Source of the DNA: Somniosus microcephalus
Lineage: Eukaryota
Reading direction: 5' to 3'
Assembly: GCA_052327205.1 (NCBI GenBank)
Contig: CM126209.1
Span: 258,292,001-258,356,000 of the forward strand
DNA: 64,000 nt
The notes beneath the pieces were generated by a model. The model was not told the origin of the DNA, did no database searches, and saw only the letters and a program-made list of their open reading frames with translations. The number at the start of each line of letters is the position of its first letter. Positions within the stretch are counted from its first letter, which is position 1. The translations under genes were made by a program, and so were the position numbers. This document shows, piece by piece, positions 1 to 64,000 of this stretch.

Positions 1-760
1 AGGGGAGGAAAGAACAATGGGATGATCTGTGATGAGATGGAAGGCAGGAGAGATTGAATGACAAAAGGGATGATAGTGTAAGGCAAAAGGAGAGGTAATG
101 GGACAAGTTAAGAAGCAAAAGCTGGCTCTAGATGATGTGTGGATGATGATGGCAGCATCATTAACAGCTACCATGTGAGGAACCGAGAAAAAAATAGAAA
201 GAACTGCAGGGGTTAATTTATAGGCTGAAATGGTTGAACTCGATGTTGAGTCCAGAGGGCTGTAAAGTGCCTAATAGAAAGATGAGGTGCTGTTCCTCGA
301 GCTTACGCTGAGCTTCATTGGAACAGTGTAAGAGTCTGAGGATGGAAAGATCAGAGTCGGAGTGGAGGGGAGAATTAAAGTGACAGTGACCAGAAGCTCG
401 GGGTCATGCTGGCGGACTGAACGGAGGTGTTCTGCAAAGTGGTCACCCGATCTGCGTTTTGGTCTCCCCAATGTAGCGAGACCACATCGTGAGCAGCGAA
501 TACAGTATACTAGATTGTAAGAAGTACAAGTAAATCGCTGTTTCACCTGGAAGGGGTGTTTGGGGCCGTGGGCGGTGGGAAGGGAGCAGGTAAAAGGGCA
601 GGTGTTGCATCTCCTGCGCTTGCATGGGAAGGTGCTGGGCAAAGGGGAAGGGTTGTTGGGGGTGAGAGAGGAGTGGACCCGGCTGTCGCAGAGGGTGCGG
701 TCCCTTCGGAATGCTGAAGGGGGGGAGGGCAAGATGTGTTTGGTGGTAGGAGGTATGATA
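1..760 (-). mobile_element. Penelope-like retroelement 3' fragment (GIY-YIG endonuclease remnant, frameshifted), truncated at the window edge
   Basis: ORFs 271..732 and 443..880 give RRRCNTCPF...FTCTSYNLVYCIRCSRCG and YIGETK...FAEHLRSVR, the CxxC plus GIY-YIG signature of Penelope-like elements. Confidence 0.8.
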
Positions 761-1377
761 TGAGTAAGGATGTGCAGGAGTAGTGTAGGGAAGGCAGAGT
801 GATGGGGATGTGATGAGTGGCACAGCAGGATGAGGTTGAGTTTGACTTTGCAGTAACGTTTCGTGATCTACTGAGATCATTGAAAGGTTTGTGCCACTTC
901 AGCCTGATCCTCCTAACGATATCCCTGCTGGTGTCCTCCAGTGCAATGTGCAACCAGGCTGCGCTGATCACCTGGGGAGGTCTCTTCCGCCCATGTGAAG
1001 GGAAGAGGACCTCCCTGCTTGCTGTGACCCCCTCCATAAGCATATGGAGGGAGTCATGGGAGAGCCTGGGTGTAGGGCTGCAACGTTGTTCCGTGCTTGT
1101 CAGTGCTTGCAGCACCTCAATGCTGTAGAACACTGGCAGTAAAGGTGTCAAAAAAATTTGCACATGGTCCGTTTAAGCAAAATGGCTGATGACGCATCAT
1201 CAAGTGACGTCATCAGATCCGCTTTGTTCAGTTGGCTGGGAAAAGCGCTGGGTGGGCTTAACAAGCCCAATTAACGTAAGATCACTTTGGACGGAGGGCT
1301 GGAGATAACAGCGAGGTCGCACCCTGCCACCGACTCCGGCCGCACTTGGACACGCTGAGGTAGGGGATATCACGGCC
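761..1377 (-). mobile_element. PIF/Harbinger non-autonomous element, right-hand part, with Myb/SANT-like gene remnant
   Basis: ORF 543..1163 contains PRLSHDSLHMLMEGV...VLFPSHGRKRPPQVISAAWLHIA...RLKWHKPFNDL, resembling the Harbinger Myb/SANT-like domain. It is homologous to 54360-54963 and ends ...GATATCACGGCC, where Pcdh spacer homology resumes. Confidence 0.7.
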
Positions 1378-3955
1378 AAAGAATCTGCTTAGAAGAAATA
1401 AAGACACAAGAACTTAAGGAGCCAACATAAATCGTTGGGCACATCAGTTCAATTCCATTTATACTCCAGCTATGATCATTCCATCATCGCTTTCCAAATC
1501 ATCACCACCTGCTGATTACTACTTAAGGAAGATTAAATTATTTCCCCATCTTGCCATAAAACAATCAATTGGTACTATTAAGATTTCTATAATTCTCCGC
1601 CTCTATTCAGAGGTCCGTTCAGTCGCCTTATAAAATTGTTCTTTGACCTCGATTCAACTCCTGTCTCTGTGCCGCGCATCCAGTAACCTGTGAAATAGCT
1701 TTTTTAAATCTGTAATCTTGCCCAATTATTGAGAACTTTATACTTACCTCACCTAATCTTACAATCAGTGTCCAAGTTAATGAGGTTGTTATATTTAATT
1801 TTATCTCGAGCTTTCAATATTTTAAAGACGTACATGCATGTATAAAAAATTATTCTGGTGTCTTTAATCAAAAACGTACTCCAGAAGGCCTGAAATCATG
1901 TTCAGTCTTCAAACTCTTTCTAATGCAAGTATAGCTTTTGATGAAATCTGCAGGCCGTTCTCCAGAGCTGGCCATAGGATTAATTTGTACAATGTCAGTA
2001 CAACTTGTCATGACTTAAAAAAGTACCTTCCAAGTACTTCTGCATTCCCAATTTACCTTACTACTAACGCTTTCGTAATGACTAGGTGCTTTCAGGGTAT
2101 AATATATGATCACTTCTATGACTATTGTTGTTTGCTTTTTCAGCCTAGGCCATTGGAGAACTTTATCTTTTGTTGTATACTGGCTTACTGATACCTGTTA
2201 ATACATGTATTATCTTACTTTTAATCCACATTAACATGCATATTTCATACCTCATCACAACTTCTGTAATTGGTACATGTCACTCTGAAAATAATCACGT
2301 TACTTCCACTTCACCATCTGCCCACATACCTTTGTGTCACTAGAAAAAGTAATAACACTACTACACCGTGTCAATATGATTTAAAAACTTTGGGAACGGT
2401 AAGGATCCAAAAAAGATCCTTGAAAAATACGCCTGGAAATAGTAACCAACTTCCTCTGTCTTCTGGCACCAAGTCAATTATGATTCCATCTAGATAAAGT
2501 GGCATCTATTCCATGAGCCTTAAACTTCCAAACCCGTCTCACTTGTGGACTGTTGTCAAAAGTCCATTAAAGATCTAAGTACACTACATCTATTGATTTA
2601 CCCCAGCTTAGTTACCTCTCACAGAATAACATTATATTGGTAAGGCTTAGCCTTTAATTTCTAAAACAATCTTAGGATACCTGTGCTCCCTGGCTGTCCT
2701 TTGGAGCATCCTGCAAATGGTTCTCAAGTGTATTCTCACTTAGGGCTTTAGGTGAACTGTTGTTTTACCAGTATGATGCTTTAGCTCTTTTTTGAATATT
2801 GAAACTGAATTAATTGCCTTTAGGTCCCTAGATGCTATATTTATAGAACTCGGAAAGGTGTTAACAGGTCAGATTTTATATTTCATTACGACATTTTGTG
2901 GTGACTCAGCCAAACCTACAATCTCCTGTTCTAATTGCCAATTTGATTTTAGTTGTGCCATCGTTCATTCGGAGATTCAAGATGTGCTGATTAAATTCAA
3001 ATCCAGGAGAGAAGGTTGACACATTGCATTTGCACACTGCCCTTTTTGCCCGTGTGTATGGGCTTCAGTTCCGACCAGACTTGTTAGTAGACATTATTGT
3101 TTCTCTTTTTGCTGTCAATGGTCAGATAGTACAGGTACCAGGCTCCTACCGTATCTATAGAGCGTGCTGGCTTGTGCGGGAGTGACTGGAGTTGGACGGT
3201 GCAGTCTCTCCAGAAAGATGGAGATTTTTTGCACACTTTTACGCACATGCACAGAAGCCCATTGACGGGTATCTAAATATCAGTCAAAAGAGATCCGATG
3301 TAGGTACGGATTCTCTGTTGTCACTAAAATGATTCAAAACGAATAGTTTTAAATATTGAACTGACCTGAAGTAAGTAATTCTGCAACTTGTGTGATGCCC
3401 AAAGATACAAGACGACCTGCTGAATTTAGTTTGATCTGGAGCTCATTAATAAATTAATTGCAGCGAACGGGCTGATATCGGAATAACTGAGAAGCAACCA
3501 ACCTGTTTACAGCAACCAGGCGGAAGTCCTATTTTGCTACCAAGGAAAGTGCTATATAATTCCACGGATATACATGTTTGCTCAGAGTTCCTCTCCAGAT
3601 TGTTAAAATGTAAACGTTTAGGGAGAGTGGGGGACAATGTCAACACTTGCTATTTATTTAACTAAACTCCAGTGAGTTTAAAAAGTGTCCACAGAATTCT
3701 CTGGGCCTCCAGGACACTTGTTAACCTCAATTGAACAATGCATCGCAAAGGAACGTAAACACAGCCGGGGACTACACTAGATAGCAATGACGCAGGGATG
3801 TTGGCTGGAAATAGAAATATGGCAGAAATCGGCCAATTATGTGTTTAAGATATCAGTCACTTTCCCTCATTTCACTCTGCTGGATTTCCCCAAAGATAAC
3901 TGTACATCCGAATCAAACCTGTGAGGATTACCCCCTCTTTTTAGAAGCGCCTCAC

Positions 3956-6415
3956 CTCATTGTTTGCAGTGTTGTTGTAATTTACAGATCTCATCATTCC
4001 TGGATTTTCTTTCCCGTTAGATTCATTCTGGACATAACGCATGTCTGTAGATGACCTGCGGGTGTTGGGGTTGATGATGTCTCTCTTCGTCGACTGCAAT
4101 GTTGAACATGACTCGTAGCGGAAACTCTGAGAGAGTGGATCACCCCCGAATACCTCAACATAGTTCGGTGGTATCTGAAGGTTTCTACTGGCCTTTTGAA
4201 TTCCATGCAGAGAATTTCTTGTTTCAAAGCAGCAACAAACACCCAGGGAACAGTGATGTCCATTTCTGCTTTTATGAACTTTAACAGCCAGGATAATCAA
4301 AATCACCAGAAAAATGATAGAAATTATCCCTAAGGCGATGACCAAGTAAAGGCTCATATCAGGATTGAATCCAGGGTCTTCAGGAAAATCACTCACATTA
4401 GAAAACATTTCAGTAGCGCTTCCCACCACAGATAGGATGATAGTCACAGTGGCCGAAAGGGATGGTGTTCCATTGTCTCTTACCACAATCACCAATCTTT
4501 GCTTAGAGGCATCTTTATTCGCAATACGACGGATAGTCCAAATTTCTCCAGTATCTGGTGAAATAGTAAAAAGGTTATGATGGGTGGCCTGAAAAATCTG
4601 ATAAGAGAGACGAGCATTCTGACCGGCGTCAGCATCAGTGGCCGATACCTTGGCAACCAAGTAGCCTGGTTCTGCAAGCCTGGATATTGTCTCTGTTGCT
4701 GTCGACCCATACTCGGGTAATGGGTGCACGATCACTGGAACATTGTCATTCTGATCAAGGATAATAACATCGACTGAAACGTTACTTGCGAGTGGTGGGA
4801 CTCCGGAATCATGGACCTGAACTTGGATCTGAAAGTTTTTCAATTGCTCGTAGTCAAAAGATCTCTGAGCAAATATGACGCCACTCTCTGAGTTTATGGC
4901 GACATAACTGGCTGCTGAGGCGCCCTGAACTTCAGTCTCCAGGATAGAGTAGTTCAGTCGAGCGTTGTGTCCTACATCTGGATCGACGGCTGTCACTGAG
5001 AATATGGAAGTCCCAATGACGTTGTTCTCCATCACGTTTGCCGTGTATAAATGCTGCGTAAACCTTGGTGCGTTGTCATTTATATCCGAAACCTCAACCC
5101 GAATGGTTTTCTTGGAAATGAGAGGAGGGTTTCCTGCATCCCGGCATGTTATAATAACGTCATACCTGGAGGTTTGTTCGCGGTCCAGTAGATGATGAAT
5201 CAGCAGTCTATAATAGTTCTTCAAAGATGAATCTAATTTAAAGGGCAGTTTATCTGAAATTTGACATTGTACCTGCCCGTTTTGTCCCGAATCTTTGTCT
5301 GCTGCACTGAACAGAGCCACTACAGTCCCAAGCGGAGCATCTTCGGAAACTGTACTTGACAAAGACCTCAACATGATCTCAGGTGCGTTATCATTCACAT
5401 CAATAATGTCCACCAAAACATCACAGTGCTCCGGTATTGCGCCAGTACCCTTGTCAATTGCTTGTATGTTAATCTCAAAGGCACTGTTTTCCTCATAGTC
5501 CAAATTCCCTTTCACTCTGATTTCACCAGTTTTAGAATCCACGTCAAATAGTTCACGGACTTTAGCGCCAGTATGTCTACTGAGCGAGTACATTATCTCC
5601 CCATTGGGACCATCGTCCAAGTCAGTGGCGTTTAATGTGATTATCAGGGTTCCTGTGGGTGCAGTTTCCAACAGGCTGACCCTATAAACCGACTGGGAGA
5701 AAACAGGCGCGTTGTCGTTAATATCCTTTACTATGATTGTAACCTGAACAGTGCCCGATCTTACAGGGACCCCACCGTCCTTGGCTATTAGCGTTAACCT
5801 GTGGGTTGATTGTGTTTCTCTGTCCAAGGATCCCTGCAACAGCAATACTGGCAGCTTTCTTTCCCCTCTGCCCATCTGTACATCGAGAATAAAATAATCG
5901 TTCGGGAGGAGCTGGTAGGTTTGTACTGAGTTGGTTCCAATGTCCGGATCGTGCGCGGACTCGAGGGGGAAGCGCGCTCCCGGCGCAGCAAGCTCGGGGA
6001 TTTCAAGGCGGAGCTCGTCCTTTGGAAAACTGGGAGCATTGTCATTTACATCGAGAATCTCCACTTCAACCTGATACAGATTGAGGGGATTTTCAAGCAC
6101 AACATCCAAGGTTAACACACAAGTGAGGCTCGGCCCGCATAGATTTTCTCTGTCAATCTTTCCCTTAAGAAATAAAATTCCATTATCTAAATTTACGTCC
6201 ACATACTGTTTCTTGGAGCCGGTCACAATCCGCAAACTGCGAGCCGAGAGCTGCTTTACATCTAAACTTAAATCGGCTGCGATATTCCCAACAAAGGCGC
6301 CCAGTTGCAGCTCTTCAGGAATCGAATAACGAATCTGTCCAGAAACTAGATTCCACGAGGAGAACACACAGAACAATAGTTGGCAGTTCAGCAAAAAATA
6401 TATCTTAAATCTCAT
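3956..6415 (-). CDS. Clustered protocadherin variable exon V1
   Basis: ATG at 6415 (MRFKIYF). Signal peptide, QIRYSIPEE EC1 start, six cadherin repeats (DRE, DxNDNxPxF, AxDxG), TM YLVIALGIISIIFLVILIILAV, and phase-0 donor GAG|GTGAGG at 3956/3955. Confidence 0.95.
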
Positions 6416-6619
6416 TTCCAGCGTAAAACATCCCAAATTTTTCAGTACGAGACCGCACCATTCATTCTCCTTGAGCAGTTATTTGGATATATATTTCAAA
6501 AACTCGAAGAACTTCGATGTACAAAATACCTGCACGTTTTGTGAATCGCTCGGCTTATTTCATTTAAATCTTCTCATTTTGTCGAAAATTGCCATTGGAT
6601 TCTTGCACAAATCGTTCGG

Positions 6620-6835
6620 AGCTGCTCGCGATCCAATGTTACACTGCGTCTGATCTTACGTGATGGTGGCTGGGTAGTGAAGGGGGCAGGCCGGATCACC
6701 AGTCACATCTCAGCTTCTGATTGGTGAACACAGGCACATTGAAATTCAACTAATCAGAATACCATTCGTTTCTTAAAGCTAGAAGGTTAAAAACGACAGC
6801 ATAACACTTACATTTATCGTTGTACAATTAAAATT
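6620..6835 (-). promoter_or_regulatory. Conserved Pcdh promoter module, V1
   Basis: Plus-strand motif order TTACGTGA, GGGGGCAGG, TTCTGATTGG, CTAATCAGAA (variant of CCAAT), TTCTTAAAG, ACATTTATCGTTGTACAATT, as upstream of all exons. Confidence 0.75.
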
Positions 6836-7016
6836 GTACTACGGTTTATTACAGCGTTGTGGATATTTCTGACTACTGCGAAAAAATTGTCTCTAGAGCA
6901 GAATTACAATGAATAGTTTATGATCGGATATAAAGAATCTGCTTAGAAGAAACAAAGGCCTATGAACGTAAGGAGCCAGCATAAATCGTTGGGCCCATCA
7001 ATTAAATTCCATTTAT

Positions 7017-7626
7017 TTGCCGTGACATAGAATACAAGAGCAGGGGGGTCATGCCTCAACTGTATAAAACACTAGTTAGGCCTCAGCTAGAGTACTGCGT
7101 GCAGTTCTGTTCACCACATTACAGGAACTGCGTGATTGCACTAGAGAGGGTACAGAGGAGGTTTACAAGGATGTTACCTGGTGTAGAGGAACTTAGCTAT
7201 GAGGAAAGACTGGATAGGCTGGGTCGGTTTTCCTTGGAATAGAGGGTGGACCTTATTGAGGTGTATAAAATTATGATGGGCATAGATAAAGTGGATAGAA
7301 AGGACCTATTTCCCTTAGCAGAGGGGCCAACAACCAGGGGGCACAGATTTAAAGTAATTGGGGAAAGGTTTCGAGGGGATTTGAGGGGAAATGTCTTCAC
7401 CCAGAGGGTTGTGGGCGTCTTGATCTCACTTCCTGAAAGGGTGGTAGAGGCATGAACCCTACCCACATTTAAAAAGAACTTGGATGTGCACTTGAGTTGC
7501 TCTAACCTGCAGGCCTATGGACCAAGAGCTGGGAAGTGGGATTAAGCTGGATAGCTCGTTGTTGGCCGGCGCGGACATGATGGCCTGAAATGGCCTCCTC
7601 CCATGCTGTAACTTTCTATGATTCTA
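7017..7626 (+). mobile_element. CR1 LINE 3' fragment
   Basis: LYKTLVRPQLEYCVQF...ERVQRRFTRMLPG, followed by a 3' UTR and (TTCTATGA)n-type tail. Absent from paralogous spacers. Confidence 0.9.
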
Positions 7627-7952
7627 TTATTCGATAGTCATTGCCTGGCACTTATGTGGCGCGAATATTACCTGCCATGTATCAGCCCAAGCCTGAATGT
7701 CGTCCAGGTCTTGTTGCATGCGGGCATAGACTGCTTCATTATCTGAGTTGTTGCAAATGGCGCTGAATACTGTGCAGTAATCAGCGAACATTCCGATTTC
7801 TGACCTTTTGTTGGAGGGAAGGTCATTGATGAAGCAGCTGAAGATGGTTGGGCCTAGGACACTGCCCTGAGGAACTCCTGCAGCGATGTCCTGGGGCTGT
7901 GATGATTGACCTTCAACCCCCACAACCATCTTCCTTTGTGCTAGGTATGACT
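7627..7952 (-). mobile_element. CR1/L2-group LINE reverse transcriptase fragment
   Basis: GVPQGSVLGPTIFSCFINDLP...MFADYCT RT motifs. Confidence 0.85.
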
Positions 7953-8027
7953 TAGCAACTTTTTGGCCGGCGCGGACACGATGGGCTGAAATGGCTTCCT
8001 CCCATGCTGTAACTTTCTATGATTCTA
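7953..8027 (+). mobile_element. Second CR1 3' tail
   Basis: Near copy of 7552-7626 (TTGGCCGGCGCGGACA...GCTGTAACTTTCTATGATTCTA). Confidence 0.8.
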
Positions 8028-10545
8028 CTCCATCTATGATCATTCCATCATGGCTTTCCAAACATCCACCAGCTGATGATTATTACTTAATGAACACTAA
8101 ATTATTACCCTGTCTTGCCATAAAACAAACAATCGGTGCCATTAAGATTTCTCTAATTCTCCGCCTCTCTTTCAAACAGCGATCCATTCAGCCCCCTTAT
8201 AAAATTGTTCTTTGATCTCGAATCAACTCATGTCCCTGTGCCACGCATCCACTAACCTGTGAAATAATTTTTTTTATAATCTGTAATCTTGCTCGATTGT
8301 TGAGAACTTTTTGCTTACTTCGCCTAGTCTTACAGTTAGTGTTCAAGTTAAGTCACTTGTTATATTCAATTTTAGCAGTATCTTTTGATATTTTAAAGAC
8401 TTGTATACATATATTCCTCGATTTTCCTTTCTAAAGTGAAAATTAATGCAGGTCCCTTTAATGAAAACATACTCGATGGCCTAAAATCATCCTGTTCACC
8501 CTTCAAACTCTTTCTAATTCAGGTATAACCCTATTGGCCATACTCCAGAACTGACCATAGGATTAATTTGTATAATGTCAGTATAACCTGTCATGACTTG
8601 AAAAGCAGTACTTCTGGGCTCTTCTCCATTCTCAATTTGCCTTATTTCTAACACGTTTACATTCACTAGATGCTTTCAGAATATAATATATGATCACTCC
8701 CATAACTTTTTTTAGTTACATTTTCAGCATAGGCCAGTGGAAAAGTTTATTTGTTTATTTTATACAGGCGTACTGATACCTGTTAATATGTCTATTATCT
8801 TATTTTTTAATCCACATTAACATACATATTTCATATCTCAATGCTACTTTTGTAATTGGGACATGTCACACTGAGAATAATCATATTTCTTCCACCTCAC
8901 GCCCTGTCCAGATACCTCTGTGTCACTAGAAAAAGTAATGACAGTATTACACCGTGTCCATGTGATATATAAAATTTTTGAACGGTGGGAATAGGAAAGG
9001 ATCCTTGAAAAAAGAACAGCTGGAAATAGTAACCAATGCTTCTTGCACTGAGCCAATTCTCATTCCACTTAGACCATGTACCATCTATTCCATGAGTCTT
9101 AAACCCCAGAGCAAGTTCACTTGTGGACTGTTGTCAAATGTCCATTGAAAATCTAAGTAAACTATATCTAATGATTTACCTTAACGTAGTTACCTCTCAA
9201 AAAATTCCAATATATTGGTAAGGTGCAGCCTTTCATTACTAAAACCTTTTTAGGATACCTGTGCTCCCCAGCAATCATTTGTAGCATCCTACAAATGGTT
9301 AGCAAATGCTTTCTCTCTTTGGATGTTGGGTGAACTGTTGTGTTATTACCAGTACCCTTTTTTTGAATGTTGAAACTGCACGTTGTCCTTAGGTCCCTAG
9401 GTACTGGATTTATAGACTCGGAAAATATTAACAGGTCTCAATTAATGTTTCATTACGACATGTTGTGGCGATTCAGCCAAACCTACAATCTCCTGTTGTA
9501 ATTCTCCACCTTGATTTTAGTTGTGCCAACGTTCATCCATAGATTCAGGATGTGCTGATTAAAATTCAAATCCAGGAGAGAAGGTTGGCACATTGCATTA
9601 GCACACTGCTCTTTTTGTTCTCGTGCATGAGCTTCAATTCCGACCAGACCAAATGGCTGAAATTATCATCGGTCCTTTTGCTGTCAAGGGCCAGATGTTA
9701 CTGGTCCCAGTCACCTACCATATCTTTAGAGTGTAATGGGGTGTGAGGGAGTGGCTGGAGTTGAAATGTGCAGTCTCTCCAGAAAGGGCGAGATTGTTTG
9801 CAAATTTTTAGGCATATGCACAGAAGTCCATTCATTGGTATCTACATATCAGTTAAAGGTCATTCGGTGTAGGTACCGATTCTCTGTTGCCACTAATATG
9901 ATTCAAAGTGAATAGTTTCAAATAATGAACTGATATGATCTTAGTAATTCTGTAAATTCTCTGAAAGCCACCGATACAAGACAACCTGATCAGTTAGATT
10001 ATTCTAACCTCCTCAGAAACCTCCTGATATTAAATAATTACATCGTTCTATCTGAGACCACAACGACTTAGAAGTAAGCAACCTGTTTGCAGTACCTGGC
10101 TGTAGCAATATTCTGCTGCCAAAGAATGTGTCCTGTACTGGCATGGATATACCTGTGTGTTCAGTTCCTCTCCAGATAGTTAAAATATAACCGTTTAGAG
10201 AGTGCGGGACAATGTCAACACTTGCCATAAATCTATATAAACTCCATTGGGTTTAAAAGTGTCCACAGAATCCAGTGGGCTTCCAGGACAATTGTTAAGC
10301 CCAATTGAACAATGCATTGGAGTTACCTATATTCGCAAATGAACGTAAACACATGCTGGGAGATACCACTAAATCGCAATTATGCTGGCATGTTGACAGG
10401 AAGTGAAATAGTGCAGAAAACCGCGAATGATGCATTTAAGACATCAGTCCATTCCCCTCATTTCGATGTGCTGGGTTTCCCCCAAAAATCTGTACGTCCG
10501 AATAAAACCTTTGAGGATTTTCACCTCTTTTTAGAAGCGCCTCAC

Positions 10546-13014
10546 CTCATTGTTTCCAGTGTTGCTGTGATTTATAGAATTAATCATTCCTGGATTTTCT
10601 TTCCCGAAAGATTCATTCTGGACATAAGGCGTGTCTGTAGAAGTCCTGCATGTGTTGGGGTTGATGATGTCCCTCTTCGTCGACTGCAATGTTGAACACG
10701 ACTCATAGCGGAAACTCTGAGAAAGTGGATCACCCCCGAATACCTCAACATAGTTCGGTGGTATCTGAAGGTTTCTACTGGCCTTTTGAATTCCATTCAG
10801 AGAATTTCTTGTTTCAAAGCAGCAACAAACACCCAGGGAACACTGCTGTCCTCCCAAACCATTTCTGCTTTTATGAACCTTAACAGCCAGGATAATCAAA
10901 ATCACTAGAAAAATGATAGAAATTATCCCTAAGGCGATGACCAAGGAAAAGCTCATATCAGGATTGAATCCAGGGTCTTCAGGTAAATCACTCACATTAG
11001 AAAACATTTCAGTAGCGCTTCCCACCACAGATAGGATGATAGTCACAGTGGCAGAAAGGGATGGTGTTCCATTGTCTCTTACCACAATCACCAATCTTTG
11101 CTTAGAGGCATCTTTATTCGCAATACGACGGATAGCCCAAATTTCTCCAGTGTCTGGTGAAATAGTATAAAGGTTATGATGGGTGGCCTGAAAAATCTGA
11201 TAAGAAAGACGAGCATTCTGACCGGCGTCAGCATCAGTGGCCGATACCTTGGCAACCAAGTAGCCTGGTTCTGCAAGCCTGGATATTGTCTCTGTTGCTG
11301 TCGACCCATACTCGGGTAATGGCTGCACGATCACTGGAACATTGTCATTCTGATCAAGGATAACAACATCGACTGAAACGTTACTGGCGAGTGTTGGGAC
11401 TCCAGAATCCTGGACCTGAACTTGGATCTGAAAGTTTTTCAATTGCTCGTAGTCAAAAGATCTCTGAGCAAATATGACGCCACTCTCTGAGTTTATGGCG
11501 ACATAACTGGCTGCAGAGGCGCCCTGAACTTGAGTCTCCAGGATAGAGTAGTTCAGTCGAGCGTTCTGTCCTACATCTGGATCGACGGCTGTCACTGAGA
11601 ATATGGAAGTCCCAATGACGTTGTTCTCCATCACGTTTGCCGTGTATAAATGCTGCGTAAACCTTGGTGCGTTGTCATTTATATCCGAAACCTCTACCCG
11701 AATGGTTTTCTTGGATGTGAGAGGAAGGTTTCCCGCATCCCGGCATGTTATAATAACGTCATACCTGGAGATTTGTTCGCGGTCCAGTAGATGCTGAGTC
11801 AGCAGTCTATAATAATTCTTCAAAGAGGAATCTAGTTTAAAGGGCAGTTTATCTGACACTTGACATTGTACCTGCCCGTTTTGTCCCGAATCTTTGTCTG
11901 CTGCACTGAACAGAGCCACTACAGTCTCAAGCGGAGCGTCCTCGGAAACGGTACTCGACAAAGACCTCAACATGACCTCAGGTGCGTTATCATTCACATC
12001 AATAATGTCCACCAACACATCACAGTGCACCGGTATTGCGCCAGTACCTTTGTCCATTGCTTGTATGTTAATCTCAAAGGCACTGTTTTCCTCATAGTCC
12101 AAATTCCCTTTCAATCTGATTTCACCAGTTTTAGAATCTACGTCAAATAGTTCACGGGCCTTAGCGGCAGTGTGGCTACTAAGAGAGTACATTATCTCCC
12201 CATTGGGACCATCGTCCAAGTCAGTGGCGTTTAATGTGATTATCAGGGTTCCCTTGGGTGCAGTTTCCAACAGGCTGACCCTATACACCGACTGGGGAAA
12301 AACCGGCGCGTTGTCGTTAGCATCCTTTACTATGATTGTAACCTGAACAGTGCCCGATCTTACAGGGACCCCGCCGTCCTTGGCTATTAGCGTTAACCTG
12401 TGGGTGGATTCCGTTTCTCTATCCAAGGACCTCTGCAACACCAACACTGGCAACTTTCTTTCCCCTCTGCCCATCTGTACATCGAGAATAAAATAATCGT
12501 TCGGGAGGAGCTGGTAGGTTTGTACTGAGTTGGTTCCAATGTCCGGATCGTGCGCGGACTCGAGGGGGAAGCGCGCTCCCGCCGCTGCAAGCTCTAAGAT
12601 TTCAAGGCGGAGCTCATCCTTTGGAAAACTGGGAGCATTGTCATTTACATCGAGAATCTCCACTTCAACCTGATACAGATTGAGGGGATTTTCAAGCACA
12701 ACATCCAAGGTTAACACACAAGTGAGGCTCGGCCCGCATAGGTTTTCTCGGTCAATCTTTTCCTTGACAAACAAAATTCCATTGTCTAAATTTACGTCCA
12801 CATACTGTTTGCTGGAGCCGGGCACAATCCGCAAACTGCGAGCCGAGAGCTGCTTTACTTCTAAACCCAAATCGGCGGCGATATTCCCAACAAAGGCGCC
12901 CAGTTGCAGTTCTTCAGGAGTCGAATAACGAATCTGTCCAGAAACGAGATTCCACGAGGAGAACACACAGAACAATAGTTGGCATTTCAGCAAGAAATAT
13001 ATTTTAAATCTCAT
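10546..13014 (-). CDS. Clustered protocadherin variable exon V2
   Basis: Same architecture as V1. ATG at 13014, donor GAG|GTGAGG at 10546. Confidence 0.95.
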
Positions 13015-13219
13015 TTCCAGCGTAAAACATCCCAATTTTTTCAGTACGAGACCGCACCATTCATTATCCTTGAGCAGTTCTTTGGATATATATTTTAAAA
13101 ACTCGAAGAACTACGATGCACCAAATACCTCCACGTTTTGTGAATCGCTCGGCTTTTTTCATTTAAATCTTCTCATTTTGTCGAAAATTGCCACTGGATT
13201 CTTGCACAACTCGTTCGGA

Positions 13220-13432
13220 GCTGCTCGCTATCCAATGTTACACTGCGTCTGATCTTACGTGATGGTGGCTGGGTAGTGAAGGGGGCAGGCCGGATCACCA
13301 ATCACATCTCAGCTTCTGATTGGTGAACATAGGCACATTGAAATTCAACCAATCAGAATACTATTCGTTTCTTAAAGCTGGAAGGTCATAAATCTCAGCA
13401 GAACACTTACATTTATCGTTGTACAATTGAAA
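13220..13432 (-). promoter_or_regulatory. Conserved Pcdh promoter module, V2
   Basis: CCAAT 13298, ATTGG 13319, CCAAT 13349, plus GC box, TTACGTGA and TTCTTAAAG. Confidence 0.75.
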
Positions 13433-13684
13433 TTGTACTACGGTTTATTACAGTCTTGTTGATATTTCTGATTGTTGCGAACAAATTTTCTCTAGAACAG
13501 AATTACAATGAATAGTTTAAGATCAGATATAAAGAATCTGCTTAGAAGAAATAAAGGCATATGAACGTAAGGAGCCAGCATAAATCTTTGGGCCTATCAA
13601 TGAAATTCCATTTATATTCCATCTATGATCATTCCATCATGGCTTTCCAAATCCCCACCACCTGCTGATTACTACTTAAGGAAC

Positions 13685-16600
13685 TTCTATCGTAAGGGGA
13701 ACAGATAGGCGTTTCTGTGGCCGCAAACGTGACTCCAGGATGGTTTGTTGCCTCCCTGGGGCCAGGGTCATGGATGTCACTGTGCGGGTACAGGGCATTC
13801 TTAAGGGGGAGGGTGAGCAGGTAGAGGTCGTGGTCCACATTGGGACCAACGACATAGGTAGGAAGGGGGGATGAGGTCCTGCATCAAGAATTTAGGGAGC
13901 TAGGTAACAGATTAAAGAGCAGGACCTCAAAGGTTGTAATCTCTGGATTACTCCCAGTGCCACGTGCTAGTGAGTATAGGAATGGGAGGATAGAGCAGAT
14001 GAATGCGTGGCTAAAGAGTTGGTGTAGGGGGGAGGGTTTTACTTTCCTGGATCACTGGGCCTGCTTCTGGGAAAGGTGGGACTTGTACAAGTCGGACGGG
14101 TTGCACCTGAACCAGAGCGGGACAAATATCCTTACGGGGAGGTTTGCTAGCACGGTTGGGGGGGGGTTTAAACTAACTTGGCAGGGGGATGGGATACAGA
14201 GGGGAGCTGAAATAGGGGGTGATGTGCTGCCAATTATAGAGAAAAAAACAAGTCAGCTTGGTAGACAGGGCAAACATATAAGGGCAATGCTGGATGGCAT
14301 CTATTTTAATGCAAGGAGTCTTGCAAATAAGGTGGATGAACTGAAGGTTTTGATAAACACATGGGAGTATGATATTGTTGCTATCACGGAGACATGGTTG
14401 AGGGAGGGGCAAGACTGGCAGCTTAATATTCCGGGGTACAGAATCTTCAGGCGAGACAGAGGGGGAGGTATAAGAGGAGGGGGTGTCGCAATATTAATTA
14501 AGTAGTCAATTACTGCAGTAAGGAGGGATGATATATTAGCAGGTTCCTCGAATGAGGCCATATGGGTGGAGCTTAAAAACAAAAAAGGGGCAAGCCCTTT
14601 GCTGGGAGTGTACTATAGGCCTCCAAACAGTCAGGGGGAGATAGAGGAACAGATATGTAGGCAAATCTCAGAGAAATGTGCAAATAATAGGGTAATAATA
14701 ATGGGGGATTTCAACTTCTCCAATATTAAGTGGGATAGTCAGAGTGTGAAAGGCTCAGAGGGTGTAGAATTCTTAAAGTGCATCCAGGAGAGCTTTTTGA
14801 GCCAGCATGTAGAAAGTCCTACAAGAGAGGGGGCGGTACTGGACCTAATTCTAGGGAATGTGGCCGGCCAAGTGGAAAAAGTGCTAGTAGGTGAGCACTT
14901 TGGTGACAGTGACCATAATATGGTGAGATTTAAGGTGGTCATGGAAAAGGACAGGGATGGGCCGGAAATAAAGGTTCTAAATTGGGGGAAGGCCGATTTT
15001 AATAGGATAAGGCAGGATCTGGCCAAAATGGACTGGGATCAGCTACTTGTAGGAAAATCCGCATCGGAGCAATGGGAGGCTTTCAGAAGGGAGATTGAGA
15101 TCATACAATGGCAACATGTTCCCGTAAAGGTCAAGGGTGGTTCCAAAAACCACAGGGAACCTTGGATGTCAGGGGATATACGAGAATGGATTAGGAAAAA
15201 AAGGAGGGCTTTTGGCAGATACAAAAGGCTAAAGACGGAGGAAGCCCTAGAGGAGTACAAAAAGTGCAGGGGGATACTTAAAAAAGAAATTAGGAGATCA
15301 AGGAGGGGCCATGAAATAACACTGGTGAGCAAAATAAAGGAAAATCCTAAGATGTTTTATAAGTATATTAAGGGTAAGAGGATAACTAGGGAAAAAATAG
15401 GGCCCATTAGGGACAAAAGTGGCAATCTGTGTGTGGAGCCGGAAGATGTAGGAGGGGTTCTAAATGAATTTTTTGCATCTGTTTTCACTATGGAGAAGGA
15501 CGATGTAGACATAGAAATAGGGCGGGGGAACTGTGATATGCTCGAACATATTAACATCGAGAGGGAGGAGGTATTGGCGGTTTTAGCTGGCCTAAAAATG
15601 GATAAATCCCCAGGCCCGGATGAAATGTATCCCAGGCTGCTGTGTGAGGCAAAGGAAGAGATTGTGGGGGCTCTAACACATATATTCAGGACCTCTCTGG
15701 CCACAGGGGATGTGCCAGAGGACTGGAGAACCGCTAATGTAGTACCATTATTCAAGAAGGGAAGTAGGGAAAAACCGGGGAACTACAGGTCAGTGAGCCT
15801 AACATCAGTGGTGGGAAAATTATTGGAAAAAATTCTGAGGGACAAAATTTGTCTCCACTTGGAGAGGCAAGGATTAATCAGGGATAGTCAACATGGCTTT
15901 GTCAAGGGAAGATCATGTCTGACTAATTTGATTGAATTTTTTGAGGGGGTGACTAGGTGTGTGGATGAGGGTAACGCAGTGGATGTGGTATACATGGATT
16001 TCAGTAAGGCCTTCGATAAAGTCCCGCACAGGAGGCTGGTCAAGAAGGTAAGAGCCCATGGAATCCAGGGTGCCTTGGCACATTGGATACAAAACTGGCT
16101 TAGTGGCAGAAGGCAGAGGGTAATGGTCGAAGGTTGTTTTTGTGACTGGAAGCCTGTGGCCAGTGGGGTACCACAGGGATCGGTGCTGGGTCCCTTGCTG
16201 TTTGTGGTCTACATTAATGACTTGGATATGAATGTAAAAGGTATGATCAGTAAGTTCGCGGATGATACAAAAATTGGTAGGGTGGTAAATAGCGAGGAGG
16301 GTAGCCTCAGTCTGCAGGACGATATAGATGGGTTGGTCAGATGGGCGGAACAGTGGCAAATGGAATTTAACCTGGAAAAGTGCGAGGTGATGCACTTTGG
16401 GGGGACTAACAAGGCAAGGGAATACACAATGAATGGTAAGACCCTAGGCAAGATGGAGGGTCAGAGGGATCTGGGTGTGCAAGTACGCAGATCCCTGAAG
16501 GCGGCGGAACAGGTGGATAAGGTGGTAAAAAAGGCATATGGGGAATATAAGAGCAAGGAGGTTATGATGGAGCTGTATAAAACACTGGTTAGGCCACAGC

Positions 16601-17152
16601 TGGAATACTGTGTGCAGTTCTGGTCGCCACACTACAGGAAGGATGTGATCGCGTTGGAGAGGGTGCAGAGGAGGTTCACCAGGATGTTACCAGGGCAGGA
16701 GCGCTTCAGCTATGAAGAGAGACTGGGCAGATTGGGTTTGTTTCCTTGGAGCAGAGGAGGCTGAGGGGGGACATGATTGAGGTGTACAAAATTATGAGGG
16801 GCATAGATAGGATGGATGCTGAGGAGCTTTTTCCCTTAGTAGAAGGGTCAATAACTAGGGGGCATAGATTCAAGGTAAAGGGCGGGAGGTTTAGAGGGGA
16901 TTTGAGAAAGAACTTTTTCACCCAGAGGGTGGTTGGAGTCTGGAACTCACTGCCTGAAAGGGTTGTGGAGGCAGGAACCCTCACAACATTTAAGAAGCAT
17001 TTGGATGAGCACTTGAAATGCCATAGCATACAAGGCTACGGACCAAATGCTGGAATATGGGATTAGATTAGACAGGGCTTGATGGCCGGCACGGACACGA
17101 TGGGCCGAAGGGCCTCTATCCGTGCTGTATAACTCTATGACTCTATGACTCT
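13685..17152 (+). mobile_element. Young 5'-truncated CR1 LINE (SGNH-esterase ORF1 part plus APE-RT ORF2), inactivated
   Basis: ORF1 motifs CLPGARV, VHIGTND, DGLHLN. Endonuclease motifs NARSL, ITETWL, GDFN, SDH. RT motifs QGSVLGP, FADD. Stop at 14503-14505, small deletion near 16540, frameshift near 16745, (ACTCTATG)n tail, AAC TSD. Absent from other spacers. Confidence 0.95.
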
Positions 17153-19281
17153 AACACTAACTTATTACCCCGTCTTACCATAAAACAAACAATCGGTGCC
17201 ATTAAGATTTCAATAATTCTTCGCCTCTCTTCCAAACAGCGATCCATTCAGCCCCCTTATTAAATTGTTCTTCGACCTCGAATCAACTCATGTCCCTGTG
17301 CCACACATCCACTAACCTGTTAAATAACTTTTTTTCTAATCTGTAATCTTGCTCAATTATTGAGAACTTTCTGCTTACTTCGCCTAGTCTTACAATTAGT
17401 GTCCAAGCTAAGTCACTTGTTATCTTGAATTTCATACGTAGCTTTCAATAGTGTAAAGACTTGCATGCATATATCTCTCTATCTTCCTTTCTAAAGTGAA
17501 AATGAATGCAGGTCCCTTTAATCAAAACATACTAGATGGCCTAAAGGCATCCTGTTCACCCTTCAAACTCTTTCTAATTCAGGTATAACCCTACTGACCA
17601 TACTCCAGAGCTCGCCATAGGATTAATTTGTATAATGTCAGTATAACTTGTCATGATTTGAAAACCAATACTTCCAGGCTCTTCTCCATTCTCAACTTGC
17701 CTTATTACTAACACTTTTACATTCACTACATGCTTTCAGGGTATAATATATGATCACTTCCATAACTATTTATATTTACTTTTTCAGCCAAGGCCAGTGG
17801 AGAACTTTATTTGTTTATTTTATACTGGCTTACTGATACCTGCTAATATATCTATTATCTTATTTTTTAATCCATATTAACATGCATATTTCATACCGGA
17901 ATGCAACGTTTGTAATTGGTACATGTCATTCAGAGAATAATTATATTTCTTCCACCTTGCTACCTGCCCACATACCTCCGTGTTAATAGAAAAAGCAGTA
18001 ACACTACTACATCGTGTCTGTATGATTTATAAACTTTGTGAACGGTGGGAATACAAATGGATCCTTGAAAAAGTAACGGCTGGAAATAGTAACCAATGCT
18101 TCTAGCACTGAGCCAATTCTCATTCCACTTAGACCATGTGCCATCCATTCCATGAGTCTTAAACTCCAGAACCAGTCTCACTTGTGGACTGTTGTCAAAT
18201 GTCCATTGAAAATCTTAAGTAAACTATATCTAATGTTTTAACTGAACTTAGTTACCTCTCAAATAATTCCAATATATTGGTCAGGTGCTGCCTTTCATTT
18301 CTAAAACCTTTTTAGGATACCTGTGCTCCCCGGCAATCATTTGAAGCATCCTACAAATAGTTATCAAATGCTTTCTCTCATTGGATGTTGGGTGAACTGT
18401 TGTGTTATTACCCGTACAGTTCTTTACCCTTTTCTGGAATATTGAAACTGCACATTGTCCTTAGGTCCCTAGGTGCTGTATTTATAGAACTCAGAAAGTA
18501 TTAACAGGTCTCAATTAATGTTTCATTGTGACATGTTGTGGTGATTCAGCCAAACCTACAATCTCCTGCGGTAATTCGCCACTTTGATTTTAGTTGTGCC
18601 AACTATCATCCGTAGATTCAGGATGTGCTGATTATAATTCAAATCCAGGAGAGAAGGTTGGCACATTGCATTAGCACACTGCCCTTTTCGCTCTCGTGCA
18701 TGAGCTTCAATTCCAACCAGACTAATTGGCTGAAATGATCATCTCTCCTTTTGCTGTCAAGGGCCAAATATTACTGGTCCCTGTCACCTACCATATCTTT
18801 AGAGTGTGATGGGGTGTGAGGGAATGGCTGGAGTTGGAAGGTGCCGTCTCTCCAGAGAGGGCGAGATTTTTTGCATATTTTACGCATATGCACAGAAGTC
18901 CATTCACTGGTATCTAAACATCAGTTAAAAGAGATCCGGTGTAGGTACCAATTCACTGTTGACACTAATGTATTTGAAAATGATTAGTTTAAATGTTGAA
19001 CTGACATGAACTCAGTAGTTCTGCAAATTGTCTAAAGGCCACTGATACAAGACAACCTGATCAGTTAGGTTATTCTGGAACTCAGAAACCTCCTGATATT
19101 AAATAATTACAACTATCCATCTGAACCAGAACAACTTAGAAGTAAACAAACTGTTTACAGTACCTGGCAGCAGTAAAATTCTGCTGCCAATGAAAGTGTC
19201 CTGTACTTGCATGGATATAAATGTATGTTCAGTTCCACTCCAGATAGGTAAAATGCAACCGTTTAGAGAGTACGAGACAAC

Positions 19282-20026
19282 GACCCAGAAATTAGGGTCT
19301 CCACGAGTGAGTACGCACGGGGTACTCACCCGTAGGCCCAATGGAAGTGCCGGTTTCCTGCATGCATTGCGTATGCACGGGAAACCGGAACTTCCATTCC
19401 CCTGAAAGAAGGGGTTGAGAGGTGGAACGCGTGTGCCGCAGAGGCAGTGCATGCGCATCGAACTTACATTTTTTTCCAGGTTTTTCCAGGAGGGTAAGTC
19501 TCCAGGAGTTACACATATAAAAAGCAGGCACAAGGCCTGCTTTTAACAAGGTAAGTGGTGAATTAATTAAAATTAAAACATTTTTTCCACAGGTTTATTA
19601 TTTTTAAATACTTTATCTTTAGCCCCGTTAGATAATGCAATTAATTTTTTCAAAAAATTAAATTATTGTTTAAAATAGTTATTTTATATAATTTATAGTT
19701 ATTTTAAAAATGTGATTTTTTAAAAATAATTTTTTAAGTTTTAGTGATGTTTTGGGGCTTATAGTATTTATGGTTTTGACAGCTCTTCCTGTCAATGTTA
19801 TGAATGGGCATTCCCTGCCACCATTGGCTCTCTATGACCCACGTGATCCCAGTGGACGCATCGAACTAACTGCGCCCCTGGGATATGTAAGCACTGCGCG
19901 CCGGCAGTTGGAGGAGGCCCAGGATCGGAATCCCACGTGGGCCCACAGCACAACGGCCGGCGCGCTAGTTAACTGCACGTCGGAGGCTTGCACCTGCTGG
20001 AAGCCTCTGACCCTAATTTATGGACC
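19282..20026. mobile_element. MITE, probably PIF/Harbinger type
   Basis: TIRs GACCCAGAAATTAGGGTC / GACCCTAATTTATGGACC. The empty site GACAATGTCAAC is seen in paralogous spacers, with a degenerate 3-bp TSD (AAC/ATT). GC-rich ends, AT-rich core, non-coding. Confidence 0.8.
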
Positions 20027-20206
20027 ATTGTCAACATTGCTATATATCTAAATAAAATCCAGTGGGTTTAAAAGTGTGCACAGAATGATGTGGGCTCCCA
20101 GGACACTTGTTAAATCCAATTGAACAATGCATTGGAGTTACCTACATTCGCAAAGGAACGTAAACATATCCTGGGAGATACCACGAAAGAGTAATGATGC
20201 TGGCAT

Positions 20207-20353
20207 AAAAAGAGAAAATGCTGGAAATACTCAGCAGGTCAGGCAGCATCTGTGGAGAGATAAACAGAGTTAACGTTTAAGGTCGAGGACCCTTCATCAG
20301 AACTGAAAAATGTTGGAGATGTAGCAGGTTTTTAAGCAAGTGTAGGGGCAAGG
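20207..20353 (-). mobile_element. 147-bp Penelope terminal-repeat-like insertion with degenerate hammerhead ribozyme
   Basis: 9-bp TSD TGCTGGCAT. Minus strand reads AGTT-CTGATGA-AG-GGTC-CTC-GACC-T-TAAA-CGTT-AACT. Absent from paralogous spacers. Confidence 0.75.
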
Positions 20354-20517
20354 TGCTGGCATGTTGACTGGAATTGAAATAGTGCAGAAAACTGTAAATT
20401 TTGCATTTAAGATATCAGTCCTTTGCCCTCCTTTCAATGTGCTGGATTTCCCCAAAGAAATCTGTACATCCGAATCAAACATGCGAGGATTTTCCCCTCT
20501 TTTTGAAAGCACCTCAC

Positions 20518-22986
20518 CTCATTGTTTATTGTGTTGCTGTAATTTATAGAATTCATCATTCCTGGATTTTCTTTCCCGGTAGATTCATTCTGGACATAAT
20601 GCTTGTCTGTAGAAGCCCTGCAGGTGTTGGGGTTGATGAAGTCTCTCTTCGTCGATTGCAGTGTTGAACATGATTCGTAGCGGAAACTCTGAGAAAGTGG
20701 ATCACCCCCAAATACCTCAACATAGTTCGGTGGTATCTGAAGGTTTCTACTGGCCTTTTGAATTCCATTCAGAGAATTTCTGGTTTCAAAGCAGCAACAA
20801 ACACCCAGGGAACACTGCTGTCCTCCCAAACCATTTCTGCTTTCATGAAGCTTAACAGCCAGGATAATCAAAATCACTAGAAAAATGATAGAAATGATCC
20901 CTAAGGCGATGACCAAGGAAAGACTCATATCAGGATTGAATCCAGGGTCTTCAGGTAAACCACTCACATTAGAAAACATTTCAATATCGCTTCCCACCAC
21001 AGATAGGATGATAGTCACAGTGGCAGAAAGGGATGGTGTTCCATTGTCTCTTACCACAATCACCAATCTTTGCTTAGAGGCATCTTTATTCGCAATACGA
21101 CGGATAGTCCAAATTTCTCCAGTGTCTGGTGAAATAGTAAAAAGGTTATGATGGGTGGCCTGAAAAATCTGATAAGAAAGACGAGCATTCTGACCGGCGT
21201 CAGCATCAGTGGCCGATACCTTGGCAACCAAGTAGCCTGGTTCTGCACGCCTGGATATTGTCTCTGTTGCTGTTGACCCATACTCGGGTAATGGGTGCAC
21301 GATCACTGGAACATTGTCATTCTGATCAAGGATAACAACATCCACTGAAACGTTGCTGGCAAGTGTTGGGACTCCAGAATCCTGGACCTGAACTCGAATG
21401 TGAAAGTTTTTCAATTGCTCGTAGTCAAAAGATCTCTGAGCAAATATGACGCCACTCTCTGAGTTTATGGCGACATAACTGGCTGCTGAGGCGCCCTGAA
21501 CTTGAGTCTCCAGGATAGAGTAGTTCAGTCGAGCGTTCTGTCCTACATCTGGATCGAAGGCTGTCACTGAGAATATGGAAGTCCCAATGACGTTGTTCTC
21601 CATCACGTTTGCCGTGTATAAATGCTGCGTAAACCTTGGTGCGTTGTCATTTATATCCGAAACCTCTACCCGAATGGTTTTCTTGGAAGTGAGAGGAGGG
21701 TTTCCTGCATCCCGGCATGTTATAATAACGTCATACCTGGAGGTATGTTCGCGGTCCAGTAGATGCTGAATCAGCAGTCTATAATAGTTCTTCATAGATG
21801 AATCTAGTTTAAAGGGCAGTTTATCTGAAATTTTACATTGTACCTGCCCGTTTAGACCCGAATCTTTGTCTGCTGCACTGAACAGAGCGACTACCGTCCC
21901 AAGCGGAGCGTCCTCGGAAACGGTACTTGACAAAGACGTTAATATGACCTCAGGTGCGTTATCATTCACATCAATAATGTCCACCAAAACATTACAGTGC
22001 TCCGGTATTGCACCAGTACCCTTGTCCATTGCTTGTATGTTAATCTCAAAGGCAATGCTTTCTTCATAGTCCAAATTCCCTTTCACTCTGACTTCACCAG
22101 TTTTAGAATCAACCTCAAAAAATTCATGGACTTTAGCGGAAGTATGGCTACTGAGCGAGTACATTATCTCCCCATTGGGACCATCGTCCAAGTCAGTGGC
22201 GTTTACTGTGATTACCAGGGTTCCTGTGGGCGCACTTTCCAACAGGCTGACCCTATAAACCGACTGGGGGAAAACAGGTACGTTGTCGTTAATATCCTTT
22301 ACTATGATTGTAACCTGAACAGTGCCCGATCTTACAGGCACCCCGCCGTCCTTGGCTATTAGCTTTAGCCTGTGGGTGGATTCCGCTTCTCTATCCAAGG
22401 ACCTCTGCAACACCAACACTGGCAACTTTCTTTGCCCTCTGCCCATCTGTACATCGAGAATAAAATAATCGTTCGGGAGGAGCTGGTAGGTTTGTACTGA
22501 GTTGTTTCCAATGTCCGGATCGTGCGCGGACACGAGAGGGAAGCGCGCTCCCGGCGCAGCAAGCTCTAAGATTTCAAGGCGCAGCTCGTCCTTTGGAAAA
22601 CTGGGAGCATTGTCATTTACATCCAGAATCTCCACTTCAACCTGATACAGATTGAGGGGATTTTCAAGCACAACATCCAAGGTTAACACACAAGTGAGGC
22701 TCGGCCCGCATAGATTTTCTCTATCAATCTTCTCCTTAACAAACAAAATTCCATTATCTAAATTTACGTCCAAATACTGTTTGCTGGAGCCGGGTACAAT
22801 CCGTAAACTGCGAGCCGAGAGCTGCTTCACATCTAAACCCAAATCGGCGGCGATATTCCCAACAAAGGCGCCCAGTTGCAGTTCTTCAGGAATCGAATAA
22901 TGAATCCTCCCAGAAACAAGATTCCACGAGGAGAATACACAGAACAATAGTTGGCATTTCAGCAAACAATATATTTTAAATCTCAT
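20518..22986 (-). CDS. Clustered protocadherin variable exon V3
   Basis: Same architecture as V1. ATG at 22986, donor GAG|GTGAGG at 20518. Confidence 0.95.
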
Positions 22987-23190
22987 TTCCAGCGTGAAAC
23001 ATCCCAAATTTTTCAGTACGAGACCGCACCATTCATTACCCTTGAGCAGTTATGTGGATATATATTTTTAAAACTCGAAGAACTACGATGTACCAAATAC
23101 CTGCACGTTTTGTGAATCGCTCGGCTTATTTCATTTAAATCTTCTCATTTTGTCGAAAATTGCCACTGGATTCTTGCACAACTCGTTCGG

Positions 23191-23405
23191 AGCTGCTCGC
23201 TATCCAATGTTACACTGCGTCTGATCTTACGTGATGGTGGCTGGGTAGTGAAGGGGGCAGGCCGGATCACCAGTCACAGCTCAGCTTCTGATTGGTGAAC
23301 ACAGGCACATTGAAAGTCAACCAATCAGAATACTATTCGTTTCTTAAAGCTGCAAGGTCATAAACCGCAGCAGAACACTTACATTTATCGTTGTACAATT
23401 AAAAT
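23191..23405 (-). promoter_or_regulatory. Conserved Pcdh promoter module, V3
   Basis: ATTGG 23291 and CCAAT 23321, with the flanking motifs intact. Confidence 0.75.
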
Positions 23406-24006
23406 TGTACTACAGTTTATTACAGCCTTGTGGATATTTCTGACTGTTGCGAAAAATTGTCTCTAGAACAGAATTACAATGAATAGTTTAAGATCGGATA
23501 TAAAGAATTTGCTTAGAAGAAATAAAGGCATTTGAACGTAAAGAGCCAGCATAAATCGTTGGGTTGAGCAATTCGATTACATTTATACTCCATCTATGAT
23601 TATTCCATCATGGCTTTAGAAACGTCCACCATCAGATGATTACTTGCCATAAAACAAACAATCGGTGACATTAAGATTTCTATAATTCTCGGCCTCTCTT
23701 CCAAACAGCGATCCAGTCAGCTCCATTATAAAATTGTTCTTTGACCTCGAATCAACTCCAGTCCCTGTGCCACGCATTCACTAACCTGTGAAATAATTGT
23801 TTTTCTAATCTGTAATCTTGCTCGATTATTGAGAACTTTCTGCTTACTTCACCTAATATTACAATTAGTGTTCAAGTTATGTCACTTGTTATATTCAATT
23901 TTATCGGCAGCTTTCAATATTTTAAAGACTTGCATACATATATCCCTCTATCTTCTTTTCTAAAGTGAAAATTAATGCAACTCCCTTTACTCAAAACGTA
24001 CTAGAT

Positions 24007-24383
24007 AACATAGAAACATAGAAGCAGGAGTAGGCCATTCGGCCCTTCGAGCCTGCTCCGCCATTCAACGAGATCATGGCTGATCATCCAAACCCTAGCA
24101 CCCGGTCCCTACACCGACAGCCATCCCACCCGAGCCCTATCCCCGTAACCCTGTAACCCCACGTATTTAATCCCCCCTAACACTAAGGGTCAATTTTTTT
24201 TTATCATGGCCAATCAACCTAACCCACACATCTTTGGACTGTGGGAGGAAACCGGAGCACTCGGAGAAAACCCACGCAAACACGGGGAGAATGTGCAAAC
24301 TCCACACAGACAGTCACCCGAGGCCGGATTTGAACCTGGGTCCCATGCCACTGTGAGGCAACAGTGCTAACCACTATGCCACC
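24007..24383 (-). mobile_element. HE1-like V-SINE (tRNA-derived) with CR1-type tail
   Basis: Minus strand has the A box GGTGGCATAGTGGTTAGCAC, B box GGTTCAAATCC, V-domain GTGGAGTTTGCACATTCTCCCCGTG...TTTCCTCCCACAGTCCAAAGA, and a CR1-like tail ending (TTTCTATG)n. Confidence 0.85.
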
Positions 24384-25187
24384 TAGAATCATCATGTTCA
24401 CCCTTCAACCTCTTTCTAATTCAGGTATAACCCTATTGACCATACTCCAGCAATCTCCATAGTTTGTTTAATGTCAGTATAAATTGTCATGACTTGAAAA
24501 CCAGTACTTCCAGGCTCATCTCCATTCTCAATTTGCCTTACTACTAACACTTTTACATTCACTAGATGCTTTCAGGGTATAGTATATGATTAATCTCATA
24601 ACTATTTTTATTTACTTTTACAGCCTAGGCCTGTGGAGAACTTCATTTGTTTCTTTTATACAGGCTTACTGATACCTGTTAATATACGTATTATCTTATT
24701 TTTAATCCACATTAACATGCATATTTCATACCTCAATGCAACTTTTGTAATTGGTACATGCCACTCAGATAATAATCATCTTTCTTCCACCTCACCACCT
24801 GCCCACATACCTCTGTGTCACTAGAGAAACTAACAACACTACAGCACCGTGTCCTTATGATTTATAAACTTTGTGAACGGTGGGACTACAAAAGCATCCT
24901 TGAAAAAATAACGGGTGGAAATACTAACCAATGCTTCGAGCACTGAGCCAATTCTCATTCCACCTAGACCATGTGCCATCAATTCCATGAGTCTTAAACT
25001 CCAGAACCAGTCTCACTTGTGGGCTGTCGTCAAATGTCCAATGAAAATCTAAGTAAACTACATCTAACGATTTAACTTAACTTAGTTACCTCTCAAATAA
25101 TTCCAATATATTGGTAAGGTGCAGCCTTTCGTTTCTAAAACCTTTTTAGGATACCTGTGCTCCCCAGCAATCATTTGTAGCTTCCTA

Positions 25188-25550
25188 GAAACATAGAAAC
25201 ATAGAAGATAGGAGCAGGAGTAGGGCATCCGGCCCCTCGAGCCTGCTCCGCCATTCAATGAGATCATGGCTGATCATCCAAATTCAGTACCCTGTCCCTG
25301 CTTTCTCCCCATATCCCTTGATCCCTTTAGCCTTAAGAAATATATCCAACTCCTTCTTGAATATATTTAATGAATTGGCCTCTACTGCCCTCTGTGGTAG
25401 AGAATTCCACAGGTTCACCACTCTCTGGGTGAAGAAATTCCTCCTCATCTCTGTCCTAAATGGCCTACCCCTTATCCTTACACTGTGACCCCTGGTTCTG
25501 GACTCCCCGACCATCGGGAACATCCTTCCTGCATCTAGTCTGTCTAGTCC
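25188..25550 (-). mobile_element. CR1 LINE 3' fragment
   Basis: SRTRGH...RRNFFTQRVVNLWNSLP plus CR1 tail. Confidence 0.9.
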
Positions 25551-26823
25551 TATCAGATGGTTATCCAATGCTTTTTCTCATTGGATGTTGGGTGAACTGT
25601 TGTGTTATTACCAGTACAGTGCTTCACCCTTTTTTTGAATATTGAAACTGCACGTTGTCCTTAGGTCCTTAGGTCCTTAGGTGCTGTATTTATAGAACTC
25701 AGAAAGTATTAACAGGTCTCAATTAATATTTCATTACGACACGTTGTGGTGATTCGGCCAATCCTACAATTTCCTGTTATAATTCTTCACATTGATTTTA
25801 GTAGTGCCAACATTCATCCGTAGATTCAGGATGTGCTGATTAAAATTCAAATCCAGGAGAGAAGGATGGCGCATTTCATTCGCACACTGCCCTTTTTGCT
25901 CCCGTGCATGAGCTTCAATTCCGACCAGTCTAATTGGCTGAAATTATCATCTCTCCTTTTGCTGTCAAGGGCCAGATGTTACAGGTCCCAGTCACCTACC
26001 TTATCTTTAGAGTGTGATGGGGTGTGAGGGAATGGCTGGAGTTGGACGGTACAGTCTCTCCAGAAAGATCGAGATTTTTTGCACATTTTTACACATATGC
26101 ACAGAAGTCCATTCACTGGTATCTAAATATCAGTTAAAACTGATCTGGTGTAGGTGCTGATTCACTGTTGACACCAATTTGATTCAGAGCGAATAGTTTT
26201 AAATTTTGACTGACATGAACTCAGTGATTCTGCAAATTCTTTGAAGGCCACCGATACAAGTCAACCTGACCAGTTAGGTTATTCTGGAACGCAGAAACCT
26301 CCTGATATTAATTACTTACATCTATCTATCTGAGACCACAACAACTTAGAAGTAAGCAACTTGTTTGCAGTACGTGACTGCACTAATATTCTGCTGCCAA
26401 GGAAGGTGTCCTGTACTGGCATGAATATACATGTATGTTGAGGTCCTCTCCAGATAGTTAAAATTCAACCGCTTCGAGAGTGGGGGGCAATGTCAACACT
26501 TGCTATACATCTAAAGAAACTCCAGTGCGTTTAAAAGTGTCCACAGAATCTAATGGGCTTCCAGGACACTTGTTAAACCCAATTGAACAACGCATTTGAG
26601 TTACCTATATTCGCAAATGAACGGAAATACATCCTGGGAGATACGACTACATAGCAGTGATGCTGGCATGTTGACTGGAAGTGAAATAGTGCAGAAAACT
26701 GCGAATAATGCATTTAAGACATCAATCCCTTACCCTCGCTTCAATGTGCTGTATTTACCCCAAACACCTGTACATCTGAATCAAAATTTTGAGGATTTTC
26801 ACCTCTTTTTAGAAGCACCTCAC

Positions 26824-29292
26824 CTCATTGTTTACAATGTTGCTGTAATTTACAGAACTCATCATTCCTGGATTTTCATTCCCGATAGATTCATTCTGGA
26901 CATAACGAGTGTCTGTAGAAGTCCTGCATGTGTTGGGATTGATGATGTCTCTCTTCGTCGACTGCAATGTTGAACATGATTCGTAACGGAAACTCTGAGA
27001 AAGTGGATCACCCCCGAATACCTCAACGTAGTTCGGTGGTATCTGAAGGTTTCTACTGGCCTTCTGAATTCCATTCAGAGAATTTCTTGTTTCAAAGCAG
27101 CAACAAACACCCAGGGAACACTGCTGTCCTCCTAAACCATTTCTGCTTTTAAGAATCTTAACAGCCAAGATAATCAAAATCACTAGAAAAATGATAGAAA
27201 TTATCCCTAAGGCGATGACCAAGGAAAGGCTCATATCAGGATTGAATCCAGGGTCTTCAGGTAAACCACTCACATTAGAAAACATTTCAGTAGCGCTTCC
27301 CACCACAGATAGGATAATAGTCACAGTGGCAGAAAGGGATGGTGTTCCATTGTCTCTTACCACAATCACCAATCTTTGCTTAGAGGCATCTTTATTCGCA
27401 ATACGACGGATAGTCCAAATTTCTCCAGTGTCTGGTGAAATAGTAAAAAGGTTATGATGGGTAGCCTGAAAAATCTGATAAGAAAGACGAGCATTCTGAC
27501 CGGCGTCAGCATCAGTGCCCGATACCTTGGCAACCAAGTAGCCTGGTTCTGCAAGCCTGGATATTGTCTCTGTTGCTGACCACCCATATTCGGGTAATGG
27601 GTGCACGATCACTGGAACATTGTCATTCTGATCAAGGATAACAACATCCACTGAAACGTTGCTGGCGAGTGTTGGGACTCCAGAATCCTGGACCTGAACT
27701 TGGAACTGAAAGTTTTTCAATTGCTCGTAGTCAAAAGATCTCTGAGCAAATATGACGCCACTCTCTGAGTTTATAGCGACGTAACTGGCTGCCGAGGCGC
27801 CCTGAACTTGCGTCTCCAGGATAGAGTAGTTCAGTCGAGCGTTGTGTCCTACATCTGGATCGACGGCTGTCACTGAGAATATGGAAGTCCCAATGACGTT
27901 GTTCTCCATCACGTTTGCCGTGTATAAATGCTGCGTAAACCTTGGTGCGTTGTCATTTATATCCGAAACCTCTACCCGAATGGTTTTCTTAGATGTGAGA
28001 GGGGGGTTTCCTGCATCCCGGCATGTTATAATAACGTCATACCTGGAGATTTGTTCGCGGTCCAGTAGTTGCTGAATCAGCAGTCTATAATAGTTCTTCA
28101 GAGATGAATCTAACTTAAAGGGTAGTTTATTTGTTATCTGACATTGTACCTGCCCGTTTAGTCCCGAATCTTTGTCTGCTACGCTGAACAGAGCCACTAC
28201 AGTCTCAAGCGGAGCATCTTCTGAAACTGTACTTGACAAAGACGTCAAAGTCACCTCAGGTGCGTTATCATTCACATCAATGATGTCCACCAACACATCA
28301 CAGTGCTCCGGTACTGCGCCAGTACCCTTGTCCATTGCTTGTATACTAATCTCAAAGACACTGCTTTCTTCATAGTCTAAATTCCCTTTCACTCTGATTT
28401 CACCAGTTTTAGAATCCACGTCAAATAGTTCACGGACTTTAGCGGCCGTATGGCTACTGAGCGAGTACATTATCTCCCCATTGGGACCATCGTCCAAGTC
28501 AGTGGCATTTAATGTGATTATCAGGGTTCCTGTGGGTGCACTTTCCAATAGGCTGATCCTATAAACCGACTGGGAGAAAATAGGCGCGTTGTCGTTAATA
28601 TCCTTTACTATGATTGTAACCTGAACAGTACCCGATCTTACAGGGACCCCGCCGTCCTTGGCTATTAGCTTTAGCCTGTGGGTGGATTCTGTTTCTCTGT
28701 CCAAGGATCTCTGCAACACCAACACTGGCAACTTTCTTCCCCCTCTGCCCATCTGTACATCGAGAATAAAACAATCGTTCAGGGGGAGCTGGTAGGTTTG
28801 TACTGAGTTGTTTCCAATGTCCGGATCGTGCGCGGACTCGAAGGGGAAGCGCGTTCCCGGCGCAGCAAGCTCGGAGATTTCAAGGCGGAGCTCGTCCTTT
28901 GGAAAACTGGGAGCATTGTCATTTACATCCAGAATCTCCACTTCAACCTGATACAGATTGAGGGGATTTTCAAGCACAACATCCAAGGTTAACACACAAG
29001 TGAGGCTCGGCCCGCATACATTTTCTCGGTCAATCTTCTCCTTAACAAACAAAATTCCATTGTCTAAATTTACGTCCAAATTCTGTTTGCTGGAGCCGGG
29101 CACAATCCGTAAACTGCGAGCCGAGAGCTGCTTTACATCTAAACCCAAATCGGCGGCGATATTCCCAACAAAGGCGCCCAGTTGCAGTTCTTCAGGAATC
29201 GAATAATGAATCCTCCCAGAAACGAGATTCCACGAGGAGAACACACAGAACAATAGTTGGCATTTCAGCAAGAAATATATTTTAAATCTCAT
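26824..29292 (-). CDS. Clustered protocadherin variable exon V4
   Basis: Same architecture as V1. ATG at 29292, donor GAG|GTGAGG at 26824. Confidence 0.95.
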
Positions 29293-29496
29293 TTCCAACG
29301 TAAAACATCCCAAATTTTTCAGTACGAGATCGCACCGTTCATTATCCTTGAGCAGTTCTTTGGATATATATTTTAAAACTCGAAGAACTACGATGTACCA
29401 AATACCTGCACGTTTTGTGAATCGCTCGGCTTATTTCATTTAAATCTTCTCATTTTGTCGAAAATTGCCACTGGATTCTTGCACAAATCGTTCGGA

Positions 29497-29710
29497 GCTG
29501 CTCGCTATCCAATGTTACACTGCGTCTGATCTTACGTGATGGTGGCTGGGTAGTGAAGGGGGCAGGCCGGATCACCAGTCATATCTCAGCTTCTGATTGG
29601 TGAACACAGGCACATTGAAATTCAACCAATCAGAATAGGATTCGTTTCTTAAAGCTGGAAGGTCATAAACCGCAGCAGAACACTTACATTTATCGTTGTA
29701 CAATTAAAAT
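29497..29710 (-). promoter_or_regulatory. Conserved Pcdh promoter module, V4
   Basis: ATTGG 29596 and CCAAT 29626, with the flanking motifs intact. Confidence 0.75.
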
Positions 29711-29819
29711 TGTACTACGGTTTATTACAGCATTGTGGGTATTTCAGGCTGTTGCGAGAAAATTGTCTCTAGAACAGAATTACAATGAATAGTTTAAGAT
29801 CGGATATAAATAATTTGCT

Positions 29820-31320
29820 TAGAAGAAAGAAAGGCAGATGAACGTAAAGTGCCGGCATAAATCAATTTATACTCCATCTATGATTATTCCATCATGGCTT
29901 TCCAAACCTCCACCACCTGATGATTACTTGCCATAAAACAAACAATCGGTGCCATTAAGATTTCTATAATTCTCCGCCTCTCTTCCAAACAGCGATCCAT
30001 TCAGCCTGCTTATTAAATTGTTCTTTGACCTCGAATCCACTCATGTCCCGGTGCCACGCATCCACTAACCTGTGAAATAACTGTTTTTCTAATCTGTAAT
30101 CTTGCTCAATTATTGAGAACTTTCTGCTTACTTCGCCTAGTCTTACAATTAGTGTTCAAGTTAAGTCACTTGTTATATTCAATTTTATCGGTAGTTTTCA
30201 GTTTTTTAAAGACTTGCTTACATATATCCCTCTATCTTCTTTTCTAAAGTGAACATTAATGCAGCTCCCTTTAATCAAAACGTACTAGATGATCTAAAGT
30301 CTTCATGTTCAACCTTCAAACTCTTTCTAATTCCGGTATAACCCTATTGACCATACTCCAGTACTCTAAATAGTTTGTTTAATGTCAGTATATATTGTTA
30401 TGACTTGAAAACCAGTACTTCTGGGCTCATCTCCAGTCTCAATTTGCCTTATTACTAACACTTTTACATTCACTACATGCTTGCAGTGTATAATATATGA
30501 TCACTCCATTAACTATTTATATTTACTTTTACAGCCTAGGCCAGTGGAGAACTTTATATGTTTATTTTATACAGGCTTACTGATACCTGTTAATATATGT
30601 ATTATCTTATTTTTAATCCACATTAACATGCACATTTCATACCTCAAGGCAAATTTTGTAATTGGTACATACCACTCTGAGAATAATCATGTTTCTTCCA
30701 CCTCACTACCTGCCCACATACCTCCGTCTCACTAGAAAAAGTAATAACACTACAACACCGTGTCCTTATGATTTGTATACTTTGTGAACGGTGGGAATAC
30801 AAAAGACTCCTTGCAAAAATAACGGCTGGAAATAGTAACCAATGCTTCCAGCACTGAGCCAATTCTCATTCCACCTAGACCATGTGCCATCTATTCCATG
30901 AGTTTTAAACTCCAGAACCAGTCTTACTTGTGGACTGTTGTCAAATGTCCATTGAAAATCTAAGTAAACTACATCTAATGATTTAACTTAATTAGTTACC
31001 TCTCAAATAAATCCAATCTATTGGTAAGTTGCAGCCTTTCATTTTTATAGCCTTTTTTAGGATACCTGTGCTTCCCAGCAATCATTTGTAGCTTCATACA
31101 AATGGTTAGCAAGTGCTTTCTCTCTTTGGATGTTGGGTATACTGTTGTGTTATTACCAGTACAGTGCTTCACCCTTTTTTTGAATATTGAAACTGCACGT
31201 TGCCCTTAGGTTCCTAGGTGCTGTACTTATAGAACTCAGAAAGTATTAACAGGTCTCAATTAATGTTACATTACGACATGTTTTGGTGATTCAGCCAAAC
31301 CTACAATTTCCTGTTGTAAT
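29820..31320 (-). mobile_element. Ancient decayed CR1 fossil present in every spacer of the array (uninterrupted copy)
   Basis: Collinear similarity to young minus-strand CR1s: TGTGGACTGTTGTCAAATGTCCATTGAAAATCTAAGTAAACTACATC versus TGCGGGACCTTATCGAAAGCCTTCTGAAAGTCCAAATACACCACATC (near 36663), and GTTACCTCTCAAATAAATCC versus GTTACATCCTCAAAAATTTCC. Boundaries are approximate. Confidence 0.65.
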
Positions 31321-32352
31321 TCACCACATTGATTTTAGTTGTGCCAACGTTCATCCGTAGATCCAGGATGTGCTGATTAAAATTCAAATCCAGGAGAGAA
31401 GGATGGCATATTACATTAGCACACTGCCCTTTTTGCTCTCGTGCATGAGCTTCAATTCCGACCAGACTAATTGGCTGAATTTATCATCTCTCCTTTTGCT
31501 GTCAAGCGCCAGATATTACTGGTCCCTGTCACCTACCATATCTTTAGAGTGTGATGGGGTGTGAGCGAGTGGCTGGAGTTGGAAGGTGCCGTCTCTCCAG
31601 AAAGGGCGAGATATTTTGCACATTTTTACACATATGTACAGAAGTCCATTCACTGGTATTTAAAGATCAGTTAAAAGTGATCCGATGTAGGTGCTAATTC
31701 TCTGTTGACACTAATATGATTCAAAGTGAATAGTTTTAAATAGTGAACTGACAAGAACTCAGTAATTCTGCAAATTCTCTGAAGGCTACCGATACAAAAC
31801 AACCTGATCAGTTAGGTTATTCTGGAACGCAGAAACCTCCTGATATTAATTAATTAAATCGATCTATCTGAGACCAAAACAACTTAGAAGTAAGCAACCT
31901 GTTTGCAGTACGTGGATGCACTTATATTCTGCTGCCAAGGAAAGTGTCCTGTACTGGCATGAATATACATGTATGTAGAGTTGCTCTCCAGATAGTTAAA
32001 ATTCAACCGTTTAGAGGCTGGGGGGCAATGTCAACACTTGCTATACATCTAAAGAAACTCCATTGGGTTTAAAAGTGTCCACAGAATCCTGTGGGCTTCC
32101 AGGACACTTGTTAAACCCAAATGAACAATGCATTGGAGTTACCTATATTCGCAAAGGAACGTAAACACATCCTGGGAGATACGACTAAAGAGCAGTGATG
32201 CTGGCATGCTGACTGGAAGTGAAATAATGCAGAAAACTGCGAATGGTGCATTTAAGACACCAGTCCCTTACCCTCGCTTCAATGTAACCCAAAAACCTGT
32301 ACAAGTGAATCAAACTTTTGAGGATTTTCACCTCTTTTTAGAAGCGCCTCAC

Positions 32353-34818
32353 CTCATTGTTTACAGTGTTGCTGTAATTTACAGAATTCATCATTCCTGG
32401 ATTTTCTTTCCCGATAGATTCATTCCGGACATAACGCATGTCTGTAGATAATCTGCAGGTGTTGGGGTTGATGATGTCTCTCTTCATCGAATGCAATGTT
32501 GAACATGATTCGTAGCGGAAACTCTGAGAAAGTGGATCACCCCCGAATACCTCAACGTAATTCGGTGGTATCTGAAGGTTTCTACTGGCCTTCTGAATTC
32601 CATTCAGAGAATTTCTTGTTTCAAAGCAGCAACAAACACCTAGGGAACACTGATGTCCTCCTAAACCATTTCTGCTTTTATGAATCTTAACAGCCAGGAT
32701 AATCAAAATCACTAGAAAAATGATAGAAATTATCCCTAAGGCGATGACCAAGTAAAGGCTCATATCAGGATTGAATCCAGGGTCTTCAGGTAAACCACTC
32801 ACATTAGAAAACATTTCAGTATTGCTTCCCACCACAGATAGGATGATAGTCACAGTGGCAGAAAGGGATGGTGTTCCATTGTCTCTTACCACAATCACCA
32901 ATCTTTGCTTAGAGGCATCTTTATTCGCAATACGACGGATAGTCCAAATTTCTCCAGTGTCTGGTGAAATAGTAAAAAGGTTATGATGGGTGGCCTGAAA
33001 AATCTGATAAGAAAGACGAGCATTCTGACCGGCGTCAGCATCAGTGGCTGATACCTTGGCAACCAAGTAGCCTGGTTCTGCAAGCCTGGATATTGTCTCT
33101 GTTGCTGTCCACCCATACTCGGGTAATGGGTGCACGATCACTGGAACATTGTCATTCTGATCAAGGATAACAACATCCACTGAAACGTTGCTGGCAAGTG
33201 GTGGGACTCCAGAATCCTGGACCTGAAGTTGGATCTGAAAGTTTTTCAATTGCTCGTAGTCAAAAGATCTCTGAGCAAATATGACGCCACTCTCTGAGTT
33301 TATGGCGACATAACCGTCTACTGAGGCGCCCTGAACTTGAGTCTCCAGGATAGAGTAGTTCAGTCGAGCGTTCTGTCCTACATCTGGATCGACGGCTGTC
33401 ACTGAGAATATGGAAGTCCCAATGACGTTGTTCTCCATCACGTTTGCCGTGTATAAATGCTGCGTAAACCTTGGTGCGTTGTCATTTATATCCGAAACCT
33501 CTACCCGAATGGTTTTCTTGGATGTGAGAGGAGGATTTCCCGCATCCCGGCATGTTATAGTAACGTCATACCTGGAGGTATGTTCGCGGTCCAGTAGATG
33601 CTGAATGAGCAGTCTATAATAGTTCTTCATAGATGAATCTAACTTAAAGGGTAGTTTATTTGTTATCTGACATTGTACCTGCCCGTTTAGTGTCGAATCT
33701 TTGTCTGCTGCGCTGAACAGAGCCACTACAGTCTCAAGCGGAGCATCTTCTGAAACTGTACTTGACAAAGACGTCAAAATCACCTCAGGTGCGTTGTCAT
33801 TCACATCAATAATGTCCACCAAAACATCACAGTGTTCAGCAACTGCGTCAGAGCCCTTGTCCGTTGCTTGTATGTTAATCTCAAAGGCACTGATTTCTTC
33901 ATAGTCCAAATTCCCTTTTACTCTGATTTCACCAGTTTTAGAATCCACGTTAAATAGTTCACGGACTTTAGCGGAATTATGGCTACTGAGCGAGTATATT
34001 ATCTCCCCATTTAGACCATCGTCTAAGTCAGTGGCGTTTAATGTGATTACAAGAGTTCCTGTGGGTGCAGTTTCCAACAGGCTGAGCCTATAAACCGACT
34101 GGGGGAAAACCGCAGCGTTGTCATTAGTATCCTTTACTATGATTGTAACCTGAACAGTGCCCGATCTTACAGGGATCCCGCCGTCCTTGGCTATTAGCGT
34201 TAACCTGTGGGTGGATTCCGTTTCTCTGTCCAAGGAACTCTGTAACACCAATACTGGATACTTTCCTTTCCCACTACGCATTTTTACATCGAGAATAAAA
34301 TAATCGTTCGGGAGGAGCTGGTAGGTTTGTACTGAGTTGTTTCCAATGTCCGGATCGTGCGCGGACTCGAGGGGGAAGCGCGCTCCCGGCGCAGCAAGCT
34401 CGGAGATTTCAAGGCGGTGCTCGTCCTTTGGAAAACTGGGAGCATTGTCATTTACATCGAGAATCTCCACTTCAACCTGATACAGATTGAGGGGATTTTC
34501 AAGCACAACATCCAAAGTTAACACACAAGTGAGGCTCGGCCCGCAAATCTGTTCTCTGTCAATTTTATCCTTGATAAACAAAATTCCATTGTCTAAATTT
34601 ACGTCCACATACTGTTCGCTGGGCCCGGCCACAATCCGCAAACTGCGAGCCGAGAGCTGCTTCACATCTAAACCCAAATCGGCGGCGATATTCCCAACAA
34701 AGGCGCCCAGTTGCAGCTCTTCAGGAATCGAATAGCGAATCTTCCCAGAAACTAGGTTCCACAAGAATACCCAGAGCAATATTTGGCATTTTAGCAACCA
34801 ATATATTTTAAATCTCAT
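32353..34818 (-). CDS. Clustered protocadherin variable exon V5
   Basis: Same architecture as V1. ATG at 34818, donor GAG|GTGAGG at 32353. Confidence 0.95.
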
Positions 34819-35017
34819 TTCCAGCGTAAAACATTCCAATTTTCTCAGTACGAGACCGCACCTTTCATTATTCTTGTAACAGTTACTTGGATTTATTTAT
34901 CTCGAATGACTACGATGCACCAAATACCTGCACATTTTGCGAATCGCTCGGCTTATTTCACTTAAATCTCCTCATTTTGACTAAAATTGTCACTGGATTC
35001 TTGCACAAATCCTTCGG

Positions 35018-35232
35018 AGCTGCTCGCTATCCAATGTTACAGTGCGTCTGATCTTACGTGACGGTGTCTGGGTTGTGAAGGGGGCAGGCCGGATCACCAG
35101 TCACATCTCAGCTTCTGATTGGTGAACAGAGGCACATTGAAATTCAACCAGTCAGAATACTCTTCATTTCTTAAAGCTGGAAGGTCTCAAACAGGCGCAG
35201 AATATTTATATTTATTGTTGCACAATTATAAA
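35018..35232 (-). promoter_or_regulatory. Conserved Pcdh promoter module, V5
   Basis: Same motif order; the distal box reads CCAGTCAGAA. Confidence 0.75.
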
Positions 35233-35505
35233 TGGAAATAAGTTTTATTTTACTATTGTGGACATTTCTGTCTATTGCGAAAACTTAGCTCGAGATTGTA
35301 ACTCCAAGGAATATCTAACAGAACAGCAATTGAGAATCTGCCATAGAAAAATAAAAGCTTAAATCTTCGGGCACATTAATTCAATTCCATTCATAGCCCA
35401 TGTCTGACTATTGAACCATGCTTTTCCAACCTTTACCACCTGCTAATTCATACTTCAGGAAGACTTAATTATTTCCCCATACTCCCATAAAACATATTAA
35501 TAGGT

Positions 35506-36897
35506 ACATAGAAACATAGAAGATAGGAGCAGGAGTAGGCCATTCGGCCCCTCGAGCCTGCTCCGCCATTCAATGAGATCATGGCTAATCATCCAAACTC
35601 AGTACCCTGTCCCTGCTTTCTCCCCATATCCCTTAATCCCTTCAACTTTAAGAAATATATCTAACTCCGTCTTGAATATATTTAAAGAATTGGCCTCAAC
35701 TGCCTTCTGTGATAGAGAATTCCACAGGTTCACCACTCTCTGGGTGAGGAAATTCCTCCTAATTTCTGTCCTAAATGGCTTACCCCTTATCCTTAATCTG
35801 TGAGCCCTGGTTCTGGACTCCCCCGCCATCGGGAACATCCTTCCTGCATCTAGCCTGTCTAGTCCTGTTAGAATTTTATAAGTTTCAATGAGATCCCCTC
35901 TCATTCTTCTAAACTCCAGCGAGTATAAGCCCAATCGACCCAATCTCTCCGCATACGTCATTCCTGCCATCCCAGGTATCAGTCTGGTGAATCTTCGCTG
36001 CACTCGCTCCATGGCATGAACATCCTTCCTCAGATAAGGCGACCAAAACTGCACACAATACTCAAGGTGTGGTCTCACCAAGGCCCTGTGCAACTGCAGC
36101 AAGACATCCTTGTTCCTGTACTCAAACACTCTCGCTACAAAGGCCAACATACCATTTGCCTTCTTAACCGCCTGCTGCACCTGCATGCTTACCTTCAACG
36201 ACTGGTGCACAAGGACACCCAGGTCTCGTTGCACTTCCCCTTCTCCCAATCTATTGCCATTCAGATAATAATCTGCCTTCCTGTTTTTGACACCAAAGTG
36301 GATAACCTCGCATTAACCACATTATACTGCATCTGCCATGCATCTGCCCAATCTCCCAACCTGTCCAAATCATCCTGGAGTTTCTCAACATCCTCCTCAC
36401 AGCACACACGCCCACCCAGCTTTGTGTCGTCTGCAAATTTGGAGATATTACATCTAGTTCCCTCATCCAGATCATTAATATATATTGTGAATAGCTGGAG
36501 TCCTAGGACCAATCCCTGCGGTACCCCACTAGTCACTGCCTGCCACTCGGAAAAAGACCCGTTTATTCCAACTCTTTGCTTCCTGTCTGCCAACCAGTTC
36601 TCTATCCAAGTTAGTACCTTGCCCCCAATCCCATGTGCCTTAACTTTACACGCTAATCTCTTATGCGGGACCTTATCGAAAGCCTTCTGAAAGTCCAAAT
36701 ACACCACATCCACTGGTTCTCCCTTATCTATTCTACCAGTTACATCCTCAAAAATTTCCAGTAGATTAGTCAAGCACGATTTACCTTTTGTAAATCCATG
36801 TTGACTTTGTCCGATCCTGTCACTGTTTTCCAAGTGCTCTGCTATTACACCTTTTATAATGGACTCTAGCATTTTCCCCACTACCAATGGCAGGCTT
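35506..36897 (-). mobile_element. CR1 LINE 3' fragment (RT plus tail)
   Basis: QHGFTKGKSCLTNL, YLDFQKAFDKV, FADDTK, LVRPHLEYCVQFW. Same subfamily as the copies at 25188 and 50228. Confidence 0.92.
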
Positions 36898-37494
36898 ACC
36901 ATTAAGATTTACTTCATCCGTTCTTCTCTCATCCAAATGGCTAACCATCCAACCACCTTATAATTGTGCTTTTTGACCTCAAATCAACTTTCTCTGCCCC
37001 ACCCATCCACTAACTTGTGAAACAAATGTTGTTTTCTAATCTCTAATCTTGCTTGAATCTTGAGAATTTTATTCTTACATCTTCTCGTCTTAAACTCCGG
37101 TCCAATTAAGTGGCTGGTCATCTTCAAATTAGCTTATTATGTTCAATATTTTAAAGGCTTCCGTGCATTACCCCTCAATGCATTTCCTTAACCCTTTGGG
37201 CAAAACTTAATCCCCGAACTTCTAAAATCACCATGGTCACAGTTTAAACTCTTTTTTTAATGCAGGCATGATCTTTTAGAGGTAGGGTGATCATAACTGC
37301 AGACCATACTCCAGAACTAGTCATATGGTTAATTTGTACAATTTCAGCATAATTTGTTATGACTTCAAAACCACTTCTGCATGCTCCATTTGTCTTATGC
37401 CTCACTCTTTTACTACATGCTTTTACTACACTCTGACTAGATGCTTTCAGGTTAGGATCAATGATCACTCCTATATCTATGTTTTTCTTGTTTA

Positions 37495-37969
37495 GAGTGT
37501 CAGCTATGGTTCAGTTGGCAGCACTCTCAACTCTGAGTCAGAAGGTTGTGGGTTCAAAGTCCCACTCCATTGACTTGAGCACAAAAATCTAGGCTGACAC
37601 TCCAGTGCAGTGCTGAGGGAGTGTTGCACTGTCGGAGGTGCCGTCTTTCAGATGAGACGTTAAACCGAGGCCCCGTCTGCCCTCTCAGCTGGATGTAAAA
37701 GATCCCATGGCACTATTTCAAAGAAGAGCAGCGGAGTTTTCCCTGGTGTCTTGGCGAATATTTATCCCTCAATCAACATAACAAAAACAGATTATCTGGT
37801 CATCATCACATTGCTGTTTGTGGGAGCTTGCTGTGTGCAAATTGGCTGCCGCTTTTCCAACATTACAACAGTGACTACACCCCAGAAGTACTTCATTGGC
37901 TCTAAAGTGCTTTGAGACGTTCAGTGGTCGTGAAAGGCGCTATATAAATGTAAGTCTTTCTTTCTTTTT
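37495..37969 (+). mobile_element. Full-length Deu-SINE (SacSINE1-like)
   Basis: tRNA-like A/B boxes (TGGTTCAGTTGG, GGTTCAAAGTCC), Deu core GTAAAAGATCCCATGGCACTATTT...GCTGTTTGTGGGAGCTTGCTGTG, and L2-type tail AAGGCGCTATATAAAT(CTTT)n. Confidence 0.85.
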
Positions 37970-39589
37970 CTGGTACTTAGGCTTACTGATACGGTTCATA
38001 TATGCACTTTGTTCCACATCTTTCATACTTTAATCCCATGTTTTAAATTCACATTAACAAGCATACTTCAAAGCTCAACGCAACTTTAGCAATTGGTAGA
38101 TGTCACTCTAAAAATAATCAAGTTTCTTTCAACTCACGACCTGCCCACACACCGTTGTGACACTGGGAACATTGATAACACTACTAAACCTTGTCCACGT
38201 GATTTACAAACAGTGTACAGTGGAGATCGAAGAATAGATCCTTGTACAATATACCTGCAAACAGTTGGCACCGACCTCTGTCTTATGGCAGTAAGCCAGT
38301 TCTCATTCATCTAGATAATGTGCAGCTTATTCCAGGAGCCTTAAACGCTCCTATCAATCTCACTTCTGGACTGTTGGTAAATGTTGCTGACTGTTGAAAC
38401 TGTAAATAAAAGACATCTACTGATTTACCTTAGTTTAGTTGCCTCTCAAATAATTCCATGACATTCGTAGGGTGCAGCCTATCATTTCTAAAACCTTCTT
38501 AGAATACCTGTGATCCCCAATTGTCAGCTGTAGAATCCTGCAAAAGCTTCTCGAGTATTTTCCAACATTGGATGTTAGGCCAACTGGTGTGTTGTTACCA
38601 GTGCGACGCTTTACTTCCTTTTTGAATATTAAAACTGCATATCTTGTTCCTCCCTAGGTGCTCTAATTATAGGTGCTCTATCGAACTCTGAAAAATATTA
38701 ACAGGTCTCAATGAGTATTTCATTGTGACACATTATGATGGTTCAGCTAAACCTCCCACTCTCCTGGTGAAATTGTGCACTTCGATGTTATTTAGGTAAA
38801 CGTTCGACCGTCGAGTCAACATGTGCTGAATAAAATTCAAATCCCGGAGAGAAGGTTGGCACACTGCATTGGCACACTATTCTTTTGACCTTGGTCATGG
38901 GTTTGAATGGAGCCCCGACTAATTGGATGGAATTACCATTTTGTTTGCTGTCAGGGGCCAGATATTACAGGTACCAGTCTTCTACTGTATCGCTAGAGCG
39001 CTGGGGAACTGGTTGGAGTTGGACTGTGGTCTCCTTTGCACTCGCTGCAGAATCGGCGAGATTTTTACACCTATTTACGCACTTGGAGAGAACTCCATTC
39101 AATAGTTTCTAAACGCCAGTCAGAAGAGATCAGACGAAGCCGCCGATTCTCTGTTGACATTAAAATGTTTCAAAATAAATACTTTTTTGAAATTGACATG
39201 ACACCGCAACTCGGTTTATCTGCAATTTGTGTGAAGCTCAATGATACAAGACGCCCTGATCAATTTAGCGCGCTCTGGAATCAGCTCGCCCACCGATACT
39301 CGGCGTTTTATTGTTAGATTTCAGTTGACGCATAGCCAAAACAGCTGTTGCTCACAACCAAAATAGTAGTTAAAATCGTTCATAGAGTTCTCTCAGCGCC
39401 GTTTCTTGGTGGGCTATTGTGGTCCCACAGGCACAACTGACCCGTTCTGCTGCGAGGCTGAGCTAACGATCAGCAGGCGCAGATTGGAACCTTGTATATC
39501 GCACGTTTTGGATTTTAAACGTTGAAATTGCATTGAATTGCATAAAAAATTACAAAACGGCAACAGGCCATTCGGCCCAATCAATCCTT

Positions 39590-39801
39590 CACAGAATCAC
39601 ACAGAATCACAGAAACCCCACAGTGCAGATAGAGGCCATTTCGGCCCATCGAGCCTGCACCGACACATATCCCACCCGATCCCTGTAACCCCTACACCAA
39701 CACATATCCCACCCTATCCCCGTAACCCCACGTATTTAATCCCCCTAACACTAAGGGTCAATTTATCATAGCCAATCAACCTAACCCGCACATCTTTGGA
39801 C
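39590..39801 (-). mobile_element. 5'-truncated HE1-like SINE
   Basis: Matches 24125-24240 (CCCTATCCCCGTAACCC...CCAATCAACCTAACCCGCACATCTTTGGACT), with a different (GATTCTGT)n tail. Confidence 0.75.
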
Positions 39802-40798
39802 TTGCTGAATAAGGAGTGATCTCACACCACTACGGCTTTAGAGGTGTGACATAGCAACTGCAATAGGTGCCCACCCAATTTCATTACACATCTTATTTTT
39901 TTTTACTGTTAGCCGGAGGGCAGGCTGTTCCTTATGCTCTCTGCTAACATTATTGAACCAAAATGTTAGCCACAAGTCATTGAGCAGCGTATATGGGTGT
40001 AAACCCCCACACTTTCCCTGAAAGGACAACAATATGGAACTGGCATTACATCAGCTGATTACTCATCACTATAAGTTGGCGACTGTTATAAATCAGTTCC
40101 TGCCGTCTAACTGCACCCTTGCGCTCCATTTCGCGGAGCTACACTTGAGCTGGCGATGCATAATTATGGTATTAGGTTCCTAAAATATAGGGCACCCATT
40201 CCTCGCCTTGATGACCACAAAAAGTGAACTAAAATAACTTAAAACAGCTGCAGTTTTTAATTTCCCTCCTATCACCCCCATCACTCATTACTGTTCATCG
40301 CGGTACTCTTAATCAAGCAGGCATTTGCGAATCCTCCCGCATTAATTTTGGACACTTCACCTTATCTTTAATCGAGTTCGACTTGAGCCCAGTTCGAGTA
40401 GGATCAAATAAGTAGGTGGCAGCTGGGAATCTATCCTGACTGCTACATTCTCTGAGATACGATTTATGGTTCGCTGTTACGCTTAACGACGTAATGATGT
40501 CATTGCACGTAACAGTAGCACGCACTGTGTGCATTCAAATGAGCTGGAGGAGGAAGGAGGGGGTTGTAGAGAGGGGCCGAATTACGAATCTAAAAAGCTG
40601 CAATTACTAGCTCTACAACACACTTAGCGCATTCTGAAACACTGCCTTGAGGCTGGATTGGGCATGTTAACTGTAAAAAATGAAAAATAAAATGTCTTAG
40701 AAATCCATAGGGAGCACCCAATCTTGTGCTGCTATGTTTGACTGGCTACCCGTGGACCCAAAGCCAAACCCGTGCGTTGTTCTTTGCCAATACCTCAC

Positions 40799-43270
40799 CT
40801 CACTATTTACAGTGCTCCTATTGTCTGCAGACTTTGTTTTCAGTGGGGTTTCTTCTTTTCCCGTTGCTTCGCTGTTGAAGTAATTCTTCCCTGAGGATGA
40901 AGGGCACAGTTCGGGAAACAGGACTTCCCTCTTGGACGAATTTAAAGTCGAACCCGTCTCGTAGCGGAAACTTTGGGAAAGTGGATCTCCTCCAAATACC
41001 TCAACGTAGTTAGGAGGGATCTGAATGTTGCGGCTGGCTTTTTGAATCCCATTCAGCGAATTCCTTGCTTGAAAACAGCGGCACATCTCCACATAACAAC
41101 TGCGATCGTCAAAACCATGTCTGCGCTTATGAACCTTGACAGCCAGCATAATTAAAACCACTAGAAAAATCGACGAGACTATCCCTAAAGATACGACTAA
41201 GTAAAGACTTATGTCAGAAGTTAACCCAGGACTATCAGACAAAGTACTTGCATCAGATAACATTTCTGCATCGCCCTCCGCGACTGATAAGACGATAGTC
41301 ACTGTGGCGGATAGGGATGGTGTTCCGTTATCCTTGACCAAGATCAGCAGCCTTTGCTTTCTGCCATCCTTGTTCACCATACGACGGGTTGTCCAGATTT
41401 CGCCAGTGTCGGTTGAAATAGTAAAAAGGTCAGGATCAGTAGCCTGCCGAATCTGATAGGAAAGCTGCGCGTTTCGGCCAGTGTCCGCGTCGGTGGCCGA
41501 GACCTTAGCAACCAGGTATCCAGGTTCAGCGAAGCGGGACATTGTCTCCGTTACCGCTGAACCAATCTCGGGCAACGGATGGACGATCACTGGGGCATTG
41601 TCATTCTGATCAAGGATGAAAAAATCCACCGAAACTTTGCTGGTGAGCGGTGGGACTCCAGAGTCCTGGACTTGAACTTGGATCTGAAATTGTTTCAAGC
41701 GCTCGTAGTCAAAAGATCGCTGAGAAAATATGACACCACTCTCTGCGTTAATATTGACATAAGAGGACGGCAGTGCGCCCTGAATCTGAGTCCCCAGGAT
41801 AGAGTAGGAAAGTCGAGCATTCTGGTTTAAATCAGGATCAAAGGCTGTCACTTGGAAAATAGAAGTCCCAATAATATTGTTCTCCATCACGTAAGCGGTA
41901 TAGGAAGGCTGCGTAAAGCGTGGCGAGTTGTCATTGATATCGGAAACCTCCACCAGAATTGTTTTTTTGGATGTTAGCGGAGGTTTTCCTGCGTCGCTGC
42001 ATGTGACAGTAACATCGTACTTTGAGATATTTTCACGGTCCAGAAGCCGCTGCGTCAGCAGCCTATAATAGCTCTTTAAAGATAAGTCTAGCTTGAAGGG
42101 GAGGCTATTTGCGATTTCACATTGCACTTGCCCATTTTCTCCAGAATCTTTGTCCGCTGCGCTGATCAAGGCAACTACAGTTCCAGGGGCAGCATCTTCA
42201 CTGACTGGGCTAGACAAAGAAGTCAGGGTCACTTCAGGGGCGTTATCATTCACGTCAATAATATCCACCACAACGTCACAATAGACGGGGATTGCGTTAG
42301 GACCTTTATCGACGGCTTGCACGCTAATGGTGAATGCATTGCTTTCTTCATAGTCCAGAGTTCCTTCAACTAGGATTTCACCAGTTTTCGAATCCACACT
42401 AAACAGCTGAGGCACTCGAACCGCTGTTCGGCTGCTGAAGGCGTATTCTATTTCTCCGTTGGAACCAGCATCCAAATCCGTAGCATTTAACCTGATTATC
42501 AGAGTTCCTTTAGGTGCATTTTCTAACAGCGTGACCCTATAAACCGACTGGGGGAACACAGGCGCGTTGTCGTTTGCGTCCTGAGCCACCACGGTGACCT
42601 GAGCAGTACCTGACCTTTCCGGAGATCCGCCGTCCTCGGCAATTAGCACTAACCTGTGGGCTGATTGCTTTTCTCTATCCAGGGATCGTTCCAATACCAG
42701 AACTGGCAACACCCCCACTCCACTGCGCGTCTGTACATCCAGAGTGAAATAATCGTTCGGGAGGAGCTGGTAGGTTTGTACGGAGTTGATTCCTACGTCC
42801 GGATCGTGCGCGGACTCGAGGGGGAAGCGCGCTCCCGGCGCAGCCACTTCTGAGATTTCAAGGCGGAACTGGCTCTTTGGAAATCTGGGAGCGTTGTCAT
42901 TTACATCGAGAATCTCCACTTCAACGTGGTACAGATTGAGGGGGTTTTGAATCACAGCCTCCAAGGATAGCACGCAAGTGAGGCTCGGCCCACAAAGCTC
43001 TTCTCTGTCTATTTTTTCCCTCACAAAGAGAATCCCATTGTTTAAGTTTACGTCCAAATACTGTTTGCTGGCACCGGCCACAATCCGCAAACTGCGAGCC
43101 GAGAGCTGCTTTACATCTAAAGCCAAATCGGCGGCGATATTCCCAACAAAGGCCCCCAGTTGCAGCTCTTCAGGAATCGAATAACGAATCTGCCCAGAAA
43201 CTAGATCCCATGAAGACAATATGTAGAACAATAGTTTCCATTTTAGCAACCAAATTATTTTATATCTCAT
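40799..43270 (-). CDS. Clustered protocadherin variable exon V6 (more divergent paralog)
   Basis: ATG at 43270, six EC repeats, TM, conserved cytoplasmic motif, donor GAG|GTGAGG at 40799. Confidence 0.95.
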
Positions 43271-43467
43271 TTCCACACTGAATCATTCCAATGGTTTCAG
43301 CACCAGACGGCTCCGTACATAATTCCTGTAACAGTTATTTAACTATCGTTTCTTAACTCGAAAGACGTTTTGTGCAACAGTACCGGTGCTTGTTTTGAGA
43401 ATCGCCGAGATTATTTCATTTAAATCGTCTCATTTCGTCTAAAATTGCCGGGGATAGATTGCGCTGC

Positions 43468-43683
43468 AGCTCGCCACCCAGTCTTACACTGGTCTGCTGT
43501 TACGTGATGGAGGATGGGAAGGGAACGGGGGCAGTCCGGATCGCCAATCATAGTTAAGCTTCTGATTGGCCAGCAGACGAACCGTGGTATTCAACCAATC
43601 AGAATACAGCTCATTTCTTAAAGCGACGATGTCTTCTTATTCCCTCGCAGCTTGTTAACATTTATTGTTGTACAATTAAAAAT
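43468..43683 (-). promoter_or_regulatory. Conserved Pcdh promoter module, V6
   Basis: TTACGTGA, GGGGGCAG, CCAATCA, ATTGG 43565, CCAAT 43595, TTCTTAAAG and ACATTTATTGTTGTACAATTAAA are retained despite divergent flanks. Confidence 0.8.
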
Positions 43684-44469
43684 TAAAAGACGTGTTTAAT
43701 TTGGTAGTTTGGCCAGTTTTTACCGTCTTTGCTAAAGCCTGATCTATACTACAGTTTCACAGCCGATCTTAAATGTCTGCTGACCAGAACTACCGATAAA
43801 ATTCACGTTGCAATGATTGTGTTATTGTGGGACTGTGCTGGGTTGCGCCACGCCCCCAATTGCCTGCTTAATCGTTCATTAAATTCAATAATTTCACTGT
43901 AATTTTGTTTATGATAACTTATTTTTTGACTCAACACATGATTAATAAAATTTAAATTCTAGGGAGACTGGGGGGTGCAACGGGTTAGCACACAGTCTTT
44001 CGGTTTCTGGCTAAGGAAATGAGTCCAGCATATGCTGATTAGATGTAAGGCACCAGTCATACGAAAGTTATCAGAATTATGCCATACTTTTAGAATACAA
44101 TGGGAGGGGAAAACTTAGATCATAATTGCATTGCTGCCTCCTTTGTTGCTCTGGTCCAACATTAACCGAGTTCTGTGTATTTCTGAATGCACATATGGGT
44201 CGATTCCCACTCATTGACCTCTACATACTTGTTGACTTGGACGTTAGGGCCCATGAGGACACTATTATTGTTAATAAAATGATTCAAAATTACATTTGAA
44301 ATTTGACTTGATACTGGAAAGTAGTTTTTCAGCAGTCTAAATGAAGTTTAATGGCGAAGGTTGCCTTTTTGTTTTAGTGTGGTTTGCAGTAATTCGTCCA
44401 GCTGACTTCAGAGTTTTACTCGATGTTTGCTGTACATGTACGCCTGAAGCTGCGTCTCATTAAAACCCT

Positions 44470-44726
44470 GGCCGTGCCTTCTGTTGCCTAGGCCCTAAGC
44501 CCTGGAATTCCCTGCCTAAACCTGTCCGCCTTGCTACCTCACTTTCCTCCTTTAAGACACTCATTAAAACTTACCTCTTTGACTAAGCTTTTGGTCACCT
44601 GCCCTAATTTATCCTTGTGGATTGGTGTCAATTTTTTTGTCTTAAAATACTCCTGTGCAGTGCCTTGGGACGTTTTACTACGTTAAAGGCGCTATATAAA
44701 TACAAGTTTTGTTGTTGTTGTTGTTG
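44470..44726 (+). mobile_element. L2-type LINE 3' end
   Basis: CTGGAATTCCCTGCCTAAA (W-N-S-L-P), then a UTR ending AAAGGCGCTATATAAATACAAG(TTG)n. Confidence 0.75.
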
Positions 44727-44987
44727 ATAGGCCTACCTGAGATAAATGTGGGCACTTTCAGCCCAGTATTAGTGAACCCACAGACAATTCTGCACTGTGA
44801 TCTTCCGAGGTTACATACCTACATATGAAAAGGGTGGAAAAAGATCATCAGGCAGAACAGTGTTCAACATGATACAAACTCGTGCGCCATCCTTCTCAAT
44901 CGTTAGCAATGCTGACTCAGGGGAATCAAAAACAGAGACAGAATCTTGTGACTAATTTAAAACTAAAAAGCTTTAAAAAGAACATCC

Positions 44988-45126
44988 TGCAGTACTAATG
45001 AACGGTCATTGACCTGAAACTTTAACTCTGTTTCTCTCTCCATAAACACTTCCTGACCTGCTGACTGCTCCCAGCATTTTCTATTTTTATTTCTGATTTC
45101 CAGCATCCACATAAATTTTGCTTTTA
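44988..45126 (+). mobile_element. Penelope terminal-repeat-like fragment with degenerate hammerhead
   Basis: AGTA-CTAATGA-AC-GGTC-ATT-GACC-T-GAAA-CTTT-AACT, followed by the reverse complement of the 20207 element. Confidence 0.7.
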
Positions 45127-45666
45127 GAAAATTGACCCCGACTCCCTAAAGCTCTCAGTGGGCAAGGCTGATACATCATAAACCGAACATGACTACCCCT
45201 TCCCATTTATGTCCCAATGTCCTTAGGAACATTGGAACACAAGACCAGGAGCCAGTAAAACGCACCCTCACCCATCCCAGGTCACAGATTTCATGCCCTA
45301 TTTTACCTCACATGCTCTTCAATAGTCTGTCAAAAATGTATCCATCACCGCTTTGAAATTAGCAAGATCCTGTACTTCTGAGTCCTATTTTCTGCACAGC
45401 ACGAAGAAATTAAAGCTTAACTGCAATTCGCCTTTTCCAGTCTAAACTTGAATCTATGTCCTTTTATCCTGCAGCTTGCGATAATATTGAGTATCTTTCT
45501 GCATCCAGTTTCTTTATTCGCTGTAAGATATTACGAACCTCAATATGATTGTGGTAAGCTACTTCTACCCGATGTAAGCATCTTTAGAACCCGTAGTCAA
45601 ATCACATTTAGCAACTCAGACAGCCAGAATGGATTGCTCCTCCCCACCGCAAGGGATTGTTTCACA

Positions 45667-46041
45667 ACTCCAGTACAGTGCATGAGGGACTGCTGTACTG
45701 TCGGAGGTGCTGTCTTTAGGATGAGACGTTAAACCGAGGCCCCGTCTGCTCTCTCAGGTGGACATGAAAGATCCCATGGCACTATTTGGAAGAAGAGCAG
45801 GGGAGTTATCCCCGGTGCCCTGGCCAATATTTATCCCTCAACCAACATAACAAAAACAGATTATCTGATCATTATCACACTGCTGTTTGTGGGAGCTTGC
45901 TGTGTGCAAATTGGCTGCCACGTTTCCCACATTACAACAGTGACTCCACTTCAAAAGTACTTCATTGGCTATTAAGCGCTTTGAGGCATCTGGTGGTCGT
46001 GAAAGGCGCTATATAAATGGAAGTCTTTCTTTTAAGTCTTT
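45667..46041 (+). mobile_element. 5'-truncated Deu-SINE (SacSINE1-like)
   Basis: Highly similar to 37598-37969. Confidence 0.85.
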
Positions 46042-47030
46042 CTAACTATATAGAATAATAAAGTGCGGTAGACCAGTGCTTTGTATAAGCTAATCAGCAC
46101 TTTCTCAGATGGTACGTCCTAAAATTCTGTTAATTTTTTTTCCATCACCCTGGATTTTGTTCGAGGAGATGGTCTCACAGTGCTTCGGTATCAGAAGCCA
46201 CTATATTAAACTGCGCCAAGGCAGCACAAAAGTCTTACCAGGCACCGTGGGAGATTTGTATGTATAATAGCAAACATGCACCGAGATTATTTTTTTCTGT
46301 GGACAGAACAACGCTGAGCTGGAAGAAAAGCTTACACCTGTTGGCTCTACCTCCCTAGAAGCAGGTAGCAGTCTCTAACCGGTGCCTATGATATACCTGC
46401 ATCTTTCTTTACTCTGCTGCTCTCTGTGCAGAGACTCGGTTGAGAATGCCTGATTATAACTGTTACCTCAAATGAATGAGTGAATAGAGCTAACATAAAT
46501 CGCCCTGAGGACCACAGACACGGATAAAAAATTAAAATAATTATTAGCTGGTAACTTCTAGAGAAATACAATATTATGAAACTGACATTTATGGATTATT
46601 GTAGGATAATTGTGAAGCTGGCGCTGCTCTGTGTATGACAGTTAATTCGAGCAGAATCAGCAATTAGTAGGTGCATGGAAATATATCCTGCCTTACTCTT
46701 CCTATACAGTTTAATCATAGTACTACTTCTAAGAATGAACGCTACATCAATCATCTTGTGCAACTTCTTATCACTGAGGATAAAACACTTGAAGAGTTGC
46801 AATAATTTGATAGCACGAGAATATCGAACACATTCTAAGAGACATTAATACTTTGTATAGAGACTGGTCTGGGCAAAATGATCAGTAACCAAAGTGGAAG
46901 GTAATTTGAGCTCAATTTGTGTTCAATTAACTCTTACAACTGCACATCGCCACAAAGAAACAAACAATCTCATTTGGAAAGTTTACCTGTTGATTCAAAT
47001 CACAAAGTAATTTTTTAAAAATCACCTCAC

Positions 47031-49505
47031 TTCACTACTTTCAGTGTTAATATACTTTGAAGAACTTGATGTCAGCGGATTCTCTTCATTCCCAATAATT
47101 TCTCTCCAGGCCTTAATCTTATCTGTAGATGAATTGCACGTGTTGGGAAACATCAAGTCTCTCTTGTTGGAATGCAAAGTTGAACAAGTCTCGTAGCGGT
47201 AACTTTGGGAAAGTGGATCGCCCCCAAATACTTCAACATAGTTTGGAGCTATGTGAATGCTTCGGCTGGCTTTTTGAATTCCATTTAACGAATTCCTTGG
47301 TTGGATGCAGCAACACGTGTCCATGGCACAGGAATCGACAGCAAATCCAGTTCTGTTTTTATGGACCGTGAAGGCGAGGATAATTAAAACCAGTAGAAAA
47401 ATCGATGAGATTATCCCTAAAGATATAACTAAGTAATGGCTTATGTCAGAAATAAAGCCAGGATCTTCGGACAGGTTACTGGCACCAGGAAGCACCTCAT
47501 AATTGGCCTCCTCTACAGAGAACATTATCGTCATTGTAGCTGAAAGGGAAGGCGTCCCATTGTCTGCTACCACAATAAGCAACCTTTGCTTCTTGGAGTC
47601 TTTGTTCACAAGACGACGTATTGTCCAGATTTCGCCAGTGTCGGATGAAATAGTAAAGAGGCCAGGGTCTGTACTTTGCCTAATCTGATAAGAAAGTTGT
47701 CCATTTTCACCAGCGTCAGCATCAGTGGCCGATACCTTGGCGACTAAGCACCCTGGTTCGGCGAAACGAGACACTGTTTCCAATACTGTTGACCCAAACC
47801 CCGATATTGGATGCAGGATGACTGGGGCATTGTCATTCTGGTCAAGGATAATTACATTTACTGAGGCGTTACCAGTAAATGCGGGGACTCCAGAGTCCTG
47901 TGCTTGAACACGGATCTGAAAATGCTTTAGTTGTTCATAGTCAAAAGTTCTCCGAGAAAATATGATGCCACTGTTTGCATTAATATCGACGTAATCAAAC
48001 ACTAGCTCCTCCTGAAGCCGAGTCTCCAAGATAGAATAGGATAGTCGAGAATTCTGCCTTAAATCCGGATCAAATGCAGTTAGTTGGAAGATAGAAGCCC
48101 TCATAATATTGTTTTCCATCACGTAAGCTGTATATAAAGGCTGTGCAAACTGCGGCGAGTTGTCATTTATGTCTGAAACCTGCACCCGGATGGTTTTGTT
48201 GGATGTTAGAGGAGGGATTCCCGCATCTCTGCATGTGATGGTAACATCGTACTTGGGCATATTTTCGCGGTCTAGTGGATGGTGGGTAAACAATCTATAA
48301 TAGTTCTTTAAAGATAAATCTAGGACGAAAGAGAAGTTATCTGCGACTTGGCATTCCATCTTTCCATTTTCGCCTGAATCTTTGTCTGCTGCGCTGATCA
48401 GAGCAACTACGGTGCCCGGCGGAGCATCTTCACTTACTGGACTGGACAAGGAAGTCAAAGTCAATTTAGGTGCGTTATCATTGACATCAATAATGTCCAC
48501 CAGAACATCGCAGTACACGGGCTTGGGGTAAGGACCCTTATCCATTGCTTGTACCTTGATCTCAAAAGCGCTGTTTTCTTCATAATCCACACGCCCCTTC
48601 ACTCTGATTTCACCAGTTTTGGAATCCACGGCAAATAGCTCGGGTACTCCTGCAGACGTATGACTGCTAAAAGAGTATACTATGTCTCCATTTGAACCAT
48701 CATCCAAGTCAGCAGCATTTAATTTAATTACCAGGTTACCTTTAGGTGTATTTTCTAACAGACTGACCCTATAAACTGACTAATCGAAAACTGGTTCGTT
48801 GTCACTTGCATCTCCAATTATAATCAGTACTTGCGCAGTGCCTGACCGTTCAGGAACCCCTCCGTCCTTGGCAATTAGCACTCACCTGTGGACCGATCCC
48901 TTTTCTCTGTCCAAGGGTCTTTGCAGCACCAAGAATGGCAGCTTTTCATCTCCGCTGCTCGTCTGTACTTCGAGAGCGAAATAATCGTTGGCAATGAGCT
49001 CGGAGGTTCGAAGGGCGTTTGTTCCGACGTCTGCATCATGCGCGCGTTCGAGGAGGAAGCGCGCTCCCGGTATGGAAAGCTCTGAGATTTCCAGGCGGAA
49101 CTGGCTCTTTGAGAACCCGGGTGCGTTATCATTTACATCCAAAATCTCCACTTCGGCGTGGTACAGGTTCAGGGGGTTGGCAAGCACGGCCTCCAGAGAT
49201 ACCGTACAACCGAGGCTGGACCCACAGAACTCTTCCCTGTCAATTTCTTCCCTTACAAACATTGTAATTCCATTGTCTAAATGTACGTCGAAATACTGCT
49301 TCCTTGAGCCAGATACAATCCGAGAGCTGCGAGCTGCGAGCTGTTTCACATCTAAACCCAAATCGGCTGCGATATTGCCAACAAAGGCGCCCGGTTGCAG
49401 CTCTTCAGGAATCGAATAATGAAGCAGTCCCGAAACCATGTCCCACGAGGTGAAAATACCTTACAACAGTTGCCATTTTATCAAACAATATATTTTATAT
49501 CTCAT
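47031..49505 (-). pseudogene. Protocadherin variable pseudo-exon V7 (three in-frame stops, no frameshift)
   Basis: ATG at 49505. TAA at 49461-63, TGA at 48882-84 and TAG at 48780-82 are all in one frame. The remainder is open to donor GAA|GTGAGG at 47031. Confidence 0.9.
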
Positions 49506-49694
49506 GACCAGCACAAAGCATTCCAATTGTTTCAGCGCGACGCGGTACTGTTCAACAATTCATTGGAATAAAGTTGTTTAGATATCATTTCTTAAGTAGT
49601 TGAGCTTAATTGCACAAAATACCTTTACTTACTAAAAATAAGAAAAATCTCCGTATATTTTAAAAACCACCAATGGATGCATGTACAAAACGCA

Positions 49695-49908
49695 ACTCGC
49701 TATCCAGTTTTACGCTGTGTCTGATCGTACGCGATGGGGTGGATGGGAAAGGGGCAGTCAAGATCACCAGTCACACCTCAGCTTCTGATTGGCGAACAAA
49801 GGCACACTCATATTCAACCAATCCGAATACTCCTGATTTCTTAAAGCGAGAATGTCTTCTTAAAGCGTCGTGATTTTCTTGTTACATTTATTGGTGCGCA
49901 ATTAAAAA
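49695..49908 (-). promoter_or_regulatory. Conserved Pcdh promoter module, V7 pseudo-exon
   Basis: ATTGG 49788, CCAAT 49818, GGGGCAG, TTCTTAAAG, ACATTTATTGGTGCGCAATTAAA. Confidence 0.75.
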
Positions 49909-50227
49909 TAGAAGGAAGCCTTTCTTTCTCTATTTTCGATATATTGTTCTTTCTGGAAATTTACTTCTATACAACGAGTTTATAATAGGCATGTGAAGAG
50001 ACAGTTATTCAGAACCTGCTGGCAAAATGCAAGTCTGAATGCAGGCTTTATTTGTGGGACATTTTGGCAAGTTTGCTATTCCTCTATACTGAATTAATGC
50101 AATTCACTTTAACTATATTCTGCTGGCATTTTTCTTACAACGAACCATGTGACAAAGTCTACCAATACAAATTAAAATATTGTAGAGATTCAGTAGTGAA
50201 AAGGGTTAACACATTGTCTTTTCCTCT

Positions 50228-51335
50228 CATAGAAACATAGAAGATAGGAGCAGGAGTAGGCCATTCGGCCCCTCGAGCCTGCTCCGCCATTCAATGAGAT
50301 CATGGCTGATCATCCAAACTCAGTACCCTGTCCCTGCTTTCTCCCCATATCCCTTGATCCCTTTAGCCTTAAGAAATATATCCAACTCCTTCTTGAATAT
50401 ATTTAATGAATTGGCCTCTACTGCCTTCTTTGGCAGAGAATTCCACAGGTTAACCACTTTCTGGGTGAAGAAATTCCTCCTCATCTCTCCTAAATGGCTT
50501 ACCCCTTATCCTTAGACTGTGACCCCTGGTTCTGGGGACATCCTTCCAGCATCTAGTCTGTCTAGTCCTGTTAGAATTTTATAAGTTTCAATGAGATCCC
50601 CTCTCATTCTTCTAAACTCCAGCGAGTATAAGCGCAATTGACCCAATCTCTCCTCATACGTCATTCCTGCCATCCCAGGTATCAGCCTGGTGAATCTTCG
50701 TTGCACTCCTTCCATGGCAAGAACATCCTTCCTCAGATAAGGCGACCAAAACTGCACACAATACTCAAGATGTGGTCTCACCAAGGCCCTGTACAACGAC
50801 ATCCTTGTTTCTGTACTCAAACCCTCGCGCTATGAATGCCAACATACCATTTGCCTTCTTAACTGCCTGCTGCACCTGCATGCTTACTTTCAGCGACTGG
50901 TGCACAAGGATGCCCAGGTCTCGTTGCACTTCCCCTTCTCCCAATCTATTGCCATTAAGATAATAATCTGCCTTCCTGTTTTTGACACCAAAGTGGATAA
51001 CCTCGCATTTATCCACGTTTTATTGCATCTGCCATGCTTTTGCCCAATCACTCAACCTGTCCAATTCATACTGGAGTTTCTTGGCATCCTCCTCACAGCA
51101 CACACGACCACCCAGCTTTGTTTCGTCTGCAAACTTGGAGATATTACATCTAGTTCCCTCGTCCAGATCATTAATATATATTGTGAATAGCTGGGTCCAA
51201 GGCCCGATCCCTGTGGTATCCCACTAGTCACTGCCCGCCACTCGGAAAAAGACCCGTTTATTCCAACTCTTTGCTTTCTGTCTGCCAACCAGTTCTCTAT
51301 CCAAGTCAATACATTGCCCCCAATCCCATGTGCTC
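50228..51335 (-). mobile_element. CR1 LINE 3' fragment
   Basis: WIENWLADRKQRV, KCEVIHFG, LVRPHLEYCVQFW, plus CR1 tail. Confidence 0.92.
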
Positions 51336-52052
51336 TCTGAGAGGAAAGGCTCCTTTCACATTTGGCTGCACGAAAATAGTTATATAGCAGGCCAGCACTT
51401 GTAGGTTGTCATGAGGGGCAGCTGACTCGAGTTATAGTGCCAACTGTTGTCTCAATCTCACCCAATGATTGTCTATCTCTGTACCAGTAACTCCCCTCCA
51501 TTGTTACAGAAATTGTAATATTGGGCAAGAGTTGACTGGAGTATCTCTCTATCTCTCTCTCTCGCTCTTCCCCTTCCCTCTCTCTCCGCTATGGTTAACA
51601 TATTCATAGTGAAGTTGCATAAATTACAGGGAAGTTTTTAAACTTTTCTTATCATCGGTAAGATCACGACCTCACATAACTTACATTAATGCCAAGTACT
51701 TTTAGTTTTGCATGAATGTAAAATATGTGGCACGACTCAGAGGTGAAGACGTAGGATGTGAATTCAGGCAAGTGGTGTGCGACCATGACCTGTTTAGGTG
51801 TAGAAAAAGCTGCACAACAATCAATTGAAAGCAAGCTTCATAAATGTAATTTTACTCCTTTCTATTAAAATGTAATCTTCATTTGAATGCCTGCATACAA
51901 ATAATTGCTTACTCAGAGAAGATTTCTGTTACGATACAGTCGATAGTCTTCATAGCTGGTCACATTGTGTTAAGCATCTATTACCATGATGGCTAAGTTT
52001 GCTAATTGGAAACTTTGGCTACAACACGACCGATGCACATGCACGATGGATT

Positions 52053-52233
52053 TAAGAACATAAGAACATAAGAACTAAGAGCAGGGGTAGGCCATATGGC
52101 CCCTCGAGCCTTCTCTGCCATTCATTGAGATCATGGCTAATCATCGACCTCAACTCCACTTTCCAACCTGATCTCCATACCCCTTGATTTCCCTAGAGTC
52201 CAAAAATCTATCTATCTCAGCCTTGAATATACT
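52053..52233 (-). mobile_element. CR1 3' tail
   Basis: (TAAGAACA)n plus GGCCATATGGCCCCTCGAGCC...GAGATCATGGCT. Confidence 0.8.
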
Positions 52234-52371
52234 CCTTTTATCTGTGTCAGGTGAAAAAGCTCAGAGAAAGTGGTAAGAAAGTGAACATTTTAGCCAGAAT
52301 CCTCATCATGTGCTGTCACCTTGGGAACATGGCAACCTGGTTCTGCGAATGGGGACATTGGGCTGAATTTT

Positions 52372-52469
52372 GCTATAATATGAGAAAATGCTGGAAATAC
52401 TCAGCAGGTCAGGCAGCATCTGTGGAGAGAGAAACAAAGTTAACGTTTCAGGTCGATGACCCTTCGCCA
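52372..52469 (-). mobile_element. Penelope terminal-repeat-like insertion with degenerate hammerhead, at the Harbinger left end
   Basis: Same sequence as the 20207 element. Minus strand reads CTGGCGA-AG-GGTC-ATC-GACC-T-GAAA-CGTT-AACT, flanked by a GAATTTT direct repeat. Confidence 0.7.
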
Positions 52470-52663
52470 GAATTTTACCAGTGCTCAGCGTGCAGGTTTG
52501 GAGGTGGGTCTGCTGTCAAAATTGAAACGATTGACAACGGGTTGGGAACCCGCTCCGAACCCGGCTCAATATAAGTTTCCAAAATGTCAGGTCTACGAAT
52601 TCAGAACAGACACGGCACCAAGCGGTGGGGAGGCATTTAAGATAGCTAAATGCTTGTTAACTA

Positions 52664-53470
52664 CTCCAGCCTATTTCTATTTTACCACTTTTTTAATGAG
52701 GTTCACATCATTCGGAGATCACGTGACCGAGTCAAGATGGCGGCCGTGATGGTCCGGTGCTGAGAGCACTCTCCCTGCTTCGGGCGGCCAGCTCTCGCCG
52801 CTCGCTCCTGCAACCGGAGCGAGGTGCTCAGCGAGTCGGGCAGAGGCAGCGCAGCGCGGTGAGCAGCAGCAGCAGCCACGTCGACCCGCTGGAGCACATC
52901 GGCCGGCAGCTCCTCGGCGGGAAGGAATTCCGACTGGGAGGAGGGGAGCCGAGCATGGCGGCCGGGAGCCGAGCATGGCGGCCAGAGGCCGACCCGTGAG
53001 AGGGAGAAGCAGGCCCTGGGCCGTGGAGCATGGAGCCGGCAACGGTGAGGAGGAGGCCGCGGCGATTGGAGCATTCACATCCCGACAATGTGTTCGGCGA
53101 GTCGGGCGGAGGAGCGCAGCGCAACGAGCAGCAGCAGCAGACTCGACGACACGCTGCAGCACGTCGGCCGGCAGCTCCATGGCGGGTAACTCACAATCCG
53201 GCTGGGAGGAGGGGAGCCGGGCATGGTGGCCAGAGCGGGAGAAGCAGGCCACCACATGTGGAGCCGGCAACAGTGAGGAGGAGTACGCGGTGAAGAGGAG
53301 GACAGAGCGGCTGAGGGACATTGTGCTCCCACTGCCACGGGAAGCCATTGTATTGACTCTGAATGCGGCGCTGTATGTATAGCTGACGCGTCCCTACGGG
53401 GAATAAGCATTCCATTGTACTTGTACTGGTTACATATGGCAAATAAAGCTGAACTGAACTGAACTGAACT
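52664..53470 (+). mobile_element. CpG-rich non-autonomous non-LTR retroelement with internal dimer and (GAACT)n tail
   Basis: Ends CAAATAAAGCT(GAACT)4, possible AACTA TSD, 5' GATCACGTGACC and CAAGATGGCGGC motifs, internal repeat 52830-53055 / 53097-53283. Confidence 0.6.
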
Positions 53471-56400
53471 AAGTAGGTTGAGTTCTCTGTCTCCCCATTG
53501 CTGTGAATAGGTGGCAGCTGCAAAAGTAGTATGAAATCTCCCATTTCACAGGTGTTCTCTTTCCAATGTCAGGAACTTGAGACTTCAGAACTTGGAAGAC
53601 ACTTTTGAGCTGTGTGCAGTTTGGAAGTGTTGGAGTAAACTCTCTATCCACTTTCACCTCCTTGGAGCGAGCTCTCTCACCATTGACAGATCGCTTCTGT
53701 CATCTCAACTTCAGCTGTCATCTATTCCAGCAACATTGGTGCCCCTGAAAAAACCTCACCATGCTCCTATAAATCCCTCCACGATCAGCCCCAACAGCAA
53801 CATCACCAGGCACACCAACATCACCAACAACAACATCAACCTTCTTCACAATCAACTGATGCTGCACAGGACACAGGCCATCAGCAACCGACCATATTGC
53901 TGCCCGGGAGGCCAGCGATGGCATCGCCATGGACAGATTCACTTCACTTGACACTGCACACCCTGGCTGCCACATGATGCATCAGGTTGACACCACCCCA
54001 CACCAGCACCATAAAGCATCCTAAAATGTCCAAGCCATTCCTTTAACATTCTTCACATTTGTGGGGGGGGGGGGGGGGCGTTCTGTCTCAACATTCACTG
54101 GAATGCACAAAGACATTTCCAAAGATGAGCAGAGATCTGTCCAATGAGGCAAAGTGTTGAAAATGAAGATTTCAATGTTTGCCAACACATAAGGAGAAAA
54201 GTTACATGAACATTGCATAAGACACTCAAGTGCCTACCCTTGTGTGTTGTTAGTTGGCACGATTGGATTAGGATGAGGGTGATTGTGAGGGGTAGTGAGA
54301 TGGGGATATGATAATATGGATAGAGAGGGATGGGTGGAGGTGCAAGGTAAGTTGGTGTGAGTAAGGATGTGAAGGAGTAGGATAGGGAAGGTAGAGTTAT
54401 GGGGATGTGACGAGTGGCACAGCAGGATGAGGTTGAGTGTGGTTTTGCAGAAACGTTTTGTGATCTACTGAGAACAATGAAAGGTTTGTGCCACTGCAGT
54501 CAGGTACTCCTGCTTTTGCCCTCCTGTGCAATGTGCAACCAGGCTGTGTTGATGTCCTGGGGAGGTCTCTTCTGCCCTTGGGAAGGAAAGAGACTCTCCC
54601 TGCGTGCTGTGACTCCCTCCATAAGCATATGGAGGTAGTCAAGCTAGAGCCTGGGTGCAGCCGTCCACCTTTGTGCAGTGCGTGTCAGTGTTTGCAGCAC
54701 CTCAATGCTGCAGGACACTGACAGAACAACTATCAAAGTGAATATGGCCATGGTCCCTTTAAGGAGACCGGCTGATGACGCGTCATCAAGTGACGCCATC
54801 AGATCCGCTTCCTTTTATTTGACCGGGAACCTCGCCGGGCGGGCTTTTCCAAGCCCAATCAGGGGAAATCCTTTTCACAGAACGGCTGGAGCCGGGAGCG
54901 GGTCCGGGACCCGCCAACGAACTCCACCGCCGTGATCGCTCCTCCGAAGGCGAAATCGCGGCCATTGTTGCTATTACTGTTGACCCATACTCAGGTAATG
55001 GATGCACGATCATTGGAACATTATCGTTCTGCTCAAGGATAATTATAATCCACCGAAACATTGCTTGACAGAGGTGGCATCCCAGAATCTGGTGCTTGAG
55101 CATGGATCCCAAAGTTTCTGAGTTGCTCGTAGTCAAATGATCGCTGAGAAAATGTGATTCAGTTATCTGAATTAATATCGACGTGTATGGAGACTAACCT
55201 CCCCTGGTCTGGAATCTCCAAGACCGGGCAGGATTGTCGAGCATCCTGGTTTAAATGTGGATCAGAAGCTGTCACTGAGAAGGCAGAAGTCCTGATAGGG
55301 TTATTCTTTATCACGTAAGGTACTCATAAAGGCTGTGCAAAACGTAGAGGGTTGTCATTTATGTCCGAATTCTTCACCAGGATTGTTTACATTGATGTAC
55401 GAGGAGGGGTTTCCAAATCGTCACAACTGAATACTTAATGAAATTATTGCGATCTAACATGCGCTGGGCAAGCAAACCATTCTAGGTCTTTAAAGAAGAA
55501 TCTAATTTAAAGGAAGATTGTTTGTGATTTTATATTTCACTTGTCCATTTTCTCCCGAATCCTTTTCTGCTGCATTGACCAGAGACACCGGGGTCCCAGG
55601 GTGGACGTCTTCACGAATTGAACTGGGTAAAGAAGTCAAAGTCACGTCAGATGCGTTACCATTCACCTCGTGAATATTCATGAGCACTTCACAGTGCATC
55701 GGTGTAGACTGAGAACCCTTATCGTTGATCACAGAACCACTATTTTCTTCATCGTCCAAATCATCTTTAATTCCGATTTCGCCTGCTTTGCCATGTACAG
55801 ATTTGGCTCACGAACTCCATCAGATGTATTACTGCTGAAATATTACACTATCTCTCCACTGGAACACGCGCCCAAGTCAGTAGCGTTTAATTTGATTACC
55901 AGAGATCCTTAGGGTGAGCCTTCCAACGGGATGATCTTATAAAGTGACTGGGGAAAGATAGGCGCCTTGTCATCCTGCAGTAGGATTGATAACTAAACAG
56001 TTCCAGATCTTTTAGGGAATCTACTATCTTTGTCAGAAAGGGCTAACTTGTGGGTTGATTGTTTTTCACTGTCCAATGACTCTTTTCTAGCATCAATACA
56101 GGCAACTTTCTATCGGCACTCCGGGTTTCACCGTAGAATGAAATAATCGTTCAGAAGGCACCAGCAGATTTGGAGGGAGTTGCTTCCAACGTGCGGAACT
56201 TGGGAGCTTGCAAGCGCGAAGCGTGGCCTTGGTGGAACATTCTCTGAGACGGAACAGGTAAGTGTTTGGAAAACTCAGAGAATTGGCATTTACTTCCAGA
56301 ACCTGCACATTAATTTGGTCGAGGCTGAGGGGTTGTTCATTCACACCCTTTTAGCAAAATATCCAAGTGATACTCTGTTCACAAAGCCAAATATTTCCCA

Positions 56401-56834
56401 TCATAAGCAACATCCCATTGATGAAATTTACATTCAAATTTTGTTTTCTCCAACCAGACACAATCCGAAACCGCGAGCTGTCTTACATCTAAACCCAAAT
56501 TGACCCCAGCATTCCTAACAAAGCCACCCAGTTGTTTTCAGTAATCTAGTAGCGAATGTGTCCACAAACTAGGTACCAGCAAAGGAGCATAAACCATAGC
56601 AGTTGCCTATTTAGCACTGCATTTATTTTAAAATATTTACACTTCCATCAATAACCTCGCAAATGATTCAGTGTGGGAAACACCGTTCAACATTTTCTTT
56701 GAATGTCATGTCAGAATTCTTTTCAGCAGAGTTACGTTGCTTAAAATACCTAAACCTTTTGAATGCCCAAACAATTTTCCGAGCATTTTCCGCAAAGCGA
56801 AATTCGATTCATGCACAAAACCTAATGTAACGTT

Positions 56835-57030
56835 ATGCAGCTCTCCATTTAGTTTTCCAGTGTATTTGGTGCGTAATGCCAAAAGCAGGCTGTCAGAATC
56901 TCCAGTCACATTTCAGCTTCTCATTGATGAAAGGAAGAACGCTCAGATTTAACCAATGACAATGCTCAGTATCTCTTAAAGCTAGAGCGTCTTTGCAACA
57001 CTTTGTCCACATTTATCGTGGTGCAATTAC
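56835..57030 (-). promoter_or_regulatory. Decayed Pcdh promoter module of V8
   Basis: CCAGTCAC, CAGCTTCTCATTGA (56923), AACCAATG (56953), CTCTTAAAGC, ACATTTATCGTGGTGCAATT. Confidence 0.65.
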
Positions 57031-57534
57031 ATTTTCAAGCAACCTTTTCTTTTCTTAACTTCACTATGAAACAACGCACTGCAGACCTATTAGAAATGTA
57101 TGTCTTAGTGAGTTCTACATTTATCCGTCATTTGATGATTCAGTTATTCCAACCCAATTCGTTTAGTCAGTGTTCTGCTGAATACATCTAAAAGCACTTT
57201 AATATTACACTTGGTTTCATTGTTGTTCTGCGATAGTGAACGGTTGGGACTCTGCCTGTTGTTGCTGATACCAATATTAGGGAATTGATGGGGCCATGGA
57301 TTAACACATTGCCTTTTAGAACAAAGATGCTAATCCAACAGAAATTGTCGGATGAATGTATTTTCTGTCCGGATGTAAGAGTTACATGTGAAATGAGTTT
57401 GGGCAGAATAAGCACAGTTACCAGTGGGCATTGTAATGCCACTGCACAATGCTGCCTCTAATGTGGCACTCATTTGACAAGCTCAATCAGAGGGACCAAG
57501 GCTAGTGTGTTTATGTGAAATGTCACACGTCACA

Positions 57535-58533
57535 ATTCTTCCCTATAACCCTTGATACTACTACTGAGCTTCTCAATGTGAAACTCAAATGCTTTGAAGA
57601 TGATGTTGAGGCATATATACAAAGAAAGAAGGCGGGCATCACTGGACATTTAAACTGTGCTATATTTGACCTGGGGGTGCTTTTCAATGGAAGTAGCTCG
57701 AAATGGAAAACAGATCCATTCTCCAATGCTAACATCACTCTGCTCCCAGCACAAAAAATCACTAATAAAGTTCAAATGAAATAGTAATATTTGTATTTCT
57801 TCCAGAATTCAGTATAAATCATTAGGAGAAATATGTGTTACAGCAGCAAATATGAATGTAGTACTGCACTATACACCGAGTAGAATCAGCAATGGAATAA
57901 CACTTGCAAATCCATCCTTACATATGCTTTTGCTGCAGTTGTGCTTTCACCTACAAAAAAATATTGTCTTACAAGTGCCGAACATTTTACACGTAGTAAG
58001 GTAGCGAAAGGTAGCTAGTTCATGTGAGGGCACGTTCTTATGTTGCAGATAAGCCACTTAATGATTTAGAAATAATTAATTGTAAATTAGTACGAACACA
58101 TTCGTCGGGAAAACACTATATTCAACCCAAAAAGCCTGCTGTATGAGAGGTGATCCTTCTCTTTCTACCGGCCTCAAATCTAGCTTACTCTCTCTATGTT
58201 CATCACAACTTATCAATAACATAACCCACACGACTGTGCTTACTTTAGTGTGCTGAAATTTATGTCCTTCCCCTAAACTTCAAGTATATATCTACCTGCT
58301 CGTTCTTCTCCCCGAATTTAGGCCAAGTGCACCATCTCCTATTCCACCTTATTCTCACGCAGGACTTAAAAAGTGTGGCATGTCTTGATTCTTTCAGTCT
58401 CTTTCGTATTGCAATCTGCTAAACCCTAATGTTGGCGTCTTCTAGCCACTATTTGACTTAACTCATATTTTAACCTATTCTTCCCTATAACCCTTGACAC
58501 TACAACTGAACTTCTCAATGTGAAACTCAAATG
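57535..58533 (+). repeat. Dispersed 57-bp direct repeat (57535-57591 and 58477-58533)
   Basis: ATTCTTCCCTATAACCCTTGAyACTACwACTGArCTTCTCAATGTGAAACTCAAATG occurs twice, with 3 mismatches. Confidence 0.85.
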
Positions 58534-58720
58534 ATGTCATTTTTAGGGAAAAATATTAGGGACAGATATAGCAAAATAAGTTCAGATGTGCAACTTTTAA
58601 TTATATCTGCCATTTCTCTGCCATCAATTAGACAAAGATGGAAACTAATGCTACAATACTTCAGCGGTTGCCTGTATATTCAAATCAAACTCAAAAGTGT
58701 TTTTTTTAGAAGGGTCTCAC

Positions 58721-61177
58721 CTCACTGTTTACAGTGTTCTTGCAGTTTAAATTCCGGACAATTTCTTCATTCCCACTCGTGACGTTCTTTTTGCGTGTAG
58801 ATGACCTGTACATGTTAGGAAACATGGCGTCTCTCTTGGCCGTACCTGAAGTCGAACACGTGTCATAGCGGAAGCTTTGTGAAAGTGGATCGCCTCCAAA
58901 CACTTCGACATAGTTCGGAACTATTTCAAGATTTCTGCTGGCTTTTTGAATTCCATTCAACGAATTTCGTGCTTCAAAGCAACAACACGTGTCCGGGTAA
59001 CCATTATGGGCACCAAACCGGTTTCTGTTTTTATGAACCTTAATTGCGAGGATAATTAAAATTACGAGAAAAATAGATGAGGTGATGCCCAACGATATGA
59101 CTAAGAAAAGGCTGATGTCACCAAAGGACCCAGGATCCTCAGACAGACTGCTCACGTCAGAAAGCATTTCCGTATCACCGTCTGTCAGTGATAAGATGAT
59201 TGTCAATGAAGCTGAAAGCGGCGGTGAACCATTGTCTTTTGCACCGATGACCAACCTTTGCTTTGTGCCATCTTTGCTCATAATGCCACGGATTGTCCAG
59301 ATTTCGCCTGTATCCGGCGAAATGGTAAAAAGTCCAGGGTCAGTCGTCTGGAGAATCTGGTAAGAGAGGCGAGCATTCTGGCCAGAGTCGGCATCAGTGG
59401 CCGACACCTTGGCAACTAGATAGCCAGGTTCTGCGAATCGAGATACTGTCTCTGTTACTGTAGATCCAGACTCGGGTAATGGATGCACGATCACAGGAGC
59501 ATTGTCATTCTGATCAAGGATAATTACCTCCACTGAGGCGTTGCTGGAGAGTGCTGGGACTCCAGAGTCCGTAACCTGAACTTGGATCTGAAAATTTTTG
59601 AGACTCTCGTAGTCAAAAGATCTTTGAGAAAATATGACTCCCTTTTCTGTTTGGATGTAGACGTAATTGAAAACAGACTCACCCTGAACCTGAGTCGCCC
59701 TGATGGAATAGTTCAGCCGAGAGTTCTGGTTTAAATCTGGATCAAAAGCAGTCACTGAAAAGATAGACGCTCCAATAACATTGTTCTCCATCACGTAAGC
59801 TGTATATAAAGGCTGTGCAAAGCGTGGCTCGTTATCATTTATATCCGAAACCTCCACCAGGATGACTTTGTTGGATGTGAGGGGAGGAGACCCTGAATCA
59901 CTGCACTGTACAGTGACTTCGTAGCTCGAGGTATTTTCACGATCAAGTACCTGTTTTGTGCGCAATGTTAAATATTTCTTGGAGGATGAATCCAGTTGAA
60001 AAGGAAGATTATCTGTTACTTGACATTCTACCCGCCCATTTTCTGCTGAATCTTTGTCTGTTGCAATGATTAGAGCTACAACTGTCCCGGGCACCGAGTC
60101 TTCAGGAACTGGACTGAACAGTGTAGAGACAGTCACCTCAGGGGCGTTATCATTTATATCCACAATCTCAACCAATACATGACAATAAGCGGGAATTGCG
60201 TGAGGTCCCCTGTCCATTGCTTGCACATTGATCTCAACAACACTGTTGTCTTCATAGTTTAAATTTCCGTTGACTCTGATTTCACCAGTTTTGGAATCCA
60301 GTCCAAACAGCTCACGGATTCTAATAGCGGAATGGCGACTAAAAGAGTAAACTATCTCCCCATTGGAACCATCATCCAAATCAGTGGCATTTACTTTGAT
60401 CACCAATGTTCCTTTGGGTGTATTTTCCAACAGACTAACCCTATAAACTGACTGGGTAAACAGAGGCGTGTTGTCGTTCAGATCTTGCACACTGATTAAT
60501 ATTTGTGCAGTTCCGGAACGCTCAGGGACCCCGCCGTCTTTGGCAATCAGCACTAACCTGTGACTAGATGTCTTTTCTCTATCCAGTGGCCTTTCCAAAA
60601 CTAACACTGGCTCATCTTCATTCCCATTTCGTTTTTCAATGTTTAAAGCGAAGTATTCGCTGGCAACTAACTCGTACGATTGCAGGGAGTTGATTCCTAC
60701 GTCTGGGTCTTGAGCGCATTCAAGGGGATATCGCGTTCCCGGTGCGGCCAGCTCGGAGATTTCAAGGCGGAACTGGCTTTTTGGAAAAGTCGGAGCATTA
60801 TCGTTTATATCCAGAATATTCACTTCAACATCGTACAAACTGAAAGGATTTTCGATCACTGTTTCTAAAGATAACACACACGTCTCGCTCGGCCCACAGA
60901 GCTGTTCTCTGTCAATAGTTTCCTTTACAAATAAATTACCATTGTTCAAATTTATGTCGAAATACTGCTTCGTGTGACCAGGCACAATCCGAAAACTGCG
61001 AGCTTTGAGCTCCTTCAGGACTAAACCCAAATCGTCTGCGATATTCCCAACAAAGGCGCCCAGTTGCAGTTCTTCAGGAATTGAGTAACGAATCTGTGCA
61101 GAAATTAGATCCCAGAAGGAGCATACACAGCACAACAGTGACCATTTTAAGTGCCAGTGTCGTTTATAATATCTCAT
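58721..61177 (-). CDS. Clustered protocadherin variable exon V9 (divergent paralog)
   Basis: ATG at 61177, six EC repeats, TM, cytoplasmic motif, donor GAG|GTGAGA at 58721. Confidence 0.95.
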
Positions 61178-61384
61178 TTCCAGCACAAAGCATCCCAATT
61201 GTTTCAGCCCGACAGCTTGCTTCGATAATTCCTTCGAATTAATTTACTTATTTTTCCCCGAGTGAAAGTAGCGGATTAGTAAAAATACCTGTGGGTTTAC
61301 AAATCTGGAGATTGCTTCTGTGCCGATCTTCTTATTTCAGCGAAAAATCACCATTGGGTTTGAATGCAAAGCCGCTCACAATGC

Positions 61385-61602
61385 TCACGGCCCGATGTTC
61401 AACACTGAACTGTGGCTGAACGTGCGCAATGGTGGATGGGAAGGGAAGGGGGCAGGCAGGATCTCCAGTCACATTGCAGCTTCTGATTGGTGGATGGAAC
61501 ATAATCACATAGATCCAATCAGGCTTTCGAGCATTTCTTAAAGCTGGAATGTCTCAGAAAATCTCTGCGTCGGTTTCACATTTATGGTTGTTCAATCAAA
61601 AA
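61385..61602 (-). promoter_or_regulatory. Conserved Pcdh promoter module, V9
   Basis: GGGGGCAGG, CCAGTCAC, ATTGG 61486, CCAAT 61515, TTCTTAAAG, ACATTTATGGTTGTTCAAT. Confidence 0.75.
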
Positions 61603-61825
61603 TGCAACTAAAGTGTTTATAAAACGTTTTGTGAATTACATTTCGCTGCTAATACATCGTTTAACATTAGTATATAGCCTATATAATTTGGTTAGGTTAG
61701 CAGAAAATCCTTAAATACACTTTTAGTGTATCATAGCTGAGGAGTTGTTAAAACCTTAAATGTGGCAGTAAATTCAAATACATCAAATCCAATTTAATCT
61801 TGCTGTTGGCAGCTACACTCCACTT

Positions 61826-63095
61826 CATAGAATAGAATTACAGAATGGTTACAGCACCGAAGAAGGCCATTCGCCCCGTCGAGCCCGTGCCGGCTCTCAA
61901 CAAGTGCACTTCAGCTAGTCCCACTCCTCTGCCCTTTCCCCACAGCCCTGCCAATTATTTTCCTTCAGGTACTTATCCAACACCCTTTTGAAAGCCGTGA
62001 TTGAGTCTGCCTCCACCATCCTTTCAGGCATTGCATTCCAGATCCTAACAACTCGCTGAGTGCAGAAGGTTTTCCTCATGTCGCCTTTGTTTCTTCTGCC
62101 AATCACCTTAAATCTGTGTCCTCTGGTTCTCGACCCTTCTACCAATGGGAACGGTTTCTCTCTATCTACTCTGTCCAGACCCCTCATGATTTTGAACACC
62201 TCTATCAAATCTCCTCTCAATCTTCTCTGCTCCAGGGAGAAAAACCCCAGCTTCTCCAGTCTATCCACGTAACTGAAGTCCCTCATCCCTGGAACCATTC
62301 TGATAAATCATTTCTGTACTCTCTGTAAGGCCTTCACATCCTTCCTAAAGTGCATTGCCCAGAATTGGACACGATACTCCAGTTCAGGCCAAACCAGTGT
62401 TTTTACAGGTTTGTCATAATTTCCACGCTTTTGTAATCTATCCCTCTATTCATGAAGCCCAGGATCCCGTAAGCCTCTTTAACTACTTTCTGAACCTGCC
62501 CTGCGAACTTCGACGATTTGTGCACACATACCCCTCGGTCTCTCTGTTCAGGCACAACCTTTAGGATTGCACCCTTTAGTTTATATTTCCTCTCCTCATT
62601 CTTTCTACCAAAATGTATAACTTCACACTTTTCTGCATTAAGTTTCATCTGCCACTTGTCTGCCTATTCCATTAGCCTGCCCATGTCCTCTTGAAGTCCT
62701 ACACTACCCTCATCGCTTTTCACTATACTTCCTAGTTTTGTGTCATCTGCAAATTTTGAAAGTGGGCCCTGTACACCCACATCGAAGTCATTAATATATA
62801 TCAAGAAAAACAGTGGTCCTACAGCTTCGCACTTTTCCCCATTAAATTTCATCTGCCACGTGTCCAACCATTCCACCAGCCTTTCTATGTCATCTTGAAG
62901 TCTATCACTATCCTCATCATTTTTCACTATACTTCCTAGTTTTGTTTCATCTACAAATGTTGAAATTGTGCCCTGTACACCCACATCCTAGTCATTAATA
63001 TATATCAAGAAAAGCAGTGGTCCTAGAACCGACCCCGGGGGAACACCACTGTGTACCTTCCTCCAGTCCACAAAACAGCTGTTCCCCACTAACCA
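61826..63095 (-). mobile_element. CR1 LINE 3' fragment with internal ~203-bp tandem duplication
   Basis: RT C-terminal peptides and CR1 tail. 62619-62821 is repeated at 62822-63024. Confidence 0.9.
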
Positions 63096-63261
63096 CAGTA
63101 ATCGAAGTTTTAACGCTGACTTATTGGAACTGATATTAATATTTCTGAAGAAACGAAACTTTTTAGAAACGTTATTTTCGTGAAGGTATTTTACCAAATA
63201 CTAATAATGAGGTGGAACGGCACTGGTAATTACTGGTACAACTAGTGTACAGCATCATAAC

Positions 63262-63525
63262 ATTAGAGCTGGGCCTTTTCGGAGGGAAATCAAGAAGCAC
63301 TTTTTCCAGAAATAATGTTAGTACAAACCTGAATTATCTCCACCAAAAGGCTGTGGCTACTGGGAAAATTTGAGCTTTTAAAAATGATATCGATTGATTT
63401 GTATTAGATAACGCAAGGGATATGGATTTAAGGCGGGTAAATTGAATTGAGGTACAGATTATCCATGATCTAATTGAATGGTGCAGCAGGCTCGAGTGGG
63501 CAGAATGGCCTACTCTTGTTCCTAA
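63262..63525 (+). mobile_element. Degenerate CR1 3' fragment
   Basis: ...AAGGGATATGG...CCATGATCTAATTGAATGGTGCAGCAGGCTCGAGTGGGCAGAATGGCCTACTCTTGTTCCTA tail. Confidence 0.75.
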
Positions 63526-63529
63526 ACTC

Positions 63530-63830
63530 CCAGCTGACACATTCTTGCAGAATGGTGGTTCCTGAAAATGTATGCTATCTATCCATTGGAAACATCATTG
63601 AAGTCATTAGCATTTAGTGTGATTATCAGAGATCCATTGGGTGAACCTTCCAACTGGCTGACCGTGTAAAATGACAGGGAAAAATGTTCCTAACTAAGCC
63701 ACCCAGTATTTTCAGTAATCCAGTAACAAACTTACACATAATCTAAGTGGCAGCAAGGTAGCATAAACCACAGCTGTTGTCATTTTAGTGATGCACTTGT
63801 TTTAAACTATTCATTTACAATAACCGTGTT
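63530..63830 (-). pseudogene. Protocadherin relic V10 (paralog of V8, internally deleted)
   Basis: 63575-63685 resembles 55848-55958 and is joined directly to 63686-63826, which resembles 56513-56656. Confidence 0.65.
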
Positions 63831-64000
63831 CGAAATGTTTAGGTACGGTAGCCCCCATTCAGTCTTCTTTCTTTCGTATTTCTGATTGCAAAGCAAAATT
63901 AAATGTGGACGTTCAGTTGTCATTTACTCAATGGCCTGAGGTGATAGGACTGTATTCCTCCGAGGATGGATCATAGTGAGCCATGGTTCACAAGATGCTC

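What the first reader, a model, noticed from the sequence alone, without database searches (positions are those of the whole stretch)
6405..6431. Out-of-frame AUG at exactly -16 opens a uORF overlapping the start codon of all eight full-length Pcdh exons
Seen in sequence: minus-strand ATG at 6431, 13030, 23002, 29308, 34834, 43286, 49521 and 61193, always 16 nt before the Pcdh ATG and always closed by TAA just inside the CDS. Examples: V1 ATG TTT TAC GCT GGA AAT GAG ATT TAA; V6 ATG ATT CAG TGT GGA AAT GAG ATA TAA; V7 ATG CTT TGT GCT GGT CAT GAG ATA TAA; V9 is one codon longer. Internal codons vary while the start and stop persist. The uATG has G at -3, as good a context as the main ATG. V1-V5 are recent duplicates, so there are about four independent observations. 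V6 has TGA in the Pcdh frame here, so a conserved N-terminal extension does not explain the pattern. Established knowledge: overlapping uORFs block reinitiation and repress the main ORF. Inference: a cluster-wide translational dosage control on Pcdh isoforms; I know of no description of it.
Basis: partly seen in the sequence, partly recalled or inferred. Interest (0 to 1): 0.75.

Follow-up and report, generated by a model that had tools for sequence, protein, structure and literature searches.

The report
Conserved decoy start in shark protocadherins
In this shark protocadherin gene array, eight gene starts each carry an extra, out-of-frame start codon 16 bases before the real one; it has likely been kept across sharks, rays and chimaeras, and is predicted to turn down how much of each nerve-cell identity protein is made.

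Summary
All eight listed protocadherin variable exons have an out-of-frame ATG at -16 that closes at TAA 8-11 nt inside the CDS. One correction: V7 is a pseudogene, so only seven are intact. Within the window alone the pattern is no more than inheritance could give (about 0.13-0.19 by chance), and five other leader trinucleotides are equally invariant. Outside evidence helps. In 17 gene models from sharks, rays and elephant shark that read through the leader, none contradicts the ATG, while the other five trinucleotides break 2-9 times each (P about 0.02-0.08). Three more models fit only with the ATG shifted to -13 or -17, and one probably lost it (P then about 0.09-0.13). An A-to-G change at -16 cannot be seen in protein data. 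Contigs from a run guessed to be RNA carry the ATG in an unspliced leader of about 210-270 nt. Best reading: an ancient overlapping uORF that likely damps translation of the nu-type isoforms by leaky scanning (0.55). Translation and repression are untested, the leader holds 2-6 ATGs, and the stop is probably a by-product of signal-peptide codons. This is a known kind of element in a place where my searches found no description.

The parts
6405..6431 (-). V1 overlapping uORF, ATG at -16, 8 codons, TAA at +8..+10
13004..13030 (-). V2 overlapping uORF (the leader laid with reads)
22976..23002 (-). V3 overlapping uORF
29282..29308 (-). V4 overlapping uORF
34808..34834 (-). V5 overlapping uORF
43260..43286 (-). 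V6 overlapping uORF; the Pcdh frame has TGA at -15..-13 here
49495..49521 (-). V7 overlapping uORF, in front of a pseudogene with three in-frame stops
61164..61193 (-). V9 overlapping uORF, 9 codons
6416..6448 (-). Conserved leader block -33..-1 of V1 that holds the uATG (ungapped in all eight exons; 18 of 33 columns invariant)
3941..6415 (-). V1 protocadherin variable exon ORF (824 aa; six cadherin repeats and cytoplasmic domain)
10531..13014 (-). V2 variable exon ORF
20434..22986 (-). V3 variable exon ORF
26809..29292 (-). V4 variable exon ORF
32338..34818 (-). V5 variable exon ORF
40697..43270 (-). V6 variable exon ORF
47022..49505 (-). V7 variable exon, pseudogene (stops at codons 15, 208, 242; no frameshift)
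54960..57050 (-). V8 decayed variable exon and promoter; lacks both the uATG and the main ATG
58706..61177 (-). V9 variable exon ORF (67% identical to elephant shark protocadherin nu8)
13226..13288 (-). Zone upstream of V2 (-212 to -274) where summed contig depth of run X1 falls from about 460 to about 60: inferred main region of transcript 5' ends
   Evidence: RNA status of X1 is a guess and contig depth is a poor measure

Best explanation
The -16 ATG starts a short out-of-frame reading frame that overlaps the protocadherin start codon, and it is likely an ancient, selectively kept decoy start that would lower translation of each nu-type protocadherin isoform by capturing scanning ribosomes. 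Shown: position, frame, stop and context in eight exons. Inferred from protein data: retention across sharks, rays and a chimaera. Inferred from contigs: presence in the mRNA leader. Predicted from established rules: ribosomes that start there stop 8-11 nt past the real AUG and do not go back, so protein comes only from ribosomes that leak past; equal contexts (G at -3, no G at +4) and a spacing at the edge of the range where two AUGs compete would give partial, not total, repression. The peptide itself is unlikely to matter.
For: ATG at -16 in 8 of 8 listed exons. In 17 gene models from 8 elasmobranch species and Callorhinchus milii that translate the leader in the Pcdh frame, codon -5 is Cys (15) or Trp (2), and in window V6 a stop: all TGN. 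Codon -6 is Glu, Lys, Gly or Gln, never Asp, Asn or His, so it can end in A in 17 of 17. The base after the ATG takes all four letters. The five other window-invariant trinucleotides are contradicted in 3 of 14, 3 of 14, 4 of 17, 9 of 17 and 2 of 17 models; the ATG in 0 of 17. On the tree, -16..-14 has the fewest changes of 28 three-base windows in all three runs; external-only P = 0.018 (Poisson) or 10 of 153 position pairs. Three elephant shark models keep an ATG-compatible junction after a length change: -13 in nu3, -17 in nu16 and nu17 (read by eye). X1 contig record 3 spans 12996-13209 unspliced across the uATG, depth is level from CDS to about -212, and no difference at 13028-13030 appears among 40 rows shown for organisms A and B, though position -10 differs in 8 contigs of B. 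uAUGs near the CDS and overlapping uORFs are normally depleted (PMC4890304, PMC7889888, passages).
Against: The window alone is explained by inheritance (0.13-0.19). An A-to-G change at -16 is invisible in protein data, and in the 3 Gly cases any change is. P0128 (Mustelus) splices in a way that seems to need AG at -14/-13; counted as a loss, P rises to 0.09 or 20 of 153 pairs. Counted strictly at -16, 17 of 21 informative models fit; the three shifted ones were left out of the tree count. Other positions (-27, -21, -11, -3) are also unchanged, so the block has constraints I cannot explain. The uATG persists in the V7 pseudogene. The leaders show no ATG depletion (34 seen, 38.5 expected in 210 nt), which may mean lax selection. 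X1 and X2 are only guessed to be RNA, come from related organisms, and 80 difference rows were hidden. No translation data.
Confidence: 0.55

Rival explanations
1. Inheritance without a role: the ATG was present in the ancestral nu exon and persists because the last 33 nt of the leader evolve slowly for other reasons; any repression is tolerated, not selected.
For: Neutral retention across the four window lineages is 0.13-0.19; six trinucleotides are invariant in the window; leader ATGs are not depleted; retained in pseudogene V7; with P0128 as a loss the external test is not significant.
Against: Neighbouring first and second codon positions change on average twice on the external tree, the T and G of the ATG not at all. 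Elephant shark Pcdh genes are reported to show limited gene conversion (PMC2764143 passage), so homogenisation is a weak explanation.
Confidence: 0.25
2. The letters are part of a DNA element (a transcription-factor or downstream-promoter site) or an RNA protein-binding site, and the uORF is a side effect.
For: The block -33..-1 is ungapped and as invariant (19 of 33) as the promoter core (61 of 110); T at -11 is also unchanged.
Against: The two bases before the ATG and the two after it vary freely, which breaks the TEAD-like (GGAATG) and DPE-like readings (motifs recalled, not from a call). No Rfam match; only a weak, poorly kept hairpin upstream of the block.
Confidence: 0.1
3. The uORF is a coupling device: ribosomes end 8-11 nt past the real AUG, slide back and reinitiate there, as in viral stop-restart.
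For: [quoted passage not shown]
Against: The same review says short overlapping uORFs typically repress and are bypassed by leaky scanning; overlapping uORFs are depleted among DENR targets (PMC6547434 passage). No conserved structure like TURBS was found. 13 of 121 N-termini cannot stop early.
Confidence: 0.05
4. The block is a real N-terminal extension of the signal peptide, started at a near-cognate codon (CTG at -30 or TTG at -21), and the conserved Cys codon creates the ATG.
For: The Pcdh frame is open over -30..-1 in 7 of 8 exons and several changes are synonymous in that frame; some annotations start further upstream.
Against: V6 has a stop at the Cys codon; two models have Trp; CTG at -30 is contradicted in 3 of 14 and TTG at -21 in 4 of 17 models; nu16 and nu17 appear to have a 1-nt shift inside the block.
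Confidence: 0.05

Closest known systems
Out-of-frame overlapping uORFs (oORFs) of eukaryotic mRNAs (PMC7889888, PMC4890304, PMC10275272; passages read)
   Same: AUG upstream and out of frame, stop inside the CDS; expected to repress, with the main ORF reached by leaky scanning.
   Different: oORFs are common (about 14% of uAUGs per species, PMC7889888) but usually selected against near the CDS. Here one is repeated at a nearly fixed distance in front of many alternative first exons and appears to predate the shark-chimaera split.
Closely spaced AUG competition in yeast reporters (Li et al. 2022, PMC9743702; abstract and section 9 read)
   Same: An out-of-frame uAUG within 30 nt lowers output, less so as it nears the main AUG; competition between two AUGs fades beyond about 17 nt, the spacing seen here.
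   Different: Synthetic yeast libraries; no natural conserved case and no vertebrate leader of this kind.
ATF4-type leader (short uORF1 plus overlapping uORF2; architecture recalled)
   Same: Short upstream uORFs precede an overlapping uORF in every leader.
   Different: No upstream uORF is shared by all exons, and only 16 nt separate the two starts, leaving little room for delayed reinitiation (inference).
Chondrichthyan protocadherin nu subcluster (Yu et al. 2008, not held; seen through passages of PMC2764143, PMC7811963, PMC2926608)
   Same: Tandem single-exon variable regions with their own promoters; curated hits are Callorhinchus nu proteins.
   Different: The passages I read describe promoter choice, CTCF/CGCT sites and NRSEs; none mentions a leader uORF or translational control.

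Membership tests
Overlapping uORF (oORF) | AUG upstream of and out of frame with the main AUG | tested here: met
   8 of 8 listed exons
Overlapping uORF (oORF) | Its stop lies inside the CDS, none before the main AUG | tested here: met
   TAA at +8..+10 (V9 +11..+13)
Overlapping uORF (oORF) | The AUG is in the mature mRNA | tested here: inconclusive
   Contigs of X1 and X2 (RNA is a guess, related organisms) cross it unspliced; raw RNA runs gave no test (X8 0 reads, X9 18 reads, none over the site)
Overlapping uORF (oORF) | Ribosomes initiate at it | not testable with these tools
   No ribosome profiling available
Overlapping uORF (oORF) | It lowers main-ORF translation | not testable with these tools
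   Needs a reporter
Conserved regulatory oORF | Start codon more conserved than neighbouring trinucleotides | tested here: met
   0 of 17 models contradict it versus 2-9 for five others; lowest of 28 windows; P 0.02-0.08, or 0.09-0.13 with P0128 as a loss; protein-level proxy only
Conserved-peptide uORF | The uORF peptide is conserved | tested here: not met
   Residues 2-4 and 6 differ among V1, V6, V7, V9; the last three are fixed by the Pcdh start
ATF4-type reinitiation switch | A shared permissive uORF1 upstream | tested here: not met
   The -50 uORF is in 6 of 8 window exons and compatible in 3 of 10 outside models (read by eye)
TURBS stop-restart | [quoted passage not shown] | tested here: not met
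   Weak hairpin only (-5.69 kcal/mol, covariation term +0.36); no Rfam match
Protocadherin nu variable exons | Signal peptide, six cadherin repeats and cytoplasmic segment in one large exon, in tandem | tested here: met
Protocadherin nu variable exons | Groups with Callorhinchus nu rather than delta, epsilon or mu | tested here: inconclusive
   Curated hits are nu8, nu9, nu13; 67% to nu8; the tree had no non-nu outgroup
Protocadherin nu variable exons | Splicing to shared constant exons | not tested
   Constant exons are not in the window; no genome held

The most novel reading that the evidence does not exclude
Cartilaginous fishes have a translational layer in the protocadherin identity code: since before sharks and chimaeras split, every nu variable exon has carried a decoy AUG at a tuned distance (-13 to -17, never in frame) that sets all stochastically chosen isoforms to the same low output, which keeps the isoform ratios needed for self versus non-self recognition.
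Probability: 0.25. Interest if true: 0.72.

Novelty: new member of a known kind. Interest (0 to 1): 0.48.

Why it matters
Clustered protocadherin control is described at the level of promoter choice and splicing. In the chain-termination model, signalling depends on lattice size and on mismatched isoforms (PMC7811963 passages), so the amount of each isoform should matter. A repressive start codon kept in front of many alternative first exons would add a translational step, and a one-base reporter test can check it. Limits: the nu subcluster is reported to have no orthologues in bony vertebrates (PMC2764143 passage), so relevance to mammals is unknown, and the mechanism is a standard one.

Tried and rejected
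No whole genome is held for this window, so nu exons outside it were not read as DNA. A protein search on the leader-plus-signal region of V9 found nothing. The representative-protein search (115 hits) gave no new nu leader read-through. No RNA holder was listed; X8 laid 0 reads and X9 18, none over the uATG, which is no test. The one joint seen (12958-13343, ends GA..AA) is non-canonical and was set aside. The donor-like site at about -114 was considered as a way to splice out the uATG: contigs read through it and 7 of 8 exons have no AG between -13 and -1. The first tree count used three P0137 residues that are probably not genomic; it was redone with masks, which is the one I rely on. Rows dropped before the count of 17: 4 duplicates or near-identical orthologues (P0137, P0235 at 3167, P0233, P0234), 5 too short to reach -16 (P0003, P0005, P0052, P0054, P0219), 1 spliced next to the Met (P0124), 3 length-shifted (nu3, nu16, nu17), and P0128, handled as a sensitivity case. 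A relic-start origin (frameshifted ancestral Met) was considered: total signal length would match 31-residue signals of other Pcdhs, but not when anchored on the KW motif; unresolved. Literature: searches found 0 papers; two searches listed 9 and 7, of which the three opened mention protocadherins only in passing. Yu et al. 2008 is not held; its figures or supplements may show these leaders. Four look-ups of earlier findings gave nothing relevant.

Full report
Setting. The window holds a tandem array of protocadherin variable exons on the minus strand: seven intact ORFs of 823-857 aa, one pseudogene with three in-frame stops (V7) and one decayed copy (V8). The best homologues are shark and ray proteins, and the curated ones are elephant shark protocadherin nu. 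The species was not determined, and no genome is held.

The observation. Each of the eight listed exons has an ATG 16 nt before the Pcdh ATG, out of frame, that closes at TAA 8 nt (V9: 11 nt) into the CDS. Both ATGs have G at -3 and lack G at +4, so both are 'weak' by the CCDS rule (PMC3308164 passage). V8 has neither. The uATG sits in an ungapped block in which 18 of 33 columns and 6 trinucleotides are invariant in all eight. V1-V4 are 95-96% identical upstream, V5 about 91%, and V6, V7 and V9 70-76%, so there are about four lineages, one of them a pseudogene. Fourfold sites are invariant across those four in 16 of 32 cases, so an ancestral ATG would survive unselected with probability about 0.13 (0.19 at the block rate). 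The window alone therefore does not show selection. The stop is written by the T of a Tyr or Phe codon and the AA of the next Lys codon. It is possible within the first four junctions in 108 of 121 nu-like N-termini (not independent) and impossible in 13, so I read it as mainly a by-product.

An outside test. No eukaryotic DNA could be fetched, but some public gene models translate the leader in the Pcdh frame, because they start at an upstream Met or fuse neighbouring exons. In that frame the uATG is the last base of codon -6 plus the first two of codon -5. Searches gave 17 usable, non-redundant models: 11 from 8 elasmobranch species and 6 from Callorhinchus milii. Codon -5 is Cys in 15 and Trp in 2; window V6 has a stop there; all are TGN. 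Codon -6 is Glu 8, Lys 5, Gly 3, Gln 1, and never Asp, Asn or His, although His and Tyr are common at codon -8. The other five window-invariant trinucleotides are contradicted in 3 of 14, 3 of 14, 4 of 17, 9 of 17 and 2 of 17 models, the ATG in none. By parsimony, other first and second codon positions change twice on average on the external tree and -15 and -14 not at all (Poisson P 0.018; 10 of 153 pairs; squared zero-rate 0.077). Search bias is limited: the first five cases came from a query without the leader, the six elephant shark cases from cluster membership, and one search also listed many proteins with no extension.

Results against and grey cases. A-to-G at -16 cannot be seen in protein, and models with a stop in frame cannot appear. 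P0128 (Mustelus) joins the previous exon directly to codon -4, which seems to need AG at -14/-13; as a loss it raises P to 0.09 (20 of 153 pairs), though -16..-14 stays the least-changed of 28 windows. Three elephant shark models do not fit at -16. In nu17 and nu16 the residues before the start match the window's block read with one extra base, giving an ATG-compatible junction at -17; nu3 is one codon shorter, giving -13 (read by eye, after the fact). Strictly, 17 of 21 fit at -16, 3 fit after a shift that keeps the ATG out of frame, and 1 does not fit. By comparison, the -50 ATG of V1-V6 is compatible in only 3 of 10 outside models (by eye).

Is it in the mRNA? Four runs were laid on the V2 5' end at 85% likeness, which pools close paralogues. 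In X1 (contigs, organism A, RNA by guess) summed depth is 216-332 just inside the CDS, 209-464 from the start codon to -212, then 193, 137 and 48-63 up to -367, and 0-12 beyond. The fall happens inside the promoter core, the most conserved part among paralogues, so it is unlikely to be an alignment effect. One contig spans +19 to -195 without a splice. X2 (organism B) covers the uATG and fades out by -173. No difference at the three uATG bases is among the 40 rows shown; 80 are hidden. The raw RNA runs are no test: X8 had 0 reads, and X9 had 18 reads, none over the site, some upstream of the promoter and all of one orientation, which fits read-through from upstream exons (inference). The tool warns that contigs cannot show a start or a level, so this is moderate evidence for a leader of about 210-270 nt. 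Such a leader holds 2-6 ATGs, 34 in all against 38.5 expected, so the -16 AUG is the last of several, and in V1-V3 it is in frame with one at -46.

Mechanism. Short overlapping uORFs typically repress, and the main ORF is reached by leaky scanning (PMC10275272 passage); they behave as reinitiation-incompetent in DENR data (PMC6547434 passages). Vertebrate uORFs are on average modest repressors and are depleted within about 100 nt of the CDS (PMC4890304 passages), and oORFs are under stronger purifying selection than non-overlapping ones (PMC7889888 passages). Long retention at -16 therefore goes against the usual trend. In yeast reporters, repression by an out-of-frame uAUG weakens as it nears the main AUG, and competition fades beyond about 17 nt (PMC9743702 abstract and section 9). 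I infer a partial damper that also catches ribosomes reinitiating after the short upstream uORFs (0.55). Rivals are inheritance (0.25), a DNA or RNA motif (0.10), reach-back reinitiation (0.05) and an N-terminal extension (0.05). Nothing here shows translation or repression.

Known and new. Overlapping uORFs are a common class, so the kind is known. Searches combining protocadherin with uORF, upstream AUG or ribosome profiling found no description in the held library, which lacks most subscription papers and Yu et al. 2008. The nu subcluster is reported to be absent from bony vertebrates and to show limited gene conversion (PMC2764143 passages). Reading depth: passages only for PMC3308164, PMC7811963, PMC2926608, PMC2764143, PMC4890304, PMC7889888, PMC10275272, PMC6547434, PMC12458181 and PMC12430003; abstract and one section for PMC9743702. 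The ATF4 architecture and the TEAD and DPE motifs are recalled.

Verdict. The feature is real, probably ancient among nu-type exons, and more conserved than its neighbours by a modest margin. Its function is predicted, not shown. Interest 0.48; new member of a known kind.

Noticed in passing
window, minus strand, GT at 6529, 13128, 23100, 29405, 34927, 43383, 49622, 61288 (about -114), and in V8: A splice-donor-like G|GTA site is conserved in all nine leaders inside otherwise diverged sequence. Contigs of X1 and X2 read through it unspliced. It could be a minor donor to the constant exons or a promoter-proximal U1 site.
   Followed up: partly
window 6712-6780 and the matching places upstream of V2-V9: Shared promoter core: two opposed CCAAT boxes, a GCTTTAAGAAA box near -360, and an (A/G)GCGAG near -210 that reads CGCT on the other strand in several exons; not tested as the CTCF-bound CGCT element.
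   Followed up: no
window 6442-6465 (V1) and the matching places in V2-V6: A second, 7-codon uORF from -50 ends at the TGA of the conserved CTGA, 10 nt before the -16 ATG; V7 reaches the same stop from -83; absent in V9.
   Followed up: partly
window 47022-49505: V7 has three in-frame stops but an intact promoter and leader; a Heptranchias model (P0008) shows the orthologous N-terminus open.
   Followed up: partly
window 13999-16764 (+) and 35599-36902 (-): LINE-type reverse transcriptase ORFs between variable exons (RVT_1 and endonuclease domains in the 687-aa ORF).
   Followed up: partly
window 63531-63683: Isolated cadherin-repeat fragment beyond V9, perhaps a further decayed exon.
   Followed up: no
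proteins P0005, P0052, P0054, P0219, P0235: Some paralogues in rays and elephant shark have gained an in-frame ATG at -9 inside the same block, still downstream of the -16 position.
   Followed up: no
window 13247-13536: Reads of RNA run X9, all of one orientation, lie upstream of the V2-type promoter, consistent with read-through from upstream variable exons.
   Followed up: no
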